Shown: one piece after another, positions 1 through 50,246 of the stretch | Layout of the letters: every line of letters starts with the position of its first letter | How positions within the stretch are numbered: position 1 is the first letter of the stretch | From: a virus | Reading direction: 5' to 3' (one strand) | IMG/VR virus record: IMGVR_UViG_3300047496_000021 | Location: 1 to 50,246 of that record | DNA: 50,246 nt | Program-made: the position numbers and the translations under genes | The notes under the pieces: generated by a model | What the model was told of the DNA's origin: nothing | Database searches by the model: none | Seen by the model: the letters and a program-made list of their open reading frames with translations, nothing else

Positions 1-127
1 GACCCGTATAATATGGGTCACTGTCGCCTTGAGTGTCGAAGAACGCGAGGTTTCCGACGAAGGCAATATAATCGGCGCGCTTGAGCCGAATGAGGTTGAG
101 CGCTAACACGCCGCCAAGGATGAGTAT
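1..127. repeat. Terminal direct repeat identical to 50120-50246 (contig-end overlap; circular or circularly permuted genome, unique length 50119 bp)
   Basis: gacccgtataatatgggtcactgtcgcc...gccaaggatgagtat read at both ends without mismatch. Confidence 0.95.
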
Positions 128-274
128 GCCCGACACATAGATATCCACAAAGACACCCACGGGCGCGTCAGCCGTGCCCTTTTGGTAGACGTTGAGACCC
201 ACCGCCTGACCACCAAGCGTGACGCTCAAGGTCTGCGACGGAACGGCCTGCAAAGGCACGACTTGAAGCGTCAT
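1..274 (-). CDS. Baseplate-module protein, N-terminal part of a gene split by the contig ends (continues 50119->49950; 147 aa in total)
   Basis: ATG at 274 overlaps the TGA of gene 271..903 (ATGA). The frame stays open to base 1 and is the frame of ORF 49950..50228 through the 127-bp overlap. Confidence 0.7.
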   Translation of the reverse strand, partial: MTLQVVPLQAVPSQTLSVTLGGQAVGLNVYQKGTADAPVGVFVDIYVSGILILGGVLALNLIRLKRADYIAFVGNLAFFDTQGDSDPYYTG

Positions 275-903
275 CCCCAAGCCACCTCCGCGCTTTCGGC
301 AGGCGTCGGCGTGACCGGCTGCACCGCACCGCCATTGACCGCGCCAGCCGCGCCAGGCGACGCCGTATTGCTGAATTCCGCCGTGGCTGAAACGCGGATT
401 TGCTCAAACCAGATTTCGACGGTGAGCAAAGTTACGCCATCGGTCGCGGTCTTTCGATAGTCGTGATGCTTGGGGTTGAGGTTCTGATAAATCGCCTCGG
501 GCGTCGTCACGGTGTATAAATCTTCCGACGCCACGGCGTTCTGAACCTGTGTCAGGAAGTTCGATCGCTCGCTTTCCGTGCCGCCCTTCATCACCGCGAG
601 GCGAACCTCAAAAGGCCGCTGCACCTTGTTATAGCTTTGAAACGCGCCGCCTTCTTGGGGATAATCGGACACCACGTATTCGGTGACGATTTCGAACGAT
701 TTGAAGCTGTCCGGCTCAATAGGATGGCTGCCCGTCGTATCCACGATTCCCCAGTTTGGGAGGGCCGAATATTTATTGACCGCCAATCCGTCCGCCGTCA
801 GCGCCGTCGTGTCGGGCGCGGACGCATTCGGTTGCTGGCGATTGAGCGTCGGAACGCCATCATAAGCAGGAACATCGGGAAAGGTTTGAGCGAGCGCCAT
901 CAC
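271..903 (-). CDS. Tail/baseplate protein immediately downstream of the tape measure (distal-tail or hub-associated position)
   Basis: 210-aa ORF whose start overlaps the tape-measure stop. Placement in the tail module only; no diagnostic motif. Confidence 0.6.
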   Translation of the reverse strand: MMALAQTFPDVPAYDGVPTLNRQQPNASAPDTTALTADGLAVNKYSALPNWGIVDTTGSHPIEPDSFKSFEIVTEYVVSDYPQEGGAFQSYNKVQRPFEVRLAVMKGGTESERSNFLTQVQNAVASEDLYTVTTPEAIYQNLNPKHHDYRKTATDGVTLLTVEIWFEQIRVSATAEFSNTASPGAAGAVNGGAVQPVTPTPAESAEVAWG

Positions 904-2561
904 TGCATCCCCGTATCAGCTTGCGTGATGAGACTATTGTTTTCCAACGCGGGTTTGATCGACTTGGCGATGCCATCCGCGTCAGTCGCGGCGGTCTGGA
1001 TGTGGACCGCGCCGATGTGGACGGTGGAGGTGGAGGATGAGCCGCCGTGGGTCTTGAGAAACGCAAGACCGCGTTGAATGTCACCCGCATATTCCGCACC
1101 TGGCGCGGGCCGCTCATAAAGCCCAATGGTGGCAGTCAAGGCATCAATAGGCGAGCCGGTTTTATCAATCTGTCCCGCCCGCCTTGCGCCCGCGTCACCC
1201 GTCGCGCCAGAGGTTTCAAGCTTATAATAAGCGAGCTGCGTCGCGAGGTTATCAATTGACGTTCCCCGTTGAGCGGCAAAAGCTTTAAGTCCCGCAAGGC
1301 GCTTTCCAAGCCACTGACCGATTCCAAACGCGCCAGACTTTGGATTAACCCGCGTTGGATCAAGGCCGCTTTCGGCATAGAGACCAGCGATCTCACCAAT
1401 GTTAAGGCCCATTTGAGACGCAATACCCGCCGCCCATTCGGTGTTGACTTTGCCGCCCTTGATGCGTCCCGACTTGTCATAGCGAGAGCTGTCGCCAAGC
1501 CGCGTCGGTATAGCCGCGCCGCCGATGCCGCCCAAAAGCGCCGCCGCCGCGACGGCCAAACCGCCCGCGCCAGCCGCTACAGCCCCGCCCTCTGCCGCCG
1601 CGCCAGCCGCAGCGGCTCCCGCGCCACCTCCTGCCGTCGTAGCCGCCACAATGGCCCGCGCGAGGTTCAGGAAATTGGCCGCCGCGATGGCCGCCGCAAC
1701 ACCCATGCCCGTCACGGCGCCCGTGATGACCACAAAACCCGCCTCAATCAGTCGCGGATGTTGCTCGCCCCATGTCGCGAACTTGTTCAGCCATCCGACG
1801 ACACGCTCAAGCACGGGTAAAAAATCGGTCAGGATGCGGTTTCCAAGTTCCTGATACCGCTGTTGCATGGCGCGGATTTTTTCCTGCGCCTCTTCCGCCG
1901 CTTGGGCCTGCTGTTTGGTGAGCGCCGTCGCTTCGCCCAGATACCGTCTGACGCGCTCCGGTCCCTGCTCAAGAAGGTTGATCATCGCGGGCGAAAGACC
2001 CAGCCCTTGGCCCAGATATTGGGCGTCAGCGGGGTTCATTTTCTGAAACTGGCCCGCGAGTTTAAGAAGGAGCGCGTTGCTGTCTTTCAGATCCGCCGGG
2101 CCAATGCCAAGCCGCGTCAGGATACCGATCTTTTGGCTGTCCGCCGTGCCAGTGAATTTTAATTGCTCAACAAGGCTCGTAATGGATTGCAGAGAGCTAT
2201 CCGCATCGCCAGCCGCCCCACCGACCTCGCGCACGGCCCCTTCCCATCGCGAAAGGGCCTCCGTCGAAATGCCTAGATTGCGCGATAGACGCGAGATATT
2301 CGCGTTCATGTCGATGGTCTGTTTGGTAAATTCCGCGAGACCCACGCTGCCCAGCACGACGGCAAAAAAGCCCAGAGCCTCGGCCTTCATGCGGCCAAAA
2401 AACTGCGCCGCCTGTTTCCCGCTGTCCTCAATCGCCTTGGCGTCGGCGGCCAGTTGCTTCTTGGTCTTGTTAGAGGTTTCGGTGACTTTGTTCGCGCCAG
2501 CCTGAAACTGTTTAGGATCAAGACCAAGCTGAACGATCAGGCTGTCAATCACCGTGGCCAC
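900..2561 (-). CDS. Tail tape measure protein with a C-terminal lysozyme-like (phage tail lysozyme) domain
   Basis: 553 aa with a GTG start. It has a helical N-terminal part, a Gly/Ala-rich hydrophobic centre (AGGGAGAAAAGAAAEGG), and a C-terminal AESGLDPTRVNPKSGAFGIGQWLGKRLAGLKAFA motif. It follows the frameshifted chaperone. Confidence 0.85.
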   Translation of the reverse strand: MATVIDSLIVQLGLDPKQFQAGANKVTETSNKTKKQLAADAKAIEDSGKQAAQFFGRMKAEALGFFAVVLGSVGLAEFTKQTIDMNANISRLSRNLGISTEALSRWEGAVREVGGAAGDADSSLQSITSLVEQLKFTGTADSQKIGILTRLGIGPADLKDSNALLLKLAGQFQKMNPADAQYLGQGLGLSPAMINLLEQGPERVRRYLGEATALTKQQAQAAEEAQEKIRAMQQRYQELGNRILTDFLPVLERVVGWLNKFATWGEQHPRLIEAGFVVITGAVTGMGVAAAIAAANFLNLARAIVAATTAGGGAGAAAAGAAAEGGAVAAGAGGLAVAAAALLGGIGGAAIPTRLGDSSRYDKSGRIKGGKVNTEWAAGIASQMGLNIGEIAGLYAESGLDPTRVNPKSGAFGIGQWLGKRLAGLKAFAAQRGTSIDNLATQLAYYKLETSGATGDAGARRAGQIDKTGSPIDALTATIGLYERPAPGAEYAGDIQRGLAFLKTHGGSSSTSTVHIGAVHIQTAATDADGIAKSIKPALENNSLITQADTGMQ

Positions 2562-2562
2562 G

Positions 2563-3155
2563 TCAGCCCCTCGCCGCGTTGAAGTTATCGACCGCTATGA
2601 TCTCCAGCATGTCGTAAAGGTCCATAATACCATAGACCGTCTGCAATTCATGCAACGTCGCGAGCCGATGACTGACTACCGTTCCAATGGCTTGAGGCGT
2701 ATTCGCATACCGGACGAAGGCGGCGACTTCGATGTCTCGGCTTGCTCTTCGCCCGGCTCCGCTGAGATTGAGCGGGCGCCGGGTATCGAAAAACCCGTAT
2801 GGAGTTCAAAGACCTCCGCTCGCAATCGAAGCCGGTTCGCAACGTCCTCAATATCCGAGGCCACAAGACCTCGAATTCCGGCGGTGGTCTTGAATTGAAC
2901 ACACGCAAACATCTCATCAAGCAAAGGTTCAAGATATTCAAAATCCATGCCTCCTAACGCCTTGAAGCCAATGGACGCCACGCCCGCTAAACCACGCTCG
3001 GCGATGTCGTCGGGAATATCGACGCCCGATTTGGCAAGACCAAGAAATGCCTTGATCGCCCACTTTTCAGCGGCCTCGGCGGACATTTCGGTGATGAAGT
3101 AGGTCTTGGCGTCGCCCCGATCCTGAAGCGTGACCTCGCGCGTGCGGCGGCCCAC
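2563..3155 (-). CDS. Tail assembly chaperone, -1 frameshift fusion product (G-T type; 3155->2790 then re-read from 2790->2563, about 197 aa)
   Basis: The -1 frame opens just upstream of the slip site. It runs 75 codons (FDTRRPLNLS...ATLHELQTVYGIMDLYDMLEIIAVDNFNAARG) to a TGA at 2563-2565, 1 nt before the tape-measure GTG. Confidence 0.7.
2676..3155 (-). CDS. Tail assembly chaperone (G-type, zero-frame product)
   Basis: 159-aa ORF between the tube and tape-measure genes. Contains the slippery site GGGTTTT. Confidence 0.75.
   Translation of the reverse strand: MGRRTREVTLQDRGDAKTYFITEMSAEAAEKWAIKAFLGLAKSGVDIPDDIAERGLAGVASIGFKALGGMDFEYLEPLLDEMFACVQFKTTAGIRGLVASDIEDVANRLRLRAEVFELHTGFSIPGARSISAEPGEEQAETSKSPPSSGMRIRLKPLER
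2790..2796 (-). promoter_or_regulatory. Programmed -1 ribosomal frameshift heptamer G GGT TTT
   Basis: The minus strand reads cat acg ggt ttt tcg in the zero frame, which fits the X XXY YYZ pattern. Confidence 0.7.
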
Positions 3156-3157
3156 GG

Positions 3158-3604
3158 TCAGGCGCTCGGGCTAATGGCGCACTGTCCGAAGGCGACGCCC
3201 CACGACCGGGGCTGCAACACCTTCTGAGCCGTGGGAACTGGGCTCGCCTTCATGAGATAGCCTTGCGTCAAGGTATAGATTGTGGACGTGGCCGGAAGCG
3301 AGATGGTGAGCGAGCACGGCAAGACTTGCGGGCCCTCACGTTCGGTGTTCGCCCACGTCTCAAAGATCGGCACGGAAAGGCTCGACGCCAGAAACTTGAA
3401 ATCAATCTCGACCGGCACAAACACGAAGCCCGCTGTCAGCACGCCGTCCGCGCCGAATTGCAGTTCCTTGTTCGTGATGTCGGGCACATCAAACATCTGA
3501 TCGGGCGCGAAACCCTGAAGCTGTTGCGGCGAATCATACAGCGTCGGCACGGTCAGCATGACCACCGCATTGGCGCTTGTGACTGTGCGATAGGTGACGG
3601 CCAT
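3158..3604 (-). CDS. Tail tube protein (DUF3277-like, as recalled)
   Basis: 148 aa directly downstream of the sheath gene and upstream of the chaperone; 1-nt overlap TAATG. Confidence 0.65.
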   Translation of the reverse strand: MAVTYRTVTSANAVVMLTVPTLYDSPQQLQGFAPDQMFDVPDITNKELQFGADGVLTAGFVFVPVEIDFKFLASSLSVPIFETWANTEREGPQVLPCSLTISLPATSTIYTLTQGYLMKASPVPTAQKVLQPRSWGVAFGQCAISPSA

Positions 3605-5532
3605 TAGATGATCTCCAGCGACGCAAGCGTGATCTGTTGGATCGACTGGCCGTCAGTGTATAAAAAGATCATCGTCGGTGGCCCTCGCTGCCCCCTCACC
3701 GTCGCGCCGGGATCGCCAATGAAGAGATACCAGCCATTGACCTGCACTGCCGCCGGCGCCCCCTGAACGCCCGTGAGCGCCACCACTTCCGCCGCTTCCG
3801 TCGCTGATAGCTTCACACCCGTGCGAATGGCGCCAAAGTTGATGGCTTGCTGAATGGCGGGCGACAAGGCTTGTGCCAGCATCCCATAGCCCTGCGCGTT
3901 GTAAGGCACGGACTTTACGGAAACGAGGAACGACAGAAGCGTGATTTGGAAGAGGTTGTTCATCCAAATCTGATTGTAATAGGAGTCCGCCCATGCGAAC
4001 GGGCCGGTGCAGAAACCTTGGGCGAAGAAATTCTCTGTCGTCGCGCCGCTGGACGAGCTGACATAGCAGCTATAGCCGTTGGCCGTGATATTCGAATACG
4101 ACTGACCGCCCGTCACGCCGGGCACGAGGCCGCTCTGCGTCGTATAGGCTAAATCCGTGCGGCCACCCTGTGCGGTGAAATTGAGGCTTGCCGCATAACC
4201 GCATACCGCCGCCGCGATGCTTTCGTCCGATGGCTCCCAAAGCGGGATGCAGCCTGAGATATTCGCCTGGATGATCGCGTATCCCGCGCTCTGTGTCGCC
4301 GGAACCGTCGTGGTGACAGTTACGTCGGTGTCCCACATCACATAGGCGAAGCGGTTCGGATAGGTGTTGAGCCACTGGGCAAAAAGGATTTTGTCGCCCG
4401 TCACCGGATTAAACGCCGTCATATACGACGCCCAGTTCGTGGTGATGGCGTAAATCCCGTTCATGGCCGTTGTTGGCGTCATCTGCGCCGCGCCTTGGCT
4501 CAAGGTCGCGCTTGTCGCCGCCGTCAGGCCAAGACCCGTCGTCAGGCTGTTGGTGGTCGGATAGGCGACGCTGGACGAAGCCGACAGGAATGTTGAAGCG
4601 ATGACAAAGCCGCCGGACACGCTGTCATAAGCCACGGTCCATGCCGAATTGACGAGCGTGCCAGAGGTCACCGTTTGAGACCCGCTGACGACGTAGGTTC
4701 CCGCCGCGCCGGCGCCGGTGATCAAGCCCGTGACAACCGTATTAGCCGCCGTCGTCGAGCCCGTAATGGTCGAGCCGACCGCCAGAACGCCCGTGGGCGT
4801 GCCCGTGACTGTGAGGATACCCGAGGCCGCCGCCGCCGCTCCGGTGATGCCGCTGGCGACCGTCTGGCTTACGGAGACCACGTAAGTCCCGGAAGAGCCC
4901 GCCGTGCCCGTCAGTTGCGAGACAATGGTTGTATTGGCCGCGACGCCGCCGCCGCTCAAGACCTGCCCTGGGAACAACGCGCCCGCGCTGACAGTCGCCG
5001 TTAGGGTCGTGCCAGCAATCGCGCCCGCGCTGAGCGTGGCCGTGCCGGGGGCGATTGAACCGGTGAAAGACCCATCCGCGCCGGCAAGGGCCGTGGCGAT
5101 GAGCGTGGCCGCATTGCTGAACGAGGTCGCCGCGGCAAGGTTGATGGCGCTCGACGTCACCGTCACACCGTCGATGGTGATAGTGATTGTGCCAGATAGG
5201 GCCTGAAGCTGGGCGATGGTCAGGGACGAGACGTTCCCGCCCCTGATATAAGCCGCCACCGCGCCCGCGCCCGTATATTGGTAGAACAGAATCGCGCCGG
5301 GTTTCGCGAGGGAATTGTCCGGGCCCTGAAAGTAGGTCTGCGCGATTGAGGCTTCCGTCGAGCCTGCGCCGAAATAGGCCGCGACCGCCGCATAGGACGA
5401 AAAGCTCGGAACCGTGCCGATGGGAACGCGCGTATTGCGGGTCAGCACGACGGCGATGAGGTCAACAGCGGTCCCACCCGCGCCCAAGACGCCAGGGATG
5501 ACATTGACGAATAGAGAGGCGGGAACGCTCAT
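3604..5532 (-). CDS. Tail sheath protein (DUF3383-like, as recalled) with two inserted ~40-aa surface modules
   Basis: 642 aa. The N terminus MSVPASLFVNVIPGVLGAGG...AILFYQY matches the sheath family remembered as DUF3383. Position is upstream of the tube gene. Confidence 0.7.
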   Translation of the reverse strand: MSVPASLFVNVIPGVLGAGGTAVDLIAVVLTRNTRVPIGTVPSFSSYAAVAAYFGAGSTEASIAQTYFQGPDNSLAKPGAILFYQYTGAGAVAAYIRGGNVSSLTIAQLQALSGTITITIDGVTVTSSAINLAAATSFSNAATLIATALAGADGSFTGSIAPGTATLSAGAIAGTTLTATVSAGALFPGQVLSGGGVAANTTIVSQLTGTAGSSGTYVVSVSQTVASGITGAAAAASGILTVTGTPTGVLAVGSTITGSTTAANTVVTGLITGAGAAGTYVVSGSQTVTSGTLVNSAWTVAYDSVSGGFVIASTFLSASSSVAYPTTNSLTTGLGLTAATSATLSQGAAQMTPTTAMNGIYAITTNWASYMTAFNPVTGDKILFAQWLNTYPNRFAYVMWDTDVTVTTTVPATQSAGYAIIQANISGCIPLWEPSDESIAAAVCGYAASLNFTAQGGRTDLAYTTQSGLVPGVTGGQSYSNITANGYSCYVSSSSGATTENFFAQGFCTGPFAWADSYYNQIWMNNLFQITLLSFLVSVKSVPYNAQGYGMLAQALSPAIQQAINFGAIRTGVKLSATEAAEVVALTGVQGAPAAVQVNGWYLFIGDPGATVRGQRGPPTMIFLYTDGQSIQQITLASLEII

Positions 5533-6065
5533 GCTGACCCCTGATCGGCTTCGTAGAGAATAGACACTTTGGCTTGATCCGCAAACTGCATCGCAGGGGT
5601 CAAGATTGGCGTGACCATGAGATGCAGATCAATGATCCACCGTTGCTCATAATTGGCCTCTCCGTCGATCAATGGCGCTTGGCGAGGATCTTCGGGATAA
5701 AGTGGCGCCACGTTGTAGCCGCTGCCCGCAAAGAGGTTATAGACATAGGCGGCCCGGAATAGAGATTGGATGACATGGGCGTTGTCGCCAGCATTCGGGC
5801 CGAACACATCGATTTGCGCCACAAACTCAATGGCCGTCGAAACGCTGATCGACGTGGGCGCGCTCTGTCCGACCCATCCGCCATCCTCATTCGTCGCCAG
5901 CGTTACGCGGCGAAGGGGCGTCATGATGATATAGTCGGCGGGCGCGGGAGGAGGGACGAGGCTTTGTTGCCCTTGGAGGATTGAGCCGCTGGGCAGGCCG
6001 GTAATTGTGGTCAGGACCGTGCCTAGCGCGGTGAAGATTTGGGATTGGGTGATGGAGGGTGTCAT
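5529..6065 (-). CDS. Tail terminator / neck protein
   Basis: 178 aa with ATGA coupling on both sides. Position is between the head-completion genes and the sheath. Confidence 0.55.
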   Translation of the reverse strand: MTPSITQSQIFTALGTVLTTITGLPSGSILQGQQSLVPPPAPADYIIMTPLRRVTLATNEDGGWVGQSAPTSISVSTAIEFVAQIDVFGPNAGDNAHVIQSLFRAAYVYNLFAGSGYNVAPLYPEDPRQAPLIDGEANYEQRWIIDLHLMVTPILTPAMQFADQAKVSILYEADQGSA

Positions 6066-6457
6066 GGCGTGATACCGGGCGGCACGCCCACCTGTTGCTG
6101 CACAATCACACGAGTCCAGCCGTTATTTGCCCACGGTTCCGCGACTTGCACGACCTTCCAGTAAATCCCCCCAAATAGCAGCACGTCGCCGCCCTTACCC
6201 GCGTTGCGATCAATGGCCTCGACTGAGCCCTGAATGTAAACCGACCTGAGAATGCCGGTGATGTTCATTGAAGCGAGGTGCGCGAGCATTTGCCCGCTCA
6301 CGGCCTGCACATCAAACACCGCATTGGTGAACACTGTCCATGCGGGCGTCTGGCTGAAATCCGCGTTCACGGTATTGCCATTGCTCACATAAAGCACACC
6401 AATCGTCGGGGGCGAGACGGTGGCGGTGTAGGGACTGGCGATGGATTGGAGATTCAC
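6062..6457 (-). CDS. Virion (head-tail joining) protein
   Basis: Start trimmed to the GTG at 6457, which overlaps the upstream TGA (GTGA). About 131 aa. Position only. Confidence 0.5.
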   Translation of the reverse strand: MNLQSIASPYTATVSPPTIGVLYVSNGNTVNADFSQTPAWTVFTNAVFDVQAVSGQMLAHLASMNITGILRSVYIQGSVEAIDRNAGKGGDVLLFGGIYWKVVQVAEPWANNGWTRVIVQQQVGVPPGITP

Positions 6458-6978
6458 GACTTCACTACCGACCTGATGGCCCGAAGCATGAGCCCCGACC
6501 AAACGAGCGGCTTGCCGGCGGGCGCGTCGCCCTTGCCGCTGGCCACGTCCCTGAACGCCTGCCACACGTCCGACGCCTTGTAGTCGCCCGTTGGAAACCG
6601 CGCTTTAAGCAGATTGGTCACGGGCGAATTGGGCGGATCGTTCGTATCCACGATGGATTGCGCCAATTCACCCTCAATCACTTGCCCCACCATGCCGAGC
6701 GCCTTGGTGGGGTCGTAGTCCGTGGCCTTCAACGCCGCCGCGACTTGAGGTCCCCAGCTATCCGCGTTCTTGGCGACCATATTGCGGAAAAACGGACGCG
6801 CCGGCGCCTTCGACGTTCCAAACTCATTCCAGAACGCGACCGTCGAGACATTCGTGCCATCGGGGTAAGTCGTGCCGCCCTCGGGAAAGCCGACCTCAAG
6901 CGTGGCGGGCGTGGCGACCTTTTTGGCCAAGTCCGCGAGATAGGTGTTCAGCTTTTCGCCGCCGGTGATACTAGCCAT
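6454..6978 (-). CDS. HK97 gp10-family head-tail protein
   Basis: Start trimmed to the ATG at 6978 (MASITGGEKL). Motif AFWNEFGTSKAPARPFFRN. Confidence 0.7.
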   Translation of the reverse strand: MASITGGEKLNTYLADLAKKVATPATLEVGFPEGGTTYPDGTNVSTVAFWNEFGTSKAPARPFFRNMVAKNADSWGPQVAAALKATDYDPTKALGMVGQVIEGELAQSIVDTNDPPNSPVTNLLKARFPTGDYKASDVWQAFRDVASGKGDAPAGKPLVWSGLMLRAIRSVVKS

Positions 6979-7492
6979 ATCCCGGCCCTCCCGACCACGG
7001 ATCAAGATAGCCGGGCGTCCCATTATAGACGCCGAAAATACCGGGCGCGGGCTGACATGGCCCGGGAACATAGATCCCCGTCCGATAGGCGCCGCTCATC
7101 GTCCAATACATCAGGCCGTATTTGGTCTGCATGAAGAACGCCATCTGATCGGACGGGTTGTTCACCAGTTGTGCCTCGACAGACACGCTGCCTTCGGTGG
7201 CGTTGGAAATGCGCCCCACAAGCGGCGAGGCGTTCGGCGCATTGCCGATGGGCGAAAACAGCGCGGCCAAGTGCGCGGTGATGTAATTCAGAAACGTGTC
7301 GCGCTGATAGGCCGGCGCGCCGGCCGGCACGGGCCCGCAATCGGTATTGTCGCAGAGGTAGCACGCCGCCGCGAAATACTCCGTCGCGACCTGCTGCGTC
7401 ACGGTCTGGGCCAGCTCGGGAAACATCGTGGCCCACGGCGGGGGCGCGGGCGGCGTGGTCGGGGTGTTGTAGTTGAAGACCACGACCGTCAT
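6971..7492 (-). CDS. Head-tail adaptor (DUF4054-like, as recalled)
   Basis: 173 aa, FPELAQTVTQQVATEYFAAA near the N terminus; position after the capsid genes. Confidence 0.5.
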   Translation of the reverse strand: MTVVVFNYNTPTTPPAPPPWATMFPELAQTVTQQVATEYFAAACYLCDNTDCGPVPAGAPAYQRDTFLNYITAHLAALFSPIGNAPNASPLVGRISNATEGSVSVEAQLVNNPSDQMAFFMQTKYGLMYWTMSGAYRTGIYVPGPCQPAPGIFGVYNGTPGYLDPWSGGPGYG

Positions 7493-7494
7493 GG

Positions 7495-7998
7495 TCAGTC
7501 GTCCATGGACGGCATGCCCTGATAATTTTCAGGCTTGATGCGCAGACCCTTGGCGTCCTTCGGGCGGCCATCCGGGTTTTCCGGGTCGATGGGATCGAAG
7601 CCGGTCTTCAGCTCGGCATGTTCCTTCGCGTAAGCCTCGACGCTCTTGGTCTGGGCGTGGGCGAAAATCAAGCCGTTCATGGCGGGCGCGAAACAATCCT
7701 TGTTCTGTTCCCACCACGCATCCCAGAGGTCTTTCGGGACATTCTGCGTGATGCCGAACAGGTGCGACACCCGACGGCTTTCGACATTGATCATGCCCGC
7801 GCTATCGGTGGCCCGCGCCTCCTGATAGCCGCGAAGGCGAAACCTGCCCAGCGTCTTGCGCACGATGGGCACATTCGGGCGGCCCTCGGCGCGCTGCACC
7901 TGGTCCATGTAGTCGCGCATATCGACGACTTCGCACACAAGGCCGTTCGGCAGTTTGCACGCTACGGACACGGTTTCTTGAGCGGCGGACGCGGCCAT
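7495..7998 (-). CDS. Hypothetical head-module protein (paralogue of 7998..8303)
   Basis: 167 aa; shares the pattern VP.(D/A).W..W...N.D....GLI.A with its neighbour. Confidence 0.55.
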   Translation of the reverse strand: MAASAAQETVSVACKLPNGLVCEVVDMRDYMDQVQRAEGRPNVPIVRKTLGRFRLRGYQEARATDSAGMINVESRRVSHLFGITQNVPKDLWDAWWEQNKDCFAPAMNGLIFAHAQTKSVEAYAKEHAELKTGFDPIDPENPDGRPKDAKGLRIKPENYQGMPSMDD

Positions 7999-8303
7999 TA
8001 TGCGGGCTCCTTCACTGGCGCTTTGACGGCGGCCTTAGGCTTGTGTGGCGGCTTAGGCGGCGCGGGCTCCGGCTCTTCCGCTTGCGGCGGTTCGTCCGGT
8101 TCCACGGCGGTGATCAATCCCGCCTTATACGGGCCATAGTCCGCGTTCTCGCTCACCCACTTTTCCCAGAATGCGCCAGGCACATCGGGATTGAGGCCAT
8201 ATTGCAGCACCACATGCGCGGGCAAAGCGATGTCCGACGCATGCGCCACGGTCAGGCGCACGCCGGTCTTGATGTCGCATTTGATGGTGTAGAACGCGGG
8301 CAT
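7998..8303 (-). CDS. Hypothetical head-module protein with a Pro/Lys-rich tail
   Basis: 101 aa immediately downstream of the major capsid gene. Confidence 0.55.
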   Translation of the reverse strand: MPAFYTIKCDIKTGVRLTVAHASDIALPAHVVLQYGLNPDVPGAFWEKWVSENADYGPYKAGLITAVEPDEPPQAEEPEPAPPKPPHKPKAAVKAPVKEPA

Positions 8304-8308
8304 GAGGA

Positions 8309-9427
8309 TTAAACCCCCAGCATGAAGACGCTAGCCCATGGCTGGCGATTCACCGCGCCCCATCCGCCCTGACTCATCTTCTGCTCAAACGCGCTCATCT
8401 TGCGGATGATCGGGTGCGAGCGGAGCCTTTCGGTGAAGGCGCAATAGCCGTAATCTTGGCCACCGGCCTTGGTCGCGATGAGCTGCGTCAGGTTGCCGCC
8501 GAGATTGTTCAGCGACGTGCCGTATTGGACCGCCGTCTCGATGCGCAGGTTCGGAAACTCCTTCTTGATGATCTCAAAGACCGTTGTGGAGTTGTAGGGC
8601 GCATTGACCTGGGCCAGCGCGACCTCGCTCTGCGGGGCCATCGCCCACACCAGCTCGGATTGGCGATCAATGGCGATCTGGCCATCGCCTTGGGCGACCA
8701 GTTGCAGAAATTGGCTGAGGAAATCGTTATAGATTTCGTTCGCCGTCGCCGTGATCACGCCATTGGTGATCCACGGGCCATGCGCCTGGGCATTGTAAGC
8801 CTTCGGGCCGGGCTGAATGGGCGACAGAAGGTTCGGGTCATTGATAATTCCGTAGTTCTGAAGGCCGGCGACGCCAAAAAAATACATGTTGTTCTGAAAC
8901 TGATCGAGCGCCGTAATCGCGCCGCCGCGCTTTTCCGCCACCCAATCCAGTTGCGCTAGGGCCATCATGGCCAGCTCGCGCTCGCCGTATTGGATGATGG
9001 TCTGATAAAAGTAGGACTGGCGATAAGGCCATTGGACGTTGGCGCCGGACGAGCCGCTGTCGGAATAGTCGCCATAGGACGAGGTGTCGCCGGTGCGCTC
9101 AATGGTCGGGAACGCCGCCGTAAGCATCGTCCAGTCGCCCTTTTTCTTCTCGCCGATAATTTTGGCGGCCTGAAGCGGGGCGAACAGAATTTGCAGGTGA
9201 TCGGGGTCGAAGAAATTCGTCAGCGACCATGGAATGCCGCTGTCCGGCGTCGTGGTCAGCGTGGGCTGCGCGTCCATCGCCAGTTGCGAATTGCGGCGAT
9301 AGGCGGTCGGCAGGAAGCTGCGCACTTCCGGCAGGACAATCCCGTAATCGCGCTCATAGGCAGGCGCTACCTGAGCCCACTTGGCGACAAGCTCTTGGGG
9401 CGATGCAGTCTTGAAATCAAAGGCCAT
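8309..9427 (-). CDS. Major capsid protein
   Basis: 372 aa following the cement and scaffold genes, the same gene order as Bordetella phage BPP-1-type capsid modules (recalled). No diagnostic motif checked. Confidence 0.75.
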   Translation of the reverse strand: MAFDFKTASPQELVAKWAQVAPAYERDYGIVLPEVRSFLPTAYRRNSQLAMDAQPTLTTTPDSGIPWSLTNFFDPDHLQILFAPLQAAKIIGEKKKGDWTMLTAAFPTIERTGDTSSYGDYSDSGSSGANVQWPYRQSYFYQTIIQYGERELAMMALAQLDWVAEKRGGAITALDQFQNNMYFFGVAGLQNYGIINDPNLLSPIQPGPKAYNAQAHGPWITNGVITATANEIYNDFLSQFLQLVAQGDGQIAIDRQSELVWAMAPQSEVALAQVNAPYNSTTVFEIIKKEFPNLRIETAVQYGTSLNNLGGNLTQLIATKAGGQDYGYCAFTERLRSHPIIRKMSAFEQKMSQGGWGAVNRQPWASVFMLGV

Positions 9428-9430
9428 GAT

Positions 9431-10354
9431 TTACCCCAGCGCGTGATCGGAAATGCGGACCAGTTCGCCGACCGCGCGGCCCACGTCCATGCAAACCCAC
9501 TTGGTCTCAACATACCCCGTGGCGTTGACGGTGGCGGACGCGGCGGTCTGCGACGTGGCGACGTTGTAGGTGCCATTGCCACCCGTCCCGGTGCCCAGCG
9601 AGATGATGGCTGGCGTCCCGGTGACATTGGCGCCCGACACCACATCGCCCACCGCAAGCGCGCCGCTGGCGACAGCCGTGACGGTCAGGACGCCATAGGA
9701 TTGCGTGATCGTGGTCGAAGCCAAGGTCTGCGGGATATTGACGGTATAGACGCCAATGCCGCCAGCCGTGCCGCTCGTCTGGCCCGTGATGACAGTGCCC
9801 GCTTGCAGCCCGGTTGCCGACAGCGCGCCGCCGACCACAAGGCCGGGCGTTCCCGCCGCCGTGACTGTCAGAACATAGCCGCTGATCGCGCCCGTGACTG
9901 ACACCGAAGGGCCGGCAGCGATAGATCCCGTGACCACGCCACCCGCCGGGGGATTGCCGGTGGCGGCGAAAGCCACAAGGCCGGTCGCATAGTTGGCATA
10001 GGCCTTCATGCCCACGGTCGTGATGAGCGAGCCGTTGTTCACGACCCAGAAATCACCGCCCGAATAGCCAAAACACTGAATGCCGCTGAGCACCTGCATA
10101 GTGGCGGCGGACAGGAACTGCGTGATGAGGCCCTGCTGATTGCGGCCCATAAAGCCACTGACAGGCCCTGAACCGTTGCTGTTCAGAATCTTGTTCGTCG
10201 GATCGGCCCAGCAGAAACGCCCAACATAAAGGTTCGTGCCCGCGACCATGGCGCCCGGTCCCGCGATGAGCGAAAAGCGCGGATTGGCGGAACAGAAGTC
10301 ACCGGCGACCGCCGGGGCCATGAAAGTCTGAACTTGTTGCGGAAAATCGGCCAT
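9431..10354 (-). CDS. Capsid cement/decoration protein with two inserted ~40-aa surface modules
   Basis: 307 aa directly upstream of the major capsid gene. The N terminus MADFPQQVQTFMAPAVAGDF recalls the cement protein family. The central region carries GTAGGIGVYTVNIPQTLAS and GTGGNGTYNVATSQTAAS. Confidence 0.6.
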   Translation of the reverse strand: MADFPQQVQTFMAPAVAGDFCSANPRFSLIAGPGAMVAGTNLYVGRFCWADPTNKILNSNGSGPVSGFMGRNQQGLITQFLSAATMQVLSGIQCFGYSGGDFWVVNNGSLITTVGMKAYANYATGLVAFAATGNPPAGGVVTGSIAAGPSVSVTGAISGYVLTVTAAGTPGLVVGGALSATGLQAGTVITGQTSGTAGGIGVYTVNIPQTLASTTITQSYGVLTVTAVASGALAVGDVVSGANVTGTPAIISLGTGTGGNGTYNVATSQTAASATVNATGYVETKWVCMDVGRAVGELVRISDHALG

Positions 10355-10368
10355 GAGGGTGGGGTCCT

Positions 10369-11724
10369 TTAGGCTTGGCCGATGCGCGCGGCATCAGGGA
10401 AAAGCTCATTGGCGGCCATCGCGGCGTCATGAGCGAATTTCGGCGTCTGCGTGCGGCGGCCATCGGGCTTCGGCTGCAAAGCGAGGATCGCGCTATAGGC
10501 GCTCGGGTGAACGCCCTCGACATTCACGCCCAGCGTTTCCAGCGCGAACTTGCGCACGGCGTCGGCGCTGTCCATGGCGACCACGATATCGCCCACGAAC
10601 GGGCGGACCTCGCGCTCGGCGTCGCGGATGGCGTTGACGCGGGCGATGGCGGTTGTCGTCGCGGCCTTGACCGCCGTTTCAATCGCCGCGTCCATGGCCT
10701 TTTTGTCCATGGCCCCTTCCTTCTTTTCACCGCCGGGCTCGGAATCGCGACCCCGCTTGGCGTCGCGAGCGGGGCGATCCTTGGCCCAAGCCGCGTCCCA
10801 CGCCTTGCGGTCCTTGGCGCCCATCTTCATGTAGCCGGCGGCGTCCTCGGCGTCTTCGCGTTCCTCGCGCTCGTCGTCGGGCTCTTCGTCGTCGGCGTCC
10901 ATGTCATCTTCGTCTTCGGCCCCGTCGTTTTCGTCGTCCAGGCTGTCGAGAAGCTTGTGGATGTCTTCCATGTCCGCGTCGGCGGCGAGGCGCGGCTTGA
11001 TGGCGGCGAGAATGGCGGGTTTCTTGGCGCGGTAATTGGCGCGGTTCACGTCGCCCAAGATGCTGTCGAACGCGAGGCGCTGACCGCTGGCGAGCTTCGG
11101 CGTCACATAGGCCGCGAGCGCGCCGCGAACCAGAAGAGCCTTGCGAGACGTGAGAGCCATGGGGCGTCTATCCAATGCTTGATCACCGACCACCACGTCC
11201 GCCCCAGCCCGGCCCGCCGAAACCAAAGCAACGTGATTGGCCACGATGTCTCGCATAACGCCGTCGAAGCGCAAGCCCTGGTATTCGCCGGGCGTCATGT
11301 CGGCGACGTAGCGGTAGGAACAGCTCAACTGCTCCTGTTCCTCGCTCTCAATTCCGGCGATGGCCTCGGCGTCCCAGACGGCCAGCGAGTTGATGAGGTA
11401 GGGATCTTCAAACCGCGCGTTTTCGCCGGTCGTGCCGACCACGTCGTCTTTTTTCGGATCGTCGGCGGACACGGCGATATGGCGGCGCAGAAGTTGGATT
11501 TTGTTGAAGGTCGGCGCGGCTTTTTTCAATTCATCGGGATGGCGAAGAAGCTGATAAATCTTCTGCGGATCAAGGCCGAGCTTTTCCCAGTCGGGGATTT
11601 CCTCGCCCTTGTAGGGATTAACCGTCGCCTTCGAGATATTGCTCGACGCGATATGCAGCCGCCCATCCACGTCCTTCGTGCGGTTTTCGGGCTTTTTGTC
11701 GAAGGCGAAGGTCTCGATCTTCAT
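10369..11724 (-). CDS. Prohead protease/scaffolding protein (DUF2213-like, as recalled)
   Basis: 451 aa with a conserved N-terminal half, then an acidic tract DDENDGAEDEDDMDADDEEPDDEREEREDAED and a helical C terminus. Confidence 0.7.
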   Translation of the reverse strand: MKIETFAFDKKPENRTKDVDGRLHIASSNISKATVNPYKGEEIPDWEKLGLDPQKIYQLLRHPDELKKAAPTFNKIQLLRRHIAVSADDPKKDDVVGTTGENARFEDPYLINSLAVWDAEAIAGIESEEQEQLSCSYRYVADMTPGEYQGLRFDGVMRDIVANHVALVSAGRAGADVVVGDQALDRRPMALTSRKALLVRGALAAYVTPKLASGQRLAFDSILGDVNRANYRAKKPAILAAIKPRLAADADMEDIHKLLDSLDDENDGAEDEDDMDADDEEPDDEREEREDAEDAAGYMKMGAKDRKAWDAAWAKDRPARDAKRGRDSEPGGEKKEGAMDKKAMDAAIETAVKAATTTAIARVNAIRDAEREVRPFVGDIVVAMDSADAVRKFALETLGVNVEGVHPSAYSAILALQPKPDGRRTQTPKFAHDAAMAANELFPDAARIGQA

Positions 11725-11739
11725 GGCCGCAAATTACGG

Positions 11740-11943
11740 TCAGGCGCGCTGTTGTGCAAACGTGATGACGATCACGCCCAGCCGCACGGCTTCCTCGACG
11801 TAAATCCGGGCATGTTTCGCGCAGGCCCGTTCCATCGCCGGGCGGTTAAAATACTCGATATCGCGCTCACCCGGCCGCAAAGGCGACGGGCCTAAAAACT
11901 GCATTTTCGGAACGCCTTGGCCCCCGCCCTTATGTCCGCTCAT
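11740..11943 (-). CDS. Hypothetical small protein
   Basis: 67-aa ORF, ATGA-coupled to the MuF-like gene stop. Confidence 0.45.
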   Translation of the reverse strand: MSGHKGGGQGVPKMQFLGPSPLRPGERDIEYFNRPAMERACAKHARIYVEEAVRLGVIVITFAQQRA

Positions 11944-12803
11944 GCTGCTATCGGCTCAACCATTTCTGACATGGTGGGGATGATTGGGATCGCCACACAG
12001 CGGCAATTTATGAGCGTGCCCGGCCAACACCTCACTTTTGCGTCAGGATCAAACCAGCCCTCCGCGATGTCATAAATCACGCCGTCACGCCCCGCCTTGA
12101 CGTGGCTTGGCCTAGGCGTCTTGCCCCCCGCGCTATGCAGCCAACGGGCTTGCTTGAACCCCACCTCAAGCTGCCGGGCCCGGTTGATCACGGCGGTCGC
12201 CTTGTTGGTCTGGTCGCGGGCGATGTTGACGGCGCGCCGCCGCGTCACACCGTCATGAGCTTCAATCTCGCGGGTGAGCGTGTGCAGGTCGATACCCGTC
12301 TGCACCGAACGCATGACTGAACCCTCAATCTGAGTGAAATACTGTTCCGGTATCGACTTGATCAGCGATACATTCTCTGCGGTGACCGATTGAAGGATAT
12401 CGTTTATCTGTCGGTTGAGCTTGAAATCTATCGCGATACCGGCCCGTTTGAGCGCGTTCGTCAGCGTGGCGTCCACGCGATCTTTTTGCTGCGTGGCGAA
12501 ATAGGCAGCCATCTCGGGCGCCAAACGCTTGAAGCCGTCCGTCCAGCGCCGTCGAAGCTGGGCGATGATCGCTTGCAACGCCTTCGCTGGGCTGGCGTCC
12601 ATCGCGATTTCGGGTTCGTTGGCGAGGTAGGCGCGGCGGATGATGTGCTCGACGTCGCCGCTCATCTGGGAAATCAGGCGCTCAAGCGTGCGGCGGTAGG
12701 CGATTTCCTGACCGAGGTTCGGGCGGATAGCGGGGAGGGTAGCGGCCCTAATCGTTGCCGTCATCATCGTCCGCATCGGCGACTTTCGGCGCGGCGCCCG
12801 CAT
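11940..12803 (-). CDS. Head morphogenesis protein, Mu F / SPP1 gp7 family
   Basis: C-terminal WLHSAGGKTPRPSHVKAGRDGVIYDI...WPGTLINCRCV motif. The true start may be an internal ATG at 12776, 12767 or 12764. Confidence 0.85.
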   Translation of the reverse strand: MRAPRRKSPMRTMMTATIRAATLPAIRPNLGQEIAYRRTLERLISQMSGDVEHIIRRAYLANEPEIAMDASPAKALQAIIAQLRRRWTDGFKRLAPEMAAYFATQQKDRVDATLTNALKRAGIAIDFKLNRQINDILQSVTAENVSLIKSIPEQYFTQIEGSVMRSVQTGIDLHTLTREIEAHDGVTRRRAVNIARDQTNKATAVINRARQLEVGFKQARWLHSAGGKTPRPSHVKAGRDGVIYDIAEGWFDPDAKVRCWPGTLINCRCVAIPIIPTMSEMVEPIAA

Positions 12804-15405
12804 AGGTCACGCCCTCGGCGAATTCCCTCAACGCCTTTTGCTGACGCTCATTGGAGGCCCAGCCATCGGCCTCGGCGTCCTGTGCGATCTTTTCCATTCC
12901 CAGTCCCCAGGCATCGAACAGCATCGGATTGATGTAGGCAGAGAGCGCCATGGCGCGCGTATTGCCGAGCTGTGACGATACCACATCGCCCACATGGTTG
13001 ACAGCCTTGCGCCTGGCCTTCTCGTCGGCCGGCGGCTCCATCGAGGCGATGGTTTCAGCGGCGAGGGCATTGGCTTTCAGCGTTCTCAGATCCTTCGACT
13101 TGTAGTCTCCCCCGCACACTTTCTTGATGAAATAACGCGCCTTTGTTTCGTCCGTGTTGAACAGTCTCTCTCCGTCATTTGCGTTCAACCGTTTCGACAC
13201 AAGATCAGCCAAGTTTTTATCTTTGACCTTGTTTTCGATATGCACGCCCTCCTTGCCGATGAACGAATAATGGACCGTATCGCCATCGACTTGGACATGG
13301 GATTTGCGCAGGTTCGTCGCCCCATGCGCCTTTTTCTCGGCGCCGTTGTCGTTCTCGCTGCCTGGCCTCATACCCGTCAACAGCATGAGACGAACGGCAG
13401 CGGCAGTTTCATCGCCTTCGGACACGGCTGATTTGGTCGAGTCGTTCAGCAATGGCGCTTTCTTTTCGAAAGCAATTACGCGTTCGAACTTCTCGGCTTT
13501 CTTGCTATTGGCAAAAGCTTCGGTGTATCTGTATTGAACGCGCCCTTTGCTGTCTATGCCGAGAACTTGCAACGGAGCGTGTTCGTCATGCGATATCCGC
13601 ACGTCGCGCCACGCCGGTGGAATGGCGAGCGCCTTGATCCTTGCCGAGCTGATACCGGGCGCCGTCCAGGTGTTTCCCTCGCGCTTGGCTTCGACGCCTC
13701 CTGCCGTCTTGCCCTTGCTCACGGACAGGCTAGAACCTGCCGACTTGGCGAACTCACCCGCGTTCTCGGGCTGGCCGCGCGGATGGCCCGCCTCGTTCCA
13801 TTCCTTGTCGAGCGCCATATCCCCACCGACGCCGCTCCGTTCTTCGGTGCGCGTCTCGCCGATGCCCTTCGCTGGACTTCCGCCGATGTCAGGCTTCACC
13901 GCCTCGCCCGTCTCAGGGTCCACCGCCGGCGGATCGGGCGGCGGTGTGTCGCCGAGGTCAAGGCTCGCATAGGCGCTGTCAGGATCGCGCGCCACGGCCT
14001 CGCGTACCTCTTCGGGGCTAACGACGCCATCGCCGAGATAGACCGCGTGCGTGTCCGCCTTGGCCTTCTGGACAGTGGCTTGAGCTGCGTCGTCCATTTC
14101 CCAGAGCGAGACATATTCGAAATCAATCTCGGGGTCGATATCGCCGAACTCGTCAAGCTGGATGATATTGATCGCCCGGCGAAGATGATCGGTATAGAAT
14201 TGCTCCTGTTGCGCTCTGATCCAGGCGTAAAAAGTCCTGATCTCGCCATCGCTTGAGGCGTTAAGCCCTGACGGCGTAATGCCGAGCAACACGACAAGCG
14301 GAATACCCCACACGCTGGCCATGTGTTCTTGGGCCTGCGCTTGAAGCTTATCGAGCGACCCCAGAGGCGCGCTCGCAATGGCGAAATCTTCTTTTTCCTT
14401 GTCGATCACGAACGCGCCGCGATTGTCGCGGAACCTGTTAAACGCAAGCACACGGTTCAGGATTGTCTGCATGGCGCCGGCCAGCGTCAGATTGCCCATG
14501 TCCGTCTTGAACACCGGAACGCTGAACGCATGGGTGATGTCGCTGACGCTCTGGCGCGTGCGGAGCCAGTTGTTCACATAGGGAATGCCGAGCTGACTGA
14601 GCGACAGGCCGCCGAAGTTGTAGGCCGGTTTGAGCAGGTCCGGCACTGGGCGCGAAATGAACGTCATCAGGCGCGTGTAGTGAATTTCCTTGCCCATCAC
14701 GAACCACGTCGAGGGGCGGTAGTAGGCGGGATTGAGCGGGTCGCTGGCGTTGTATTGGTTCGGGCTCGTCCAGATCGGCTCGATGGCGCGAAAGCCCCTG
14801 AGCGAGCCTTTCTTGATCGTGCGCTTATCGACGACGAGAGGCAGTGTCAACGTCGCCGGATCGTCGGTCGCGCCCGTGTCAACGTAGAGGTGCGCGAGGC
14901 CGAAAAACCCGTCCAACGTCGTAACCTCGCGAAACACGGCCTGCAAGCGGTGACGCTGCATGGCGTCTTCGAGTTTGCGCAGACGCTTTGACTTATCCTT
15001 GCCGTCCGTGCCTGTGGATTTCAGCTTGATCCACTTGCGGGTCATTTCCTTGGCGATGATTTCGGACGCGCGGCGGTATTCGGGGCGCTGTGTCAGCTCG
15101 GACAGGAACGCATAGCCTGGAAAGCCCAGTCCGTTGGCCCAGTTGCCGAGGCCCGACAGTGACGCTGGTCCCGCGCCTCCCCACGCAAACGCATCATCCA
15201 TCGCCAGCGCGGGCGCGTCGTCGGGGCACACCCCCTTCGCCGGCTGATAGGGCCTCATCATCGTCATGGGATCGACGGCCGGCATTTCGATGATGGGCGT
15301 CAGGGATTTCGACTCGCGACCCAGCGCATCCGCCAACGAGCGCCACGCGCGCGACTGCTTGTCTTCGTTCGTCTCGCTAAACGATGGGCGCGCCTTGCGG
15401 GTCAT
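12748..15405 (-). CDS. Portal protein fused to a C-terminal type IB topoisomerase-like domain
   Basis: 885 aa. The N-terminal ~500 aa are portal-like (FLSELTQRPEYRRASEIIAKEMTRKW) and ATGA-coupled to terL. Residues ~585-840 carry IPPAW, GIDSKGRVQYRY, MRPG, FIGKEG, KDLRT, LGNT and SAYINP. Confidence 0.85.
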   Translation of the reverse strand: MTRKARPSFSETNEDKQSRAWRSLADALGRESKSLTPIIEMPAVDPMTMMRPYQPAKGVCPDDAPALAMDDAFAWGGAGPASLSGLGNWANGLGFPGYAFLSELTQRPEYRRASEIIAKEMTRKWIKLKSTGTDGKDKSKRLRKLEDAMQRHRLQAVFREVTTLDGFFGLAHLYVDTGATDDPATLTLPLVVDKRTIKKGSLRGFRAIEPIWTSPNQYNASDPLNPAYYRPSTWFVMGKEIHYTRLMTFISRPVPDLLKPAYNFGGLSLSQLGIPYVNNWLRTRQSVSDITHAFSVPVFKTDMGNLTLAGAMQTILNRVLAFNRFRDNRGAFVIDKEKEDFAIASAPLGSLDKLQAQAQEHMASVWGIPLVVLLGITPSGLNASSDGEIRTFYAWIRAQQEQFYTDHLRRAINIIQLDEFGDIDPEIDFEYVSLWEMDDAAQATVQKAKADTHAVYLGDGVVSPEEVREAVARDPDSAYASLDLGDTPPPDPPAVDPETGEAVKPDIGGSPAKGIGETRTEERSGVGGDMALDKEWNEAGHPRGQPENAGEFAKSAGSSLSVSKGKTAGGVEAKREGNTWTAPGISSARIKALAIPPAWRDVRISHDEHAPLQVLGIDSKGRVQYRYTEAFANSKKAEKFERVIAFEKKAPLLNDSTKSAVSEGDETAAAVRLMLLTGMRPGSENDNGAEKKAHGATNLRKSHVQVDGDTVHYSFIGKEGVHIENKVKDKNLADLVSKRLNANDGERLFNTDETKARYFIKKVCGGDYKSKDLRTLKANALAAETIASMEPPADEKARRKAVNHVGDVVSSQLGNTRAMALSAYINPMLFDAWGLGMEKIAQDAEADGWASNERQQKALREFAEGVTYAGAAPKVADADDDDGND

Positions 15406-16706
15406 ATCAGTTCAAGCGCGCTTTCATCGAAGACTATCGGTCCTTTGCTTTGAATATAGCCATCTAAACTATACCTAACCGCATCTATGCCATGATTGTA
15501 TTTATCAACCAAGATCGGCAAAACTAGCGGCTGTCCATTCTCGTCTAGTTGCTTCGGGTCGGTTTTCCAAGAGTATAGTCGAAACTCCTGAATAATATTC
15601 TTGCAGCGCGGGTGCACCGTAATGGTTTTGAACCCCTTCATGTAGGCGATACCATCTTCGACGCTGCCTGGCCACTTCTCGGCGGCGCTGATGTTGAAGC
15701 CCTTGCGCTTGAGGTAGCTGATGATGGCCGGTTGCGCCGCGTCACCCTTGATCGGCCATTTTCGCGAGTCCGGCACTTGGTCAAAGATCGCTTGCGGGAT
15801 GTCGTCAATCTCGACGTGCCAGCCAAACGCCTCATGCGTGATGAACAGGTTATCGGCCAGCACGTAGGACCGGATGAGCGTCGTCGGGTCATTCGCAAAG
15901 CCCCAGTCTGCGCCGTAGAAGGGCCGCATGTCGGGCGGCTCGACGAAATCCTCCACCTTGACCCGATCACGGAACACCATGGCGTCGGTGAGCCGGCGAC
16001 ACTTGCCTTCCCAGATCCAATCATAGGCGGCTTGGTCGATGCTTGAGCCAGCATCCGCCGACCGTTGCGCCGCGCTACGCAGGCGCTCCAGCACCGGCGG
16101 AAACCATGGATTATCGCGCCAGTTGATCTCCTGAACGATGGCCTCGGGCGGGGCTTTGAGGTTGAACAGTTGATGGGTGGCAGCGCCCTCAAGGTCCGGG
16201 TTGTAGGTGATCGCAAACTCCGAGCCTTCCACGCGCAATGTCGGGTCAAGCACCTGCCACTCATAGGCGGGCACGCTTTCCGCCTCTTCAACCCAGCAAT
16301 ACTTCACCCCTTTGAGAGATTTGATCCCGTTGATGTCTCGCTGAATGCCCTTGAAGATAAAATCTGATTTGGTGGCCCGATGAATGATCGTGCTTTTGAG
16401 GATATCGAACTCTTGCAACAGCCCTAAATCTTCAATCGCCTCCGCAATTGTTCTGTGAACCGAATCGTTAATGCTGTTCTGATACATGCGAGCGCACAAA
16501 AAGCGGGCCGTCTCAGACCTCGCCAACATCACGTATATTCGCGCCACGCCCTCCGATTTGCCGCCTCCTCGACCGCCGAACAACACCCGATATCTGACCA
16601 CATGGCCCGTGTCGGTATATTGGCGCCAGCTTCCGTCGTGATTGTAAAACGCTTCCGCGACTTTTCCGACAACCGGAGCCTCAATCGTGGCCAGTTCAGT
16701 CGCCAC
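15402..16706 (-). CDS. terL: Terminase large subunit
   Basis: 434 aa. Walker A is FGGRGGGKS. It has the C-terminal nuclease-region acidic motifs and lies upstream of the portal. Confidence 0.9.
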   Translation of the reverse strand: MATELATIEAPVVGKVAEAFYNHDGSWRQYTDTGHVVRYRVLFGGRGGGKSEGVARIYVMLARSETARFLCARMYQNSINDSVHRTIAEAIEDLGLLQEFDILKSTIIHRATKSDFIFKGIQRDINGIKSLKGVKYCWVEEAESVPAYEWQVLDPTLRVEGSEFAITYNPDLEGAATHQLFNLKAPPEAIVQEINWRDNPWFPPVLERLRSAAQRSADAGSSIDQAAYDWIWEGKCRRLTDAMVFRDRVKVEDFVEPPDMRPFYGADWGFANDPTTLIRSYVLADNLFITHEAFGWHVEIDDIPQAIFDQVPDSRKWPIKGDAAQPAIISYLKRKGFNISAAEKWPGSVEDGIAYMKGFKTITVHPRCKNIIQEFRLYSWKTDPKQLDENGQPLVLPILVDKYNHGIDAVRYSLDGYIQSKGPIVFDESALELI

Positions 16707-17151
16707 CGTTCACGGCCTTCGGAAACACCGCCTTGACCGCGCCGGGTAGGGCAATGGCTTGCCGATCCGTGATCACGCGGCCCACGGGCGTGCCCACGAT
16801 CTGGTTGCGCACCTTTTCGGCGAACACGCCCCGCACATACTCGCTTTCCGCCGTGCGCATCATCTCAGCCATGACCTCAAGCCCCTCCTGAGCCAAAGCC
16901 TCAAGCTCCTCGGGGCTGTAGATGCGACGTGGTTTCGTGGGCTGATGATCCGACGAAAACAACCGACCTCTCGGCCTGGCTGGACCGCCCACGCCCTCGC
17001 CCATGGCCGGAATTCCCGTTCCCTTGCCTTTCGCCGGTTTGTTGTTGGTTTCCTTCGCGCAAGCCGCACCCTTACGCCCAGCCGCGCTTCTGATCTCGCG
17101 CAGAGACCTCTTGGCCGTCAGGTCCACGATGTTGTCATCGCCGTCGCTCAT
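16696..17151 (-). CDS. terS: Putative terminase small subunit
   Basis: Start trimmed to the ATG at 17151 (MSDGDDNIV; alternative at 17160). Basic Gly-rich N-terminal region. Overlaps the terL start by 11 nt. Confidence 0.5.
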   Translation of the reverse strand: MSDGDDNIVDLTAKRSLREIRSAAGRKGAACAKETNNKPAKGKGTGIPAMGEGVGGPARPRGRLFSSDHQPTKPRRIYSPEELEALAQEGLEVMAEMMRTAESEYVRGVFAEKVRNQIVGTPVGRVITDRQAIALPGAVKAVFPKAVNGGD

Positions 17152-17401
17152 GCCGACCATTCTGCAAACGCGCGCGCGCACCGTCAAGGCAAAGATGCGT
17201 GGACCACGTAACCCGGTACTGGCCGCCCATCCGACCCTAAACGATTTTCCGCCCATGGATAGCCGACACCCATAAATCTCCCTTACGCCTCGCCTATGCG
17301 TCGGGTGATTTAGTGTCACGCATCACCCCATCAGCCTCGCGCCCATGCACACGTGGTAGATATATTTCTTATCTTGGAGAGCCTCTTTCTAAGAGACATC
17401 T

Positions 17402-17518
17402 ACAGGACAGGACAGGACAGGACAGACATGCCCCTAAAAAACGTAGGACAAGGGGGTGGACATTAGGCCATGTCTCGCGGGACAAGGGGGTGGACATTGG
17501 CGCTTGTCTCATGAGACA
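17402..17518 (+). repeat. Iteron/palindrome cluster: (GGACA)x4, a 19-bp direct repeat x2, and a 14-bp perfect palindrome
   Basis: GGACA x4 at 17405-17424. ggacaagggggtggacatt at 17446-17464 and 17480-17498. tgtctcatgagaca at 17505-17518. Confidence 0.85.
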
Positions 17519-17912
17519 TCGCCGCCCTTTGCGCCGCTTTACGCTCGGCCCATTTACTCCGCCGCGCTAAGGTTTCATTTGCAATAGCGGCAAGAACGGG
17601 ATGATACCAGCGTCCATCCTTGCACAACGTCCACGGCGCCATCACGAGCGGTTTAAGGGCAAGCCACGGCTTTAGATTGCGCCTTCCAAAACCCGCCATA
17701 TCACTCAAAAAACTGTCATCATCTGGCAGACTTGCAACGGGAATTTGCTCGTAACATTCAGCCCAAAAATCGACGCTAATGCGGCAAACCTGATCGGTTG
17801 AAGATCGCCAGAAATTCGAACGTCTAAGCTTTTTATGAAACAGCGGGAACCAATCATATGATTGCAAATTGGAACCAGGCGGCGTGAGCGGATCAGGAAA
17901 ATCGTCGCTCAT
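17463..17912 (-). CDS. DUF1376-like replication-associated protein (as recalled)
   Basis: Start trimmed to the ATG at 17912, ATGA-coupled. Motif YDWFPLFHKKLRRSNFWRSS...VDFWAECY. Confidence 0.6.
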   Translation of the reverse strand: MSDDFPDPLTPPGSNLQSYDWFPLFHKKLRRSNFWRSSTDQVCRISVDFWAECYEQIPVASLPDDDSFLSDMAGFGRRNLKPWLALKPLVMAPWTLCKDGRWYHPVLAAIANETLARRSKWAERKAAQRAAMSHETSANVHPLVPRDMA

Positions 17913-18097
17913 TGATAGGGGGCCGTCAGGCTGACGTGTTTTTTTAGCCTGAAATAAGCGTCCAAAATCGCTTTTTTTCGTTGCGGCCACGCGCGCCTCG
18001 AAACGCGAGCAAGTTTCCGCGTTTCATCGCTGGTAGGAAGCTGGTCGCCAGTCAGCCGCCTCAATTTGTCACAAATCGGAACAACCGCAACTTTCAT
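17909..18097 (-). CDS. Hypothetical small protein
   Basis: 62 aa, ATGA-coupled at both ends between the helicase and the DUF1376-like gene. Confidence 0.45.
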   Translation of the reverse strand: MKVAVVPICDKLRRLTGDQLPTSDETRKLARVSRRAWPQRKKAILDAYFRLKKHVSLTAPYQ

Positions 18098-19599
18098 GCG
18101 TTCGCGCTCGCCTGCGCCTTTGCGCGCGCGATCATATATTTCTTGGTCTGACCTCGTATCCACGCGCTTGTCGCGGCCTCAATCGTATCAGCGGGCTCGA
18201 CGGTCTTCATATCGCGCGGCCAGTCGCCGAAGCGCTTTTTGAAATTGATGGCCGCCCAGCCCGGCTTATAAAAATGCTCGCGCTGATAGGTTAAAAGTTG
18301 CGCGTAAAAATCACGCTCAATTTGTGTATTGCGCTCAGTCTTGATCGTTTTTTTGCGCGAAAACTCCCGCAACTCGCCATCCACGGCCTCAACCGTATCC
18401 TCAGGCCGAGGCGTAAATCCGCACGCTGGACAGGTCAAAACGCGCGCCGGTTTGAGCGCGTGGCAGGATTTGCACTCTTTCGGAAGCGGGGGCGATTTAG
18501 GGTCGCGCTGGTCCCGATCCTTCGCCGCTTTCGGCTTTGGCCGCCCGTCGTCAAGAATGTCGTGGTGAATGTCGGTCACGAAGCCTAGGCGCAGCGTCGT
18601 GTCGGAATGGTCCAGAATAAGCGCCGATTCCTTGCCCGGCGCCGTTCGGAGCGCCCGACCGATTATCTGAACATAGAGCATTTCGCTCTTGGTCGGGCGC
18701 GCCAACACAAGACACCGCACGTCCCAATCAACGCCAGTTGTAAGGGTCCCGACGTTTGCCACCACGCGAAGCTCGCCGCTCGCGAATTTGCGCGCGATAG
18801 CTTTACGCTCCTCGCGTGGGGTGTTGGCGTCCTGATATCCGCAGCTTATGCCAGCGGCTTCAAATGACCGCTGAATGGCCATGGCGTGAGCGCAATCGAC
18901 GCCAAAGCAAAGCGTCTTATCCTTGCCCCACAATTCCAGCCAAGTCGTGACGATATCCCCGACAAGGCCGCCGGCCTGCATGGCCGCCGAAAGCTGATCC
19001 TGCTGATATTCCCCGGCGACAACCTTGACGTTCGACAGGTCGGGATGGACGGGTGCGAACACGCGGAACGGTGACAGATAGCCGCGTTCAATCAATTCCT
19101 GCGTGGTGGTCGCGATAATGAGCCGATCATAGTCCTGGCCAAGCCCTTTGCTCCACGGCGTGGCGCTCAACCCGATCCAGATTGTCTTGGCCCATGCAGG
19201 GTCACGCATTCGGGCCGATAATCCCTTATTGCGCCGGTGCGCCTCATCCACGATGCAGATATCAGGCGGCGCAACCTCGCGCCTCGCCAGCGTGTCGATG
19301 CTGATAATCTGGACGGGTCGCGCGTGATTGGTCTGGGGGTGATTGGCCTGAATGACCCCCATGTCATAGATGCCTTCGCGGAAAAACGAGTTGAAGGTTT
19401 GATCCACCAGATCCACGGCGGGCACCGTGAAATAAACGCGCTTGCCGCGATCCGCCGCTGATCGAATGATCGTGCTGGCGATCACGGTCTTGCCCGCGCC
19501 CGTTGGCGCCATCAAAAGCGGACGCTTGGCGCCGCTCGCCAACGCCTCGCGCAATTGGTCTATGGCGCGCTGCTGATAGTCGTGAAGCCGCTTGGGCAT
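18094..19599 (-). CDS. SF2 DEAH-box helicase with a C-terminal zinc ribbon
   Basis: Motifs MAPTGAGKT, IVDEAHR, QIIGRALR; CKSCH...CPACG. Confidence 0.85.
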   Translation of the reverse strand: MPKRLHDYQQRAIDQLREALASGAKRPLLMAPTGAGKTVIASTIIRSAADRGKRVYFTVPAVDLVDQTFNSFFREGIYDMGVIQANHPQTNHARPVQIISIDTLARREVAPPDICIVDEAHRRNKGLSARMRDPAWAKTIWIGLSATPWSKGLGQDYDRLIIATTTQELIERGYLSPFRVFAPVHPDLSNVKVVAGEYQQDQLSAAMQAGGLVGDIVTTWLELWGKDKTLCFGVDCAHAMAIQRSFEAAGISCGYQDANTPREERKAIARKFASGELRVVANVGTLTTGVDWDVRCLVLARPTKSEMLYVQIIGRALRTAPGKESALILDHSDTTLRLGFVTDIHHDILDDGRPKPKAAKDRDQRDPKSPPLPKECKSCHALKPARVLTCPACGFTPRPEDTVEAVDGELREFSRKKTIKTERNTQIERDFYAQLLTYQREHFYKPGWAAINFKKRFGDWPRDMKTVEPADTIEAATSAWIRGQTKKYMIARAKAQASANA

Positions 19600-19808
19600 T
19601 AGGCCGCCCGCTCCAGCTTCTCAGCCTTCGCCGCCACATCCCAATCCCTCAACGTCGCATAACTCGCCCACCGCTTGGCAATGATCGCGTCCCAATGCCG
19701 GCGGGGAATCGCATTGTTGCGCTTCCATCCGTAAACGGTGAAAATCGAGACGCCGCACACCGACGCCCATTCGCGCACCGGGCGGCTGTCGATGAACGTG
19801 GAAAACAT
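19599..19808 (-). CDS. Cro/YdaS-like helix-turn-helix regulator
   Basis: Start trimmed to the ATG at 19808. Sequence MFSTFIDSRPVREWASVCGVSIFTVYGWKRNNAIP. First gene of the leftward unit. Confidence 0.6.
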   Translation of the reverse strand: MFSTFIDSRPVREWASVCGVSIFTVYGWKRNNAIPRRHWDAIIAKRWASYATLRDWDVAAKAEKLERAA

Positions 19809-19898
19809 GCGGCGCCCTTTGTCGATAATCCGCAAGGCATGACACGCGCGGACGATAAAAACAAGCGCGAGAATTTGCGGAAAATCGACAATTCCCCC

Positions 19899-19926
19899 TT
19901 GCACCGTTCGCCAATCCGCGTATTAT
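19899..19926 (+). promoter_or_regulatory. Sigma70-like rightward early promoter
   Basis: TTGCAC (19899-19904), a 16-nt spacer, then TATTAT (19921-19926), about 32 nt upstream of the ATG at 19959. Confidence 0.5.
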
Positions 19927-19958
19927 CGGATTACGCCATGAGGGCGAGGAGAGACGAG
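19920..19958 (+). promoter_or_regulatory. Conserved -10/leader element, copy 1 (gtattatcggattacgccatgagggcgaggagaga)
   Basis: Near-identical copy at 20481-20519. Contains a small hairpin cgcc-N5-ggcg and the SD GAGGAG. Confidence 0.55.
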
Positions 19959-20126
19959 ATGTTCACCGAAGCCAACACTGAAGGTTTCACCACCGCCGAT
20001 CTGGCGATCATGAACGAGGCCTTGGCTGAGCGGATGGCTGCGGGCGAGGACGAGAAGTCCGCTTCTGACGCGATCAACAACGCTTGGCACCCCGGCGTCA
20101 CGGTCGAAACGCTGATCGCCGCCTAA
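19959..20126 (+). CDS. Hypothetical small early protein
   Basis: 55 aa; ATG preceded by gaggagagacgag. Confidence 0.55.
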   Translation: MFTEANTEGFTTADLAIMNEALAERMAAGEDEKSASDAINNAWHPGVTVETLIAA

Positions 20127-20150
20127 CCCCCCACAACGGAGATTGAGACG

Positions 20151-20471
20151 ATGGCTCGTTACATTCTGATCGACAACAACTCGGGGTACATTTTTGGCGA
20201 TACCGCCGACCTCGCCAATGGTGCGGCGCTGGAGCCCTGCGATGCCGCACTGGCGCTTGACCAAAGTATCGGGGAGCATGGCCGCGACTACGATCTGATC
20301 CGCCACAACCCGAACGACAGCCGCACCGGTTACCACGTCTATCGCGCCGATATTGATGGCCCGGACGCGGTCGCGGTAGTCCATGACGGTCAGGACCAAG
20401 ACACCATCGACGCCGTGAAGGAAAATTGCCGCTACGAGGGCTTTGTTTGGGTCCAGGACGCGGATGAATGA
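20151..20471 (+). CDS. Hypothetical protein
   Basis: 106-aa ORF with SD ggagattgagacg upstream. Confidence 0.6.
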   Translation: MARYILIDNNSGYIFGDTADLANGAALEPCDAALALDQSIGEHGRDYDLIRHNPNDSRTGYHVYRADIDGPDAVAVVHDGQDQDTIDAVKENCRYEGFVWVQDADE

Positions 20472-20480
20472 GCCGCCCCC

Positions 20481-20519
20481 GTATATACGATTACGCCATT
20501 AGGGCGAGGAGAGAACGAT
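20481..20519 (+). promoter_or_regulatory. Conserved -10/leader element, copy 2 (gtatatacgattacgccattagggcgaggagaga)
   Basis: Matches 19920-19958 apart from a few substitutions and one indel; sits directly upstream of the ATG at 20520. Confidence 0.55.
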
Positions 20520-20846
20520 ATGACCGTTGCACCACAAATGACGAGTTTTGAGCGCGAAATGTTTGAGGCGGGTCATGCTGAAACGTATCGCGGTTACACG
20601 ATCACCCCCAAACGCGATTTTGGTCGGTATGGGTATTGGTCCGCCGATCATCGGTGCAACCTAAATGCGGGCTGGGTTATAACTTATTTGGAAGGAGAAT
20701 ATCGCGGTTGTAATGCAATGCCCGGGGCGACCTTTGCATGGACGCTCGTTGAGGCGCGAGAAATGATTGACGATCTTATCTCGGCAGGCGGAGAAAAAAA
20801 CGCTCAAGCATTTTGGGATAAACGTAAAGAAAGGAGGGTTGCATAA
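20520..20846 (+). CDS. Hypothetical protein
   Basis: 108-aa ORF; its 3' half is visibly AT-richer than the genome. Confidence 0.6.
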   Translation: MTVAPQMTSFEREMFEAGHAETYRGYTITPKRDFGRYGYWSADHRCNLNAGWVITYLEGEYRGCNAMPGATFAWTLVEAREMIDDLISAGGEKNAQAFWDKRKERRVA

Positions 20847-20884
20847 CGCTTAACACCCACCCCAACCCTTAAGGAGAGACAGAG

Positions 20885-21130
20885 ATGGCCGATTCCGCAT
20901 TCAAATCTGCGCCTTTTGCGAGCTACACAACGGGAGAACTGCGCGAGCGTATTGCGCGCGGGTCTGACAAGTCCGCCCAGATGCTCGCTGAACTAGCGCG
21001 CCGTGACCGCGTCTCGGCTGGCGACCGATCTGTCATGTATCCGGGCGAGCGGCTTCGTTACGTTCAAGCCAACCCCGATGCGCCGCCGTTTTCGAGCTTG
21101 GGGATTGTTCCCATTGAACGGCGCCCCTAA
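20885..21130 (+). CDS. Hypothetical protein
   Basis: 81-aa ORF, SD aaggagagacagag. Confidence 0.6.
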   Translation: MADSAFKSAPFASYTTGELRERIARGSDKSAQMLAELARRDRVSAGDRSVMYPGERLRYVQANPDAPPFSSLGIVPIERRP

Positions 21131-21168
21131 CCCTCCCCCATTCCCGTAAACCTAGAGGAGATTGAAAT

Positions 21169-21903
21169 ATGGCAACCCTAACCGCCGACCTCGCCTTTGA
21201 CCGTTATAGCGCCTTCTATGAGCGCGACGCCTTGGTCCAATCCTCATGGCATTCCAGAGATGCCGATGGCCGCGAACTGGCCTGCGGGCTCGGCGCACTT
21301 GATCCGGAGATCAATTCGGCCGCCGATTGCCCGTCGTCGGTCATGCCTCGCTGGCTGGCGCAAATGGTCCCTTGGTTTTTCGATAACCAGCCGTTTGACG
21401 ACGCTAAGGGTTGGGGGCTGGCGTTCTACGCCGAACTAAAGCGCCTCAAGGGCGCCGTGCCTTTTTCCGTCGTTCACGACTGGCAGGCCACTATCGTCGG
21501 CCCAATGAACGTCGAGATTTGCGAGGCGCCGGGCTGGGACGCCGCGTTGCCCCTGGCCGTTCAGCGCCTCCATGAGCGTGCCCTGGCCGGGGACCTAGCC
21601 CCCCGCGACGAATGGTTCGCGGCGCTCAAGCCGTCTCTGCAACAGGCTTACAGAAAGCGATACGCCGACGCCTACGCCTACGCCAACGCCTACGCCGACG
21701 CCCACGCCAACGCCAACGCCTACGCCTACGCCGACGCCCACGCCAACGCCAACGCCTACGCCGACGCCCACGCCAACGCCTACGCCTACGCCAACGCCAA
21801 CGCCAACACCTACACCAACCCCGACACCTACAAACAGCATGTCAAGCGATTGGCGTCTGGAATGGTCGAATGCCTCAAGCGCGTTCCGACGCCAGAAGCC
21901 TAA
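21169..21903 (+). CDS. Cys-motif domain protein with a (Y/D/H/N)-Ala dipeptide array; paralogue of 34408..35265
   Basis: 244 aa, SD gaggagattgaaat. Shares LVQSSWH, ELAC.LGA and DCP...MP.WLA with the second copy. Confidence 0.75.
21661..21831 (+). repeat. Hexanucleotide coding array NACGCC x24 (perfect to 21804) plus degenerate units
   Basis: Read directly: tacgcc gacgcc tacgcc tacgcc aacgcc ... Only the first base of each unit varies. Confidence 0.9.
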
Positions 21904-21932
21904 CCCCTCGCCTAAAGAGCCGAAAGGAAAGC

Positions 21933-22139
21933 ATGATGGCCACCCACGACCTTGAGCAAGCTTGCACCGCTTTCAAACGTGCGACCATTTATCTGTTTGG
22001 ATATGTCGCGGAATGGGCCAAAATTGACACCCCGACACCTGACCAAATGGCCAATCTTCGCGGCCAGATTGCAGAAACCGAGGCCAAGAATGCGGCCTAC
22101 CTCGCGGCTTTCAAAGCGAAATATCCCGACGCCGCCTAA
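21933..22139 (+). CDS. Hypothetical small protein
   Basis: 68 aa from ATG 21933 (or 21936), SD aaaggaaag. Confidence 0.55.
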
Positions 22140-22278
22140 CCTTCACCCCGCGCGCCATCTTGGCCCGCACAACCTGCAGAACCACCCGAATGACCAAACT
22201 CACCCCCGACGAAGCCGAAGCGCCTGAGCCGACATCCGCCGAGGTCGCCAAGGCCCTCGATTGGGGAATTATATATTT

Positions 22279-22320
22279 GGGAATTATATAGTTGACTCCC
22301 TCACGGAGCCGGGGTAGATA
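22279..22320 (+). promoter_or_regulatory. Promoter cassette copy 1: gggaattatata box, TTGACT, 17 nt, TAGATA
   Basis: TTGACT at 22292-22297 and TAGATA at 22315-22320. An extra gggaattatata copy lies at 22264-22275. Confidence 0.65.
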
Positions 22321-22367
22321 TCTACTTACCGGATCGGAAACACCCGAGCGGACAAGGAGATAGAACG

Positions 22368-22559
22368 ATGAACACCGTCGAAGCTGACCAAATCATGGAA
22401 CTCGCGAAGGCGGTCAACAAGCTCCGGGACCAAATTCACAATATGTTTGGCAAGGACGGCGACCCAATCCTAATTCATGACGCCATAACCGCAGCAGATC
22501 GCATTTATGGCGACCTGAAAGACATGGGTCTCGACAATTGCTCTAACAAATATCTCTAA
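22368..22559 (+). CDS. Hypothetical protein in an AT-rich stretch
   Basis: 63-aa ORF, SD acaaggagatagaacg, downstream of promoter copy 1. Confidence 0.6.
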   Translation: MNTVEADQIMELAKAVNKLRDQIHNMFGKDGDPILIHDAITAADRIYGDLKDMGLDNCSNKYL

Positions 22560-22582
22560 ATCACAAATTGGGAATTGCCAAA

Positions 22583-22726
22583 ATGACCTATACAATAGTC
22601 GATTGGAACTATCGTTCAGACGACCATGGTGTTGAGAGGTTTTCGGCCAAATACGAAAACCGGGACGAAGCCATAAATTCTCTGTCCAATATGAGACGCG
22701 GTAAATTATGGGAATTATATATTTGA
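22583..22726 (+). CDS. Hypothetical small protein (47 aa, below the ORF-track cutoff)
   Basis: ATG at 22583; the TGA at 22724-22726 lies inside the next TTGACT box. AT-rich. Confidence 0.3.
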   Translation: MTYTIVDWNYRSDDHGVERFSAKYENRDEAINSLSNMRRGKLWELYI

Positions 22727-22751
22727 CTCCCTGAATGATCCGGGGTATATA
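22710..22751 (+). promoter_or_regulatory. Promoter cassette copy 2: gggaattatata box, TTGACT, 17 nt, TATATA
   Basis: TTGACT at 22723-22728 and TATATA at 22746-22751. Similarity to copy 1 continues through the SD acaaggagatagaa. Confidence 0.65.
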
Positions 22752-22798
22752 TCTACTTGTCAGGTCGGACACGGCCACGCGAACAAGGAGATAGAAAC

Positions 22799-22981
22799 AT
22801 GTCTACCAATGACAAAAAGGCAAAGATTTTGGCCGCCGCCGCGACGCACGGACATCACGCCGATATCTATTGGAACGAGGCCAACGAGCTTCGCGCGCAG
22901 GGACTTATCGAGCTGCGCGAAACCTTCACGAAGGTGGGGGCGCGCGTGAGCCGGTGGTTTCTGACCAAGCAGGAGGGCTGA
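22799..22981 (+). CDS. Hypothetical small protein
   Basis: 60 aa from ATG 22799 (MSTNDKK), SD aaggagatagaaac. Confidence 0.6.
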   Translation: MSTNDKKAKILAAAATHGHHADIYWNEANELRAQGLIELRETFTKVGARVSRWFLTKQEG

Positions 22982-22983
22982 AC

Positions 22984-23295
22984 GTGAGCGTGATCCCTTG
23001 CCATCGTGGCGGCCATCTCTGCAATTGGCCCGCGTGTTCGCCAACTTGCGATGGGCGACCGAGTGCCGATGCGTATTCTAGCGCGTTGGACAAGTTTCCC
23101 GAGCCTGATGATGTCATTCAAGAGGTGCTGACCTCTATCAACCGAGCGATTGCAGGGGTGAACACTCTCCATATCGGGCCGATTGATTACAACATTTCCA
23201 CAACCGTTGATGACTTGTTGGTAGCTATCCGCCTGCTTGAACGGCTTGGACATGATGTGCATGAGCGTTTTGGCTTGCCGGATACGGCTCAATGA
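22984..23295 (+). CDS. Hypothetical Cys-rich protein
   Basis: GTG at 22984, 2 nt after the upstream stop; sequence CHRGGHLCNWPACSPTCDG. Confidence 0.45.
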   Translation: MSVIPCHRGGHLCNWPACSPTCDGRPSADAYSSALDKFPEPDDVIQEVLTSINRAIAGVNTLHIGPIDYNISTTVDDLLVAIRLLERLGHDVHERFGLPDTAQ

Positions 23296-23672
23296 GCAAG
23301 TCCACGATCTCCACCTTTGAACTGTTCCAGATATTCCCCGATGCGGAGGCCGCGCGGGTCTACATGGAAGGCAAGCGTTGGCCGGATGGGGCTGTCTGTC
23401 CCGGCTGCAACGAGCCGAAGCGGATCACCACCCGCAAGGGCGGCTACTACCGTTGCAACGCCTGTAAGACGGATTTCACCGTCCGAACCGGCACGATCTT
23501 CGAGCGGTCCCATATCCCGCTGCACAAGTGGCTCTACGCCTTGTATCTGCTCGTCACGGCCCGCAAGGGGATCAGCAGTCTTCAACTGGCGAAGCAGATC
23601 GGCGTGACCCAGAAATCCGCGTGGTTCATGCTCCAACGGCTCCGCGAGGCGTGCGGCATCGTAAGGATTTGA
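23292..23672 (+). mobile_element. IS1595-family transposase N-terminal fragment (zinc-ribbon/HTH part only, no DDE domain)
   Basis: FELFQIFPDAEAARVYMEGKRWPDGAVCPGCNEP...YRCNACKTDFTVRTGTIFERSHIPLHKWLYA. The ORF stops after 126 aa, where the catalytic domain should begin. Confidence 0.7.
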
Positions 23673-23676
23673 TCGC

Positions 23677-23820
23677 ATGAGCGAAGTTCTGAAGGCCCTT
23701 GAAGGGATCACGGCCCGCGTTCTCGGCTACCACCCGAAGGACAAGGGCCTCGCGGCGGCGAAGGTTAAACGCAAGATTGACCGCGAGGAACGGAAAGCGA
23801 AAAAGGATGCAGGCGAGTGA
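23677..23820 (+). CDS. Hypothetical small basic protein (47 aa), possibly a gene remnant
   Basis: ATG 5 nt after the upstream stop; the GTGA junction with the next fragment suggests coupling. Confidence 0.3.
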   Translation: MSEVLKALEGITARVLGYHPKDKGLAAAKVKRKIDREERKAKKDAGE

Positions 23821-24005
23821 ACTATATAAGTCCCCTCGATTGGGGATATCTGCGAACCTGCCACGCGGTCCAAGGCTACGAATATGAGGACGTGACGGTG
23901 ATTGATGACAGCCGCTTGCTAGGCGGCATCGTTGACCCTGCTAAATGGCTTTATACCGCTATCACGCGGGCATCTGATCGACTCACGGTTCTATTGCGCG
24001 ACTAA
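23817..24005 (+). pseudogene. C-terminal remnant of a RecD/Dda-like SF1 helicase
   Basis: TCHAVQGYEYEDVTVIDDS...WLYTAITRASDRLTVL matches the last helicase motifs (TVHKSQGSE...YTAITRA). Only 62 aa. Confidence 0.6.
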
Positions 24006-24009
24006 CCTG

Positions 24010-24360
24010 TTATCCTGCCAGCGGCTCCGAGCCACGACCCCCGGCGCGTACACGGCGTCGGGGGTTTTTCGTTTCCCACGCCGCTTTCTCGCGTTCGGCA
24101 CTCTCGCCAGCCTCAACCTCCGCGACCAGATCCCCCAAATCATCCGCCAGCTCGCGCACGTAATCCGCCGCAAACTCTAGCCCACCGCCGGCAATGAGCG
24201 CCCGCACATGGGCCTGAATTAGCGCGAAATGCCCCTCACGTCGTGGTCGCCAATCGCTGAACGCCTCCACGACCTGGCGCGCGAGAATGTCGGCAGTCAG
24301 TGCGTCGGCGGCGTCAAGGCTGGCGTCGGCGCGGGTCCAGAGATCGTCCCACGGCGTCAT
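24010..24360 (-). CDS. Hypothetical protein
   Basis: 116 aa, ATGA-coupled to the gcrA stop; its 3' end overlaps the plus-strand terminator hairpin. Confidence 0.5.
   Translation of the reverse strand: MTPWDDLWTRADASLDAADALTADILARQVVEAFSDWRPRREGHFALIQAHVRALIAGGGLEFAADYVRELADDLGDLVAEVEAGESAEREKAAWETKNPRRRVRAGGRGSEPLAG
24037..24069 (+). terminator. Rho-independent terminator ending the first rightward block
   Basis: A 9-bp stem cccccggcg / cgtcggggg (one G-U pair), a 9-nt loop, then ttttt at 24065-24069. Confidence 0.7.
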
Positions 24361-24953
24361 GCGTAACGACGGGCCAGTTTCTCCAGATCGCGGGCTTTTC
24401 GCGGGGCTTCCGGCTTATAGGCTATCGCCGCATGGGCCACACAGTAGCTCGCGCCCTCACCTTTGACCGGCGCGCAACACGACAGCATGTCCTCACCCTC
24501 GCCAATCGGCCATGCGCATTCGCCGTAACCGCGCGTGAGGAAATGCCGGGGTTCTACAGGCCCGTCAGCCGCAACGCTCAGCTGCGGCGGCGTTGGCGCA
24601 CGTCTTGGCCCGGCCACGCGCCACGGCGTCACGGTCGCTTGCGTGGACCTCGCAACGTCGATCTCGCGCGGGCGTGAGGGTTTCACAACCACCGGCTTCG
24701 CAGATTTCATAGCATCAATCTCAACCGGACGGCGCTTGGGCTGCACACGCGGCTGACGCTGCACCTTATCCGGGTCAGTCGGCACGACACGGTGCGACAT
24801 GCCCAGCCGGTGAATCTTGCCGATCACGCCATTACGCGTGCAACCGCCTATCGCCCGCGCGATTTGGCTGCACGATAGGCCCTCGATCCATAATCGCTTC
24901 AGCTCGTCGACGCGCTCGTCAGTCCAGCCGGTCGGTGTGTCTGTGATGTTCAT
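24357..24953 (-). CDS. gcrA: GcrA-family cell-cycle regulator homologue
   Basis: Start trimmed to the ATG at 24953. N terminus WTDERVDELKRLWIEGLSCSQIARAIGGCTRNGVIGKIHRLG. C terminus CAWPIGEGEDMLSCCAPVKGEGASYCVAHAAIAYKP. Confidence 0.9.
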   Translation of the reverse strand: MNITDTPTGWTDERVDELKRLWIEGLSCSQIARAIGGCTRNGVIGKIHRLGMSHRVVPTDPDKVQRQPRVQPKRRPVEIDAMKSAKPVVVKPSRPREIDVARSTQATVTPWRVAGPRRAPTPPQLSVAADGPVEPRHFLTRGYGECAWPIGEGEDMLSCCAPVKGEGASYCVAHAAIAYKPEAPRKARDLEKLARRYA

Positions 24954-24972
24954 GGCGCCCCTCCTTGGCGGT

Positions 24973-26004
24973 TTATGCGGTGAGCAAAAGCTCCCTTTGC
25001 GACGTCTCAGCGCCAATCTGCGCGATGTTTTTCACCGCCTGCGCGTAATATGACGGCTTAAGCTCAATGCCGATTCCGCGCCGGCCCATTTCCACGGCGG
25101 CAAACACTTCGGACCCAATGCCCAAAAACGGCGTCAAAACCGTCTCACCCTTGATGCTCCAAAGATCAATGCAGCGTTCAATGACGTCCAGTTGGAGCGG
25201 GGAAATGTGAACCTCATCTTTGGCGTCGCGACCGCCGCGATATTGGAGCGTGCGCGTCTGGCGAATATCGCTCCACACGGGCGAGGCGTAGCGTTGCCAT
25301 ACCATGATTGAGAGCCATGTTTCATAGGGCCAATGATCCAACTTATCGCCGCCGTTAGCGATAACTTCGGCGTCACGGCGCTTGCAATCGGCTTCGTAGC
25401 CATCGCGGCTCACATCAAGACTTTCGTCACCAACCCATTGTGTAAGACCGCCGCTGATCGCCGTATCGTTATCGCCGGGCTTGCGGAAGGTAACGACGTA
25501 GTCAGCGAGCCCCTGCCCGCTCATGGCCGAATCCTTGACTAACTGTTTGTGCAGTAAGCGAAGCGATTTCGTGCGCTGCTGGGCGACAACCGGGTCTTTC
25601 CAGATGCAGACTTCGCTATGAAAATGCCACCCGCAATCCTGCCAAAGCTGAATGATCTCCCCGCGAAAATCCCTCATGCCGACATAGCCGTCACGCCCCT
25701 TATTGCGGGGTAATTGCATGACGTGAACACTGGCCAAGCGCCCCGGCTTGGTCACGCGAAGCATTTCCTGAATGAGAAACGCATAGTGCGAGTTGAAATC
25801 GTCGCCCTCGCTGTTGCTCATGTCGCGGTCATAGGCGGAAAATTTATAAAGCCCGCTGAACGGAGGCGAGTGAATGCTGAAATGAATAGTGTCGCTTCCA
25901 ATCCCGCGAATGACTTCGCAGCTATCACCTTGATAAATTGCATAATCGTCCGTGATCAATTGATCGACCACCTTGACGTCATCCGACACCTTCACGCGGC
26001 CCAT
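24973..26004 (-). CDS. DNA methyltransferase, beta-class N4/N6 family
   Basis: Motif IV is HSPPF near the N terminus and motif I is TPFLGIGSE near the C terminus. Confidence 0.85.
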   Translation of the reverse strand: MGRVKVSDDVKVVDQLITDDYAIYQGDSCEVIRGIGSDTIHFSIHSPPFSGLYKFSAYDRDMSNSEGDDFNSHYAFLIQEMLRVTKPGRLASVHVMQLPRNKGRDGYVGMRDFRGEIIQLWQDCGWHFHSEVCIWKDPVVAQQRTKSLRLLHKQLVKDSAMSGQGLADYVVTFRKPGDNDTAISGGLTQWVGDESLDVSRDGYEADCKRRDAEVIANGGDKLDHWPYETWLSIMVWQRYASPVWSDIRQTRTLQYRGGRDAKDEVHISPLQLDVIERCIDLWSIKGETVLTPFLGIGSEVFAAVEMGRRGIGIELKPSYYAQAVKNIAQIGAETSQRELLLTA

Positions 26005-27374
26005 GCGGGGATCTCCATTTTCTGCGTCGGATTGTAATTGGGTTTTTCTCGCACTTGGCCGCGAATGGCTTTCGACGAAAAATCCTGCGTGTGCTTGATC
26101 ATGGCCGCCATCATGCGGTCCGCGTCGGCCTCTTTGCGGCGAAGGTTTAGCGCGACATTGCCCTCAGTCTCAGCGGCGATCAAATGCGCTTCAACGGGCT
26201 TTGTCTGGCCAAAGCGCCAAAACCGACGCACGGCTTGATAATATTGTTCCCAGCTATCATTGAGGCCAATAAATCCCGTGTGATGGCAATGCTGCCAATT
26301 AAGACCGAATCCCGCCACCTTGGCTTTGGTGGTCAGAACGCGAATGCTTCCATCAGCGAACGCGCGCAGCTTGCGGATTTTCTCCTCGTCGCTATCGGAG
26401 CCCTTTGTTTCGACAGCGCCCTTGATCAACGACGTGACCATTTCGGATTCAGTGTTGAGGTTACACCACCAGACAAACGGCCCATCGGTTGGCGTGATTT
26501 CGACGGCCTTCCGCACCCGATCCTCAACGGTCGCCCGCCTCGCCGCGATGCGCTCGCTCAAGGTTTCTGCAGGAAGCGCGAACAACATCCCGGCTTGGTG
26601 CGCCGCTTGGTGATCGACCGCCACATTATGCTGAATGACATTTAGGGGCGGCAGGTCGTAACCATCATCCGAATAGCCAAGATCGGACGGTTTGCGAAGC
26701 ATGACGGCCCATGACGCCATCCACTTCCAGAATTCATTCTCGGCGTGGCCCTTGAGCCGCCACTTTTGCGTCTCACCGCCGTCGTGCGTGAAGAATGTCG
26801 CCAGCATATCCGTGTAGGACATAACGCCTAAGAACTCGGCGTGATTGCCAAGCTCCATGAAGTCGTTAGGCGCCGGCGTCGCAGTGGCCGCGAGGCGAAA
26901 CGGTATTTTCTGACATTCAGCAATGAGCCGCGTTCGATAATGGCCGTCTGTGGATTTCAAAATTGACGACTCGTCCAGAATGACGCCGCCAAAGCGCGAC
27001 AAATCGAAATGATCGAGCTTTTGAAAGTTGGTGATGTTGTTTCCCGCGACGCATTCGGATTGATCGCGAACATGACGCGCGATGAGGCCGAATTTGTTGG
27101 CCTCCTGCATCATCTGATCGGTAACGGCTAACGGCGCCAGATGCAGAATATCGCGGCCCGTTTCGCGGTGAACCGCATCGGCCCACGCTAATTCTTGGAG
27201 GGATTTACCTAGCCCCGTTCCTTCAAACAGGGCCGCTCGACCGCGCTTCAACGCCCATTCGGTTATGTCGCGCTGAAACGGAAACATGATTGACGGAAGG
27301 CCATCAAATTTCGTGAGGCCGGTCGAATGGTCGATTATCGCCTTGGTGGCGAGAAAATCCTCATAAGCCCCCAT
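25992..27374 (-). CDS. SNF2-family helicase/ATPase
   Basis: Start trimmed to the ATG at 27374 (MGAYEDF). Motifs GTGLGKS, ILDESS, QAVRRFWRFGQ. Confidence 0.85.
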   Translation of the reverse strand: MGAYEDFLATKAIIDHSTGLTKFDGLPSIMFPFQRDITEWALKRGRAALFEGTGLGKSLQELAWADAVHRETGRDILHLAPLAVTDQMMQEANKFGLIARHVRDQSECVAGNNITNFQKLDHFDLSRFGGVILDESSILKSTDGHYRTRLIAECQKIPFRLAATATPAPNDFMELGNHAEFLGVMSYTDMLATFFTHDGGETQKWRLKGHAENEFWKWMASWAVMLRKPSDLGYSDDGYDLPPLNVIQHNVAVDHQAAHQAGMLFALPAETLSERIAARRATVEDRVRKAVEITPTDGPFVWWCNLNTESEMVTSLIKGAVETKGSDSDEEKIRKLRAFADGSIRVLTTKAKVAGFGLNWQHCHHTGFIGLNDSWEQYYQAVRRFWRFGQTKPVEAHLIAAETEGNVALNLRRKEADADRMMAAMIKHTQDFSSKAIRGQVREKPNYNPTQKMEIPAWAA

Positions 27375-27514
27375 CACACCCTCCCCCGCCACCGCGACAC
27401 CGTAGACGGATCAACGCCCCACCTGCGCGCCGCCTCCGCATTCGTGGTCCGACGCGCAAGAGCGACGATAATGTCACGGATCGCGGGTGAGATGGGTGGA
27501 CGGCCAACGGTCAT
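27374..27514 (-). CDS. Small helix-turn-helix protein (46 aa, below the ORF-track cutoff)
   Basis: MTVGRPPISPAIRDIIVALARRTTNAEAARRWGVDPSTVSRWRGRV. ATGA-coupled upstream, 1-nt overlap downstream. Confidence 0.5.
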   Translation of the reverse strand: MTVGRPPISPAIRDIIVALARRTTNAEAARRWGVDPSTVSRWRGRV

Positions 27515-27711
27515 GGCGTGCGCTCGTAGGTCACCACGCGCTTGAGGCCGAGCGCGGCTAAAATCACGTCACCAGGCACGCGCCGACCCGTCATCACGTC
27601 GTGCAGATAGCCGTTCGACACGCCCAGTTGGCGGGCCCATCGCGCTCCATACCCGTCCGCCGTTTCAATTATGGCGCGGTTGATCAGTTGGCGCACTTCG
27701 TCCTCATTCAT
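27511..27711 (-). CDS. Cro/CI-type helix-turn-helix regulator
   Basis: 66 aa, WARQLGVSNGYLHDVMTGRRVPG. First gene of the leftward module, next to the divergent control region. Confidence 0.65.
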   Translation of the reverse strand: MNEDEVRQLINRAIIETADGYGARWARQLGVSNGYLHDVMTGRRVPGDVILAALGLKRVVTYERTP

Positions 27712-27712
27712 G

Positions 27713-27776
27713 GCGTCAAGGTAAGGCGATAATAATTCGCGTCAAGGCGTAAAATAGTGCTTTGACCCCCTTGACC
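27713..27776. promoter_or_regulatory. Divergent control region with four CYTTGAC boxes, two in each orientation
   Basis: gcgtcaagg at 27713-27721 and 27739-27747. ctttgacc at 27760-27767 and ccttgacc at 27769-27776. An AT-rich core lies between them. Confidence 0.55.
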
Positions 27777-27825
27777 CACATTCGCGGTGGCGCGTAAGGT
27801 GATGACGTTGGAACGGAGAACCCAA

Positions 27826-28074
27826 ATGCCAAACACAGACCACGGCATGTTTTTGAAGGTGTCAGGCAAGGCCCATGCGGTCGCCAACATCGAAGCCGCC
27901 GCACTGAAATATCGCGAGATTTGGGACGCAGCGATCATGAAAAATCGCGTCATTCGCGGCGCCGTGATTTCCGTCGATGGGCTGGAAGTTTACACCGTGA
28001 GCCAAAATGGCAAGGTTTGGGCTGGCCAATGGTCGCCGACCGCCAAGCCGGTTTTTGAATTGGTGTCCGCGTGA
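27826..28074 (+). CDS. Hypothetical protein (first gene of the second rightward block)
   Basis: ATG 27826 with GGAG 8 nt upstream. The ORF is open from 27787, so the start is uncertain. Confidence 0.5.
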   Translation: MPNTDHGMFLKVSGKAHAVANIEAAALKYREIWDAAIMKNRVIRGAVISVDGLEVYTVSQNGKVWAGQWSPTAKPVFELVSA

Positions 28075-28116
28075 TGCCCCTCACCTACGATCAACGATGC
28101 CAGCGCGCCGACGACG
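28074..28116 (+). repeat. 43-bp direct repeat, copy A (truncated copy of the 5' end of gene 28957..29133)
   Basis: 37 of 43 positions identical to 28957-28999, by hand alignment. Confidence 0.75.
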
Positions 28117-28271
28117 CCAGAAAGCGAGGTGGCTTGATCCCGTCCGGTTGATCACCGCTTGCCCTTAGCAGAGGAGACACATCGCGCGTCTAGCGCCCAA
28201 AGCCGGGAAGCGTCGCCCCACGCTGGCCCGGCTGAAGGCGTGAGGGATGGTCCCTGAAGGAGTAATATCAA

Positions 28272-28652
28272 TTGGATATCAACGGATTAACGCTAGGCCA
28301 GATGCGAGAGATTGCGAAAGTCGTCCAAGGCATCGACGGCAACACCGACCGCGCCCCCAGCGCGTCGCATGATGCTATTCCCGTCGTCGTGTGCACCGAC
28401 AAGCGCGGCGTCGTGTTCGGTTACTGCGAGAACACCAACGCGCGACCCATCACGCTCACCAAGGCCCGTATGTGCCTGTATTGGTCATCGGATGTCGGCG
28501 GCGTGTTCGGCCTCGGCGAGCGCGGCCCGTCCAAAGATTCCAAGGTGTCGGCGGTGTTGGCGTCAATCACGCTGGAAGGCGTCACGGCAATTTTCAGCGT
28601 CGATCCCATCGCTGAAATGGCGTGGAACACCGCAAAAGTCCAAGGCCAATAA
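28272..28652 (+). CDS. Hypothetical protein
   Basis: 126 aa, TTG start 7 nt after gaaggag. Confidence 0.6.
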   Translation: MDINGLTLGQMREIAKVVQGIDGNTDRAPSASHDAIPVVVCTDKRGVVFGYCENTNARPITLTKARMCLYWSSDVGGVFGLGERGPSKDSKVSAVLASITLEGVTAIFSVDPIAEMAWNTAKVQGQ

Positions 28653-28653
28653 C

Positions 28654-28932
28654 ATGTCCCGCATGATTTTTGGAGAGACAACGGAAATCTACGGCGACGG
28701 CTACGGCTACGGCTACGGCTACGGCGACGGCCACGGCTACGGCGACGGCGACGGCGACGGCTACGGCGACGGCCACGGCTACGGCGACGGCGACGGCCAC
28801 GGCTACGGCTACGGCGACGGCTACGGCTACGGCCACGGCGACGGCCACGGCTACGGCTACGGCGACGGCTACGGCTACGGCCACGGCTACGGCGACGGCG
28901 GCGGCGGCGGCGACGGCTCAAACGTAACCTAA
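28654..28932 (+). CDS. Gly-Tyr-Asp-His dipeptide-array protein
   Basis: 92 aa made of MSRMIFGETTEI, then 38 (Y/D/H/G)-Gly units, then SNVT. The ATG is 2 nt after the upstream stop. Confidence 0.6.
   Translation: MSRMIFGETTEIYGDGYGYGYGYGDGHGYGDGDGDGYGDGHGYGDGDGHGYGYGDGYGYGHGDGHGYGYGDGYGYGHGYGDGGGGGDGSNVT
28690..28917 (+). repeat. Hexanucleotide coding array NACGGC x38 (two units are GGCGGC)
   Basis: Read directly: tacggc gacggc tacggc ... cacggc ... Confidence 0.9.
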
Positions 28933-28956
28933 CGATTACCCAACAGGAGACACCCC

Positions 28957-29133
28957 ATGCCCCTCACCTGCGAACAACAGTGTCAACGCGCCGACGACGA
29001 ATGCAGCGAGGGCCACTATCTGGTCGTTCCCGCGCCCGTCGCCACGGCAATCCAGCTGATGCCGCGTGACGACTCGCACCTGCGCGAGATTGCCCGCGAT
29101 GTGGGGCGGATGTTTCGGGGGGCGCGGTCGTGA
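28957..29133 (+). CDS. Hypothetical small protein (58 aa); its first 43 nt are repeat copy B
   Basis: SD caggagacacccc then ATG; GTGA junction with the next gene. Confidence 0.45.
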   Translation: MPLTCEQQCQRADDECSEGHYLVVPAPVATAIQLMPRDDSHLREIARDVGRMFRGARS

Positions 29134-29429
29134 GCGGGACGCATACGCGCGCAACGTGGTTTTTTGAGGAAATGGAAATACGCAAACGTCAATGGCGAGA
29201 GCGCTCCACCCTAGGCCAAAACACAGGCGGATGTGGAATAGTCATAGCGGACAAGCTGCAAAGCGATAATCACGCCCATCTCCTCGCCGCCGCCCCTGAG
29301 CTTTTGGAGGTCTGCGAAAAGGTAGCCGCGCTCAATCGTGACGCGGGTGAAATCGGCGAGGGGATGTTGTGCCAGCTTGTGGACGCAGCTTGCGCCGCCA
29401 TAGCGAAGGCCAAGGGAGAGGCGGTGTGA
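29130..29429 (+). CDS. Hypothetical protein with the NAHLLAAAPELLE motif common in small phage proteins
   Basis: 99-aa ORF with a GTG start overlapping the upstream stop. Confidence 0.55.
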   Translation: MSGTHTRATWFFEEMEIRKRQWRERSTLGQNTGGCGIVIADKLQSDNHAHLLAAAPELLEVCEKVAALNRDAGEIGEGMLCQLVDAACAAIAKAKGEAV

Positions 29430-29752
29430 GCGAGAAACAATATCGCATGGCCGAATTGGTCAAACTCGGCAACTGCGCCGTGTCACCCCTCCCCTTTGGC
29501 TTCATGCCCCGCGAAAACACCATCGTCGCCCTGCACGGCGCGGAATACGTCCGCCTCGACATCCAACATGCGCGGGACCTGCTGGCCGATCTGGCCAATG
29601 AACAATTCGCGGCCTGTTCGTGCCATCGACGCGCGGCGATTAAGCGGAATGCGGCGTGTCTGGCGCGCGCGGTCAATGCCTATGACGCGCGGCAATTGGA
29701 ACTGGCGCAGATGGCGCGGAACACTAAGGGAGGAACCACTAATGCATCCTGA
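29426..29752 (+). CDS. Hypothetical protein
   Basis: GTG at 29426 overlapping the upstream TGA (GTGA); 108 aa. Confidence 0.5.
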   Translation: MSEKQYRMAELVKLGNCAVSPLPFGFMPRENTIVALHGAEYVRLDIQHARDLLADLANEQFAACSCHRRAAIKRNAACLARAVNAYDARQLELAQMARNTKGGTTNAS

Positions 29753-29858
29753 TAAAATCTTCATTTGGGTCAACGGCGCCAGAACGTCGCTGACCGATTT
29801 AGCCGCGATGAATAAGCCTTTCCAGAGGAAGAACTATTATGACCATCTTCTACTATAA
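29742..29858 (+). CDS. Possible small protein (38 aa)
   Basis: ATG preceded by aagggaggaaccacta; overlaps both neighbours. Confidence 0.3.
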   Translation: MHPDKIFIWVNGARTSLTDLAAMNKPFQRKNYYDHLLL

Positions 29859-30516
29859 TGGCCTTATCCAAGGTTCCGACGAATGGCTTGAGGCCCGTCG
29901 CGGTTTGCTGACTGCCAGCGAAATGAAACACATCATTACGCCGACACTGAAGATCGCCGACAACGACAAGTCGCGCTCACACCTTTACGAGCTTCTCGCC
30001 CAGCGGATCAGCGGTCATGTCGAACCATCTTACATCGGCGACGATATGTTGCGCGGGCTGGAAGATGAAGAGTTCGCGCTCACACTTTACAACGAGAAGA
30101 TCGCACCCGTCGAACGCTGCGGATTTGTGACGAATAATCGTTGGGGTTTTACGCTTGGATGCAGCCCAGATGGCTTGGTCAGTTCGGACGGCGCGATTGA
30201 AGTCAAATCGCGGCGCCAGAAATTCCAGATCGCCACCATTATCAATGGCGAAATGCCTGACGATTACGCCATTCAGGTTCAGACAATCCTTTTGGTGACC
30301 GAACGCGCGTGGTGCGATTTCGTCAGCTACTCAAACGGCCTTCCGATGGCGCGCATCCGGGTTTTGCCTGACGCGCAAATTCAAGAGGCCATCGTCACGG
30401 CGGCGACGGCGTTTGAGGCCAAGCTTGCCGAGAAGTGGACAGCCTACAACGCCAATCTCGCGACCAATCGACGGCTAATCCCGACCGAGCGGCGCGTTGT
30501 GCAGGAGATGTTTTGA
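29839..30516 (+). CDS. YqaJ-type (lambda Exo-like, PD-(D/E)XK) recombination exonuclease
   Basis: GSDEWLEARRGLLTASEMKHI at the N terminus, CSPDGLV...IEVKSR. Confidence 0.85.
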   Translation: MTIFYYNGLIQGSDEWLEARRGLLTASEMKHIITPTLKIADNDKSRSHLYELLAQRISGHVEPSYIGDDMLRGLEDEEFALTLYNEKIAPVERCGFVTNNRWGFTLGCSPDGLVSSDGAIEVKSRRQKFQIATIINGEMPDDYAIQVQTILLVTERAWCDFVSYSNGLPMARIRVLPDAQIQEAIVTAATAFEAKLAEKWTAYNANLATNRRLIPTERRVVQEMF

Positions 30517-31142
30517 TGTCTGATATGTCCCCCGTCATTATTCCCAAATCGGACCAGATCAATGCGGATGATTTGATTAGCGGCCCCATCACGATCACAA
30601 TCCGCGCCGTCCACATCAAGGCCGGAACAGAACAGCCCGTAAGCATCGACTTCGGCGATGACAAAAAAGTCTATCGCCCATGCAAGTCCATGTCTCGCGT
30701 GATCGTTGCCGCTTGGGGTGCCGACAGTTCTAAATACAAGGGCCGCTCCTTAACCCTTTACCGAGATCCCAAAGTTAAATGGGGCGGCATGGAAGTGGGC
30801 GGCATTCGCATCAGCCACATGAGCGACCTTCAGGCTGATATGACACTGGCGCTGACTGAAACGCGCGCCAATCGCAAGCCGTTCACGGTGCGCCAATTGG
30901 CCGCTAATACCAAAGCCGCTGCACCCACCCCCACAGCGACAAACCCCTCCGACTACGCCGACGAACTGGAATTTGTCATCGACAGGGCCACTGACCTCAC
31001 CACGTTTGGGCCGCACCTAAACGCGGCGATCAAGACTGCGGAGTGGAAGGCGTTCGTCGCCGAAGATCCCGAGCGGGCCGCGTCGATCAAGGCGAAGGGC
31101 GTGGCGAAGGTGGCTGAGCTTAAGTGGCCCGTGACGGCATGA
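30516..31142 (+). CDS. Hypothetical protein coupled to the exonuclease (candidate ssDNA-binding/annealing partner)
   Basis: 208 aa from ATG 30516 (TGATG overlap). The function is inferred from position only. Confidence 0.55.
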   Translation: MSDMSPVIIPKSDQINADDLISGPITITIRAVHIKAGTEQPVSIDFGDDKKVYRPCKSMSRVIVAAWGADSSKYKGRSLTLYRDPKVKWGGMEVGGIRISHMSDLQADMTLALTETRANRKPFTVRQLAANTKAAAPTPTATNPSDYADELEFVIDRATDLTTFGPHLNAAIKTAEWKAFVAEDPERAASIKAKGVAKVAELKWPVTA

Positions 31143-31280
31143 CCCGCGAACGCCTCGGAACCCTCATCTGCCTTGCTCTTACCGCATGGGCAAGCGCGTA
31201 TTTTCTGACGGAGATGGTGGCGCGATGACCGACACGCCCTTCAGCCTCTTTCACAACCGCACGGAAAATGGAGACAGCCA

Positions 31281-31685
31281 ATGACCTATGACATCGCCAA
31301 CACCGGCCTGACCACTGGCCTCATGCTGCTCTTGGAGGACGCCGACAGGATTGAGGCGTTGCCGAGGGACCGGTTTAATATGCACAATACTGGATGGGTT
31401 GCAGACGCCCATCGCGGAGAGTGCAAGAGCCCCGCATGTATTGGCGGGTGGGTGCGCGCTTGGAGCGGCGATAGGCGGTGTATCGAGGACGTGGGTGCCG
31501 CTCGTTGGGGAATAGATTCCACAAGCGTCTGTAAACTAATGTTTCCTGCCGGATACTTTTTGGCCAACGGCGGCAGCCCCTACACCGCCGCACCCGCCCA
31601 AGCCGCCCAGGCCATGCGCAACCTCGCCTGGAGCGAGGCGCAAAACCCCGGCCACGGCGACCCGGCTTGGGAGACGGTGACATGA
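31281..31685 (+). CDS. Hypothetical protein
   Basis: 134-aa ORF, ATGA-coupled. Confidence 0.55.
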   Translation: MTYDIANTGLTTGLMLLLEDADRIEALPRDRFNMHNTGWVADAHRGECKSPACIGGWVRAWSGDRRCIEDVGAARWGIDSTSVCKLMFPAGYFLANGGSPYTAAPAQAAQAMRNLAWSEAQNPGHGDPAWETVT

Positions 31686-31969
31686 CCCCCGAACACAAAG
31701 CCCTGTTGGCGAGGGTGGAGGAAGAAATCAAATCGCAAGCGGTCACTGGGGGACCATGCGTTTTGACGCCGCTGGAGGCCCAAGCCCTCCTCGCCCTCGC
31801 CCGTCGCGTCGCGGCGGCGGAAGGGTTGGCAAAAGCCGCAAAAGCCATTCTGAAATTGGACCTACCCTACGACAGCAGCGCCAATCACAACGCGGCGGTT
31901 GACGCTGAAATAAAACTTAAGCGCGCCCTCGCGGCGTATGAGGCCGCAACAAAGGAGGCGGGGCGATGA
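31682..31969 (+). CDS. Hypothetical protein
   Basis: ATG 31682 overlapping the upstream stop; 95 aa. Confidence 0.55.
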   Translation: MTPEHKALLARVEEEIKSQAVTGGPCVLTPLEAQALLALARRVAAAEGLAKAAKAILKLDLPYDSSANHNAAVDAEIKLKRALAAYEAATKEAGR

Positions 31970-32256
31970 GCGACCCCCTTATCACCCTCGCCAAAATCCA
32001 CGACCTAGCCAAAGGCGACGTCTCACACGCAACCCTCGCGGCCATTCACTCCCTCGCGTTCTGCGCCCTCCAAGAGGCCGGGGACGCGCTGGCCATGCAA
32101 TCCACTGAGTTGCGTGAAACCCTCGCTGATCAGCTTTCCCGCATCGAGGATATTGTTGCCCCGCCGCTCAAGCTGAACAGCAAGCTATCCGGGCCAGTTA
32201 AACGCCAAGGAAATGAGGTGGTCTGGGGCCCAATTCAATTGTCAGAAGGGGACTGA
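31966..32256 (+). CDS. Hypothetical protein
   Basis: 96-aa ORF, ATGA-coupled. Confidence 0.55.
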   Translation: MSDPLITLAKIHDLAKGDVSHATLAAIHSLAFCALQEAGDALAMQSTELRETLADQLSRIEDIVAPPLKLNSKLSGPVKRQGNEVVWGPIQLSEGD

Positions 32257-32259
32257 ACA

Positions 32260-32673
32260 ATGGGCAAAAGTCCACTAAACACCCAGGCGCTATTGAAGCG
32301 CGCCGAAATGCTGGCGTCGCTTTTTGACGTTCATTCCATTGGCTCCTTGCGCAATGATCAAGAGGCCGCGCGAATTGTTCGGGACTTGGCTGCGTGCGTC
32401 AGCCGAATGGACCACGCCCTTCGCAACATCAGGACTTATCCTGATTTTGTCGCTCCCGAGACGCTAGGCCTCAACATCCGCGCGGCGGTTGACGTGGCAT
32501 TGACCGCCCCTCAATCCCCCTCCGGGGCCTGTATGTGCTTGCCGGAGCAATGCCGTGATTTGCCATGTCGTCGTGAGGGGCGCTGTGCGTTTGCGCCCGA
32601 TTCCCCCACCTCCACCCCCGTAGATGAGCGGTGGGTGTCGCGGGGGCCAAGCAAAGAAGGAGAGGCAAAGTGA
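32260..32673 (+). CDS. Hypothetical protein
   Basis: 137-aa ORF. Confidence 0.55.
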   Translation: MGKSPLNTQALLKRAEMLASLFDVHSIGSLRNDQEAARIVRDLAACVSRMDHALRNIRTYPDFVAPETLGLNIRAAVDVALTAPQSPSGACMCLPEQCRDLPCRREGRCAFAPDSPTSTPVDERWVSRGPSKEGEAK

Positions 32674-32918
32674 GCGCATTCACTTATGAGGACGGCGTCA
32701 AAGCTGGCGAAAAGCTTCTTGGCACATGCGCCACAATTCAAAGCCTAGGCGAGGAATTTGATAGCGCCGAAGAAGACATGGCTTTCTGCAATGGTCTCGA
32801 CGATACCGTCTTCAACTGCACCATGTGCGGCTGGTGGTTCGAACAGCCCGCAAGCTCACATCCAGAGAGCGGCGAATGGGTCTGCGAAGAATGCTGCCCC
32901 GTTGAGGCCGCCCAATGA
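32670..32918 (+). CDS. Hypothetical zinc-ribbon protein
   Basis: GTG 32670 after gaaggagagg. CTMCGWWF...CEECC. Confidence 0.5.
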   Translation: MSAFTYEDGVKAGEKLLGTCATIQSLGEEFDSAEEDMAFCNGLDDTVFNCTMCGWWFEQPASSHPESGEWVCEECCPVEAAQ

Positions 32919-33103
32919 CCGCCCCTCAACCCCCCTCCCCGGTGTCAGGGGCCAGCGCGCACGATAACGGCGGTCACGCGCCCGGTTGTTCAAAGCCCGA
33001 GCCGGAAGGCGGTTACGGCCTCGCTGGCGGCGGGATCGGCGCATACATGTATTGCCCAGAGTGTGACCACATTCTTTCAAAGGTTGAAGATCATGGATGG
33101 TGA
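32915..33103 (+). CDS. Hypothetical small protein
   Basis: 62-aa ORF, ATGA-coupled; CPECDH. Confidence 0.5.
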   Translation: MTAPQPPSPVSGASAHDNGGHAPGCSKPEPEGGYGLAGGGIGAYMYCPECDHILSKVEDHGW

Positions 33104-33216
33104 TCAAATTAAGCATACGGGGGCCTCACGTCTTGGAACGACACCCCCGAACGGACTCAAGCCGAAGTCGTCGCCGCCTTACGTGCCCGCGCCTCCCTCA
33201 CCAAGGACCCCGACCA

Positions 33217-33528
33217 ATGACCGAAGATGAAGTAAAGGCGCTTATCGAGCGCATGACTATTCTGGAAGAAATAGCCTTACCTGTTCGGCTAACCGCTGCG
33301 AAGTTCTCTGCCCTCTTCACCCTCGGCCGCCGTGGTTTGGCGGCTGACAAGCTGGCGGAGGCGTTGGAGAAAGCCAAGGCCGCGCTCTTGAGTGGCGACC
33401 CAGACGGGATCACGCGAGACGACGTGACCATCTATCGCCTTGATGGCGGAAAGGTCGGCGTTGCTCTCGACGCGGTTCGCCAAGCCCTCGCCGCCTACCA
33501 ATCCGATACCGGAGGGGATGCAACATGA
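33217..33528 (+). CDS. Hypothetical protein
   Basis: Start trimmed to ATG 33217 (MTEDEVKALIERM). The longer N-terminal extension from 33097 is Arg-rich and not protein-like. Confidence 0.5.
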   Translation: MTEDEVKALIERMTILEEIALPVRLTAAKFSALFTLGRRGLAADKLAEALEKAKAALLSGDPDGITRDDVTIYRLDGGKVGVALDAVRQALAAYQSDTGGDAT

Positions 33529-34415
33529 AAATCTATCTCGCCGCGCGTTACAGCCGCCACCCGGAAATGCGGATTGTCCGCGCTCACTTGGAGGGTATGG
33601 GCTATGAAGTCACAAGCCGATGGATCAATGGCGGTCACGAATGGATCAATGGCGGTCACGAATTGACCAAAGAGGGTTCAACTGAGGGCCACGAAGCGGA
33701 GCGCATACGATACGCCGAAGAGGATGTCGCCGACCTACGCGCCGCCGATATCGTAATCTCATTCACCGAAGAGCCTCGCAAGACCACTACGCGGGGCGGA
33801 CGTCATGTTGAGTTTGGGATGGCGCTCGCGCTTGGCAAGTCTGTCTATGTCGTCGGCTGGCGCGAGAACGTCTTTCACACCCTCCCAACAGTCAGGTTTT
33901 TCAAGACCACGCGCGAATGCTTGCTCGCCTTAAAAAAAAACCCGCCCGGAGGGGATGCGGTCTTGTCGGCTCCGGGGCCAGATATTCCCAAGACGATATA
34001 CAAGGCCGTTGAGCGCGTCCTTGACGAGAACAGCGCGTGGATAGCCCGGCCCAATGCAGAGGTAACAAAGCGGGTTGCCTTGGCAGCGGGAATAGCGTGG
34101 TCACTCCACACGGAAAAGGACCGGGGAGATTCCACCACCACCGAGGCGGGGGCCAGTTGGCCTACGGATGAGGACGTGGAGCGGGCGCGCGAGGTTTTGC
34201 AGGCGTCCTGTCCTGAATATGTCGAGGGCGACGTTTGCCGGGATTGTGATCTTGTTCACGGCTGCCGATCCGTCTCGCGCGCCGCCCTCATCGCCGCCGG
34301 CCCTCCCGCCACGCCTGGACAGCGTGGCGCGCCAGCGGGCGCAGCTGCAGGCCCTGCGCGCCTGACCTTTGCCGTTCCCTTTTTCTCTCAACCCAAGGAG
34401 CATGACCATGAGTGA
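33525..34415 (+). CDS. Nucleoside 2-deoxyribosyltransferase-like domain protein with an unknown C-terminal half
   Basis: MKIYLAARYSRHPEM...ADIVISFTEE...GGRHVEFGMALALGKSVYVVG. Contains a 21-bp tandem duplication and an A9 run. Confidence 0.6.
   Translation: MKIYLAARYSRHPEMRIVRAHLEGMGYEVTSRWINGGHEWINGGHELTKEGSTEGHEAERIRYAEEDVADLRAADIVISFTEEPRKTTTRGGRHVEFGMALALGKSVYVVGWRENVFHTLPTVRFFKTTRECLLALKKNPPGGDAVLSAPGPDIPKTIYKAVERVLDENSAWIARPNAEVTKRVALAAGIAWSLHTEKDRGDSTTTEAGASWPTDEDVERAREVLQASCPEYVEGDVCRDCDLVHGCRSVSRAALIAAGPPATPGQRGAPAGAAAGPARLTFAVPFFSQPKEHDHE
33621..33662 (+). repeat. Perfect 21-bp tandem duplication (tggatcaatggcggtcacgaa x2), in frame (WINGGHE x2)
   Basis: Read directly. Confidence 0.95.
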
Positions 34416-35265
34416 CGTTCTTCAGATTGATCACGATTTCGCCGCCGACCGGATCGAGACGTTCGCCCGCGAGGGGCGCTTGGTGCAGTCGAGCTGGCAC
34501 GTTCCGGCCGACGGCGGCGAAGGCCAGGAATTGGCCTGCCTGCTAGGCGCGATCCACCCGGGCATTAATGCGACGTCCGATTGCCCGGCGGCGCTTATGC
34601 CCGCGTGGCTGGCTCGCCTGACGGTGCGGCTTTTCGACGGCCTTCCGGCAGAACGCACAGTGGAATTTGGCCTCGCCTATGGCCAGCGCGTGCGGCGTTG
34701 GCGCGTGATCGATGAGGCGGGGTGGGAGCGCGCGCGGCGCGCTTTTATCACCGAAGCTATGACCGGCGCCGTCGCGCGGTGGCGCGAGAAAGGCGGAGAG
34801 GCGTCTCCTTTGTGGGCGGCGGTGACAAATCTCCATGACCGCGTCACTGCGGGCCTTCTGTCCGGCGCTCTGACGCGGCCGGCCTGGGCCAAATTGCGGT
34901 CGGAAGGCTGGGCGCTACGCGACAAGGCTTGGAACGCTTACTGGTCCGCTCGCCGGCGCGCGGCGGCGGAGGCGGTGGCGGCGGTGGTGGCGGTGGCGGA
35001 GGCGGAGGCGGTGGCGGAGGCGGAGGCGGAGGCGGCGGAGGCGGTGGCGGAGGCGGTGGCGGAGGCGGAGGCGGAGGCGGTGGAGGCGGTGGCGGCGGTG
35101 TCGGTGGCTCGCCGAGAGAGTTATGCCCGGTCGTTCGATACGCTGCTGCGCGTGCTCGACGTGGAAATCGCGGAAGAAGCGGTCGGGGTTGTCGAAAGTC
35201 GCTGTCCCGATTGTGATCCCGTAGCGCGATTTCAGTCTGAAACGGAAGGCCTAAACGATGAATAG
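34408..35265 (+). CDS. Cys-motif domain protein with an (E/V/A)-Ala array; paralogue of 21169..21903
   Basis: ATG 34408, 7 nt after aaggag. Shares LVQSSWH, ELACLLGA and DCPAALMPAWLA with the other copy. Confidence 0.7.
   Translation: MSDVLQIDHDFAADRIETFAREGRLVQSSWHVPADGGEGQELACLLGAIHPGINATSDCPAALMPAWLARLTVRLFDGLPAERTVEFGLAYGQRVRRWRVIDEAGWERARRAFITEAMTGAVARWREKGGEASPLWAAVTNLHDRVTAGLLSGALTRPAWAKLRSEGWALRDKAWNAYWSARRRAAAEAVAAVVAVAEAEAVAEAEAEAAEAVAEAVAEAEAEAVEAVAAVSVARRESYARSFDTLLRVLDVEIAEEAVGVVESRCPDCDPVARFQSETEGLNDE
34960..35106 (+). repeat. GNG-GCG coding array (mostly hexameric, some irregular units)
   Basis: gcg gag gcg gtg gcg gcg gtg ... read directly. Open in several frames on both strands. 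Confidence 0.85.
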
Positions 35266-35668
35266 CACTCCCGATCCAAAGACAGTCAAGGCGGTGTCGA
35301 GAGCTTTGGCGATTCAGCATACGTTAGATCGCGGATATGGTCAGGATGCAGACGTATTTAATTTCATGGTTGAAGAACTCACCCCTCAATTTATGCCAAA
35401 TGCTTTAGCCGTTATCCGCACCTTGCAAGAGATGGGGTGGAGATGCGTGGGGGAGGATGAGGTTGTGGCGCCGAGGGAGCCGACCCACGAAATCACGCGC
35501 GCTATGTCCGAAAGTGTCGCCGTGGATGACGGAGGTGCGTTTCCGTCATTGTGCGACCTGCTGGAGCTGGATTTTAGCGGAGAGAACAAGACCCACACCG
35601 TTCTAAGAGCCGCTTACCGCGCCGCCATCGCCAAAGCCTCACCCCCTAAACCCGAGGAGGCGGTGTGA
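35258..35668 (+). CDS. Hypothetical protein
   Basis: 136-aa ORF overlapping the upstream stop. Confidence 0.55.
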   Translation: MNSTPDPKTVKAVSRALAIQHTLDRGYGQDADVFNFMVEELTPQFMPNALAVIRTLQEMGWRCVGEDEVVAPREPTHEITRAMSESVAVDDGGAFPSLCDLLELDFSGENKTHTVLRAAYRAAIAKASPPKPEEAV

Positions 35669-36255
35669 TGGCCAAGATGCAGCGCATCACCGATCTTTGC
35701 GAGCCGCCAGTGGTCGGGCGCATGTATCTTGTACCTGTCGTGACTTGGCGCTGGTATAATCTAGAAAAACAATGGCCAGTATTTTTGCCAATTCACACGG
35801 ACGCAGAATGGCTAAAATTTCCTGATAGGCATTATCACATTGACCCTCGCTTTTTGAACGAGCGGCAATGCCGTCAAATCGGCAACAAAATAATGTCTGG
35901 CGATGAATTGGAAATGGTGCAGCGCGCCCCCATTAGTTCGCTGCGCTTTTCTTCTATAGACCCGCCGCCGCATCAATGGGCGCGGCGCAAATGCTATCGG
36001 GCCGACGTGCCTTATCGGCATGGCCATAGGGAGCCGATCAAGGCGCTCCAAGACGGTTACGCTGGGCAGACAGCCCGTCACGTCCGCACTGGCTGGACGT
36101 GCCCTCACAAGGGCTTCCCGCTGGGTTCTATAGACCCCGACGCGGACGGCATAATCACCTGCCCGCTGCATGGCCTTCGCATACGCGCATCGGACGGCCA
36201 ATGTCTTCCCGCCACCAGACGGGCCGCCAAGGGTGTCGTGGAGATGGAGTTGTGA
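35665..36255 (+). CDS. Protein with a C-terminal Rieske-type CxH...CxxH motif
   Basis: CPHKGFPLGSIDPDADGIITCPLHG, with 17 residues between the His and the second Cys. Confidence 0.55.
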   Translation: MMAKMQRITDLCEPPVVGRMYLVPVVTWRWYNLEKQWPVFLPIHTDAEWLKFPDRHYHIDPRFLNERQCRQIGNKIMSGDELEMVQRAPISSLRFSSIDPPPHQWARRKCYRADVPYRHGHREPIKALQDGYAGQTARHVRTGWTCPHKGFPLGSIDPDADGIITCPLHGLRIRASDGQCLPATRRAAKGVVEMEL

Positions 36256-36566
36256 CCCTAGAGCGCATCATCCGCCCTATCGTGGAGGGCCAAATCCGCT
36301 CCTTCCTCAACGATCACCCCGAGGTTCTGATTGGCGTCACGCGGCATAAGCCGTGGGGCAAAAGCCAAGCCGAATGGGTGACGGACTCACTCGCCAAGCG
36401 TATAGTTAGAGACCTGACGTGTGGCACAACAACTGCGCGTCTGGCGGCGTTTTTGGTGGAAGCCTCACCTGCCAACGCCGATTTAGTGGACGGTGGCACC
36501 TGCACTACCGCCGCTTCGGGGCCAGGTGGAACTACGAACTGCCCGGCCCATGAGGCCACGCCATGA
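36252..36566 (+). CDS. Hypothetical protein
   Basis: GTG 36252 overlapping the upstream TGA; 104 aa. Confidence 0.5.
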   Translation: MTLERIIRPIVEGQIRSFLNDHPEVLIGVTRHKPWGKSQAEWVTDSLAKRIVRDLTCGTTTARLAAFLVEASPANADLVDGGTCTTAASGPGGTTNCPAHEATP

Positions 36567-36612
36567 CCCCTCCCCTCCGCATCCAGCTCTCCCGCGCTAA
36601 GGGGTTTGAAAG

Positions 36613-36909
36613 ATGAGCGAACCGAACATCAGCATCGCCTGGGTCGGCGGAAACTGCCCCGTTCAAGCCGAGGGCACGATAGACGGCGCGGTGTTCTATT
36701 TCCAGGCGCGCGGCAAGCGCTGGTCGCTTACGGTTGCCACGGACGCAGGCGGCGTGGATGGCCCGAATGCGTGGGAGCATTCCGAACGCTACAGCGATGA
36801 CGAATATGCCGCCGGATGGATGAGTGAGGATGAGGCCCGAAGGTTTATCGCCAAGGGTGCCAAGCTCTATGACGAGCGCGCCAACACGCCAGAGGAGAGC
36901 GGGGGATGA
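36613..36909 (+). CDS. Hypothetical protein (GNCPVQAEG...FYFQARGKRWS family, as recalled)
   Basis: 98-aa ORF. Confidence 0.55.
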   Translation: MSEPNISIAWVGGNCPVQAEGTIDGAVFYFQARGKRWSLTVATDAGGVDGPNAWEHSERYSDDEYAAGWMSEDEARRFIAKGAKLYDERANTPEESGG

Positions 36910-37100
36910 CCTGTTCCATCTGCCACAAACCCGTCACCCCCATTGATCACCCGTTCTTCATCGGAACGCCGCGATCCCCGTCCGAACGCTGGACCATCAC
37001 GGCGCCGCTATATTTCCGTGCGACGCCAGATGGGCGCGAGATGGCTAAGGGGTTCTGCGGGACGGAATGCGCCGTTATGGATTTACGGAGGGGGATGTGA
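36906..37100 (+). CDS. Hypothetical small protein
   Basis: 64-aa ORF, ATGA-coupled. Confidence 0.5.
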   Translation: MTCSICHKPVTPIDHPFFIGTPRSPSERWTITAPLYFRATPDGREMAKGFCGTECAVMDLRRGM

Positions 37101-37291
37101 CCCGCATCCGCGCTTGGCTCGCATGGCGGCTGATCCACATGGCCTATTTGCTGTCGCCCACGGCCATTGAGTATTTCTGCGCCGCCACGGAATCGCTGGC
37201 CGCGCGTGTCACAATCGGCCCGTGGGGACCGCGCATTCCAGACATTGAGGCCGAGGAACGGGTGACGTGTCGGGGCGGCATTGTTTGGTAG
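37097..37291 (+). CDS. Hypothetical small protein
   Basis: GTG 37097 overlapping the upstream TGA. Last rightward gene. Its stop abuts the stop of the convergent gene at 37292. Confidence 0.45.
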   Translation: MTRIRAWLAWRLIHMAYLLSPTAIEYFCAATESLAARVTIGPWGPRIPDIEAEERVTCRGGIVW

Positions 37292-37474
37292 TTAGCCAAT
37301 ACGCCCCGACACGCCCCCGGCCAAAAGCTGGATCAAGTAAATCAGAACGATGACGCCCACCACAACGCGGGCGATCACGCCAAACGGGGCCGGAAGGGGA
37401 ATGAGCCCAATGGCCCAAATCGCGACGCCTGCGATAAGGCACACGATCAACAGCGTTATCAGGATGGAGATCAT
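37292..37474 (-). CDS. Small two-pass membrane protein
   Basis: Start trimmed to the ATG at 37474. Sequence MISILITLLIVCLIAGVAIWAIGLIPLPAPFGVIARVVVGVIVLIYLIQLL. Confidence 0.5.
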   Translation of the reverse strand: MISILITLLIVCLIAGVAIWAIGLIPLPAPFGVIARVVVGVIVLIYLIQLLAGGVSGRIG

Positions 37475-37624
37475 TTCGGTGTTTCCCGTTTGGGAGATAA
37501 CGGGCTTGGCGTGGTGACGGTTCCTTTGGCCCCTCGCGCGCCCGCATCCACTCCATACGGCCTCCCAACCGCCCTCGCCCACGCCTCATGTTGGGCGCGG
37601 TAGGAGGCTTGTTTGGCGGCGTGG

Positions 37625-37945
37625 TCATCCGACATCATGCGCACTCCACCCCATTGCCCGCTTCCGCGTCACGGTCACGTCTGGGCGCCGTCCGGCGGAC
37701 TTGTCCTCGGCTCGCCATTTATCCGCCAAAACTGACACCTGTTGTAGCGCATAGGCCGTGTCATCCGTGCGACCTCGTTTGCCGGCCCGCATGGTCAGGA
37801 TGAGCGGAAGAATGACCTTGCCGCGAATGGCGTTGCGATCATGAAACGCTCGCTTGTGATCGGGTTCACAGAAGGCTTGCAGGTGATGGCCTTGAACGAA
37901 CGTGCGCCCGCATTCAGGGCACGTCAGACTTAGCGGGTGTTTCAT
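37625..37945 (-). CDS. Zinc-ribbon protein
   Basis: 106 aa, CPECGRTF...FCEPDH. Confidence 0.55.
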   Translation of the reverse strand: MKHPLSLTCPECGRTFVQGHHLQAFCEPDHKRAFHDRNAIRGKVILPLILTMRAGKRGRTDDTAYALQQVSVLADKWRAEDKSAGRRPDVTVTRKRAMGWSAHDVG

Positions 37946-38048
37946 GGGACCTTTCCGTCAGTGGGTTTCACGCGCGGCTTGCGTGGACCACAGAAAGCCG
38001 CAAATATCACCAGACGTCAAGACCCCGGTTTTAGCGCCTAGGGTAGCG

Positions 38049-38285
38049 TCAGGGGGCTTGTAGGGCCTGCACAGCGCCTTTAACGGCGGCATTGATTACC
38101 GCGTCGGCGATGTCCTCCTCAAGGCCTGCCATCGGACCCGAAAGCGCTTGTTTGACCTGCGCTTCAATTACGTCGGTCAACAGAGGTCCCCCGTCCGTAA
38201 GCAGATAGGCCCATCGCGTTTGATCAACGGGCGACAATTTCGCGCGCCAGGCTTTGTAGATGGCGAGTGGGGTTGTGTCGGTCAT
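38049..38285 (-). CDS. Hypothetical small protein
   Basis: 78 aa, ATGA-coupled to the HNH gene stop. Confidence 0.5.
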   Translation of the reverse strand: MTDTTPLAIYKAWRAKLSPVDQTRWAYLLTDGGPLLTDVIEAQVKQALSGPMAGLEEDIADAVINAAVKGAVQALQAP

Positions 38286-38599
38286 GCAGTCTGTCCTTCC
38301 ACAATGGCGCGAGCGAGTGCGCGGATTTCAGCCGGGGATCTGATAAAGTCGCGCACGGGTAGCGGCTCACGAACGAGCCACCAGTGCGGATGAATGCGCC
38401 TGTATTCGTGCCATTCACGCGGCGTCATATCGGCCTTGAGATTGTTGCACGTGAAGCACGCCCAGACCATCCACCGACCGCCTTTGCTTTCCGGCCAAAC
38501 ATGATCACGGGTGGCGCGCAAAACACTCTTGGACTTCGGCGATTCAAGGCAACGCGAGCAATAAGCGCATCGCTGTCCTCGCCAGTGCGGCATTCCCAT
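38282..38599 (-). CDS. HNH endonuclease
   Basis: CAYCSRC...RDHVWPESKGG...CFTCNNLKADM. Confidence 0.85.
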   Translation of the reverse strand: MGMPHWRGQRCAYCSRCLESPKSKSVLRATRDHVWPESKGGRWMVWACFTCNNLKADMTPREWHEYRRIHPHWWLVREPLPVRDFIRSPAEIRALARAIVEGQTA

Positions 38600-38617
38600 T
38601 GCGCCCTCCCATGTGCG

Positions 38618-39343
38618 CTATTGAAGGGATTGAAGCCCCTTCGTCGGCGGCGGCATAACCCACGGCGTCGCCTTGATTGCGGCGGGCACGCTCGGAAACG
38701 GATCGCCGCCCATCTCTACCATCGCGGCCTCAATCGTCTCCTGAGCGCACACCGGCATGGGCGTCTGAGTGTTGGTGCAGGACCAAGCTTCCGCCGTCTG
38801 CTTGGTCACGTCGAACACGGCCTTGCAGGTCTTGATTGGAACCGCGACCTTGCCGCCGAGCCTTTGCCCAGTCCAGCCGCCACACGGCCCAGTAACGATA
38901 TAAAGCGTGTCACCGACGCCAGCGAGGTTGCGAAGGGCTTGCTCTAGGCCAGCCCACGCAAGTCTGTTGAGGTTCGGTGTTTGGGGAGCCGCGTTGCACA
39001 AAATGAACGTCGCGGGCTTATCCGCCGACGCCGCGCTCTCGCTCATGTGGCCGATGTCAAAGCCGCTATGAGCATACACGGACGGGCTGATTTGCTCATC
39101 GGCGGGAAGGCCGGGACACGCTTTAAACACACCATTGCGAGCGGTTTTCTTAGCCGCTGCGATGGATTCGGGCGTCTCGACTTGCGCGCTCCAAAGCGGA
39201 TCGCCTTGGGCCACGGAATACCCGACCGCGTAGCCGTCCTCGCAAAGCTGCACGTCAACCGCGATGGATGGCGGCTGGCCGCCCGCGAAGAACTGCGGGC
39301 AGGCGGTCGCGACGGTGGCGGAAGCGAGGAGAGCGAGGATCAA
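38618..39343 (-). CDS. DNA/RNA non-specific endonuclease (Endonuclease_NS/NucA-like) with an N-terminal export signal
   Basis: TTG start in a TTGA overlap. N terminus MILALLASATVATAC. Active-site-like HSGFDIGHMSES (compare the DRGH motif). Many Cys residues. Confidence 0.7.
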   Translation of the reverse strand: MILALLASATVATACPQFFAGGQPPSIAVDVQLCEDGYAVGYSVAQGDPLWSAQVETPESIAAAKKTARNGVFKACPGLPADEQISPSVYAHSGFDIGHMSESAASADKPATFILCNAAPQTPNLNRLAWAGLEQALRNLAGVGDTLYIVTGPCGGWTGQRLGGKVAVPIKTCKAVFDVTKQTAEAWSCTNTQTPMPVCAQETIEAAMVEMGGDPFPSVPAAIKATPWVMPPPTKGLQSLQ

Positions 39344-39555
39344 GCCGGAGCCTGCGTCTGCACCTTCTCATTGGCCGCATTCACCTGCGCGACCAACGTG
39401 GCCCATTGCGCCGCTGTCGGTTCAGTCCCGCCCGCGAACGCCGCAATATCGGCCTTGATCGTGGCGATATAGCCGACGACATCGCCGCCAATGGTGACAA
39501 GCGTCGGAACGAGACCGAGGGCGAGGCTGATATAGGTGAGGACGGCGGGGGTCAT
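39340..39555 (-). CDS. Small single-pass membrane protein
   Basis: 71 aa from the ATG at 39555 (ATGA-coupled); AVLTYISLALGLVPTLVTIGG. Confidence 0.5.
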   Translation of the reverse strand: MTPAVLTYISLALGLVPTLVTIGGDVVGYIATIKADIAAFAGGTEPTAAQWATLVAQVNAANEKVQTQAPA

Positions 39556-39923
39556 TTGGCGCTCACAGTGCTGGCCAGAGGGGTTGTCAGAGCCGCGAGA
39601 GCCGCAATCGCCGCCGACGCGTTGGATTCCGCCGACGAGATCGCTGTCGCCGAGGCCGTGCCGCTCGTCACCGTCGCCATGGCCGCCGACCACGCCGCTG
39701 TCGCTGTCGCCGAGGCCGCCCGAATTTGCAGGACGGTCGTGGGGCTGGAACAGGCCACGGGGCCACCAACGGCGCATGTCGGAAGCGCCTCGTATTGAAC
39801 GGCGATGTTTTGCGCCGCCGCGAGGGTTTGCCCCGCGACGTAAACGCTTTGTTGCGGCGTCTGGACCGACGCGCAAGCCGCGAGGGCTAGTGCGAGCCCC
39901 GCGCTGAGAAGGAGACGTTTCAT
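39552..39923 (-). CDS. Lipoprotein (candidate outer-membrane spanin component or other envelope protein)
   Basis: MKRLLLSAGLALALAAC lipobox; 123 aa, Ala/Ser/Thr-rich. Confidence 0.6.
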   Translation of the reverse strand: MKRLLLSAGLALALAACASVQTPQQSVYVAGQTLAAAQNIAVQYEALPTCAVGGPVACSSPTTVLQIRAASATATAAWSAAMATVTSGTASATAISSAESNASAAIAALAALTTPLASTVSAK

Positions 39924-40189
39924 TGTGTGGGTGGCTCCGGTTGAGGGATTGTTGTGACCGTCGTTGTTGCGGACGTGGTGGCGTTTGGATCGGGAGGGTC
40001 TTTCTTGATGTTGCCAAAATAGAACGTCAGCACAAGACCCACAAAGCCTGTGACAACAATCGTTTGAGACAAAAACATAAAACCCTGATTGCTGGTCAAC
40101 GCGGGATTGATGCCAATCATAGCAAAAATCGCACCAACCAAAAGAAACACGCCGATGATGATAAATCCACGAGAATCAGGCATTTTCAC
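39920..40189 (-). CDS. Two-TM membrane protein (holin candidate)
   Basis: FIIIGVFLLVGAIFAMIG and TIVVTGFVGLVLTFYFG with a polar tail; next to the endolysin. Confidence 0.55.
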   Translation of the reverse strand: MKMPDSRGFIIIGVFLLVGAIFAMIGINPALTSNQGFMFLSQTIVVTGFVGLVLTFYFGNIKKDPPDPNATTSATTTVTTIPQPEPPTQ

Positions 40190-40311
40190 TCTTCGCCCTC
40201 ACCTTCTGGGTTTCGCGCCATCACGAAGATCGTCGTTAAGACGCCAAGTATAACACCGATCACAATTCCGCCAAATATGGCGAACGCGATAACGTGGCCC
40301 TCTACGCACAT
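40186..40311 (-). CDS. Small single-TM protein (41 aa; holin/antiholin candidate)
   Basis: MCVEGHVIAFAIFGGIVIGVILGVLTTIFVMARNPEGEGEE; overlaps the endolysin 3' end by 10 nt. Confidence 0.4.
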   Translation of the reverse strand: MCVEGHVIAFAIFGGIVIGVILGVLTTIFVMARNPEGEGEE

Positions 40312-40766
40312 TGCTCGTCCGGCATGACGCCGCTCGCCATGATGTTCGCTTCGAGTTGCGCGCGGTTCGGCGTCTGATCGGCCCATTGGCTATTGATCAT
40401 GCCGTGCGCCGCCGCCGCGTAGTTTCCGGCCTTCATGGCTTGGAGCGTGTTGGTAAATCCGAGAAGCCCCGCGAGGCCGAGTTGGTATCCCATGCTGAGC
40501 AGAACCACTTGACGGCCTTGTGTCATTTCCCGCCACCACGGAAACGCACGATCAAACCTCTCGGCTAGGATTTCAACCGTCGCCTCAAGCCACGCCGTCG
40601 CCTCCTCTTCCGTGCAGGTCATGCCCAGCTTCACGCCCGCATCGGCCCGGCCATAGCCAATCGTCCACGGCGGTCCTTTGCTGATAGGATCTGGGTATGC
40701 CTCAAGGCGTAGGCCCTCTTGCGCCTTGATGAAGTCGCACGCGGGCGCCAGAACCGCGTCCGTCAT
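40302..40766 (-). CDS. Endolysin, GH24 (T4-type) lysozyme
   Basis: FIKAQEGLRLEAYPDPISKGPPWTIGYG catalytic region. Confidence 0.9.
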   Translation of the reverse strand: MTDAVLAPACDFIKAQEGLRLEAYPDPISKGPPWTIGYGRADAGVKLGMTCTEEEATAWLEATVEILAERFDRAFPWWREMTQGRQVVLLSMGYQLGLAGLLGFTNTLQAMKAGNYAAAAHGMINSQWADQTPNRAQLEANIMASGVMPDEQCA

Positions 40767-41134
40767 CTGCGCCCCGGCTTCGCGATGGCCGTCAACCGCT
40801 CATCAACCTCTGTGAGCCGGTTGTCTATGTTCCTCATGTGGTCGGACAGGTGATCAAACCGCGTCGTGTGAAAGTCAATCTTTGCGTTCATCGCGCTGAC
40901 GGACTGTTCCATGGTGTCCATCCATTTGATGGTCTTGGCGGCCATTGTTCCTAGAGGGACAATGATTGCTACGAGAACGCCCAAGCTCAGGCGACCCGTA
41001 AAAAGCCCCTTGACGCCTACCCGGTTGCCCTGCCGCGTCGCCGCGTTGCCTTCCTCGACGCAGGCGTGAACCTTGACGAGGTAGTCACGCATTTCGCGGG
41101 ACGAGGCATTCAAGGGGGGCGGTTCAATCTTCAT
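40763..41134 (-). CDS. Membrane-anchored coiled-coil protein (candidate inner-membrane spanin or holin-associated)
   Basis: Start trimmed to the ATG at 41134 (ATGA-coupled). TM segment LSLGVLVAIIVPLGTMAA, then a helical periplasmic part. Confidence 0.5.
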   Translation of the reverse strand: MKIEPPPLNASSREMRDYLVKVHACVEEGNAATRQGNRVGVKGLFTGRLSLGVLVAIIVPLGTMAAKTIKWMDTMEQSVSAMNAKIDFHTTRFDHLSDHMRNIDNRLTEVDERLTAIAKPGRR

Positions 41135-41445
41135 GGGTGGGGGCCAGCCATCGGGGGAACGGGCGCTTGGTGCAACATCTGCCATTGCTGAAACTGCCGC
41201 TGCACGTCCTGGATCACCGGCGCGGAGACCTTGAATGGCTGGTCCGCAAGGGCGTTGGCGATGATGACCAACTCTTGCGGGTCCAGCGTGAGGGTGACCT
41301 TGTTGGGGTCGGCAGAGGGCGCGGGAGGAGCGCTGGCGGGCGGGGTCTTTGGGGCTGGCACAGCGGGAGGGGAATAGGCCCCCGCCGCCCAAGCCACCGG
41401 CGTGGCCAAGGACAGAACCGCCGCGAGGGTGAAGATGTGTTTCAT
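41131..41445 (-). CDS. Secreted Pro-rich protein
   Basis: Start trimmed to the ATG at 41445. Signal peptide MKHIFTLAAVLSLATPVAWA. Confidence 0.5.
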   Translation of the reverse strand: MKHIFTLAAVLSLATPVAWAAGAYSPPAVPAPKTPPASAPPAPSADPNKVTLTLDPQELVIIANALADQPFKVSAPVIQDVQRQFQQWQMLHQAPVPPMAGPHP

Positions 41446-41455
41446 GGTGTGATCT

Positions 41456-44400
41456 CTAGCAATGGGTGACAATGCCGCCGACGCTGGCAAAGCTGGCGCT
41501 CGGGGTGCCAGAACAGGAAAGGCCCGTGGATGATCCGGCGATGTAGCCCGTCGCCGTCATCGCGCCCGTAATGGTTTCGGCCCCTGCGTCGGTGAGGGTA
41601 AAGGGATCGGCGGAGTTTGCACTATTGGCGATGTAAAAATTGCCATTAAGAAAGAAGAAGTACTTGTTCGGCGTCGTCGAGCCGTTGCCTGTAAATTCAA
41701 AAGCCGCGCCCACAGAGCCTGTGTTTGTCCAGTGCACCATGATATTGTTGAAGTTGCTTGTCACGGATTGGATCGAGCCAGGGGCAAGCGGAAAATAGTT
41801 CGACAGCAGCGACGTGAAGCCCGCGCCAGACACCGTGCCCGCGACAGTCAACGCTCCGCCCGTCGTCAGAGACGCGACCTGCTCATTCCCCGCGATGTCA
41901 ACGAAAAACAAGTTAGCGGAATTGGCCGCGTTAATGCCCCGGAAAAAATATCCCGTTGGGCTGGTGTCTGTGCTGCGTTGAGCAAGGAAAACATCGCCAC
42001 CGTTGCTATACATCTTGCCCACAAACCCCACGTTGGTGAGGCCCGCTGTGGGTGATCCCGTATCAAACCCAATGGCTGTACTGGTGGCAATGTAGTTTAC
42101 GGCGGTCCAATCTCCCAGCCAATCCAAAGCCGCCAAGCCTGCGCTGTTGCCGTAGTTTGTGAGATACTGAGCATAGCCCGTAGGGGACGCCGCCGGGGCC
42201 TGTTCGTAGAGGCCCACGCCGCCGTTAGCCAAACCCTTAAGGGTGATGTCTACATTGGTGACGTTGGAGACCGAAGGCATGGGGCCGCCAGAATAGGGAC
42301 CGATGATGATGCCCGCATTCGTTGGCGACAGCGCCACGGCGTTGACCGCGTGGAGGATGTCCATGCCGTAGTTCCAGTTGGACCCGTCAGGCCCGCGCGA
42401 CATAAGGATACCGAATGGCCCTTGATCGGCGGTTGTGTATCCTCCCGTCCCCTCAACCAGCACGGCGATGGACCCCGCCGCCACCGCCGAACCGTTGTAA
42501 AGGTCAAACTCCGCGCCGTTGCAGGTTCCCCTGAATCCATACGGTTCAAAGCAAATGGCGTTTATGTCCCAGATGGTGGCGGAGCTAGATGTGGCGGACG
42601 AAATCGCGCCAAAATACCCCGCAACAAGACTGTTCGTGGCGCTCGCAGGCTGAATCACTTCCGCGCTGAACAGATTGTTTGCCCCGCCCGAAGCTGACGC
42701 CGCCGCCGCTTGGGTGCCTTGAAGGACCAGCCAAGGTCCCCAGGCTTGCTCCGCGTAGTTTGTATTCATGAGCGGGAATGGATTAACCGCCGTTGTGACC
42801 CCGCTGGCCACGTTTTGAAGCGTGCCCGCATAGGTGTATTGCCCGGTCCCGCCCGCCGTCCCCGAGTTTTGCCCCGCGATGATTACTGCCGTTGACCCGC
42901 CGCCGCTTACCACCGTGCCGGCTTGAAGAGTGCCCGACGTGACGGTGGCAGTATATAGACCGGTGCTCACCGAAGTGCTCAAAGCGCCCGCTGAAACAAC
43001 AGCGGCGGTTTGCCCTCCCGAGCCCGTGAACGTCGCCGCCGGGCTGATGTCCCAATAGATCGACTTGGAGGATTGGTTGATGGCCGTCGCGAGGTTGTAT
43101 GTCCCGGCGGGAACGATGATGCGACCGCCGTTGGCGCCCAGAGCCGCGATGGCCAAGTTAAAAGCTGCCGTGCTGGACGTGGCCCCGGTGTTGTCCGCCC
43201 CGAGCGTCAGCACGTTTGGCGCGCTGTAGTTGGACGTGGAAATACCCGTGCTGAGGCTTGTGACGCCGCTGATGTTGGTGCTGATGCCAGTGGACGCGGA
43301 TGTCGATAGCGACGTGACGGTGCTGGTTGTGGCCGACAAGCCCGTGCTGATCGACGCGATTTGCGAGGTGTGCGTGCTGAGCCCAGTGGACGCGGAAGTT
43401 GAAAGTGTCACCGCGCTCGCGTTTGTGGTGGAGAGCGCGGTGGACAGAGATGTGACGCCGCCGCTCGTCGTCGAGAGGCCGGTCGAAAGCGACACCACAC
43501 CAGAGCCAACGGTGCTGATGCCGGTGCTGGTTGAAGTGGATAGAGACGCAACGGAAATGCTGACCGCGCCGATGGACGTGGAAAGGCCCGCGATCCCCGT
43601 GGACGCCGACGTGGAGACGTAGCTCACATTCGCATTGGTCGTGCCCAGTGACGTGCTGAGGGATGCGGCGGCGCTGACGCCGGTAGACAGGCCAAGCGAC
43701 GCGGATGTGGAAAGCGAGCCGACGTTGCTATTTGTCGAAGAAAGGCCAGTGGAGAGCGAGGCCGCACCGCTCTGAGCGGACGTTGAAAGCGAACCAACGC
43801 TGCTATTTGTGCTAGATAGCCCAGTCGAGAGCGACGTCTCGTTGCTGTAAGCGATGCTCAGGCCAGTGGACGCCGACGTCGATAGCGTCGTGATGCTGGC
43901 GTTCGTAGACGACAAGGCAGTGCTTAGGACAAGCGGACCCGTGCCGGTTGGGATGCCGGACAGTGCGGACGCCACGCTTGTGCCAAGGCCGGATACGCCG
44001 GTGGAGATCGGCAAGCCCGTGGCGTTGGTGAGGGTGACGCTGGCCGGTGTGCCGAACGCAAGGCCGTTCGGAAGCGACGTGGAAATTGACGGCACACCCG
44101 CGCCCGTCGTGACCAAAACGCCGTTGTTGACAGTCGCGAGGCCCGTGACGGCGGTTCCGGTTGTGGCGTAGTAGGCTAGGTCATTAGCCGTTCCCGACGT
44201 GACGGTGCCCCCGCCCCCGCCCGTGGTGCAAACGCCGCCTGCTGAAACAAGATTGCCGCTCGAATCGAACTGGACGCAGTAACCCGCCGTCAGGGCGCCG
44301 CTGATCGTGCCAAACGTCGTCGTGTTACCGGATCTTGAAAAGGCAGTCAGCCCTGTGCCGCCGTGACTGGTCGAAAGCGTTCCGGTAACACCCGTCGATA

Positions 44401-44659
44401 AGATCGCCGATACGTTGCTGTTCGTGGTGCTGAGACCCGTGGACAGAGACGACACGACAGGCGAATTGGACGCGCTGAGGTTAGTCTGAGCAAACGCGCT
44501 CGTCAGATTGACCGTGCAAGCCTTATAACTACCGCCCTGTATGCAAGGCTGGATTTCCGTTCCCGTAAGCGTTGAAGGCGCGGGGTAGTTTTGCCCCGCC
44601 GCCAATGTAGGGATTAGCGCAAGAGCGCTAGACGCAAGGAGGGCCTGAAAGCGGGTCAT
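41456..44659 (-). CDS. Tail fibre/tailspike with a Ser/Thr-repeat shaft and a pectate-lyase-like (beta-helix depolymerase) domain
   Basis: 1067 aa. SLSTGLSSTNSNVGSLSTSAS-type repeats span aa ~245-478, followed by NVLTLGADNTGATSSTAAFNLAIAALGANGGRIIVPAGTYNL. Confidence 0.8.
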   Translation of the reverse strand: MTRFQALLASSALALIPTLAAGQNYPAPSTLTGTEIQPCIQGGSYKACTVNLTSAFAQTNLSASNSPVVSSLSTGLSTTNSNVSAILSTGVTGTLSTSHGGTGLTAFSRSGNTTTFGTISGALTAGYCVQFDSSGNLVSAGGVCTTGGGGGTVTSGTANDLAYYATTGTAVTGLATVNNGVLVTTGAGVPSISTSLPNGLAFGTPASVTLTNATGLPISTGVSGLGTSVASALSGIPTGTGPLVLSTALSSTNASITTLSTSASTGLSIAYSNETSLSTGLSSTNSSVGSLSTSAQSGAASLSTGLSSTNSNVGSLSTSASLGLSTGVSAAASLSTSLGTTNANVSYVSTSASTGIAGLSTSIGAVSISVASLSTSTSTGISTVGSGVVSLSTGLSTTSGGVTSLSTALSTTNASAVTLSTSASTGLSTHTSQIASISTGLSATTSTVTSLSTSASTGISTNISGVTSLSTGISTSNYSAPNVLTLGADNTGATSSTAAFNLAIAALGANGGRIIVPAGTYNLATAINQSSKSIYWDISPAATFTGSGGQTAAVVSAGALSTSVSTGLYTATVTSGTLQAGTVVSGGGSTAVIIAGQNSGTAGGTGQYTYAGTLQNVASGVTTAVNPFPLMNTNYAEQAWGPWLVLQGTQAAAASASGGANNLFSAEVIQPASATNSLVAGYFGAISSATSSSATIWDINAICFEPYGFRGTCNGAEFDLYNGSAVAAGSIAVLVEGTGGYTTADQGPFGILMSRGPDGSNWNYGMDILHAVNAVALSPTNAGIIIGPYSGGPMPSVSNVTNVDITLKGLANGGVGLYEQAPAASPTGYAQYLTNYGNSAGLAALDWLGDWTAVNYIATSTAIGFDTGSPTAGLTNVGFVGKMYSNGGDVFLAQRSTDTSPTGYFFRGINAANSANLFFVDIAGNEQVASLTTGGALTVAGTVSGAGFTSLLSNYFPLAPGSIQSVTSNFNNIMVHWTNTGSVGAAFEFTGNGSTTPNKYFFFLNGNFYIANSANSADPFTLTDAGAETITGAMTATGYIAGSSTGLSCSGTPSASFASVGGIVTHC
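43225..43927 (-). repeat. Coding repeat region (about 22-residue Ser/Thr-rich units) of the fibre shaft
   Basis: Repeated LSTS/LSTG strings in the translation. Confidence 0.7.
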
Positions 44660-45015
44660 GAAACGCCTTGATTGATCGGGATGGCCATTTCAACGCCGTT
44701 CGACATGGCGATAACCTGGCCGCCCAGCCCGCGCCCCGGCAAAAGTGACAGGTAGCACTTTGCCGATTCCACCGTGGGCACGCGCTTAGCCATGGTGAGA
44801 AACTGCGCCTTGACGTAACCGATCGGCGGCTGTTTGCCGAGGATGGCGGGATAATCCACGCCAATCGTGGTGTCATACCAGCAATCGCCTAGGCCCGTGC
44901 GAATGCCGGACGCGATGTCCTGCGCCACGGCGTAAGGTTCCGACGCAATGGCGATATTGCCAAAAGCGTCGAGACACCAATCCCACGTGTCTTGGGTAAG
45001 TAAGGCGGTTTTCAA
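44656..45015 (-). CDS. Small baseplate/fibre-associated protein
   Basis: 119 aa, TTG start, ATGA-type coupling to the fibre gene. QDIASGIRTGLGDCWYDTTIGVDYP resembles gp25/XkdS-type wedge proteins. Confidence 0.45.
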   Translation of the reverse strand: MKTALLTQDTWDWCLDAFGNIAIASEPYAVAQDIASGIRTGLGDCWYDTTIGVDYPAILGKQPPIGYVKAQFLTMAKRVPTVESAKCYLSLLPGRGLGGQVIAMSNGVEMAIPINQGVS

Positions 45016-45069
45016 ATCACACCCCGTTCGGAAGTCCCCACGCTACCCTATCCGCGTCGAAGTTAAAGC

Positions 45070-46509
45070 CTAAGCGCTCGCGTCCTGATATTCGTAGCTA
45101 AAGAGGATCGTGTTTGACGTATAGGTTTGCATCGTCACGGTGTCGGTTATGGTGCAGGTGACATTGATTTGCGTCGTCGAGCCCCGCGCCTCGTGCGTGC
45201 AGGACACTTGACAACTGGCGCCCGTGGCGACGAGCGCCCATGAGCCGCTTGGCGTGTCAAGATAGACGAAACTCCACGCATAAGTGAACGAGCCTGACCC
45301 GCCGGTCGCAACCGCCGATATGGGCGGAAAGGTGTAATTTGGATTGATGGTCGAGGCGGCATAGATCGAACCCGAAATAACCACGACGACGCTTGTATTC
45401 TGGAAGCTGTAGGTTGCCGGCGCGCTCGTTGCGATAAGGCCGGTCACCGAATCCGTGACGCGGCAAACAATGGACGCGCTCGCCACAACACCCGACCCCA
45501 CCCCTGACACAGATGGCGTGGTGATTTGGCTTGCTCCGTTGGCCGTGATCCATGTTCCGCCGCTCGATGAATTGATGATCCAATCATAGATAAATGAGCC
45601 CGAACCGCCCGTGACGGTCGCCGTGTTGGTCCCAAAGGTATGGGCCGCGCTCGCTCCCGTCGCCGTTGCGCCCGCGCCAATGCTCACGCTCAAGGTCGCG
45701 ACGCTCGTATCTTGGAAGGAATAAGCCGCCGCCGAGCTGGTCGCGGTGTCGCCTGTGATGGTGTCAGTCACGGTGCATGTCAGTGACGCTGTCGATGTTG
45801 CCCCCGCGCCCACGCCGGATGTGCTGAGCACGATTGAGGCCGTCGTGGTCCCGCTGTCGGCCCAAGTCTGGCCCGCGCCATAGGTATAGGCCCACTGATA
45901 GTTGAACGATCCCGAACCGCCGCCCACCGTCGCGGTGTTGCTCGGAAACGTGAAGAATGTCGCGGGCCCGCTCGTATTGTAGCCCGCCCCCGTCTGAATG
46001 CTGATGGTTAACGTGCCGTAAGTCGGCGTCGGCCCCGTCAGAAGAACGCCCGCCGGCCTCACAAAGCTGATAAGCTCATTGATGATCGCCGTCTGAACCG
46101 CATTGGGCGAAAACCCCAATTGCAGCGTCATCGTCATGTTCTGATTGTCGATGACGTAACAGTCCCCAAGACCCGGAAACAGGTTCATGAGGATGGCGTT
46201 GATTTCCTGGCACGTGCAGTTGGCGATATTCGCCGCCGCCTTTGCCTGAACGAGGAGCCGAAACGCGGAGTCGCTCAACGCATAATTTCCGTATCCCGTG
46301 ACTTCCAAATTGCGCCCGTTCGTGAGGCCGACAACGGCGCCCAGAACATCAAGGCCCTCGCCTGTCGCGGTATTGATATTCATCGTGTCCGCCACGAAAG
46401 CCGCGATATTGGCTTGCGGGTCGAGAATGGCGTTCCAGTCCGCCAAGAGCGTCGTGATGACGGGCGAATTTTGGTATTGCGGCGCGAGGGTCTGTTGCCA
46501 ATTCTGCAT
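45070..46509 (-). CDS. Baseplate protein (tail protein I / DUF2612-like N-terminal domain) with three C-terminal Ig-like repeats
   Basis: Follows the J-like gene. Three ~95-aa repeats each contain GGSGSF.Y.W and C.VTD..TG. Confidence 0.65.
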   Translation of the reverse strand: MQNWQQTLAPQYQNSPVITTLLADWNAILDPQANIAAFVADTMNINTATGEGLDVLGAVVGLTNGRNLEVTGYGNYALSDSAFRLLVQAKAAANIANCTCQEINAILMNLFPGLGDCYVIDNQNMTMTLQLGFSPNAVQTAIINELISFVRPAGVLLTGPTPTYGTLTISIQTGAGYNTSGPATFFTFPSNTATVGGGSGSFNYQWAYTYGAGQTWADSGTTTASIVLSTSGVGAGATSTASLTCTVTDTITGDTATSSAAAYSFQDTSVATLSVSIGAGATATGASAAHTFGTNTATVTGGSGSFIYDWIINSSSGGTWITANGASQITTPSVSGVGSGVVASASIVCRVTDSVTGLIATSAPATYSFQNTSVVVVISGSIYAASTINPNYTFPPISAVATGGSGSFTYAWSFVYLDTPSGSWALVATGASCQVSCTHEARGSTTQINVTCTITDTVTMQTYTSNTILFSYEYQDASA

Positions 46510-46512
46510 CGG

Positions 46513-47928
46513 CTAGACCAAGGTGAGCGCGATATTGTTCACGTCAAGCACCGGCTCTTGATTGATCTGCACGGTGAGATCGGGCGACGCCGCCGGAATA
46601 AGCGTCAGGGTTTCCGACGCCACGGTCTGCGACGCACTCACCGTCCACGTCGAGCCTGCGCCGGATTTGATATAGGTCCCATCCGTCACGCCCGTTCCGG
46701 TCACGAATTGACCGATGGCCACCGTGCCCGACGTGACCGAACCAACCGTGAGAGTTGTTCCTGAAATGGATCCCACAATCACGGCGCCGGTCGCGTTCGC
46801 CGACCCCACCGAAATAGAAATAAGACCCTGCGCCCATGCGCCTAAGGCGGCGATGTTGTTATAGAACCTGAGCGCGTAGATGGTCGAGCCGATGCGCGCG
46901 CGTGGGCCGCCATCCTCGCCATTGAACGATTGCTGAATGGCCCCTTGAATGAGGGTGAGCGCATTCGACGGGACATTGGCCGAATTGGTGAGGGATACGG
47001 CAAAATAGATATTGAGGTTCGCGGGTATCTCGAACGTCACCGTGTAGGACGGCGGGACCCCATAAAGCGGGTTAGGGTCATAGACCGCCTGGCTTGTGTT
47101 GCCGTTATAGGCGCATCCGGGGTTTTTCTTCGTCCAGATGGCCTGCGCCACCGCTTGGCTGTTTCCCCCGACCACGGCCACATAAACCGAGTGGGCGATA
47201 AGGCTCTGACCGCCGATGGTCACGGTCGAGCCCGTGGGATTATCCACCACATAGGCGTCGATTACATTGGCGACGCTCAGCACCTGGCCAAGGATGGCGT
47301 CGGTTGGCGCAAGGCTGTTGGCCGCGATGGCAAGCTGCTGACGCGCATAGAACGCATAGGCGGTTTCCACGTCATTGCCGGTTACGCCCGCCAAGGGATT
47401 GCTGACCGAATCCCATCCCGGAATGGTCTGATATGGCGTGGTGACAATCGCGTTTTCAGGGCAGACGATAGGACCGTCCACGGTGCACTGAAACTGGATA
47501 TTGACCGCGCCCGACGCTGGAATAGTCGCCGCCGATGTTGAGGCGTAGGTGTTGCCGCTCACGTCCTGAATGAGCGAAAGGGCGGGAATGACCGTTCCCG
47601 TTAGACCGACCGCGACGCCGATCACGACGGTCGGCTGCGCGGGATTGCGGGTCAGATTGTAGAGCGCGCCGATAGCGTCCTGAACCAAGCCCGACGCGAA
47701 GGCGGGATTGTAGGAATTGAACAGCGCGACCATCTGGTCATAAAGATCGCCAATCACGGCGGATTGAGTGACGAGAAAATTGCCCTGGCTCGTTGTCGGG
47801 TCAAGATTGATATCGGCCCCGAAGGCCGTCTGATAGTCAGTTTGCAAACCGGCCAGAATGGCGGCTTGGGTCGGGGCTACCCATCCGGTCGGGGTGAATG
47901 TGATTGTGGGAACGGCGGTCGTGGCCAT
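46513..47928 (-). CDS. Baseplate J-like protein
   Basis: 471 aa. N-terminal [28 protein letters not shown]...[21 protein letters not shown] pattern. Carries one ~40-aa surface module near the C terminus. Confidence 0.8.
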
Positions 47929-47930
47929 GG

Positions 47931-48374
47931 TCAGCCGCTATAGACGAAGGCTCGCCACCCTGACGACGTGACGCGAAGGCGAAGAATGGTATTTGACGTC
48001 TGCCACGGAAATGTGCCGGCGCTTGTGGCGTGATCTAAAATCACATCGCCGCTATAAGCCGTAATGGTCTGAGGATAAGTGCCGATATTGTCGGCGATGT
48101 CCTCAAATTCCACAAACTGCCCGACCGATAAGCCCGATAAAGCCGGCAAAGGGGGCGCTCCGGTCCCGTTTGCGTTCATCATGTATCGTGTATTGATCGC
48201 GACAGTGCCGGCATACAAAACAGCCGTTCCCCCGCTAAAATAAGCGCTTGCGGGGGATTTGGTGGCGACGCTCGCGCCAACCTGTTGAACGGCGATAAGG
48301 TCCGTTCCGGCCACCGTCGCGGTTGCGCCAAGGCTCGCGATCGTCAGGGGTATGAGGGTTGTGGAGTCACTCAT
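47931..48374 (-). CDS. Baseplate protein (at the gp25/W position)
   Basis: 147 aa between the spike and J-like genes; position only. Confidence 0.45.
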
Positions 48375-49033
48375 GCCGCCGTGACTTTCGCCGATCCTGT
48401 CTGAATGACGCCCGTGGTGAGGTTAACAGTATCACCAACACGCGCAACGGCGGGTCCTCCCGTGGCTCCTAGCGCGACCGCTGGAGCCTGCACCACAATT
48501 TGTGTGGTGTGCTTAAGGGTCATCACACCCTCGGCCATCGTGACGGAGTTGGCCCATTGATCGGTCAGTGTGATTCCGCCCGCGCCCACCGCAATTGTCT
48601 GCGTCGGCGCGCCATTGAGCCCCGGAAAGGCTCCGAAATACATGGCGTCCGCTGGGTCGAATTGACCGAATGAACCGGGATTGGAAATCGCTTTGTTCGC
48701 CTTGACGCTGGAAATGTCTCGGCTCGCGAAGAAAGCAATACCTAGATCGCCTACCGCCGGGTCAATCTCAATGGCGTTCGTGCCGCCTTGAAAATACAGA
48801 TACGGCACGCCGTAGATGGTCGAGTGTGGCCACGGAGCGCCAGAACCGTCGATTTGATTGACGGCGGGCTGAATATCAACCGTGAAACTAGGTGATGGAT
48901 AGACCGCGATCACTTGAACAATGGTCGATGTCCACATCTTCGACATGATTTGGCGAGCGATAAACGACATCACATTGAAGCGCGAGGAGCCAGTCGCGTT
49001 GGAGGCAAAGCCGGGATGTGACGTGTCGCTCAT
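48371..49033 (-). CDS. Baseplate central spike (gpV / Gp138 N-terminal OB-fold type)
   Basis: Start trimmed to the ATG at 49033 (ATGA-coupled). TSTIVQVIAVYPSPSFTVDIQPAVNQIDGSG...GVPYLYFQGG...GDLGIAFFASRDIS. Confidence 0.7.
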   Translation of the reverse strand: MSDTSHPGFASNATGSSRFNVMSFIARQIMSKMWTSTIVQVIAVYPSPSFTVDIQPAVNQIDGSGAPWPHSTIYGVPYLYFQGGTNAIEIDPAVGDLGIAFFASRDISSVKANKAISNPGSFGQFDPADAMYFGAFPGLNGAPTQTIAVGAGGITLTDQWANSVTMAEGVMTLKHTTQIVVQAPAVALGATGGPAVARVGDTVNLTTGVIQTGSAKVTAA

Positions 49034-49953
49034 GATGGAGCTACCGGCGCCGTATGACCCAAAAGCGAACACCCTATCGTGGTAAACCACTTGCCATTGA
49101 AGGTCTGGCTTTCAAGTTCATGCACGAGCGAAAAGACGTTCCATGAGCCATTCGCGGGCGTGATCTGGCTGAATACCCGAACCGTTCCGCCATAGATTAT
49201 TTGTGGATTGTAGAGCGTTTTCACATAGATGCCGTTATCGGTCCATGCGGGATAACCGACCATTCCGGTGTTGGGCGCCGTGGTTCCGTCCGCCAATACC
49301 GCGCCGCCGCCAATGTCGGCAATCTCGTAATTTCGCGCGCCCCCCACGGGCCAGATGGCCACGGTTTGAACGCCATTTACGTCATCAATGGTCCATTGAA
49401 ATCCGGCTTTTCGGGCCGCCGCTATCATCTGCGTTCGCAAATCTCCTGCGTAATACTGATTGGGGATGATCTTCGAACAGCCGTTGTTCTCGAAACGATA
49501 CCCCGCCGCCGCCGCGAGCTGAGCAATCACCGTCGCCACGTCCACCGGACCCTTGTAGCTATTAGGCGCGACAGGCGTGAACGCGGCAATGCTCCCAGTC
49601 TGAGCGGTTATCGTCAGCGCCACGTCCGGCGCGCCCGCGAAATCCTGCCATGCCTGCGTGATGTTCCCGATAAACGCCGTTGAGAGCGGGGCGCCGACAT
49701 TTCCGGCCAGCACTGTTACCGAATTGATCTTGCCCGACGTGAGAGGTTTGCCGAGATTGCTCAAGGCGTTCGCCACGTCCGGCGTCAGGCCATTAACCCG
49801 CATATCAAGCTGATTCATTCCGACCGATCCCGCTTTCGAAATCGTCGCTGAAATCCGCAAACCCTCAAAGCTCGCCTGATTGGACCCGTCAGCGAAGGTC
49901 GTTCCCGCGCCGAGGTTGAATATCAGATTGATCTGGCGCTCGATGAAACTCAT
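49030..49953 (-). CDS. Baseplate hub protein (gpD/XkdQ-position)
   Basis: 307 aa upstream of the spike gene; position and size. Confidence 0.55.
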   Translation of the reverse strand: MSFIERQINLIFNLGAGTTFADGSNQASFEGLRISATISKAGSVGMNQLDMRVNGLTPDVANALSNLGKPLTSGKINSVTVLAGNVGAPLSTAFIGNITQAWQDFAGAPDVALTITAQTGSIAAFTPVAPNSYKGPVDVATVIAQLAAAAGYRFENNGCSKIIPNQYYAGDLRTQMIAAARKAGFQWTIDDVNGVQTVAIWPVGGARNYEIADIGGGAVLADGTTAPNTGMVGYPAWTDNGIYVKTLYNPQIIYGGTVRVFSQITPANGSWNVFSLVHELESQTFNGKWFTTIGCSLLGHTAPVAPS

Positions 49954-50246
49954 GGCGGCACATAGGCGGCTATGGGATTGACGCCATCATAGGACAGAAA
50001 ATAGCCACCGCCCGCATTGACGATAAGCGTATTGGGGTCAAACGCCCCAGCCTGCGCTTGCGTGATGGCTCCCGTCAGATCCGCGTCGGAGCCGTAAATC
50101 AACTGATAGCGCGTGCCGAGACCCGTATAATATGGGTCACTGTCGCCTTGAGTGTCGAAGAACGCGAGGTTTCCGACGAAGGCAATATAATCGGCGCGCT
50201 TGAGCCGAATGAGGTTGAGCGCTAACACGCCGCCAAGGATGAGTAT
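49950..50246 (-). CDS. C-terminal part of the wrap-around baseplate-module gene (same gene as 1..274)
   Basis: Stop at 49950-49952. The frame is open to the contig end. Bases 50120-50246 duplicate 1-127. Confidence 0.7.
   Translation of the reverse strand: MLILGGVLALNLIRLKRADYIAFVGNLAFFDTQGDSDPYYTGLGTRYQLIYGSDADLTGAITQAQAGAFDPNTLIVNAGGGYFLSYDGVNPIAAYVPP
50120..50246. repeat. Terminal direct repeat, second copy of 1-127
   Basis: Identical sequence. Confidence 0.95.

Follow-up and report, generated by a model that had tools for sequence, protein, structure and literature searches.

The window analysed here, i.e., the whole stretch of 50,246 nucleotides deposited as an IMG/VR virus record (IMGVR_UViG_3300047496_000021), represents a complete tailed-phage genome (~50 kb) with a full myovirus tail. 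Its head module follows the order terL, portal, MuF, DUF2213, minor head protein and major head protein, and the portal gene of this module extends into a predicted type IB topoisomerase (TopIB) (Table 1). The first-pass annotation had described one uninterrupted 885-aa ORF coupled to terL, and this holds: the gene is read in a single frame, with the terL stop and the portal start codons overlapping as ATGA. An identical 885-aa protein is encoded by a Logan contig of independent assembly and has entries in NCBI, JGI and ENA. At the other end, the 3′ end of the gene and the start of MuF overlap by 56 nt, no small ORF lies between the two and no immunity gene was found downstream, MuF being the next gene. 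The C-terminal tail of the protein recurs in P0121, a free-standing homologue with 99% coverage of the query. No other ORF scanned in the genome matched a portal family, i.e., a second portal was not found, while a YqaJ-type exonuclease is encoded in the same phage genome. For the DUF2213 protein, the ‘protease’ label derives solely from PHROG family names and no solved homologue was found; its homologue in Pa193 (gp24) has been described as a putative scaffold, possibly cleaved (PMC11456595).

Table 1. Features of the portal-TopIB gene and of neighbouring head genes (positions refer to the window)
Feature	Position	Strand	Basis or remark
Portal-TopIB gene	12748..15405	(-)	885 aa, 96.8 kDa; single ORF; PF06381 + PF21338 + PF01028
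N-terminal low-confidence region, aa 1-94	15124..15405	(-)	pLDDT mostly <60 (AF2); start codon overlaps terL stop
Portal domain, aa 95-475, E217/Pa193 type, crown helices at its end	13981..15123	(-)	Profile and fold
Disordered Pro/Gly/charged linker, aa 476-569 (~95 residues)	13699..13980	(-)	pLDDT <50 at 505-536 and 549-567
Putative cargo tag, W536-F552, WNEAGHPRGQPENAGEF	13750..13800	(-)	Instance of [FW]xExxHPRx(3-9)GxF
TopIB N-terminal beta-sheet domain, aa 570-628	13522..13698	(-)	Top1B_N_bact; beta strands with pLDDT >90
TopIB catalytic domain, aa 629-835, with R680, K718, R774, N815 and Y824	12901..13521	(-)	Topoisom_I; 2f4q alignment; Foldseek
Codon of predicted nucleophile Tyr824	12934..12936	(-)	Aligned to Tyr289 of D. 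radiodurans TopIB
C-terminal tail, aa 836-885, and stop	12748..12900	(-)	One helix, then acidic disordered end (pLDDT <50 at 864-885)
Large terminase, immediately upstream of the portal-TopIB gene	15402..16706	(-)	Terminase_3 and Terminase_3C
MuF/SPP1 gp7-like minor head protein, without cargo here	11940..12803	(-)	Phage_Mu_F E 1.8e-12; phrog_324
DUF2213/Pa193_gp24-like protein, candidate head maturation protease-scaffold	10369..11724	(-)	DUF2213 E 2.5e-47; phrog_2229 ‘head maturation protease’ E 1e-127
Major head protein	8309..9427	(-)	phrog_264 E 1.5e-60

Portal half and TopIB domain

Residues 1 to ~500 had been read as an ordinary portal, and both the Phage_portal_3 profile (PF06381; residues 104-453, E 5e-81, above the curated Pfam cut-off) and the portal fold match this reading. 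The portal half further matches phrog_146 (E 1.5e-110), its domain is modelled by AF2 with pLDDT mostly >90, and Foldseek retrieves the portals of E217 (8fvh_O; E 1.6e-19, TM 0.73) and Pa193 (9b41_A). Since the TIGR01555 score (106 bits) lies under the equivalog cut-off of 196, the portal is a member of the family and not that exact equivalog.

The TopIB, placed by the first-pass annotation over residues ~585-840, is a complete domain at 570-835 as judged by profile, alignment to 2f4q and fold. Top1B_N_bact (PF21338) matches residues 587-618 (E 1.7e-11; 44.1 bits vs a cut-off of 27) and Topoisom_I (PF01028) residues 633-819 (E 1.3e-15; 57.8 bits vs a cut-off of 23.7). Each motif string quoted in that annotation is present, and the strings correspond to R680, K718, R774, N815 and Y824, which align with R137, K174, R239, N280 and Y289 of 2f4q (phmmer E 7e-31). 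A structural comparison with known TopIBs had also been suggested: the AF2 model of the domain (pLDDT 86.9, pTM 0.81) adopts a two-domain clamp fold and is matched by Foldseek to the D. radiodurans enzyme (3m4a, E 1.4e-15; 3m4a/2f4q, E ~1e-15) as well as to that of variola (2h7f, TM 0.61), whereas tyrosine recombinases reach only E > 1e-3; the correspondence of catalytic residues with 2f4q is by sequence. The R-K-R-N-Y pentad is invariant in 55/55 homologous portal fusions, the TopIB domains of which are a median of 35% identical to the query. Its retention across such diverged fusions argues for selection for catalysis, and the enzyme is apparently active. Taken together, sequence, profile and predicted fold support a portal fused via a flexible linker to a complete bacterial-type TopIB with intact catalytic residues.

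A rough NJ tree groups 97 untagged stand-alone TopIBs, among them all proteins named as cellular TopIBs, into a clade devoid of portal fusions, and the 55 portal-fused TopIBs along with 23 other phage-side ones fall outside this cellular-type clade. The first-pass annotation had taken the AT-richness of the TopIB DNA as the mark of an acquired module. Acquisition is better supported by sequence similarity: TopIB is missing from the nearest portals (70% identity), and the nearest TopIBs (56-68% identity) are attached to or located beside much more distant portals, an incongruence by which module shuffling is shown. The composition is a weaker pointer, as the TopIB segment (GC 0.549, GC3 0.675; portal GC 0.613, GC3 0.776) lies at the 6.7th percentile of GC among same-size windows across the genome.

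The linker tag and the recurrence of the fusion

The linker (aa 476-569) has no Pfam match; it holds the string EWNEAGHPRGQPENAGEF at residues 535-552 (nt 13750-13803). The first-pass annotation had associated an HPR...G.F string of this kind with cargo linkers on MuF and portal fusions, and it proves to be real and general. The consensus [FW]xExxHPRx(3-9)GxF, with a Gly run behind it, was derived from 72 instances; six-frame translation of the window yields no instance other than W536-F552. The tag is found in 60/72 long-tailed portals vs 1/48 short portals, and 54/55 fusions have it ahead of TopIB, in strict form in 46 and as degenerate variants in 8; in the one other fusion, no recognisable tag was found. 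On a wider scale, 3,305 representative proteins (clusters) match the tag at E <= 1e-3. Free head-module cargo bears it N-terminally and fusions bear it between their modules; roughly one copy accompanies each domain, at a median copy spacing of 261 aa and with as many as 18 copies in a single protein. One head module holds six tagged proteins, the head maturation protease among them, and DUF2213 is found embedded in tagged polyproteins. Such a distribution would fit a signal for processing or capsid targeting, as which the tag probably serves. It was not encountered in the literature searched, and Iyer et al. (2017) make no mention of it (PMC5512222).

Fusion to TopIB is common among related portals, a survey of which had been proposed in the first-pass annotation, being seen in 55 of the best 120 portal homologues. 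Among the best 80 TopIB loci of IMG/VR, 15 are fused to the portal type of the window and 3 to MuF, while 16 sampled long ORFs include 6 with Phage_portal_3, 3 with Phage_portal and 1 with Portal_Mu. The carriers of TopIB comprise three portal families, MuF and polyvalent proteins, the alternative being its encoding as a separate gene flanked by portal and MuF. Within one polypeptide, TopIB is accompanied by ART, NUDIX, Acb1, GNAT, 2H, InPase or DNA methylase, and sister portals hold Zeta toxin, ADP-ribosyltransferase, RelA/SpoT or InPase in its position. Free TopIBs of the phage-side clade are situated between portal/MuF and capsid genes in 6/6 cases. Many free TopIBs of IMG/VR are without a strict tag and most are without adjacent head-module genes as scored with simple markers, the latter of which may reflect low marker sensitivity. 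Among deposited genomes, the portal-TopIB fusion was found in 0/50,697 phages, all 540 phage records matching the portal of the window lack TopIB, and tblastn of the TopIB domain against deposited phage records returned no such domain except that of BS162P1.

Proposed function and rival explanations

We favour, with a probability of roughly 0.6, a working portal with a C-terminal loading arm for an active TopIB, which would be packaged and then ejected with the DNA. In established portal architecture, the C-terminus projects into the capsid close to the DNA axis; the fused domain would hence face the capsid interior, and, portals being dodecameric, up to 12 TopIB copies would be loaded per procapsid. 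The most likely factor to recognise the tag would be the candidate head maturation protease-scaffold, whose gene is the second one downstream, and putative cleavage there would release a TopIB of ~35-37 kDa inside the head. The ejection model depends on such a cleavage, since TopIB could not exit the head while joined to the portal. The freed TopIB would leave with the DNA at infection and, before phage gene expression, relax positive as well as negative supercoils without ATP in the constrained incoming genome; host DNA might possibly be relaxed too. Early transcription and establishment of the genome would benefit from relaxation, or host defences would be weakened by it, as with poxvirus virion TopIB. 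Precedents for packaging are available, as packaging and injection have been predicted for effectors fused to portal or MuF (PMC5512222), a polyvalent protein of 2,811 aa was detected in phi24B virions, and Pa193 virions contain proteins encoded between portal and scaffold (PMC11456595).

A rather unlikely alternative is that TopIB stays covalently bound to all 12 portal subunits as a swivel, acting on the phage's own DNA within the capsid or at its mouth, and relieves twist that accumulates during motor-driven packaging or during ejection. The placement of the portal C-terminus in the capsid by the DNA axis, in a fold matching the E217/Pa193 portals, is compatible with this, as are a linker long enough for reaching DNA, the conserved active site and the origin of the fusion on three portal families. 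Nevertheless, portals of 70% identity and the 540 matching deposited records do without TopIB, and a conserved tag that recurs between modules is more suggestive of processing than of a permanent tether. Ejection with the DNA is favoured over the swivel because members of the TopIB clade are also free, on MuF and in polyvalent effector proteins, accompanied by domains unrelated to packaging (ART/NUDIX/Acb1), and because the position of TopIB is elsewhere occupied by toxins or anti-defence enzymes. Another reading is a delivered toxin, brought in by phage or phage-like particles, by which collapse of supercoiling in the target chromosome would serve host shut-off or bacterial competition. The architecture does parallel MuF and portal toxin fusions (PMC5576092, PMC5512222), sister proteins hold Zeta toxin, ART or RelA/SpoT, and MuF-TopIB fusions exist. 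However, a candidate immunity gene is lacking here, where the MuF gene starts before the portal gene has ended, as well as in the relative L003, no more than ~12 molecules would enter each cell, and the window comprises a whole phage genome, complete myovirus tail included, and not a dedicated toxin-delivery particle. Moreover, E. coli tolerates moderate TopIB expression, and a toxin is held to be improbable.

Little probability is likewise assigned to a role at the genome ends, with TopIB either remaining covalently bound as a cap against exonucleases or circularising a terminally redundant genome. Protection of genome ends from exonucleases is known for T4 gp2, suicide cleavage near DNA ends and strand transfer are established for vaccinia TopIB, so that the chemistry would permit such a role, and the enzyme would be located at the last-packaged DNA end. 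The terminase is of the Terminase_3 type, a family that we take to be associated with headful (pac) packaging. Against this, the phage's own YqaJ-type exonuclease points to a separate recombination route, YCCTT, the target of poxviral and bacterial TopIB, is neither enriched nor depleted in the phage genome and shows no special pattern, and co-fusion with Acb1, NUDIX or ART is left unexplained. The suspicion that a frameshift or missed stop merged neighbouring portal and TopIB genes could draw on relatives with the two genes separate and adjacent, e.g., L003, in which stop and start overlap as GTGA. It has a negligible chance of being correct, given 55 independent fusions at 38-56% identity, the occurrence of fusions on three portal families, an identical ORF in independent assemblies and a linker and tag conserved in frame. 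The fusion is neither an artefact nor a one-off: at least 232 viral stretches of IMG/VR, from uncultured phages, encode the TopIB type of the window, which recurs on several carriers.

Beyond packaging and ejection of this one enzyme, a broader and distinctly tentative proposal is that HPR-tagged proteins are capsid-interior cargo, widespread in tailed phages, whose tag is read by the protease-scaffold, TopIB being among the commonest and injected for early takeover or anti-defence. Forterre and Gadelle reportedly proposed in 2009 that bacterial TopIB derives from a ‘missing’ viral TopoIB group. If such a tagged cargo system exists, the head-module TopIBs would be that missing group, as well as the bacterial-virus counterpart of poxvirus virion TopIB.

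Comparison with known carriers and viral topoisomerases

The portals of E217 and Pa193 (gp19 in both) share the portal fold with the window (TM 0.73), along with a head-tail gene set (Pa193_gp24, E217_gp27, gp31, gp32 and gp41); their solved portal chains of ~435 residues match the portal half of the fusion only. With respect to the enzyme, D. radiodurans TopIB (2f4q/3m4a) has the same two-domain clamp and R-K-R-N-Y site at ~30% identity. Cellular bacterial TopIBs are free-standing proteins of ~330-350 aa without the tag, whereas the TopIB of the window is portal-fused.

The carrier principle, i.e., polyvalent, portal or MuF effectors, is already known; TopIB as head cargo loaded via the portal was not found in the literature searched. 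In the polyvalent and portal-MuF effectors of Iyer et al. (2017), a virion-incorporation domain is followed by swappable enzymes in a late/head cluster, as observed here, and their partner modules (ART-PolyVal, NUDIX, InPase, PBECR, 2H and Zeta toxin) recur with the TopIB family. TopIB is absent from the effector domains of that study, in which ‘topoisomerase’ appears only in a reference title (PMC5512222). The portal-TopIB fits the description of a polyvalent effector, as it joins an incorporation domain to an enzyme in the head module and TopIB is shuffled among polyvalent proteins. MuF polymorphic toxins (Jamet et al., 2017; PMC5576092) similarly consist of a head protein with a variable C-terminal enzyme, and MuF-TopIB fusions exist, although TopIB is not listed as a toxin domain there. 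They differ in that MuF is the carrier there and the portal here, and the window has no adjacent immunity gene; the portal carrier, the separate cargo-free MuF and the lack of an immunity gene rule out assignment of the window gene to this class.

The tag resembles the signal of T4 head cargo in its placement. T4 internal proteins and Alt bear an N-terminal capsid-targeting sequence that is removed by the prohead protease, a short signal on head-internal and later injected cargo, and free cargo of the present type is likewise tagged at the N-terminus. The [FW]-x-E upstream of HPR presumably echoes the hydrophobic-x-Glu rule of the T4 gp21 protease. Nevertheless, the T4 sequence is another motif, and the putative HPR signal is, unlike it, also placed between the domains of fusions and polyproteins.

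Enzymes with the TopIB fold are also encoded by the jumbo phages PaBG, Motura, phiRSL1 and Lu11 (PMC7824862) and by Bacteroides phage BS162P1 (top1E). These are 18-29% identical to the domain of the window, are larger (540-560 aa) or located among early-type genes, have no portal fusion and are discussed for replication and topology, not as virion cargo. Poxvirus TopIB (2h7f) shares the fold, a GxDxKGRxQYxY-type motif and 4/5 catalytic residues with the domain of the window, albeit at much lower similarity (E 2e-6), with His in place of Asn, no fusion to a structural protein, and a eukaryotic virus of a different capsid lineage as its source. As a component of the virion core that stimulates early transcription, poxvirus TopIB appears to be the best functional parallel for the portal-borne enzyme.

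Domain architecture and genomic setting

Three Pfam domains, all above their gathering scores, are recognised in the 885-aa protein, namely Phage_portal_3 (residues 104-453, E 5e-81), Top1B_N_bact (587-618, E 1.7e-11) and Topoisom_I (633-819, E 1.3e-15). Deinococcus radiodurans type IB topoisomerase (TopIB; 2f4q) matches residues 576-885 (E 7e-31), with R680, K718, R774, N815 and Y824 (the predicted catalytic pentad) aligned with the catalytic R137, K174, R239, N280 and Y289, and the variola TopIB match (E 2e-6) includes the GxDSKGRxQY motif cited in the first-pass annotation. The comparison with bacterial and poxviral enzymes that this annotation had proposed recovered a TopIB fold: the AlphaFold2 model of residues 552-885 is confident (pLDDT 86.9, pTM 0.81), and Foldseek places it with bacterial TopIB (E ~1e-15), variola TopIB (TM 0.61) and human Topo I, tyrosine recombinases reaching only E > 1e-3. 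In the full-length model, the portal (95-475) and TopIB (570-835) are confident while the linker (476-569) and the acidic tail are disordered; the portal half aligns with the solved structures of the E217 and Pa193 portals (TM 0.73). Since profile, active-site alignment and fold evidence agree, the structural observation of a portal fused to a complete TopIB is correct, and it is borne out in every structural detail. The accompanying argument from an AT-rich TopIB segment is weak: GC is lower than in the portal (0.549 vs 0.613), but the segment lies only at the 6.7th percentile of same-size windows, and low GC was hence rejected as strong evidence for recent acquisition. YCCTT sites gave no signal (159 observed in the genome vs 145 ± 12.5 expected).

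The window bears an exact 127-nt direct repeat at both contig ends, giving a unique length of ~50.1 kb when the repeat is counted once, and tail genes (sheath, tape measure, Baseplate_J and an E217_gp41-type hub) span these ends. As an exact terminal direct repeat is the signature of circular assembly, the repeat and the tail genes across the ends together mark the window as a circularly closed, complete phage genome, among the larger ORFs of which no integrase or other lysogeny gene was found. Furthermore, the 885-aa protein is encoded identically on an independently assembled Logan contig and is also recorded in NCBI, JGI and ENA; megablast of its locus against deposited phages returned no match. 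The head module runs from terminase through portal-TopIB, MuF, DUF2213 and minor head to major head protein, and the terminase stop overlaps the start of the 885-aa ORF in an ATGA.

Features of the window (nt positions)
Feature	Position	Strand	Match
127-nt direct repeat, first copy	1-127
Tail sheath	3604-5532	(-)	phrog_21413 (N-terminal insertion)
Major head protein	8309-9427	(-)	phrog_264
Minor head/decoration protein	9431-10354	(-)	phrog_2122; phrog_21413
DUF2213 / Pa193_gp24-like protein	10369-11724	(-)	DUF2213; phrog_2229
MuF / SPP1 gp7-like protein	11940-12803	(-)	Phage_Mu_F
Portal-TopIB ORF, 885 aa	12748-15405	(-)	Pfam domains
In-frame ATG (M530)	13816-13818
Large terminase	15402-16706	(-)	Terminase_3
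GcrA-like regulator and N6/N4 DNA methyltransferase	24357-26004	(-)	PF07750, E 3e-32 (regulator)
DNA/RNA non-specific endonuclease	38618-39343	(-)	PF01223, E 6e-26
Lysozyme	40302-40766
1,067-aa protein	41456-44659	(-)
127-nt direct repeat, second copy	50120-50246

The phrog_2229 match of the DUF2213 protein (E 1e-127) has the PHROGs label of head maturation protease, whereas the homologous gp24 is a putative scaffold in the cryo-EM study of Pa193 (PMC11456595); the description of the DUF2213 protein as a protease rests on PHROG labels. Searches against PDB sequences and NCBIfam gave nothing informative, with no solved sequence homologue. Since phrog_30637 (1,119 positions) matches the portal C-terminal part and the DUF2213 protein alike, some phages seem to encode both as one polypeptide.

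Elsewhere in the genome, a GcrA-like cell-cycle regulator adjoins the DNA methyltransferase, a pair typical of alphaproteobacterial cell-cycle control; this hints that the host is an alphaproteobacterium and that its cell cycle is manipulated. The minor head protein (with a C-terminal half rich in Gly/Ala/Thr) and the sheath insertion share a family of no known function; as both match it, this may be a surface-exposed domain decorating head and tail alike. The 1,067-aa protein, located between the end of the tail/baseplate block and the lysozyme gene, has no PHROG or Pfam match and probably serves as a tail fibre or receptor-binding protein of a novel kind, and the endonuclease near the lysis genes may degrade host nucleic acids.

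Recurrence and mobility of the topoisomerase domain

The survey of related portals suggested in the first-pass annotation recovered the portal-TopIB arrangement in 55 of the 120 best whole-protein homologues (38-56% overall identity), plain ~500-aa portals forming about 40% of the family portals in this set; as the ranking favours TopIB-bearing proteins, these fractions are not prevalence estimates. The pentad is invariant in all 55 fusions at a median TopIB identity to the query of only 35%, a pattern that speaks for selection to keep catalysis. Elsewhere in the family, portals carry alternative cargo at the same position (Zeta toxin/AAA_33, ADP-ribosyltransferase, RelA/SpoT, InPase and other modules). 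Some fusions (P0008, P0047 and P0058) contain Hint/PT-HINT domains and a portal region ~250 aa longer, which suggests inteins or autoproteolytic Hint modules within portal-cargo proteins.

In a survey of IMG/VR that used only two peptide patterns, this TopIB type was detected in at least 232 viral stretches. Among the best 80 loci, 35 encode a free TopIB, 15 a fusion to this portal type and 3 a fusion to MuF; in the other 27, a long unidentified extension precedes TopIB. Pfam analysis of 16 of the 27 extended ORFs identified Phage_portal_3 in six, Phage_portal (PF04860) in three, Portal_Mu in one and polyvalent combinations in three (ART-TopIB; GNAT-TopIB-Acb1; TopIB-NUDIX-DNA methylase), with no Pfam hit in the remaining three. 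Thus, TopIB is joined to the C-termini of three portal families. Scanning of isolate genomes with portal-region patterns (alignment A1) yielded one MAG locus.

Outside the fusions, the nearest TopIB domains are those of P0121 (59%) and P0122 (56%), free proteins of ~320 aa whose genes sit between portal and MuF of E217-like head modules. In the locus L003, the free TopIB gene most likely starts at a GTG overlapping the portal stop (GTGA), an arrangement equivalent to the fused form with an inserted stop codon. Apart from these, TopIB occurs as a MuF fusion adjoining a Mu-type portal (P0137), as an Acb1 fusion within a Mu-like head module (P0125), and as genes flanked by portal-MuF fusions on one side and HK97-type capsid genes on the other, next to 2H phosphoesterases (P0134, P0139). 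Plain portals (P0005, P0007) share 70% identity with the window's portal domain; those of fusions with TopIB domains 52-68% identical to that of the window share only 47-52%, and the portals adjoining P0121 and P0122 only 22-24%. On these sequence comparisons and the loci placed here, portal and TopIB similarities are incongruent and TopIB is a mobile head-module cassette. In a neighbour-joining tree of 175 TopIB domains (rough, midpoint-rooted, without support values and a lead only), 97 stand-alone sequences, among them every protein named cellular TopIB (Mycolicibacterium, Streptomyces, Nocardia, Saccharothrix), form a clade without any portal fusion; outside it lie the 55 fusions together with 23 further sequences.

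The conserved linker tag

The linker string cited in the first-pass annotation proved to be an instance of a clearly definable motif, [FW]-x-E-x-x-H-P-R-x(3 or 6, rarely up to 9)-G-x-F, with a stretch of glycines after it; this motif is termed the tag here. The aromatic residue is present in all 72 instances and the Glu in 69. Of the 72 portals whose tail measures 120 aa or more, 60 have the tag, vs 1 of the other 48. It usually lies 30-60 residues upstream of TopIB; the strict pattern misses 9 TopIB fusions, 8 of which bear degenerate versions (HDR, HKR, VNR or EPR for HPR, or W for F). It also occurs at the N-terminus of free head-module TopIBs (P0122, P0123, P0129 and L003); of 120 proteins from a TopIB-only search, only four carry it, and none of those named cellular TopIB. 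In the query, the ATG of M530 precedes the tag by 5 codons and has GGTGGGG 2 nt before it, so that translation of a free tagged TopIB might begin there; this start was set aside, as the Met is not conserved in other fusions.

Six consecutive tagged head-module proteins were found in a Mu-like module (L008, 2332-13930), where the tag lies between Portal_Mu and Zeta toxin, between Acb1 and TopIB, and N-terminally on four free proteins, one of them a head maturation protease by PHROGs label and three of no known function. Two radical SAM genes also lie inside this module. A tag profile matched 3,305 of 1.84 billion representative proteins at E <= 1e-3, and 346 of them at E <= 1e-10; the strongest matches are giant proteins of many modules in which up to 18 stretches match. 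Neighbouring copies of the tag have a median spacing of 261 aa, about one per domain. The top 147 include this portal type in 21 and TopIB in 17; Pfam analysis of 50 top proteins recorded ART-PolyVal, ADPrib_exo_Tox, NUDIX, InPase, PBECR3, Zeta toxin, GNAT and 2H, with DUF2213 inside three. These multi-module tagged proteins are the polyvalent proteins of Iyer et al. 2017 (PMC5512222). P0246 (7,334 aa) and P0295 (5,313 aa) carry 16-18 matched stretches and, if the tag is a cleavage site, would be polyproteins that break down into over a dozen individual effectors. A search of open-access papers and preprints turned up no account of the tag, and it is absent from PMC5512222 and the MuF-toxin paper PMC5576092; tblastn of a 32-aa tag peptide, too short a query for that database, gave no match in deposited phages.

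Proposed delivery of the enzyme and relation to known systems

Portals are dodecamers with a C-terminal crown pointing into the capsid interior, and pre-packaged proteins such as T4 Alt and internal proteins or the N4 virion RNA polymerase are injected by phages. Polyvalent proteins have been detected in virions (e.g., phi24B gp47), and Pa193 virions contain products of genes between portal and scaffold (PMC11456595). We propose that the portal C-terminus would act as a loading arm placing as many as 12 copies of TopIB (by our own estimate equivalent in volume to ~1% of a 50-kb genome) in the procapsid, with the tag as a signal for processing, targeting or both. Cleavage by the head protease in the manner of a polyprotein fits, because the tag is kept in covalent fusions, occurs once per module in polyproteins and lies on or next to head proteases; a cut after the conserved tag Glu would yield a fragment of 37.4 kDa (calculated). 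The T4 capsid-targeting sequence is both a targeting signal and a cleavage site, and the N-terminal tag on free cargo resembles it. Once released, TopIB would accompany the DNA out of the head and, needing no ATP, relax both positive and negative supercoils of the incoming genome, which would still be anchored in the particle, before expression of any phage gene. We thus infer encapsidation, cleavage, ejection and activity of TopIB, and the frequent partners (Acb1, 2H, NUDIX, ART, DNA methylase) suggest a role in early takeover or anti-defence.

Permanent tethering of TopIB to the portal as a packaging or ejection swivel is unlikely, since it leaves unexplained the free, MuF-fused and polyprotein forms, the swapping with toxins and the nearest portals without TopIB. 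A delivered toxin is a poor prospect without an immunity gene and with at most ~12 molecules per cell, and an end-capping or circularisation enzyme, chemically possible but unsupported, is less probable again. A frameshift artefact, which would make the fused ORF spurious, has practically no chance, being excluded by the many independent in-frame fusions.

Effectors fused to portal or MuF are already known (PMC5512222, PMC5576092), and free TopIB-fold enzymes have been reported in a few jumbo phages (PMC7824862), with PaBG and Motura as BFVD matches of TopIB. The latter enzymes, however, belong to a replication context, whereas the window's TopIB is portal-fused within the head module. Among open-access papers and preprints, none was found that connects TopIB with a portal, MuF or polyvalent protein; the fusion is absent from all 50,697 deposited phage genomes, 540 of which have this portal family, and current model phages therefore cannot reveal this class. 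In tblastn against deposited phages, the TopIB domain found only a distant free-standing gene (Bacteroides phage BS162P1). An undiscovered viral TopoIB lineage has been proposed as the source of bacterial TopIB (PMC2647321), for which the head-module TopIBs provide a concrete candidate. If the tag is a targeting/processing signal, it would offer a generally applicable means of identifying capsid cargo in metagenomic phages and a possible handle for loading chosen proteins into phage heads. If the proposed delivery is true, DNA topology joins the targets that phages manipulate with pre-made injected enzymes, and the head-module TopIB, whose closest functional analogy is the poxvirus virion TopIB, would be the bacterial-virus parallel of that enzyme.

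Follow-up and report, generated by a model that had tools for sequence, protein, structure and literature searches.

A hexanucleotide microsatellite embedded in a phage gene probably encodes an alanine-rich arm that evolves in length on a conserved N-terminal domain. The gene occupies positions 21169-21903 on the forward strand of the IMG/VR virus record IMGVR_UViG_3300047496_000021, analyzed over its positions 1-50,246 (hereafter the window), and the gene's 244-aa product belongs to an unannotated phage and prophage family, as judged from the ATG-initiated open reading frame, the homologues, and an AF2 model. A Shine-Dalgarno-like GAGGAG (21155-21160, forward strand) can be read in the sequence 8 nt upstream of the ATG. 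The N-terminal domain of ~160 aa (21169-21648), delineated by alignments, by AF2 confidence (pLDDT >90), and by a profile search, is followed on the same strand by 24 perfect NACGCC hexamers encoding (Tyr/Asp/His/Asn)-Ala (21661-21804), by degenerate units that border the array on its 3' side and read N T Y T N P D T Y in translation (21805-21831), and by a conserved C-terminal helix (21820-21885) recognized in both the homologue alignment and the AF2 model. The array is therefore an in-frame tandem repeat, its 6-nt unit sharing one frame with the domain upstream and the helix downstream. The locus is a real gene, and its array is translated.

Within the array, nothing but the first base of the unit varies (TACGCC x9, AACGCC x8, GACGCC x4, CACGCC x3), exactly as the first-pass annotation had read it; the translation given there matches to the letter, and the degenerate units that it placed after the perfect ones extend to 21831. 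TRF recovers a period of 6 with 28.5 copies and also a period of 30 with 5.5 copies and 89% matches, the latter being the higher-order 30-nt block that had been noted by eye and that corresponds to Y-D-H-N-N. A four-unit array pattern has 21 overlapping matches, every one of them within 21662-21804, against an expectation of 0 from 100 dinucleotide-preserving shuffles; neither TRF nor the pattern search located a copy of the array elsewhere in the 50-kb window.

Searches with the full-length protein returned 243 homologues (best non-self match E = 1.6e-93), and the profile search with the N-terminal domain, which had been proposed as a check, expanded these to at least 850 clusters at 50% identity, carried by phages and prophages of Alphaproteobacteria. 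The superfamily follows a common plan, with the ~160-aa N-terminal domain succeeded by an Ala-rich, usually periodic segment of 23-120 aa and by the C-terminal helix. The domain, the X-Ala array, and the helix lie in one frame in all 23 members inspected and then in all 40 aligned. Alignments of the domain reveal the invariant residues C39, C54, W27, W62, W82, and W105. The segment is always Ala-rich (39% Ala and 1.9% Gly+Pro across 106 members), with repeat units of the form X-A, X-S-A-A, or A-A-X-A, and is sometimes non-repetitive. Thus, what had been presented as a peculiarity of one gene is instead a structural module conserved across a large family, and it is also found on unrelated N-terminal domains.

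Neither this protein, its paralogue in the window, nor the N-terminal domain alone matches any entry in Pfam, PHROGs, NCBIfam, or PADLOC, and none of them has a significant match in PDB sequence profiles or in Foldseek searches against the PDB. In these comparisons the only match was one uncharacterized BFVD protein (E = 6.5e-5), and 50,697 records of cultured phages yielded no DNA or protein match. A pentapeptide-repeat or DNA-mimic identity was considered and rejected, as the array has a period of 2 residues and no Pfam pentapeptide match. The only named relative is ‘SpcZ’ of Streptomyces plasmids, which shows 35-45% identity to residues ~56-159 of the N-terminal domain (E down to 1e-16) and, like the family, continues into a segment rich in Tyr, Ala, Asp, Asn, and Phe and a similar C-terminal helix; unlike the family, its segment is non-repetitive, and the copy inspected is truncated, without the half of the domain that bears the Cys pair. 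The name itself is functionally uninformative, having neither an NCBIfam model nor a paper that we could find, and literature searches on DUF6745, SpcZ, the peptide motifs, and phage hexanucleotide coding repeats returned nothing.

Small unknown ORFs surround the gene in the window, with helicase, GcrA-like, methylase, and YqaJ genes adjacent; in prophages the gene is situated between an S24 repressor and the integrase. No gene neighbor is conserved across 42 viral loci, and a DUF4326 gene lies 3' of it in only two of three prophage contexts. A scan of 20 ORFs in the window uncovered no reverse transcriptase, and no queuosine-related genes were seen among the window ORFs scanned.

The window holds two further arrays of the same general design. 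A second gene (34408-35265, forward strand) has the same N-terminal domain, as the first-pass annotation had proposed from shared motifs; these motifs fall within a BLASTP alignment of 143 aa at 36% identity (E = 2e-22). It has an analogous C-terminal helix (SYARSFDTLLRVL), recognized together with the domain by BLASTP and AF2, and at the equivalent site, again as had been claimed, a different array of GCG-GNG hexamers (34960-35108, forward strand) encoding Ala-(Glu/Val/Ala), identified by repeat finding and in the sequence itself. Its subfamily comprises 9 homologues. Repeat finding also recovered a third hexamer array, of 38 NAC-GGC units (28690-28917, forward strand), in which base 1 alone varies, giving Tyr, Asp, or His before Gly; the first-pass annotation had not connected it with the other two. 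This array fills most of a candidate 92-aa ORF (28654-28932, forward strand) that consists nearly entirely of (Tyr/Asp/His)-Gly and has its ATG 1 nt past the upstream stop codon in a putative frame. The 92-aa ORF is akin to the gene at 21169-21903 by repeat design, not by homology.

Comparable arrays also occur in unrelated proteins. Proteins with the DUF6745 domain (PF20530), whose arrays have a period of 12, and certain Cys-motif proteins, which we term types B-D, are found in the same kinds of phages. Both likewise contain internal microsatellite-encoded arrays in which a single non-synonymous position is hypervariable and the synonymous sites are frozen, and types B-D bear the very same (Tyr/Asp/Asn-Ala)n array together with a trailing helix. 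In contrast to these parallels in the arrays, the flanking domains of both groups are unrelated to the one described here: hhalign assigns a probability below 1% to a relationship between types B-D and our family, against 74-97% for types B, C, and D among themselves, albeit from small alignments. The likeness between the LAC..LG...DCP...W-LA motif of the family and the C-x-M...D-x-P-x-C...LND motif of types B-D was discarded on the same hhalign result. That the Tyr/Asp/Asn-Ala module recurs on unrelated domains, and that small X-Gly ORFs and DUF6745 proteins carry analogous arrays, suggests a general phenomenon in these phages.

The AF2 model of the protein (mean pLDDT 86, pTM 0.84) presents the N-terminal domain as all-alpha with a small beta hairpin (pLDDT >90) and puts the array in the distal part of a helical hairpin, with helices at residues 169-189 and 204-213 joined by a low-confidence turn and a pLDDT of 50-75 across the array. 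For the C-terminal helix the pLDDT reaches 94-98, from which we presume that this helix packs against the N-terminal domain. In the paralogue, AF2 predicts a long helical hairpin (helices at 157-200 and 206-265) whose turn at 201-205 falls inside the array. The structure prediction recommended in the first-pass annotation thus places the array of both paralogues in an antiparallel helical hairpin that stands out from the domain. On balance, we regard such a hairpin as somewhat likelier than not, bearing in mind that AF2 is prone to drawing helices in Ala-rich low-complexity sequence, that Tyr, Asp, and Asn do not readily form helices, and that the order of Tyr along the arrays has no heptad or 4-residue periodicity. 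More specifically, we propose that the array codes for the distal part of an Ala-rich arm, most likely an antiparallel alpha-helical hairpin, that would project from the globular domain and come back via the conserved C-terminal helix. Because every other residue is Ala and the sequence is thereby periodic, gain or loss of units could resize the arm without disturbing the fold.

Two-helix antiparallel arms on globular domains, in which small residues permit tight packing, have precedents, including those of the ‘Alacoil’ type, in the seryl-tRNA synthetase arm, the GreA and DksA fingers, and the HlyD hairpin. To our knowledge, these arms are of fixed length and non-repetitive sequence; in contrast, the predicted arm described here is repetitive and variable in length, and it has no significant fold match (best Foldseek E = 0.2-0.6, with HlyD and BAR domains among the non-significant matches).

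The composition of the array invites a different structural reading, in which the Tyr/Asp/Asn-Ala array and the Tyr/Asp/His-Gly ORF would be prion-like or sticker-and-spacer domains, beta-rich or disordered, that drive condensation, fiber formation, or gelation, with the number of repeats setting valency. The combination of Tyr, Asn, and Asp with a small residue does resemble prion-like and FUS-type low-complexity domains, the pLDDT is low in the array, and perfect alternation would yield an amphipathic beta strand; moreover, small phage ORFs commonly encode X-Gly arrays that draw on the same residues at X, and Tyr runs in the arrays never exceed 5. However, the sister subfamilies have clearly helix-forming arrays (E/V/A-Ala and X-S-A-A) at the same site, and the C-terminal helix is modeled confidently with the domain, which would imply a closed hairpin. 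We therefore consider self-assembly unlikely and retain the helical arm as the working model.

The arm differs in length between close relatives. In eight of ten clusters built at 90% identity or more, the cores of the N-terminal domain are 93-100% identical (cluster means 95-100%), yet the segments differ in length, by up to ~3-fold, with ranges such as 32-101, 29-81, 38-107, and 61-109 aa within single clusters. With the exception of P0142 and P0157, the differences between alleles are multiples of 2 aa (6 nt). In the clearest pair, the prophages L025 and L283, 1072 mismatch-free nt abut arrays of 64 and 33 units, respectively, and the sequence downstream of the array shows only 5 mismatches in 483 nt. 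Close alleles differ by block indels rather than by substitutions at base 1, and identical alleles recur in different samples (L021/L022/L023; clusters 3 and 9). At the level of the family, copy number thus varies between near-identical alleles, as in an in-frame VNTR, which bears out the check for array-length polymorphism in related genomes that had been suggested earlier. The metagenome and viral contigs searched held no second copy of this particular phage, and the variation is that of its relatives; the description of the segment as length-variable accordingly stands for them.

Many of the length-variation data derive from metagenomes assembled from short reads, where repeats are prone to mis-assembly. 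The window is itself a metagenome contig, so that its 24 units are the copy number of the assembly; several homologues are cut off within the array because their contig ends there (P0159, P0166), and one representative among the 60 superfamily sequences read (P0171) has a frameshift inside its array. Nevertheless, isolate genomes of Sphingomonas, Sphingobium, Novosphingobium, and Rhizorhapis have arrays of 14-38 units at the same position, and the frame and the C-terminal anchor helix are kept in 106 of the 120 listed homologues whatever the array length. That the array or its length is a product of mis-assembly is, on this evidence, exceedingly unlikely.

As a mechanism, we propose that units are gained and lost by replication slippage or unequal recombination between the 6-nt units, whereby the length of the arm would evolve in 6-nt steps far faster than the flanks. 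In contingency loci, slippage in a hypermutable tandem repeat quickly yields heritable variants that switch a gene on or off by frameshift or promoter spacing. The gene described here shares with them the hypermutable repeat inside a gene. Its earlier labeling as contingency-type, which would imply adaptive, switch-like variation, goes further than this: a 6-nt unit keeps the frame, so that the length of the protein alone changes, in a way that may be adaptive or simply tolerated. A further parallel exists in the Ser-Asp repeats (‘R region’) of staphylococcal ClfA/Sdr proteins, in which a short in-frame DNA repeat likewise encodes a dipeptide array of strain-variable length that acts as a length-setting spacer beside a functional domain. 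Those stalks are secreted, anchored to the cell wall, and extended or glycosylated, and they are encoded by an 18-bp unit with synonymous variation. The arrays reported here, in contrast, are phage-encoded, have a 6-bp unit with frozen synonymous sites, and would form a cytoplasmic, predicted helical hairpin that returns to its own domain. Molecular rulers such as YscP, which sets the length of the injectisome needle, and phage tape-measure proteins span two sites, and duplication or deletion of units in them sets a physical distance. The predicted helical repeat segment of our family also changes length by unit duplication and deletion; however, models of the array proteins place both ends of the arm at the same domain, which would make it a projecting finger, or else the spacer of a domain-swapped dimer, rather than a ruler.

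The turnover of units that we propose would also homogenize synonymous sites, and the codons of the arrays are strikingly uniform. Across 816 array codons, Ala is GCC 99% of the time, compared with 42% for the N-terminal domains of the same genes, and a count over independent genome loci gives 332 of 334; NAC codons make up 96-98% in arrays versus 53-68% in the domains. Individual arrays are either all-NAC or all-NAT, the NAT state having arisen independently at least three times. In folding predictions, native arrays average -0.13 kcal/mol/nt, synonymous recodings -0.38, and an all-GCG version -0.82; in all but one of 33 arrays, each of the 60 recodings folded more strongly than the native sequence. 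GCG, the only other common Ala codon, makes the repeat strongly self-complementary, and Ala would on this account be kept as GCC. This avoidance of hairpins in the nucleic acid holds for the X-Ala arrays, the paralogue, the X-S-A-A array of L041, and L020; as a rule for every array it fails, the exceptions being the X-Gly array, L042, and the DUF6745 array of L023. Thus, the frozen synonymous sites across the family are largely accounted for by concerted evolution together with avoidance of the self-complementary GCG unit.

Hairpin avoidance does not account for the use of NAC rather than NAT, as L009 has an all-NAT array that is just as unstructured. About 46 of 49 lineages have all-NAC arrays despite 32-47% NAT among these codons in the adjacent domain, and the NAC boxes for Tyr, His, Asn, and Asp are those read by queuosine-34 tRNAs. 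These facts could be taken to mean that the NAC run is a translational sensor that ties expression to queuosine modification or to tRNA integrity, for instance against anticodon nucleases. Against this, the NAC set is the plain product of variation at base 1, sister subfamilies use entirely different codons, all-NAT arrays exist with three origins, and the window ORFs scanned include no queuosine-related gene; such a role appears very improbable.

Selection is visible at the residue X itself. Tyr (41%), Asp (28%), and Asn (23%) together account for 92% of units, whereas His makes up 1.2%, a bias which indicates that the translated residue is under selection. Codons in the arrays are thus homogenized while residue X is selected, and we propose that base 1 stays diverse because the protein needs a mixture of Tyr, Asp, and Asn at an exposed position.

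The same usage argues against a constraint in another frame or in the DNA, in which the array would be read as an antisense (Gly-Val)n or a sense (Thr-Pro)n, or would serve as a DNA-binding or recombination site, the variable base being merely synonymous or a spacer. The variable base is indeed the third codon position of both antisense GGC GTN and sense ACG CCN, both frames are open, and in 69 other viral arrays the identical pattern, (ACGCCN)n, encodes (Thr-Pro)n linkers. Those linkers of phage and giant-virus structural proteins are, however, read one base later (ACG CCN), so that their variable base is synonymous, and they are Pro-rich, extended elements of large structural proteins. The domain and the helix are conserved in frame 0 on either side of every array, and with base 1 distributed as T 41%, G 28%, A 23%, and C 1%, antisense Val codons would have to rank GTA > GTC > GTT >> GTG, the reverse of the Val usage of the phage (GTG 38%, GTC 38%, GTT 19%, GTA 4%). 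On these two points we rejected the Gly-Val and Thr-Pro readings. As for a DNA site, a repeat of 6 bp does not keep step with the turns of the DNA helix, and the array is single-copy in the window. A constraint of any of these kinds is therefore very unlikely.

Variation confined to one base per unit might also point to a dedicated mutator, such as a DGR or a similar system, acting on base 1. Like the variable proteins of phage DGRs, the protein has an Asn-, Tyr-, and Asp-rich segment whose diversification far outpaces that of the remaining gene, and the residues found at X (Asn, Tyr, Asp, His) overlap with those typical of DGR variable regions; furthermore, in the NAT arrays both Tyr and Asp units bear the new third base, which implies that base 1 turned over after the sweep. 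Unlike DGR targets, however, what varies is the number of units rather than the products of adenine-directed substitution: the adenine at position 2 of the unit is invariant while base 1 varies, and no template-repeat copy of the array exists in the 50-kb window, for which reasons we rejected the gene as a DGR target. A mutator would also fail to explain the near absence of His (CAC) and the block indels between close alleles, and it finds no counterpart in a conserved neighbor across the 42 loci. We hold targeted hypermutation to be the least credible of the explanations weighed here, at the very edge of plausibility.

The most serious competitor of the arm model is a neutral, runaway microsatellite, a functionless array at a permissive hairpin tip or linker that is maintained by mutation-drift balance. 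Several observations are congenial to it, namely the broad span of arm lengths (23-120 aa), the existence of superfamily members with almost no array (P0188, P0202, P0179) or with a decayed, non-repetitive segment (P0173, P0187, P0192), the entirely different sets of X residues in different subfamilies (Y/D/N; E/V/A/W; R/E/W/G; H/R/D), and the failure to find a function or a conserved partner. Nonetheless, it does not sit well with the strong bias at X, with the unimodal distribution of segment lengths (median 68, interquartile range 56-76 aa), with the persistence of pure arrays in nearly all lineages over 40-60% divergence of the N-terminal domain, or with the recurrence of the array-plus-helix module on unrelated N-terminal domains. 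We accordingly treat neutrality as a real possibility that is clearly less probable than the arm model.

As to what the arm might do, we tentatively suggest that the protein acts in the cytoplasm as an accessory factor of temperate or early phage modules. Its N-terminal domain would perform the work, and in conflicts of the phage with its host or with other phages the arm would serve as a spacer or interaction surface of tunable length; this functional proposal is possible rather than probable. A bolder and distinctly more speculative generalization is that the (Tyr/Asp/Asn)-Ala and -Gly microsatellite arrays are a general, modular, and re-sizable interaction element grafted onto unrelated domains of phage accessory proteins. 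Slippage, not a retroelement, would then supply the fast variation for these conflicts, making the arrays a slippage-based counterpart of DGR variable regions, and the fixed DNA unit would reflect selection for a tract that is both mutable and non-self-complementary.

If the arrays are merely tolerated expansions, our observations would still provide a useful annotation and a caution for assembly, though the biology would be ordinary. If the preferred reading is true, they define a large unannotated family of phage and prophage proteins, of at least 850 clusters, that combines a conserved domain with an arm sized by a microsatellite and resized on very short evolutionary timescales. Hundreds of genes now labeled ‘hypothetical’ in phages of Sphingomonadales, Caulobacterales, and related Alphaproteobacteria would become easier to annotate, the alleles found in nature would form a series in which to study the effects of arm length, and the arrays would provide a clean case in which codon choice in a coding repeat is shaped by concerted evolution and the avoidance of self-complementary units.

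The window, 50,246 bp long, is one contig from a tailed phage, whose gene products include a tail sheath, a tape-measure protein, a major head protein, a prohead protease, a portal, a large terminase and two helicases, along with a GcrA-like regulator, an N6/N4 DNA methylase and a YqaJ recombinase, the last three of which point to an alphaproteobacterial host. The gene for the GcrA-like cell-cycle regulator overlaps the start of the methylase gene on the minus strand (24357-26004), and this pairing, which we take to resemble the alphaproteobacterial GcrA/CcrM cell-cycle regulator pair, indicates the same host clade. In the structural region, a 1067-aa ORF (41456-44659, minus strand) has no PHROG match at E ≤ 1e-5.

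The gene considered here (21169-21903, plus strand), with a GAGGAG ribosome-binding site 8 nt 5' of its start, encodes a 244-aa protein that, on direct reading of the sequence, carries neither a signal peptide nor a hydrophobic segment. At 21661-21804 it consists of 24 NACGCC hexamers, each encoding an X-Ala dipeptide, in which all bases except the first are constant (TACGCC nine times, AACGCC eight, GACGCC four and CACGCC three), and degenerate units follow on the 3' side up to 21831. The first-pass annotation had called this array a microsatellite, and direct reading is now joined by TRF, which returns a period of 6 with 28.5 copies and a period-30 superstructure, and by the count of a four-unit pattern, all 21 occurrences of which lie at this array against none expected from shuffles. 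Its claim of a paralogue at 34408-35265 also holds: BLASTP aligns the two products over 143 aa with 36% identity (E = 2e-22), and at the equivalent position the paralogue has a different array, GCG-GNG, encoding Ala-Glu/Val/Ala. Directly upstream of the paralogue, and overlapping it, is a nucleoside 2-deoxyribosyltransferase-like gene (33525-34415) with a 21-nt tandem duplication of 2.4 copies (33620-33670) that encodes WINGGHE-WINGGHE.

Sequence searches recovered 243 homologues (best non-self E = 1.6e-93) from Sphingomonas, Brevundimonas, Rhizorhapis, Hyphomicrobiaceae and many metagenomes, all annotated as 'hypothetical'. In all those inspected, a single frame joins three parts: an N-domain of some 160 aa, conserved throughout and invariant at C39, C54 and several Trp positions; an array of X-Ala dipeptides; and, at the C-terminus, a conserved helix (…KRLADGMVECLxRV). 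The N-domain on its own, used as query in an exhaustive profile search, gave 850 clusters (50% identity) at E ≤ 1e-3 and 526 at E ≤ 1e-10; among GTDB genomes the family extends over Sphingomonadales, Caulobacteraceae, Rhodospirillales and Hyphomicrobiales. Searches of Pfam, PHROGs, NCBIfam, PADLOC, PDB sequences and cultured phages gave no match to it. In superfamily representatives, the stretch that follows the domain is invariably rich in Ala and in nearly all of them periodic, with a unit that varies by subfamily: X-A, X-S-A-A or A-A-X-A, where X is H/R/D, K/E/D plus Y, or R/E/W; in a few it is very short, or decayed and non-repetitive. In this large unannotated family the array forms a conserved module. 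One member of the gene's own N-domain clade (locus L041, 5860-6774) has an (Arg/Glu/Trp/Gly)-Ser-Ala-Ala tetrapeptide array with a 12-nt unit, a type also seen in the representatives P0200, P0209, P0210 and P0236. Among its relatives, only the partial copies on Streptomyces plasmids bear a name, 'SpcZ', and it is uninformative on function. In one of these, a partial actinobacterial N-domain relative on a plasmid of Streptomyces sp. NBC_00271 (L300, 4839-5696), the array position is filled by a non-repetitive Tyr/Ala/Asp/Asn/Phe-rich segment, which may be a non-microsatellite form of the arm.

Viral contigs scanned for eight consecutive units yielded at least 119 loci for NACGCC and at least 119 for NACGGC. 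Among the matches listed, the best reading of 69 of 131 NACGCC arrays starts one base further on and gives ordinary (Thr-Pro)n linkers in large structural proteins; another 39 are X-Ala arrays, 30 of them with the N-domain of the gene's family and the rest in other protein types. Three of these types, B (L053, L092, L148), C (L054, L118, L154) and D (L059, L090, L142), are mutually related (hhalign 74-97%), with no detectable relation to the gene's family (below 1%), and follow a plan of N-domain, helical part, (Tyr/Asp/Asn-Ala)n array and C-terminal helix; type F (L071, L088) has the array close to the N-terminus. Types B-D share an N-domain motif, C-x-M...D-x-P-x-C...LND, with a trailing helix, and a (Tyr/Asp/Asn-Ala)n array is also borne by L145. 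The proteins of types B-D and F have no Pfam match and match only PHROG families of unknown function. The X-Ala module thus extends beyond the gene's family. Phages of the same kind also encode DUF6745 (PF20530) proteins, for which we found no literature, with in-ORF period-12 arrays (L020, 201-1766; L023, 457-1929; L041, 11238-12431) of the types (SAV[G/D/Y/R])n, (QL[W/R/G][D/G])n and (SQL[W/G/E/R])n. Hypervariability in these arrays falls on one or two non-synonymous positions, with synonymous sites frozen; they obey the rule of one hypervariable non-synonymous position seen for NACGCC. The window itself holds a third hexamer array, NAC-GGC x38 (28690-28917), again varying only at base 1, which fills a candidate 92-aa ORF (28654-28932) of nearly all (Tyr/Asp/His)-Gly; the ATG of this ORF lies 1 nt past the stop codon of the upstream gene. 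X-Gly arrays (X = Tyr/Asp/Asn/Ser) are common in small phage ORFs (L164, L165, L172, L178, L185, L195) and stand N-terminal to a domain of about 170 aa in L179 and L196.

Codon use was compared in 35 non-identical viral homologues, a sample unbiased for array codons as it was retrieved by the N-domain. Of 816 array codons for Ala, 99% are GCC, whereas in the N-domains of these genes the share is 42%, and Tyr, Asp and Asn are NAC in 96-98% against 53-68%; the phage's own genes use GCG for 49% and GCC for 37% of Ala, and TAT for 56% of Tyr. Independent genome loci have GCC in 332 of 334 array Ala codons. Each array is all-NAC or all-NAT, mixtures never being seen. The all-NAT arrays (L009, L288, L294) consist of TATGCC and GATGCC only, with TCTGCC also in L294, and since none of the three is the closest relative of another, a synonymous third-base change has swept whole arrays at least three times, in Tyr and Asp units alike, which is concerted evolution. 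For the Ala codon, low self-structure offers a simple selective reason: single strands of native arrays fold at -0.13 kcal/mol/nt, recodings with the genes' own usage at -0.38 and all-GCG versions, in which NACGCG makes CGCG palindromes, at -0.82, and for 32 of 33 arrays none of 60 synonymous recodings was as unstructured as the native one. Arrays with GCA or GCT, both rare codons, would likewise be unstructured. Such hairpin avoidance fits the paralogue's array, the L041 X-S-A-A array and one DUF6745 array; as a universal rule it was rejected on account of the window's X-Gly array, to which it does not apply as 68 of 100 recodings are as unstructured as the native sequence, and of L042 and L023. 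Nor does hairpin avoidance account for the strong preference for NAC over NAT.

Base 1 is under constraint. Counted over 118 members, X is Tyr in 41%, Asp in 28%, Asn in 23% and His in 1.2%, yet CAC is as accessible a variant as the others. A coding role for the antisense GGC-GTN (Gly-Val) frame was discarded, the base-1 bias being opposite to that expected from Val usage (GTG 38%, GTA 4%); together, the bias in X and this mismatch show that selection acts on the frame-0 residue. Mutagenesis of the DGR type was likewise rejected: no template repeat of the array was found in the window, the adenine at the unit's second position never varies, and what separates close alleles is block indels, not substitutions.

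Array length was compared in ten clusters at 90% identity or more, with a 142-aa N-domain core. In eight, the inter-domain segments differ in length (61-85, 32-101, 61-109, 38-107, 29-81, 36-65, 48-62 and 86-92 aa) while the cores are 93-100% identical (cluster means 95-100%); in two, length is invariant. Identical genes are also present in three metagenome contigs (L021-L023). The differences within clusters are indels of dipeptide blocks in multiples of 2 aa with two exceptions: P0157, with a one-residue difference, and P0142, in which the duplication took in part of the C-terminal helix (…AVKRLAD-array-AVKRLADGMVECL). In P0171, an array read through in shifted frames (…RRRRATPTPTPRRQRLRL…) is a genuine frameshift allele or else an error of assembly or sequencing inside the repeat. 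The best DNA-level case is a pair of Sphingobium-type prophages, L025 and L283, of about 92-94% overall identity, with no mismatch in the 1072 nt directly beside the array and five in 483 nt downstream, whose arrays have 64 and 33 units in different internal order. A tract of about 1.9 kb (L025 4545-6460) spanning the N-domain and upstream genes has six mismatches in prophages elsewhere diverged by about 6-8%, suggesting a recent recombination block that included the gene's homologue. Rare variant units recur at regular spacing inside arrays (ADTY in L020, ANVD in L011, YACADAY in L039), which shows duplication of multi-unit blocks. These lengths come mostly from short-read assemblies, and some homologues stop inside the array at contig ends; the array as a feature, copy number aside, is no artefact, as isolate genomes have arrays of 14-38 units at the equivalent position. 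No second copy of the window's phage was found in the collections searched; the length variation described is that of its relatives. The proposal of length-variable, contingency-type segments is accordingly borne out for length variability at the family level; its other half, adaptive switching, is not.

AlphaFold2 with the family alignment models the gene product at a mean pLDDT of 86 (pTM 0.84). In this model a small beta hairpin accompanies an otherwise all-alpha N-domain (pLDDT above 90), the array forms helices 169-189 and 204-213 flanking a low-confidence turn (50-75), and the C-terminal helix, at 94-98, is predicted to pack back onto the N-domain. The paralogue model (pLDDT 78) shows the same plan more clearly, as a long antiparallel hairpin (helices 157-200 and 206-265, turn 201-205) whose turn lies inside the array and whose descending helix runs continuously into the conserved C-terminal helix. 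In 106 complete members the segment from domain core to C-terminal helix is 39% Ala, 37% Tyr+Asp+Asn and 1.9% Gly+Pro. We infer with moderate confidence that the array makes up the distal section of a helical hairpin arm rich in Ala, the confidence being tempered by the low AlphaFold2 scores of the Tyr/Asp/Asn-Ala part and by a Tyr order along the arrays that has no helical periodicity. Foldseek found no significant neighbor in the PDB and one match in BFVD, an uncharacterized phage protein.

The gene lies in a short plus-strand block of small unknown ORFs (20151-22559), flanked by helicase and replication genes on the opposite strand, and no convincing promoter or terminator was found for this block in the window. 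In three prophages it is part of a co-directional block with an S24/HTH repressor at its start and an integrase/recombinase at its end, followed in two of the three by DUF4326 and a methylase or HTH gene; no conserved neighbor emerged among 42 viral loci. This setting is typical of accessory, host-takeover or exclusion genes, although it proves nothing. As a tentative functional reading, the N-domain clamped by the C-terminal helix might be the working part, and the array a re-sizable arm serving as spacer or interaction surface. The main rival, which we consider about as likely, sees in the array an essentially neutral expansion that is tolerated at a permissive hairpin tip.

An in-frame VNTR encoding a protein segment of variable length is a known kind of thing, and the literature searched holds no description of the particular form seen in this gene. 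This new form is unusual in four respects: the unit encodes a dipeptide and has a single variable base, which is under selection; the DNA unit is fixed family-wide; an orphan domain bears what is predicted to be a helical hairpin arm; and the module turns up again on phage proteins that are unrelated.

Follow-up and report, generated by a model that had tools for sequence, protein, structure and literature searches.

In the Sm fold an N-terminal helix precedes a five-stranded antiparallel sheet that is strongly bent, and members of the Sm/LSm/Hfq superfamily form hexameric or heptameric rings that bind RNA or ssDNA. In eukaryotes some Sm and LSm proteins carry repetitive tails, i.e. the Gly-Arg repeats of SmD1 and SmD3 and the RGG or prion-like tail of LSm4, that serve multivalent interactions and granule assembly. 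The Hfq of Acinetobacter baumannii extends its Sm core by GGFGGQ repeats that end in an acidic tip; RNA binding and autoregulation are influenced by the number of repeats as well as by the tip (PMC11617691). Phage T4 encodes the LSm-like early proteins GoF, MotB.1 and Frd.2, which were recognised by structure prediction alone (PMC12152347).

In the 50,246-nucleotide stretch of viral DNA analysed here (the window; IMG/VR record IMGVR_UViG_3300047496_000021), a gene for a DUF6948 protein, predicted to have an Sm/LSm-like fold, is directly followed by a gene for a 92-aa protein consisting almost entirely of X-Gly dipeptides. The pair resembles A. baumannii Hfq in bringing together a predicted Sm-type small barrel and a Gly- and aromatic-rich, repetitive, disordered chain with a short acidic end motif and a variable number of repeats. 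However, the phage chain is a separate and apparently translationally coupled polypeptide whereas that of Hfq is a C-terminal extension, the phage repeat is a strict X-Gly dipeptide rich in Asp, Ser and Tyr, and DUF6948 has no sequence match to Hfq/LSm models, the likeness resting on the predicted fold. The eukaryotic Sm/LSm proteins share with the pair the Sm fold (predicted in DUF6948) and a Gly-X repetitive tail, but their tails are basic (Arg) and fused to the barrel, whereas the phage chain is acidic, aromatic and separately encoded. DUF6948 is also comparable to GoF, MotB.1 and Frd.2 of T4, being a small, early, uncharacterised phage protein that is LSm-like by structure prediction only; unlike DUF6948, the T4 proteins have no reported repeat partner, and the likeness is one of structure rather than sequence.

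The chain itself has two further counterparts. Like the [G/S]Y[G/S] domains of FUS and hnRNP proteins, it is dominated by Tyr, Ser and Gly, is predicted to be disordered and has multivalent aromatic 'stickers' spaced by Gly; unlike them, it has a strict period of 2, contains ∼22% Asp at the X position (34% in the window) and no Gln or Asn, and forms a tiny stand-alone protein. The composition of the family thus resembles that of self-associating low-complexity domains, which makes self-association a live hypothesis. The heavy chain of silk fibroin likewise has Gly at every second residue across long runs, but in the phage chain X is Tyr, Ser or Asp rather than Ala or Ser, and the chain is acidic, intracellular and without predicted beta structure. 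The label 'fibroin heavy chain-like protein' given to the homologue in Ralstonia phage NK-7 reflects composition, not homology.

The repeat gene (28654..28932, plus strand) runs from an ATG at 28654-28656 to a TAA at 28930-28932, i.e. 92 codons, and encodes the N-terminal peptide MSRMIFGETTEI (28654..28689), which fits the family motif M-x-[KR/A]-hydrophobic-hydrophobic-x-G, an array (28690..28917) beginning YGDGYGYGYGYGDGHG and ending GDGGGGGDG, and a C-terminal tail SNVT (28918..28929), which matches the short tails of the family (polar/acidic residues, then [IV][VST]). The array is made up of 38 NACGGC hexamers (TACGGC x17, GACGGC x13, CACGGC x6, GGCGGC x2) encoding (Tyr17/Asp13/His6/Gly2)-Gly. 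The open reading frame, the hexamer count, the encoded sequence and the tight packing after the preceding gene, whose TAA (28650-28652) lies 1 nt before the ATG of the repeat gene, were all as the sequence-only reading had described them. Tandem Repeats Finder gave a period of 6 with 38.3 copies and a better-scoring higher-order period of 24 nt, and the chance of finding 36 consecutive NACGGC units in 50 kb at the base composition of this genome is ∼1e-99. Within the array only the first base of the hexamer varies, without any synonymous variation, and the resulting composition is atypical of the family, with His in place of Ser. A diversity-generating retroelement as the origin of the NAC variation was ruled out, as the complete genome contains neither a second copy nor an (AACGGC)n template; unlike the window's array, those of relatives vary at the second codon base too (TCT, TGT, TTT).

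The 92-aa product has a pI of 4.06 and a net charge of about -14. When modeled alone from its single sequence with AlphaFold2 it gave a pLDDT of 39.8 and no secondary structure, which is weak evidence but consistent with disorder. An exact-protein look-up returned no record, and searches against Pfam, PHROGs, NCBIfam and PADLOC returned no meaningful match, only sub-threshold compositional matches (TrAA12, a serine-rich protein, the sulphur globule protein SGP and the keratin head). A scan of the window region for promoters and terminators yielded nothing informative.

The upstream partner gene (28272..28652, plus strand) encodes a 126-aa protein that matches Pfam PF22253 (DUF6948) with E 5.6e-20. 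The TTG at 28272 was taken as its start because the N-terminus MDINGLTLGQ aligns with homologues. The sequence-only reading had noted the packing but missed the identity of this gene, as well as the conserved peptides at the two ends of the array. The last codons of the DUF6948 gene contain a putative Shine-Dalgarno-like AAGG (28642..28645, plus strand), located 8 nt ahead of the repeat gene's ATG, which may serve to initiate translation of the repeat gene. Relatives have AGGG at the same distance, derived from the conserved C-terminal ...VQGR codons (CAGGGNCG) of the DUF6948 gene, and across loci an SD-like AGG(G) is embedded in conserved C-terminal DUF6948 codons. The gap between the two genes, 1 nt in the window, is elsewhere a few nt or an overlap.

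We examined 176 DUF6948 loci from IMG/VR, from JGI, ENA and Logan metagenomes, from MAGs, from cultured phages and from a large distant DUF6948 subfamily; 166 of these had enough downstream sequence to be evaluated. In 163 of the 166 an X-Gly array ORF, read in the X-Gly frame, directly follows the DUF6948 gene on the same strand, so that the outcome named by the sequence-only reading as refuting its view, i.e. an array that is absent from relatives or out of frame in them, is decisively contradicted. The 163 linked loci represent 146 distinct arrays and 140 distinct DUF6948 proteins, and the linkage holds across clades with about 24-60% DUF6948 identity. In the first relatives identified (59-60% DUF6948 identity) the next gene encodes MAKLLQGTAEEF followed by (Y/S/D/E/C-G)n and SVV, while the distant subfamily, characterised by 'VTTxHRGVFFGY', has 366 IMG/VR loci, and all 55 distant members sampled match PF22253. 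Of the remaining three loci, one has a degenerate Gly/Tyr-rich ORF (L077) and another an ORF with a 7-residue repeat (L084), while the third is an unclear case (L191). A reciprocal test took as its starting point X-Gly proteins picked out solely by compositional similarity to the 92-aa protein: two of these (P0148 and P0188) are encoded immediately behind a DUF6948 gene, and a protein with both DUF7666 and X-Gly (P0127) lies directly before a weakly DUF6948-like ORF (11 bits). No genuine DUF6948-X-Gly fusions were found among the top 150 representative clusters; two apparent ones (P0243 and P0369) result from frameshifted gene calls and include the repeat gene as an ORF of its own, and a conserved frameshift or read-through joining both genes was ruled out, as the frame offset differs between loci.

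Clustering of the flanking ORFs of 99 non-redundant loci revealed nothing conserved besides the pair, which is a self-contained cassette found in varied contexts. It occurs next to repressors, near SSB, Erf, RecT, Sak4-like or PrimPol genes, and after terS; in Pectobacterium phage Koroua it lies amid tail genes on the opposite strand, and in two loci (L002 and L003) it has its own terminator. The cultured carriers are the Pectobacterium phages Koroua, Ymer and Abuela and their relatives, where the genes are annotated as hypothetical, Ralstonia phage NK-7, whose repeat gene bears the fibroin label discussed above, and Iodobacter phage phiPLPE, where the repeat ORF is unannotated. These phages were found by tblastn with an L009-type DUF6948 query only; tblastn with the window's DUF6948 or with the distant member P0280, and megablast with the window region, gave no match among cultured phages.

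The window's DUF6948 protein has 433 close homologues, every one of them unnamed, and a profile search (E <= 1e-3) recovered 905 clusters at 50% identity, nearly all of 90-135 aa and with the domain extending to the C-terminus. A confident AlphaFold2 model based on 54 homologues (pLDDT 84.8) has a helix (8-21) followed by a five-stranded barrel (strands 36-42, 47-52, 60-70, 91-101 and 104-109), with an extra helix at 77-83 and a C-terminal helix. When this model was compared with the PDB using Foldseek, the top matches were all Sm/LSm proteins, although they were marginal (E 1.5e-3 to 3e-2, TM 0.4-0.66); among viral predicted structures its matches were further members of DUF6948 and a few phage proteins described as 'Sm-like'. 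LSM and Hfq profiles did not match any of the 55 sampled distant members at E values up to 10, PF22253 being the only hit, and a PDB sequence search with the DUF6948 profile, also up to E 10, returned no match. Because no Sm, LSm or Hfq sequence model matches, we describe DUF6948 as a small beta-barrel with a predicted Sm/LSm-like fold and do not claim membership of the family. The median pI of DUF6948 proteins is 8.7, with 61% above 8; the window's own member is not basic (pI 5.8 for the whole protein, 7.9 for the core).

Composition was determined from 4,234 units in the 146 distinct arrays. The second position is Gly in 97.8% of units, and X is Tyr in 38.5%, Ser in 28.3%, Asp in 21.9%, Phe in 2.7%, Asn in 1.8%, His in 0.6%, Cys in 0.6% and Lys or Arg in 0.6%, i.e. 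there are almost no basic or aliphatic residues at this position. The mean charge of the family is -0.12 per residue, and the median pI of minimal members is 4.05. His makes up 16% of X in the window phage, and because its share across the 146 arrays is so small, metal binding through His, which the sequence-only reading had entertained, is not a feature of the family. At the ends of the arrays the N-terminal peptides (MAKLLQGTAEEF, MARILRGNESNL, MAEMIYGDKP, MAAMLFGEQP, VARLLSGAAE, ...VIRGELP.W) are conserved in a clade-specific manner (M-x-K/R/A-hydrophobic-hydrophobic-x-G in general, 'MAWGDTE' in a marine clade and '..IRG.hP.W' in the large subfamily), and the C-terminal tails include EDVS, ESVA, ELVT, EIVA, EADIV, KEDIV, QDIIV and SVV.

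The codons used to encode the arrays differ between lineages. For Gly, GGC dominates in 124 arrays, GGG in 16, GGT in 5 and GGA in 1, the dominant Tyr codon is TAC in 106 and TAT in 39, and Ser is encoded by TCY in most arrays and by AGY in 19. As a result the alternative frames read TA, MA, TG or PA and RL, WL or RV depending on the lineage, and only the X-Gly frame is constant. This lack of conservation in the other frames shows that it is the protein on which selection acts. Differences from an array's dominant Gly codon were synonymous in 215 cases and non-synonymous in 92, against a neutral expectation of ∼1:2, although the definition of an array itself penalises non-Gly residues. The transition neighbours of Tyr, His and Cys, are rare (0.6% each) and the transversion neighbours Ser and Asp abundant. 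Judged by these codon patterns, the X-Gly family is under clear protein-level selection.

The length of the arrays varies greatly. The expectation in the sequence-only reading that they would vary in length while staying in frame was confirmed by phages with identical flanking genes: pairs with 100% identical DUF6948 have 28 and 23, 37 and 33, 52 and 35, 70 and 74, or 37 and 41 units, always in frame, and two loci with near-identical flanks (L002 and L003) have arrays of different composition. Complete arrays have 4 to 74 units (median 32), although these lengths were taken from metagenome assemblies, where repeats can collapse; many short-read metagenomic phage contigs terminate within the arrays, so assembled unit numbers, including the 38 of the window, may be inexact.

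Among the 146 unique arrays, 63 are minimal like that of the window (N-peptide, array and tail), 39 run into a C-terminal domain of ∼110 aa, 7 have an N-terminal domain before the array, and 37 belong to ORFs cut off by the end of the contig. The ∼110-aa domain, with the motif AFWRS..G.P.NGG...GPL.LC...LHAT, had no match in Pfam or PHROG but is related to DUF7666 in profile-profile comparison (hhalign, probability 72%, E 3.5e-5). In these 39 proteins the array connects the N-peptide with a further domain, and it thus behaves as a tether that joins the elements at its two ends. Proteins with a TIGR02996 domain, among them at least 13 paralogues in one tandem cluster, contain X-Gly arrays in the absence of DUF6948, and the X-Gly chain is for this reason a portable module rather than a DUF6948-specific ligand.

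The explanation that we favour, and hold tentatively, is that the repeat product serves a phage Sm-like oligomer as a partner or tail that is acidic, disordered and of low complexity. The 92-aa protein would then be the low-complexity subunit of a conserved two-gene module; its gene would share a transcript with the upstream DUF6948 gene and be coupled to it in translation, and the small barrel of DUF6948 probably oligomerises. The conserved end peptides (M-x-K/R-hydrophobic-hydrophobic-x-G at the N-terminus and polar/acidic-[IV]-[VST] at the C-terminus) may be docking or functional motifs, and the (Tyr/Ser/Asp-Gly)n chain between them an intrinsically disordered, acidic, aromatic tether or tail. 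The number of units could drift freely by in-frame slippage because the function of such a chain would depend on bulk composition and valency, not on exact sequence. By analogy with Hfq, the nearest precedent, the chain may gate the usually basic surface of DUF6948 by nucleic-acid mimicry and/or may cause the complex to self-associate multivalently at an early stage of infection. The analysis shows the gene pair, its coupling geometry, protein-level selection, the hypervariable length and the predicted fold and disorder; a physical interaction, oligomerisation, a nucleic-acid substrate and a biological role are what we infer. The linkage, the coupling geometry, the protein-level selection, the length drift, the predicted fold and disorder, the tether-like architectures, the Hfq precedent and charge complementarity (median pI 8.7 for DUF6948 against 4.05 for minimal X-Gly proteins) count in favour of the module. 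The marginal Foldseek E-values behind the predicted Sm-like assignment (1.5e-3 at best), the failure of sequence models to match, the lack of fusions among the clusters covered, the non-basic DUF6948 of the window and the X-Gly arrays that occur without DUF6948 count against it. The position of the pair in Koroua, amid opposite-strand tail genes, also suits a mobile accessory cassette better than a core RNA or replication factor. A bolder version, which we consider a long shot, is that tailed phages of many hosts share a portable cassette in which an Sm-like ring of DUF6948 carries FUS-like Tyr/Ser/Asp-Gly chains of tunable valency, supplied in trans, and builds an RNP-granule-like assembly, the repeat number acting as a fast-evolving rheostat for condensation or nucleic-acid gating in early infection; such a granule-like cassette would be a prokaryotic-virus counterpart of systems that pair LSm with prion-like domains.

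An alternative, which follows the idea of self-association in the sequence-only reading, is that the chain acts on its own: (Tyr/Ser/Asp-Gly)n would form a condensate, gel or silk- or amyloid-like assembly in which factors of the infected cell are concentrated or sequestered, with DUF6948 a mere co-expressed neighbour or chaperone. The fit to [G/S]Y[G/S]-type low-complexity domains, the predicted disorder, the variable valency, the occurrence of X-Gly arrays in other protein contexts without DUF6948 and the weak compositional matches to models of the Gly/Tyr-rich sulphur globule protein and keratin head are all in keeping with this. However, a specific partner is suggested by the linkage to DUF6948 in 98% of loci and by the conservation of the end peptides, and a charge of -14 on 92 aa opposes homotypic condensation unless a counter-ion or partner is present. 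We regard stand-alone assembly as unlikely. The strong acidity, which is also a property of known DNA mimics, bears on an arms-race role, in which the acidic aromatic chain would be a decoy or mimic that, for example, imitates nucleic acid or engages a host nuclease, protease or defence sensor as a competitive substrate or inhibitor. DUF6948 would then act as co-factor, and diversifying selection would account for the hypervariability. An accessory cassette of this type would suit a pair that is the sole conserved unit as it moves between unrelated contexts (an early operon by a repressor, a site after terS, opposite-strand tail genes), that has its own terminator in L002 and L003, and whose composition and length differ between near-identical phages. 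But the DNA mimics known so far are folded proteins, no PADLOC model or named anti-defence family matches, and slippage under relaxed constraint on the exact sequence explains the variability equally well; we think this role unlikely.

The two remaining alternatives are both far less probable. Of these, a metal-binding (His/Asp/Tyr) peptide or the precursor of a modified, RiPP-like peptide is suggested by the 6 His and 13 Asp of the window protein, but is very improbable given the scarcity of His across the family, the lack of any modifying enzyme or other gene conserved beside the pair in the 99 non-redundant loci, and the absence of a leader/core organisation. The perfect hexamer periodicity of the window array, with one variable base per unit and no synonymous changes, and the tendency of the arrays to break short-read assemblies could instead point to action at the DNA or RNA level, i.e. 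as a slippage switch, an array of binding sites or a structured RNA, with the peptide incidental. Against this, the nucleotide unit varies by lineage (GGCTAC, GGCTAT, GGGTAC, GGTAGT, etc.) while the X-Gly reading is constant, and indels between phages are always in frame, so that they could not act as an on/off switch. The RNA fold of the array is no better than that of shuffled sequences (z = 0.45), an Rfam search was without match and the array has no inverted repeats, and we give action at this level hardly any credence.

Neither component is of a new kind, since Sm-like barrels and Gly/Tyr low-complexity chains are both known, but the X-Gly family and its near-obligate linkage to DUF6948 appear to be undescribed. 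Searches of the available literature library found no paper mentioning DUF6948 or DUF7666, or describing phage X-Gly dipeptide-repeat proteins, which bears out the sequence-only reading that no phage function has been described for such a protein, and no curated families covering the repeat protein were found. The family has gone unnoticed because extreme low-complexity proteins of phages are usually dismissed as annotation noise and break short-read assemblies. It is a large family, and its repeat gene is locked to one partner of predicted Sm-like fold. If the complex forms, it would offer a natural, minimal and genetically tractable system of disordered repeats with variable valency, in which one could ask how such a repeat influences a small nucleic-acid-binding ring or brings about condensation in bacteria; the cultured Pectobacterium, Ralstonia and Iodobacter carrier phages are available for direct tests.

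The contig in which the window's pair occurs has an exact terminal overlap of 127 nt, indicating a complete genome, either circular or terminally redundant, of ∼50.1 kb and 59.7% GC. The repeat gene sits in a rightward early operon that adjoins a divergent cI-like HTH gene (27511-27711, minus strand), and a gene for a YqaJ-type exonuclease (29839-30516) lies downstream of it. Just upstream, on the other strand, are genes for a GcrA-like protein and a CcrM-like methyltransferase; together with the origin of the closest relatives, which come from Rhizobiales and Novosphingobium MAGs, these indicate an alphaproteobacterial host. The N-domain of the window's (X-Ala)n proteins is not homologous to the 'GAC' N-domains that are fused to X-Gly arrays (hhalign probability 0.1%). 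The same genome contains two more in-frame hexamer arrays encoding dipeptide repeats, which the sequence-only reading had missed, at 21661-21831 (NACGCC) and 34960-35108 (GCGGNG), and the three arrays of this complete 50-kb genome are unrelated to one another.

Three hexamer arrays are present in the window genome, one of which (28690-28917, NACGGC) makes up most of the X-Gly repeat gene. Another lies within the gene for a 244-aa protein (21169-21903, + strand), which contains an in-frame (Tyr/Asp/Asn/His)-Ala array of NACGCC hexamers at 21661-21831; this protein consists of a Cys-containing N-domain, the array and then a conserved C-terminal motif, KRLAxGMVECLxRV. We found a (Y/D/N-A)n array of varying length in 13 of the 16 IMG/VR relatives examined, the other three stopping at a contig end. 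Its 72 homologues, all of them from Alphaproteobacteria, are without exception hypothetical proteins. It matched no family in Pfam or PHROG, and ZorG was its single, weak match (E 1.2e-3). The third array belongs to a paralogue of this protein (34369-35265, + strand; 36% identity across the N-domain, E 2e-22), in which GCGGNG hexamers at 34960-35108 encode Ala-(Glu/Val/Ala) in frame. The array occupies an equivalent position in the two paralogues, and the type of repeat is different. In all three arrays of the window there is essentially one variable nucleotide per hexamer and no synonymous variation, which suggests recent expansion or homogenisation through slippage.

Repeat genes were also found at related loci, most of which encode DUF6948 (the Sm-like-fold protein whose gene lies directly upstream of the X-Gly gene). 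At one locus (L009, about 3370-4020) the first X-Gly ORF is followed by a second, before which the final residues of DUF6948 are encoded once more; the repeat gene may have been duplicated in tandem here. At another (L084, about 2880-3240) the ORF downstream of DUF6948 repeats a unit of 7 residues, L-[SY]-G-[ND]-V-T-[GY], in place of X-Gly; this is the sole DUF6948 locus with such an ORF. An X-Gly ORF also sits in a RefSeq phage genome, that of Iodobacter phage phiPLPE (NC_011142), where it is unannotated and lies between gp84 and gp83 (MSRLVNNKNGDGSGYGDGYGYG...GSGSG; about 1160-1420 of the fetched locus, L196).

In two relatives whose flanks are nearly identical to each other, a GC-rich hairpin and T-run (GGGGAGGGCTTCGGTCCTCCCC TTCTCTTTTT) lie directly 3' of the repeat gene (L002 4585-4625, L003 4455-4495). 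This element resembles an intrinsic terminator that would end the unit of DUF6948 and X-Gly genes; the window has no counterpart of it.

X-Gly proteins also occur in a cluster near which no DUF6948 was found (L201 1-5384, JGI Ga0668513_000197). It comprises at least 13 paralogous genes in tandem, each encoding about 125 aa with a TIGR02996-like N-domain (AADWLEE), an X-Gly region that is variable and rich in Gly, Tyr and Asp, and a hydrophobic C-terminus (LLLFFASISQN).

Short-read metagenome and IMG/VR contigs often end inside or just past the X-Gly array (L001, L010, L014, L016, L113 and many of L033-L193). The arrays act as assembly breakpoints and are therefore probably under-represented in databases. 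The window itself has an exact terminal overlap of 127 nt (1-127 and 50120-50246) and is a complete phage genome, circular or terminally redundant. Just left of its repressor-like gene, the - strand (24357-27392) encodes a GcrA-like regulator, a CcrM-type N6/N4 methyltransferase and a helicase, as labelled by the Pfam annotation of the identical Logan contig (L001); GcrA-like and CcrM-type proteins are cell-cycle-type regulators typical of Alphaproteobacteria phages.
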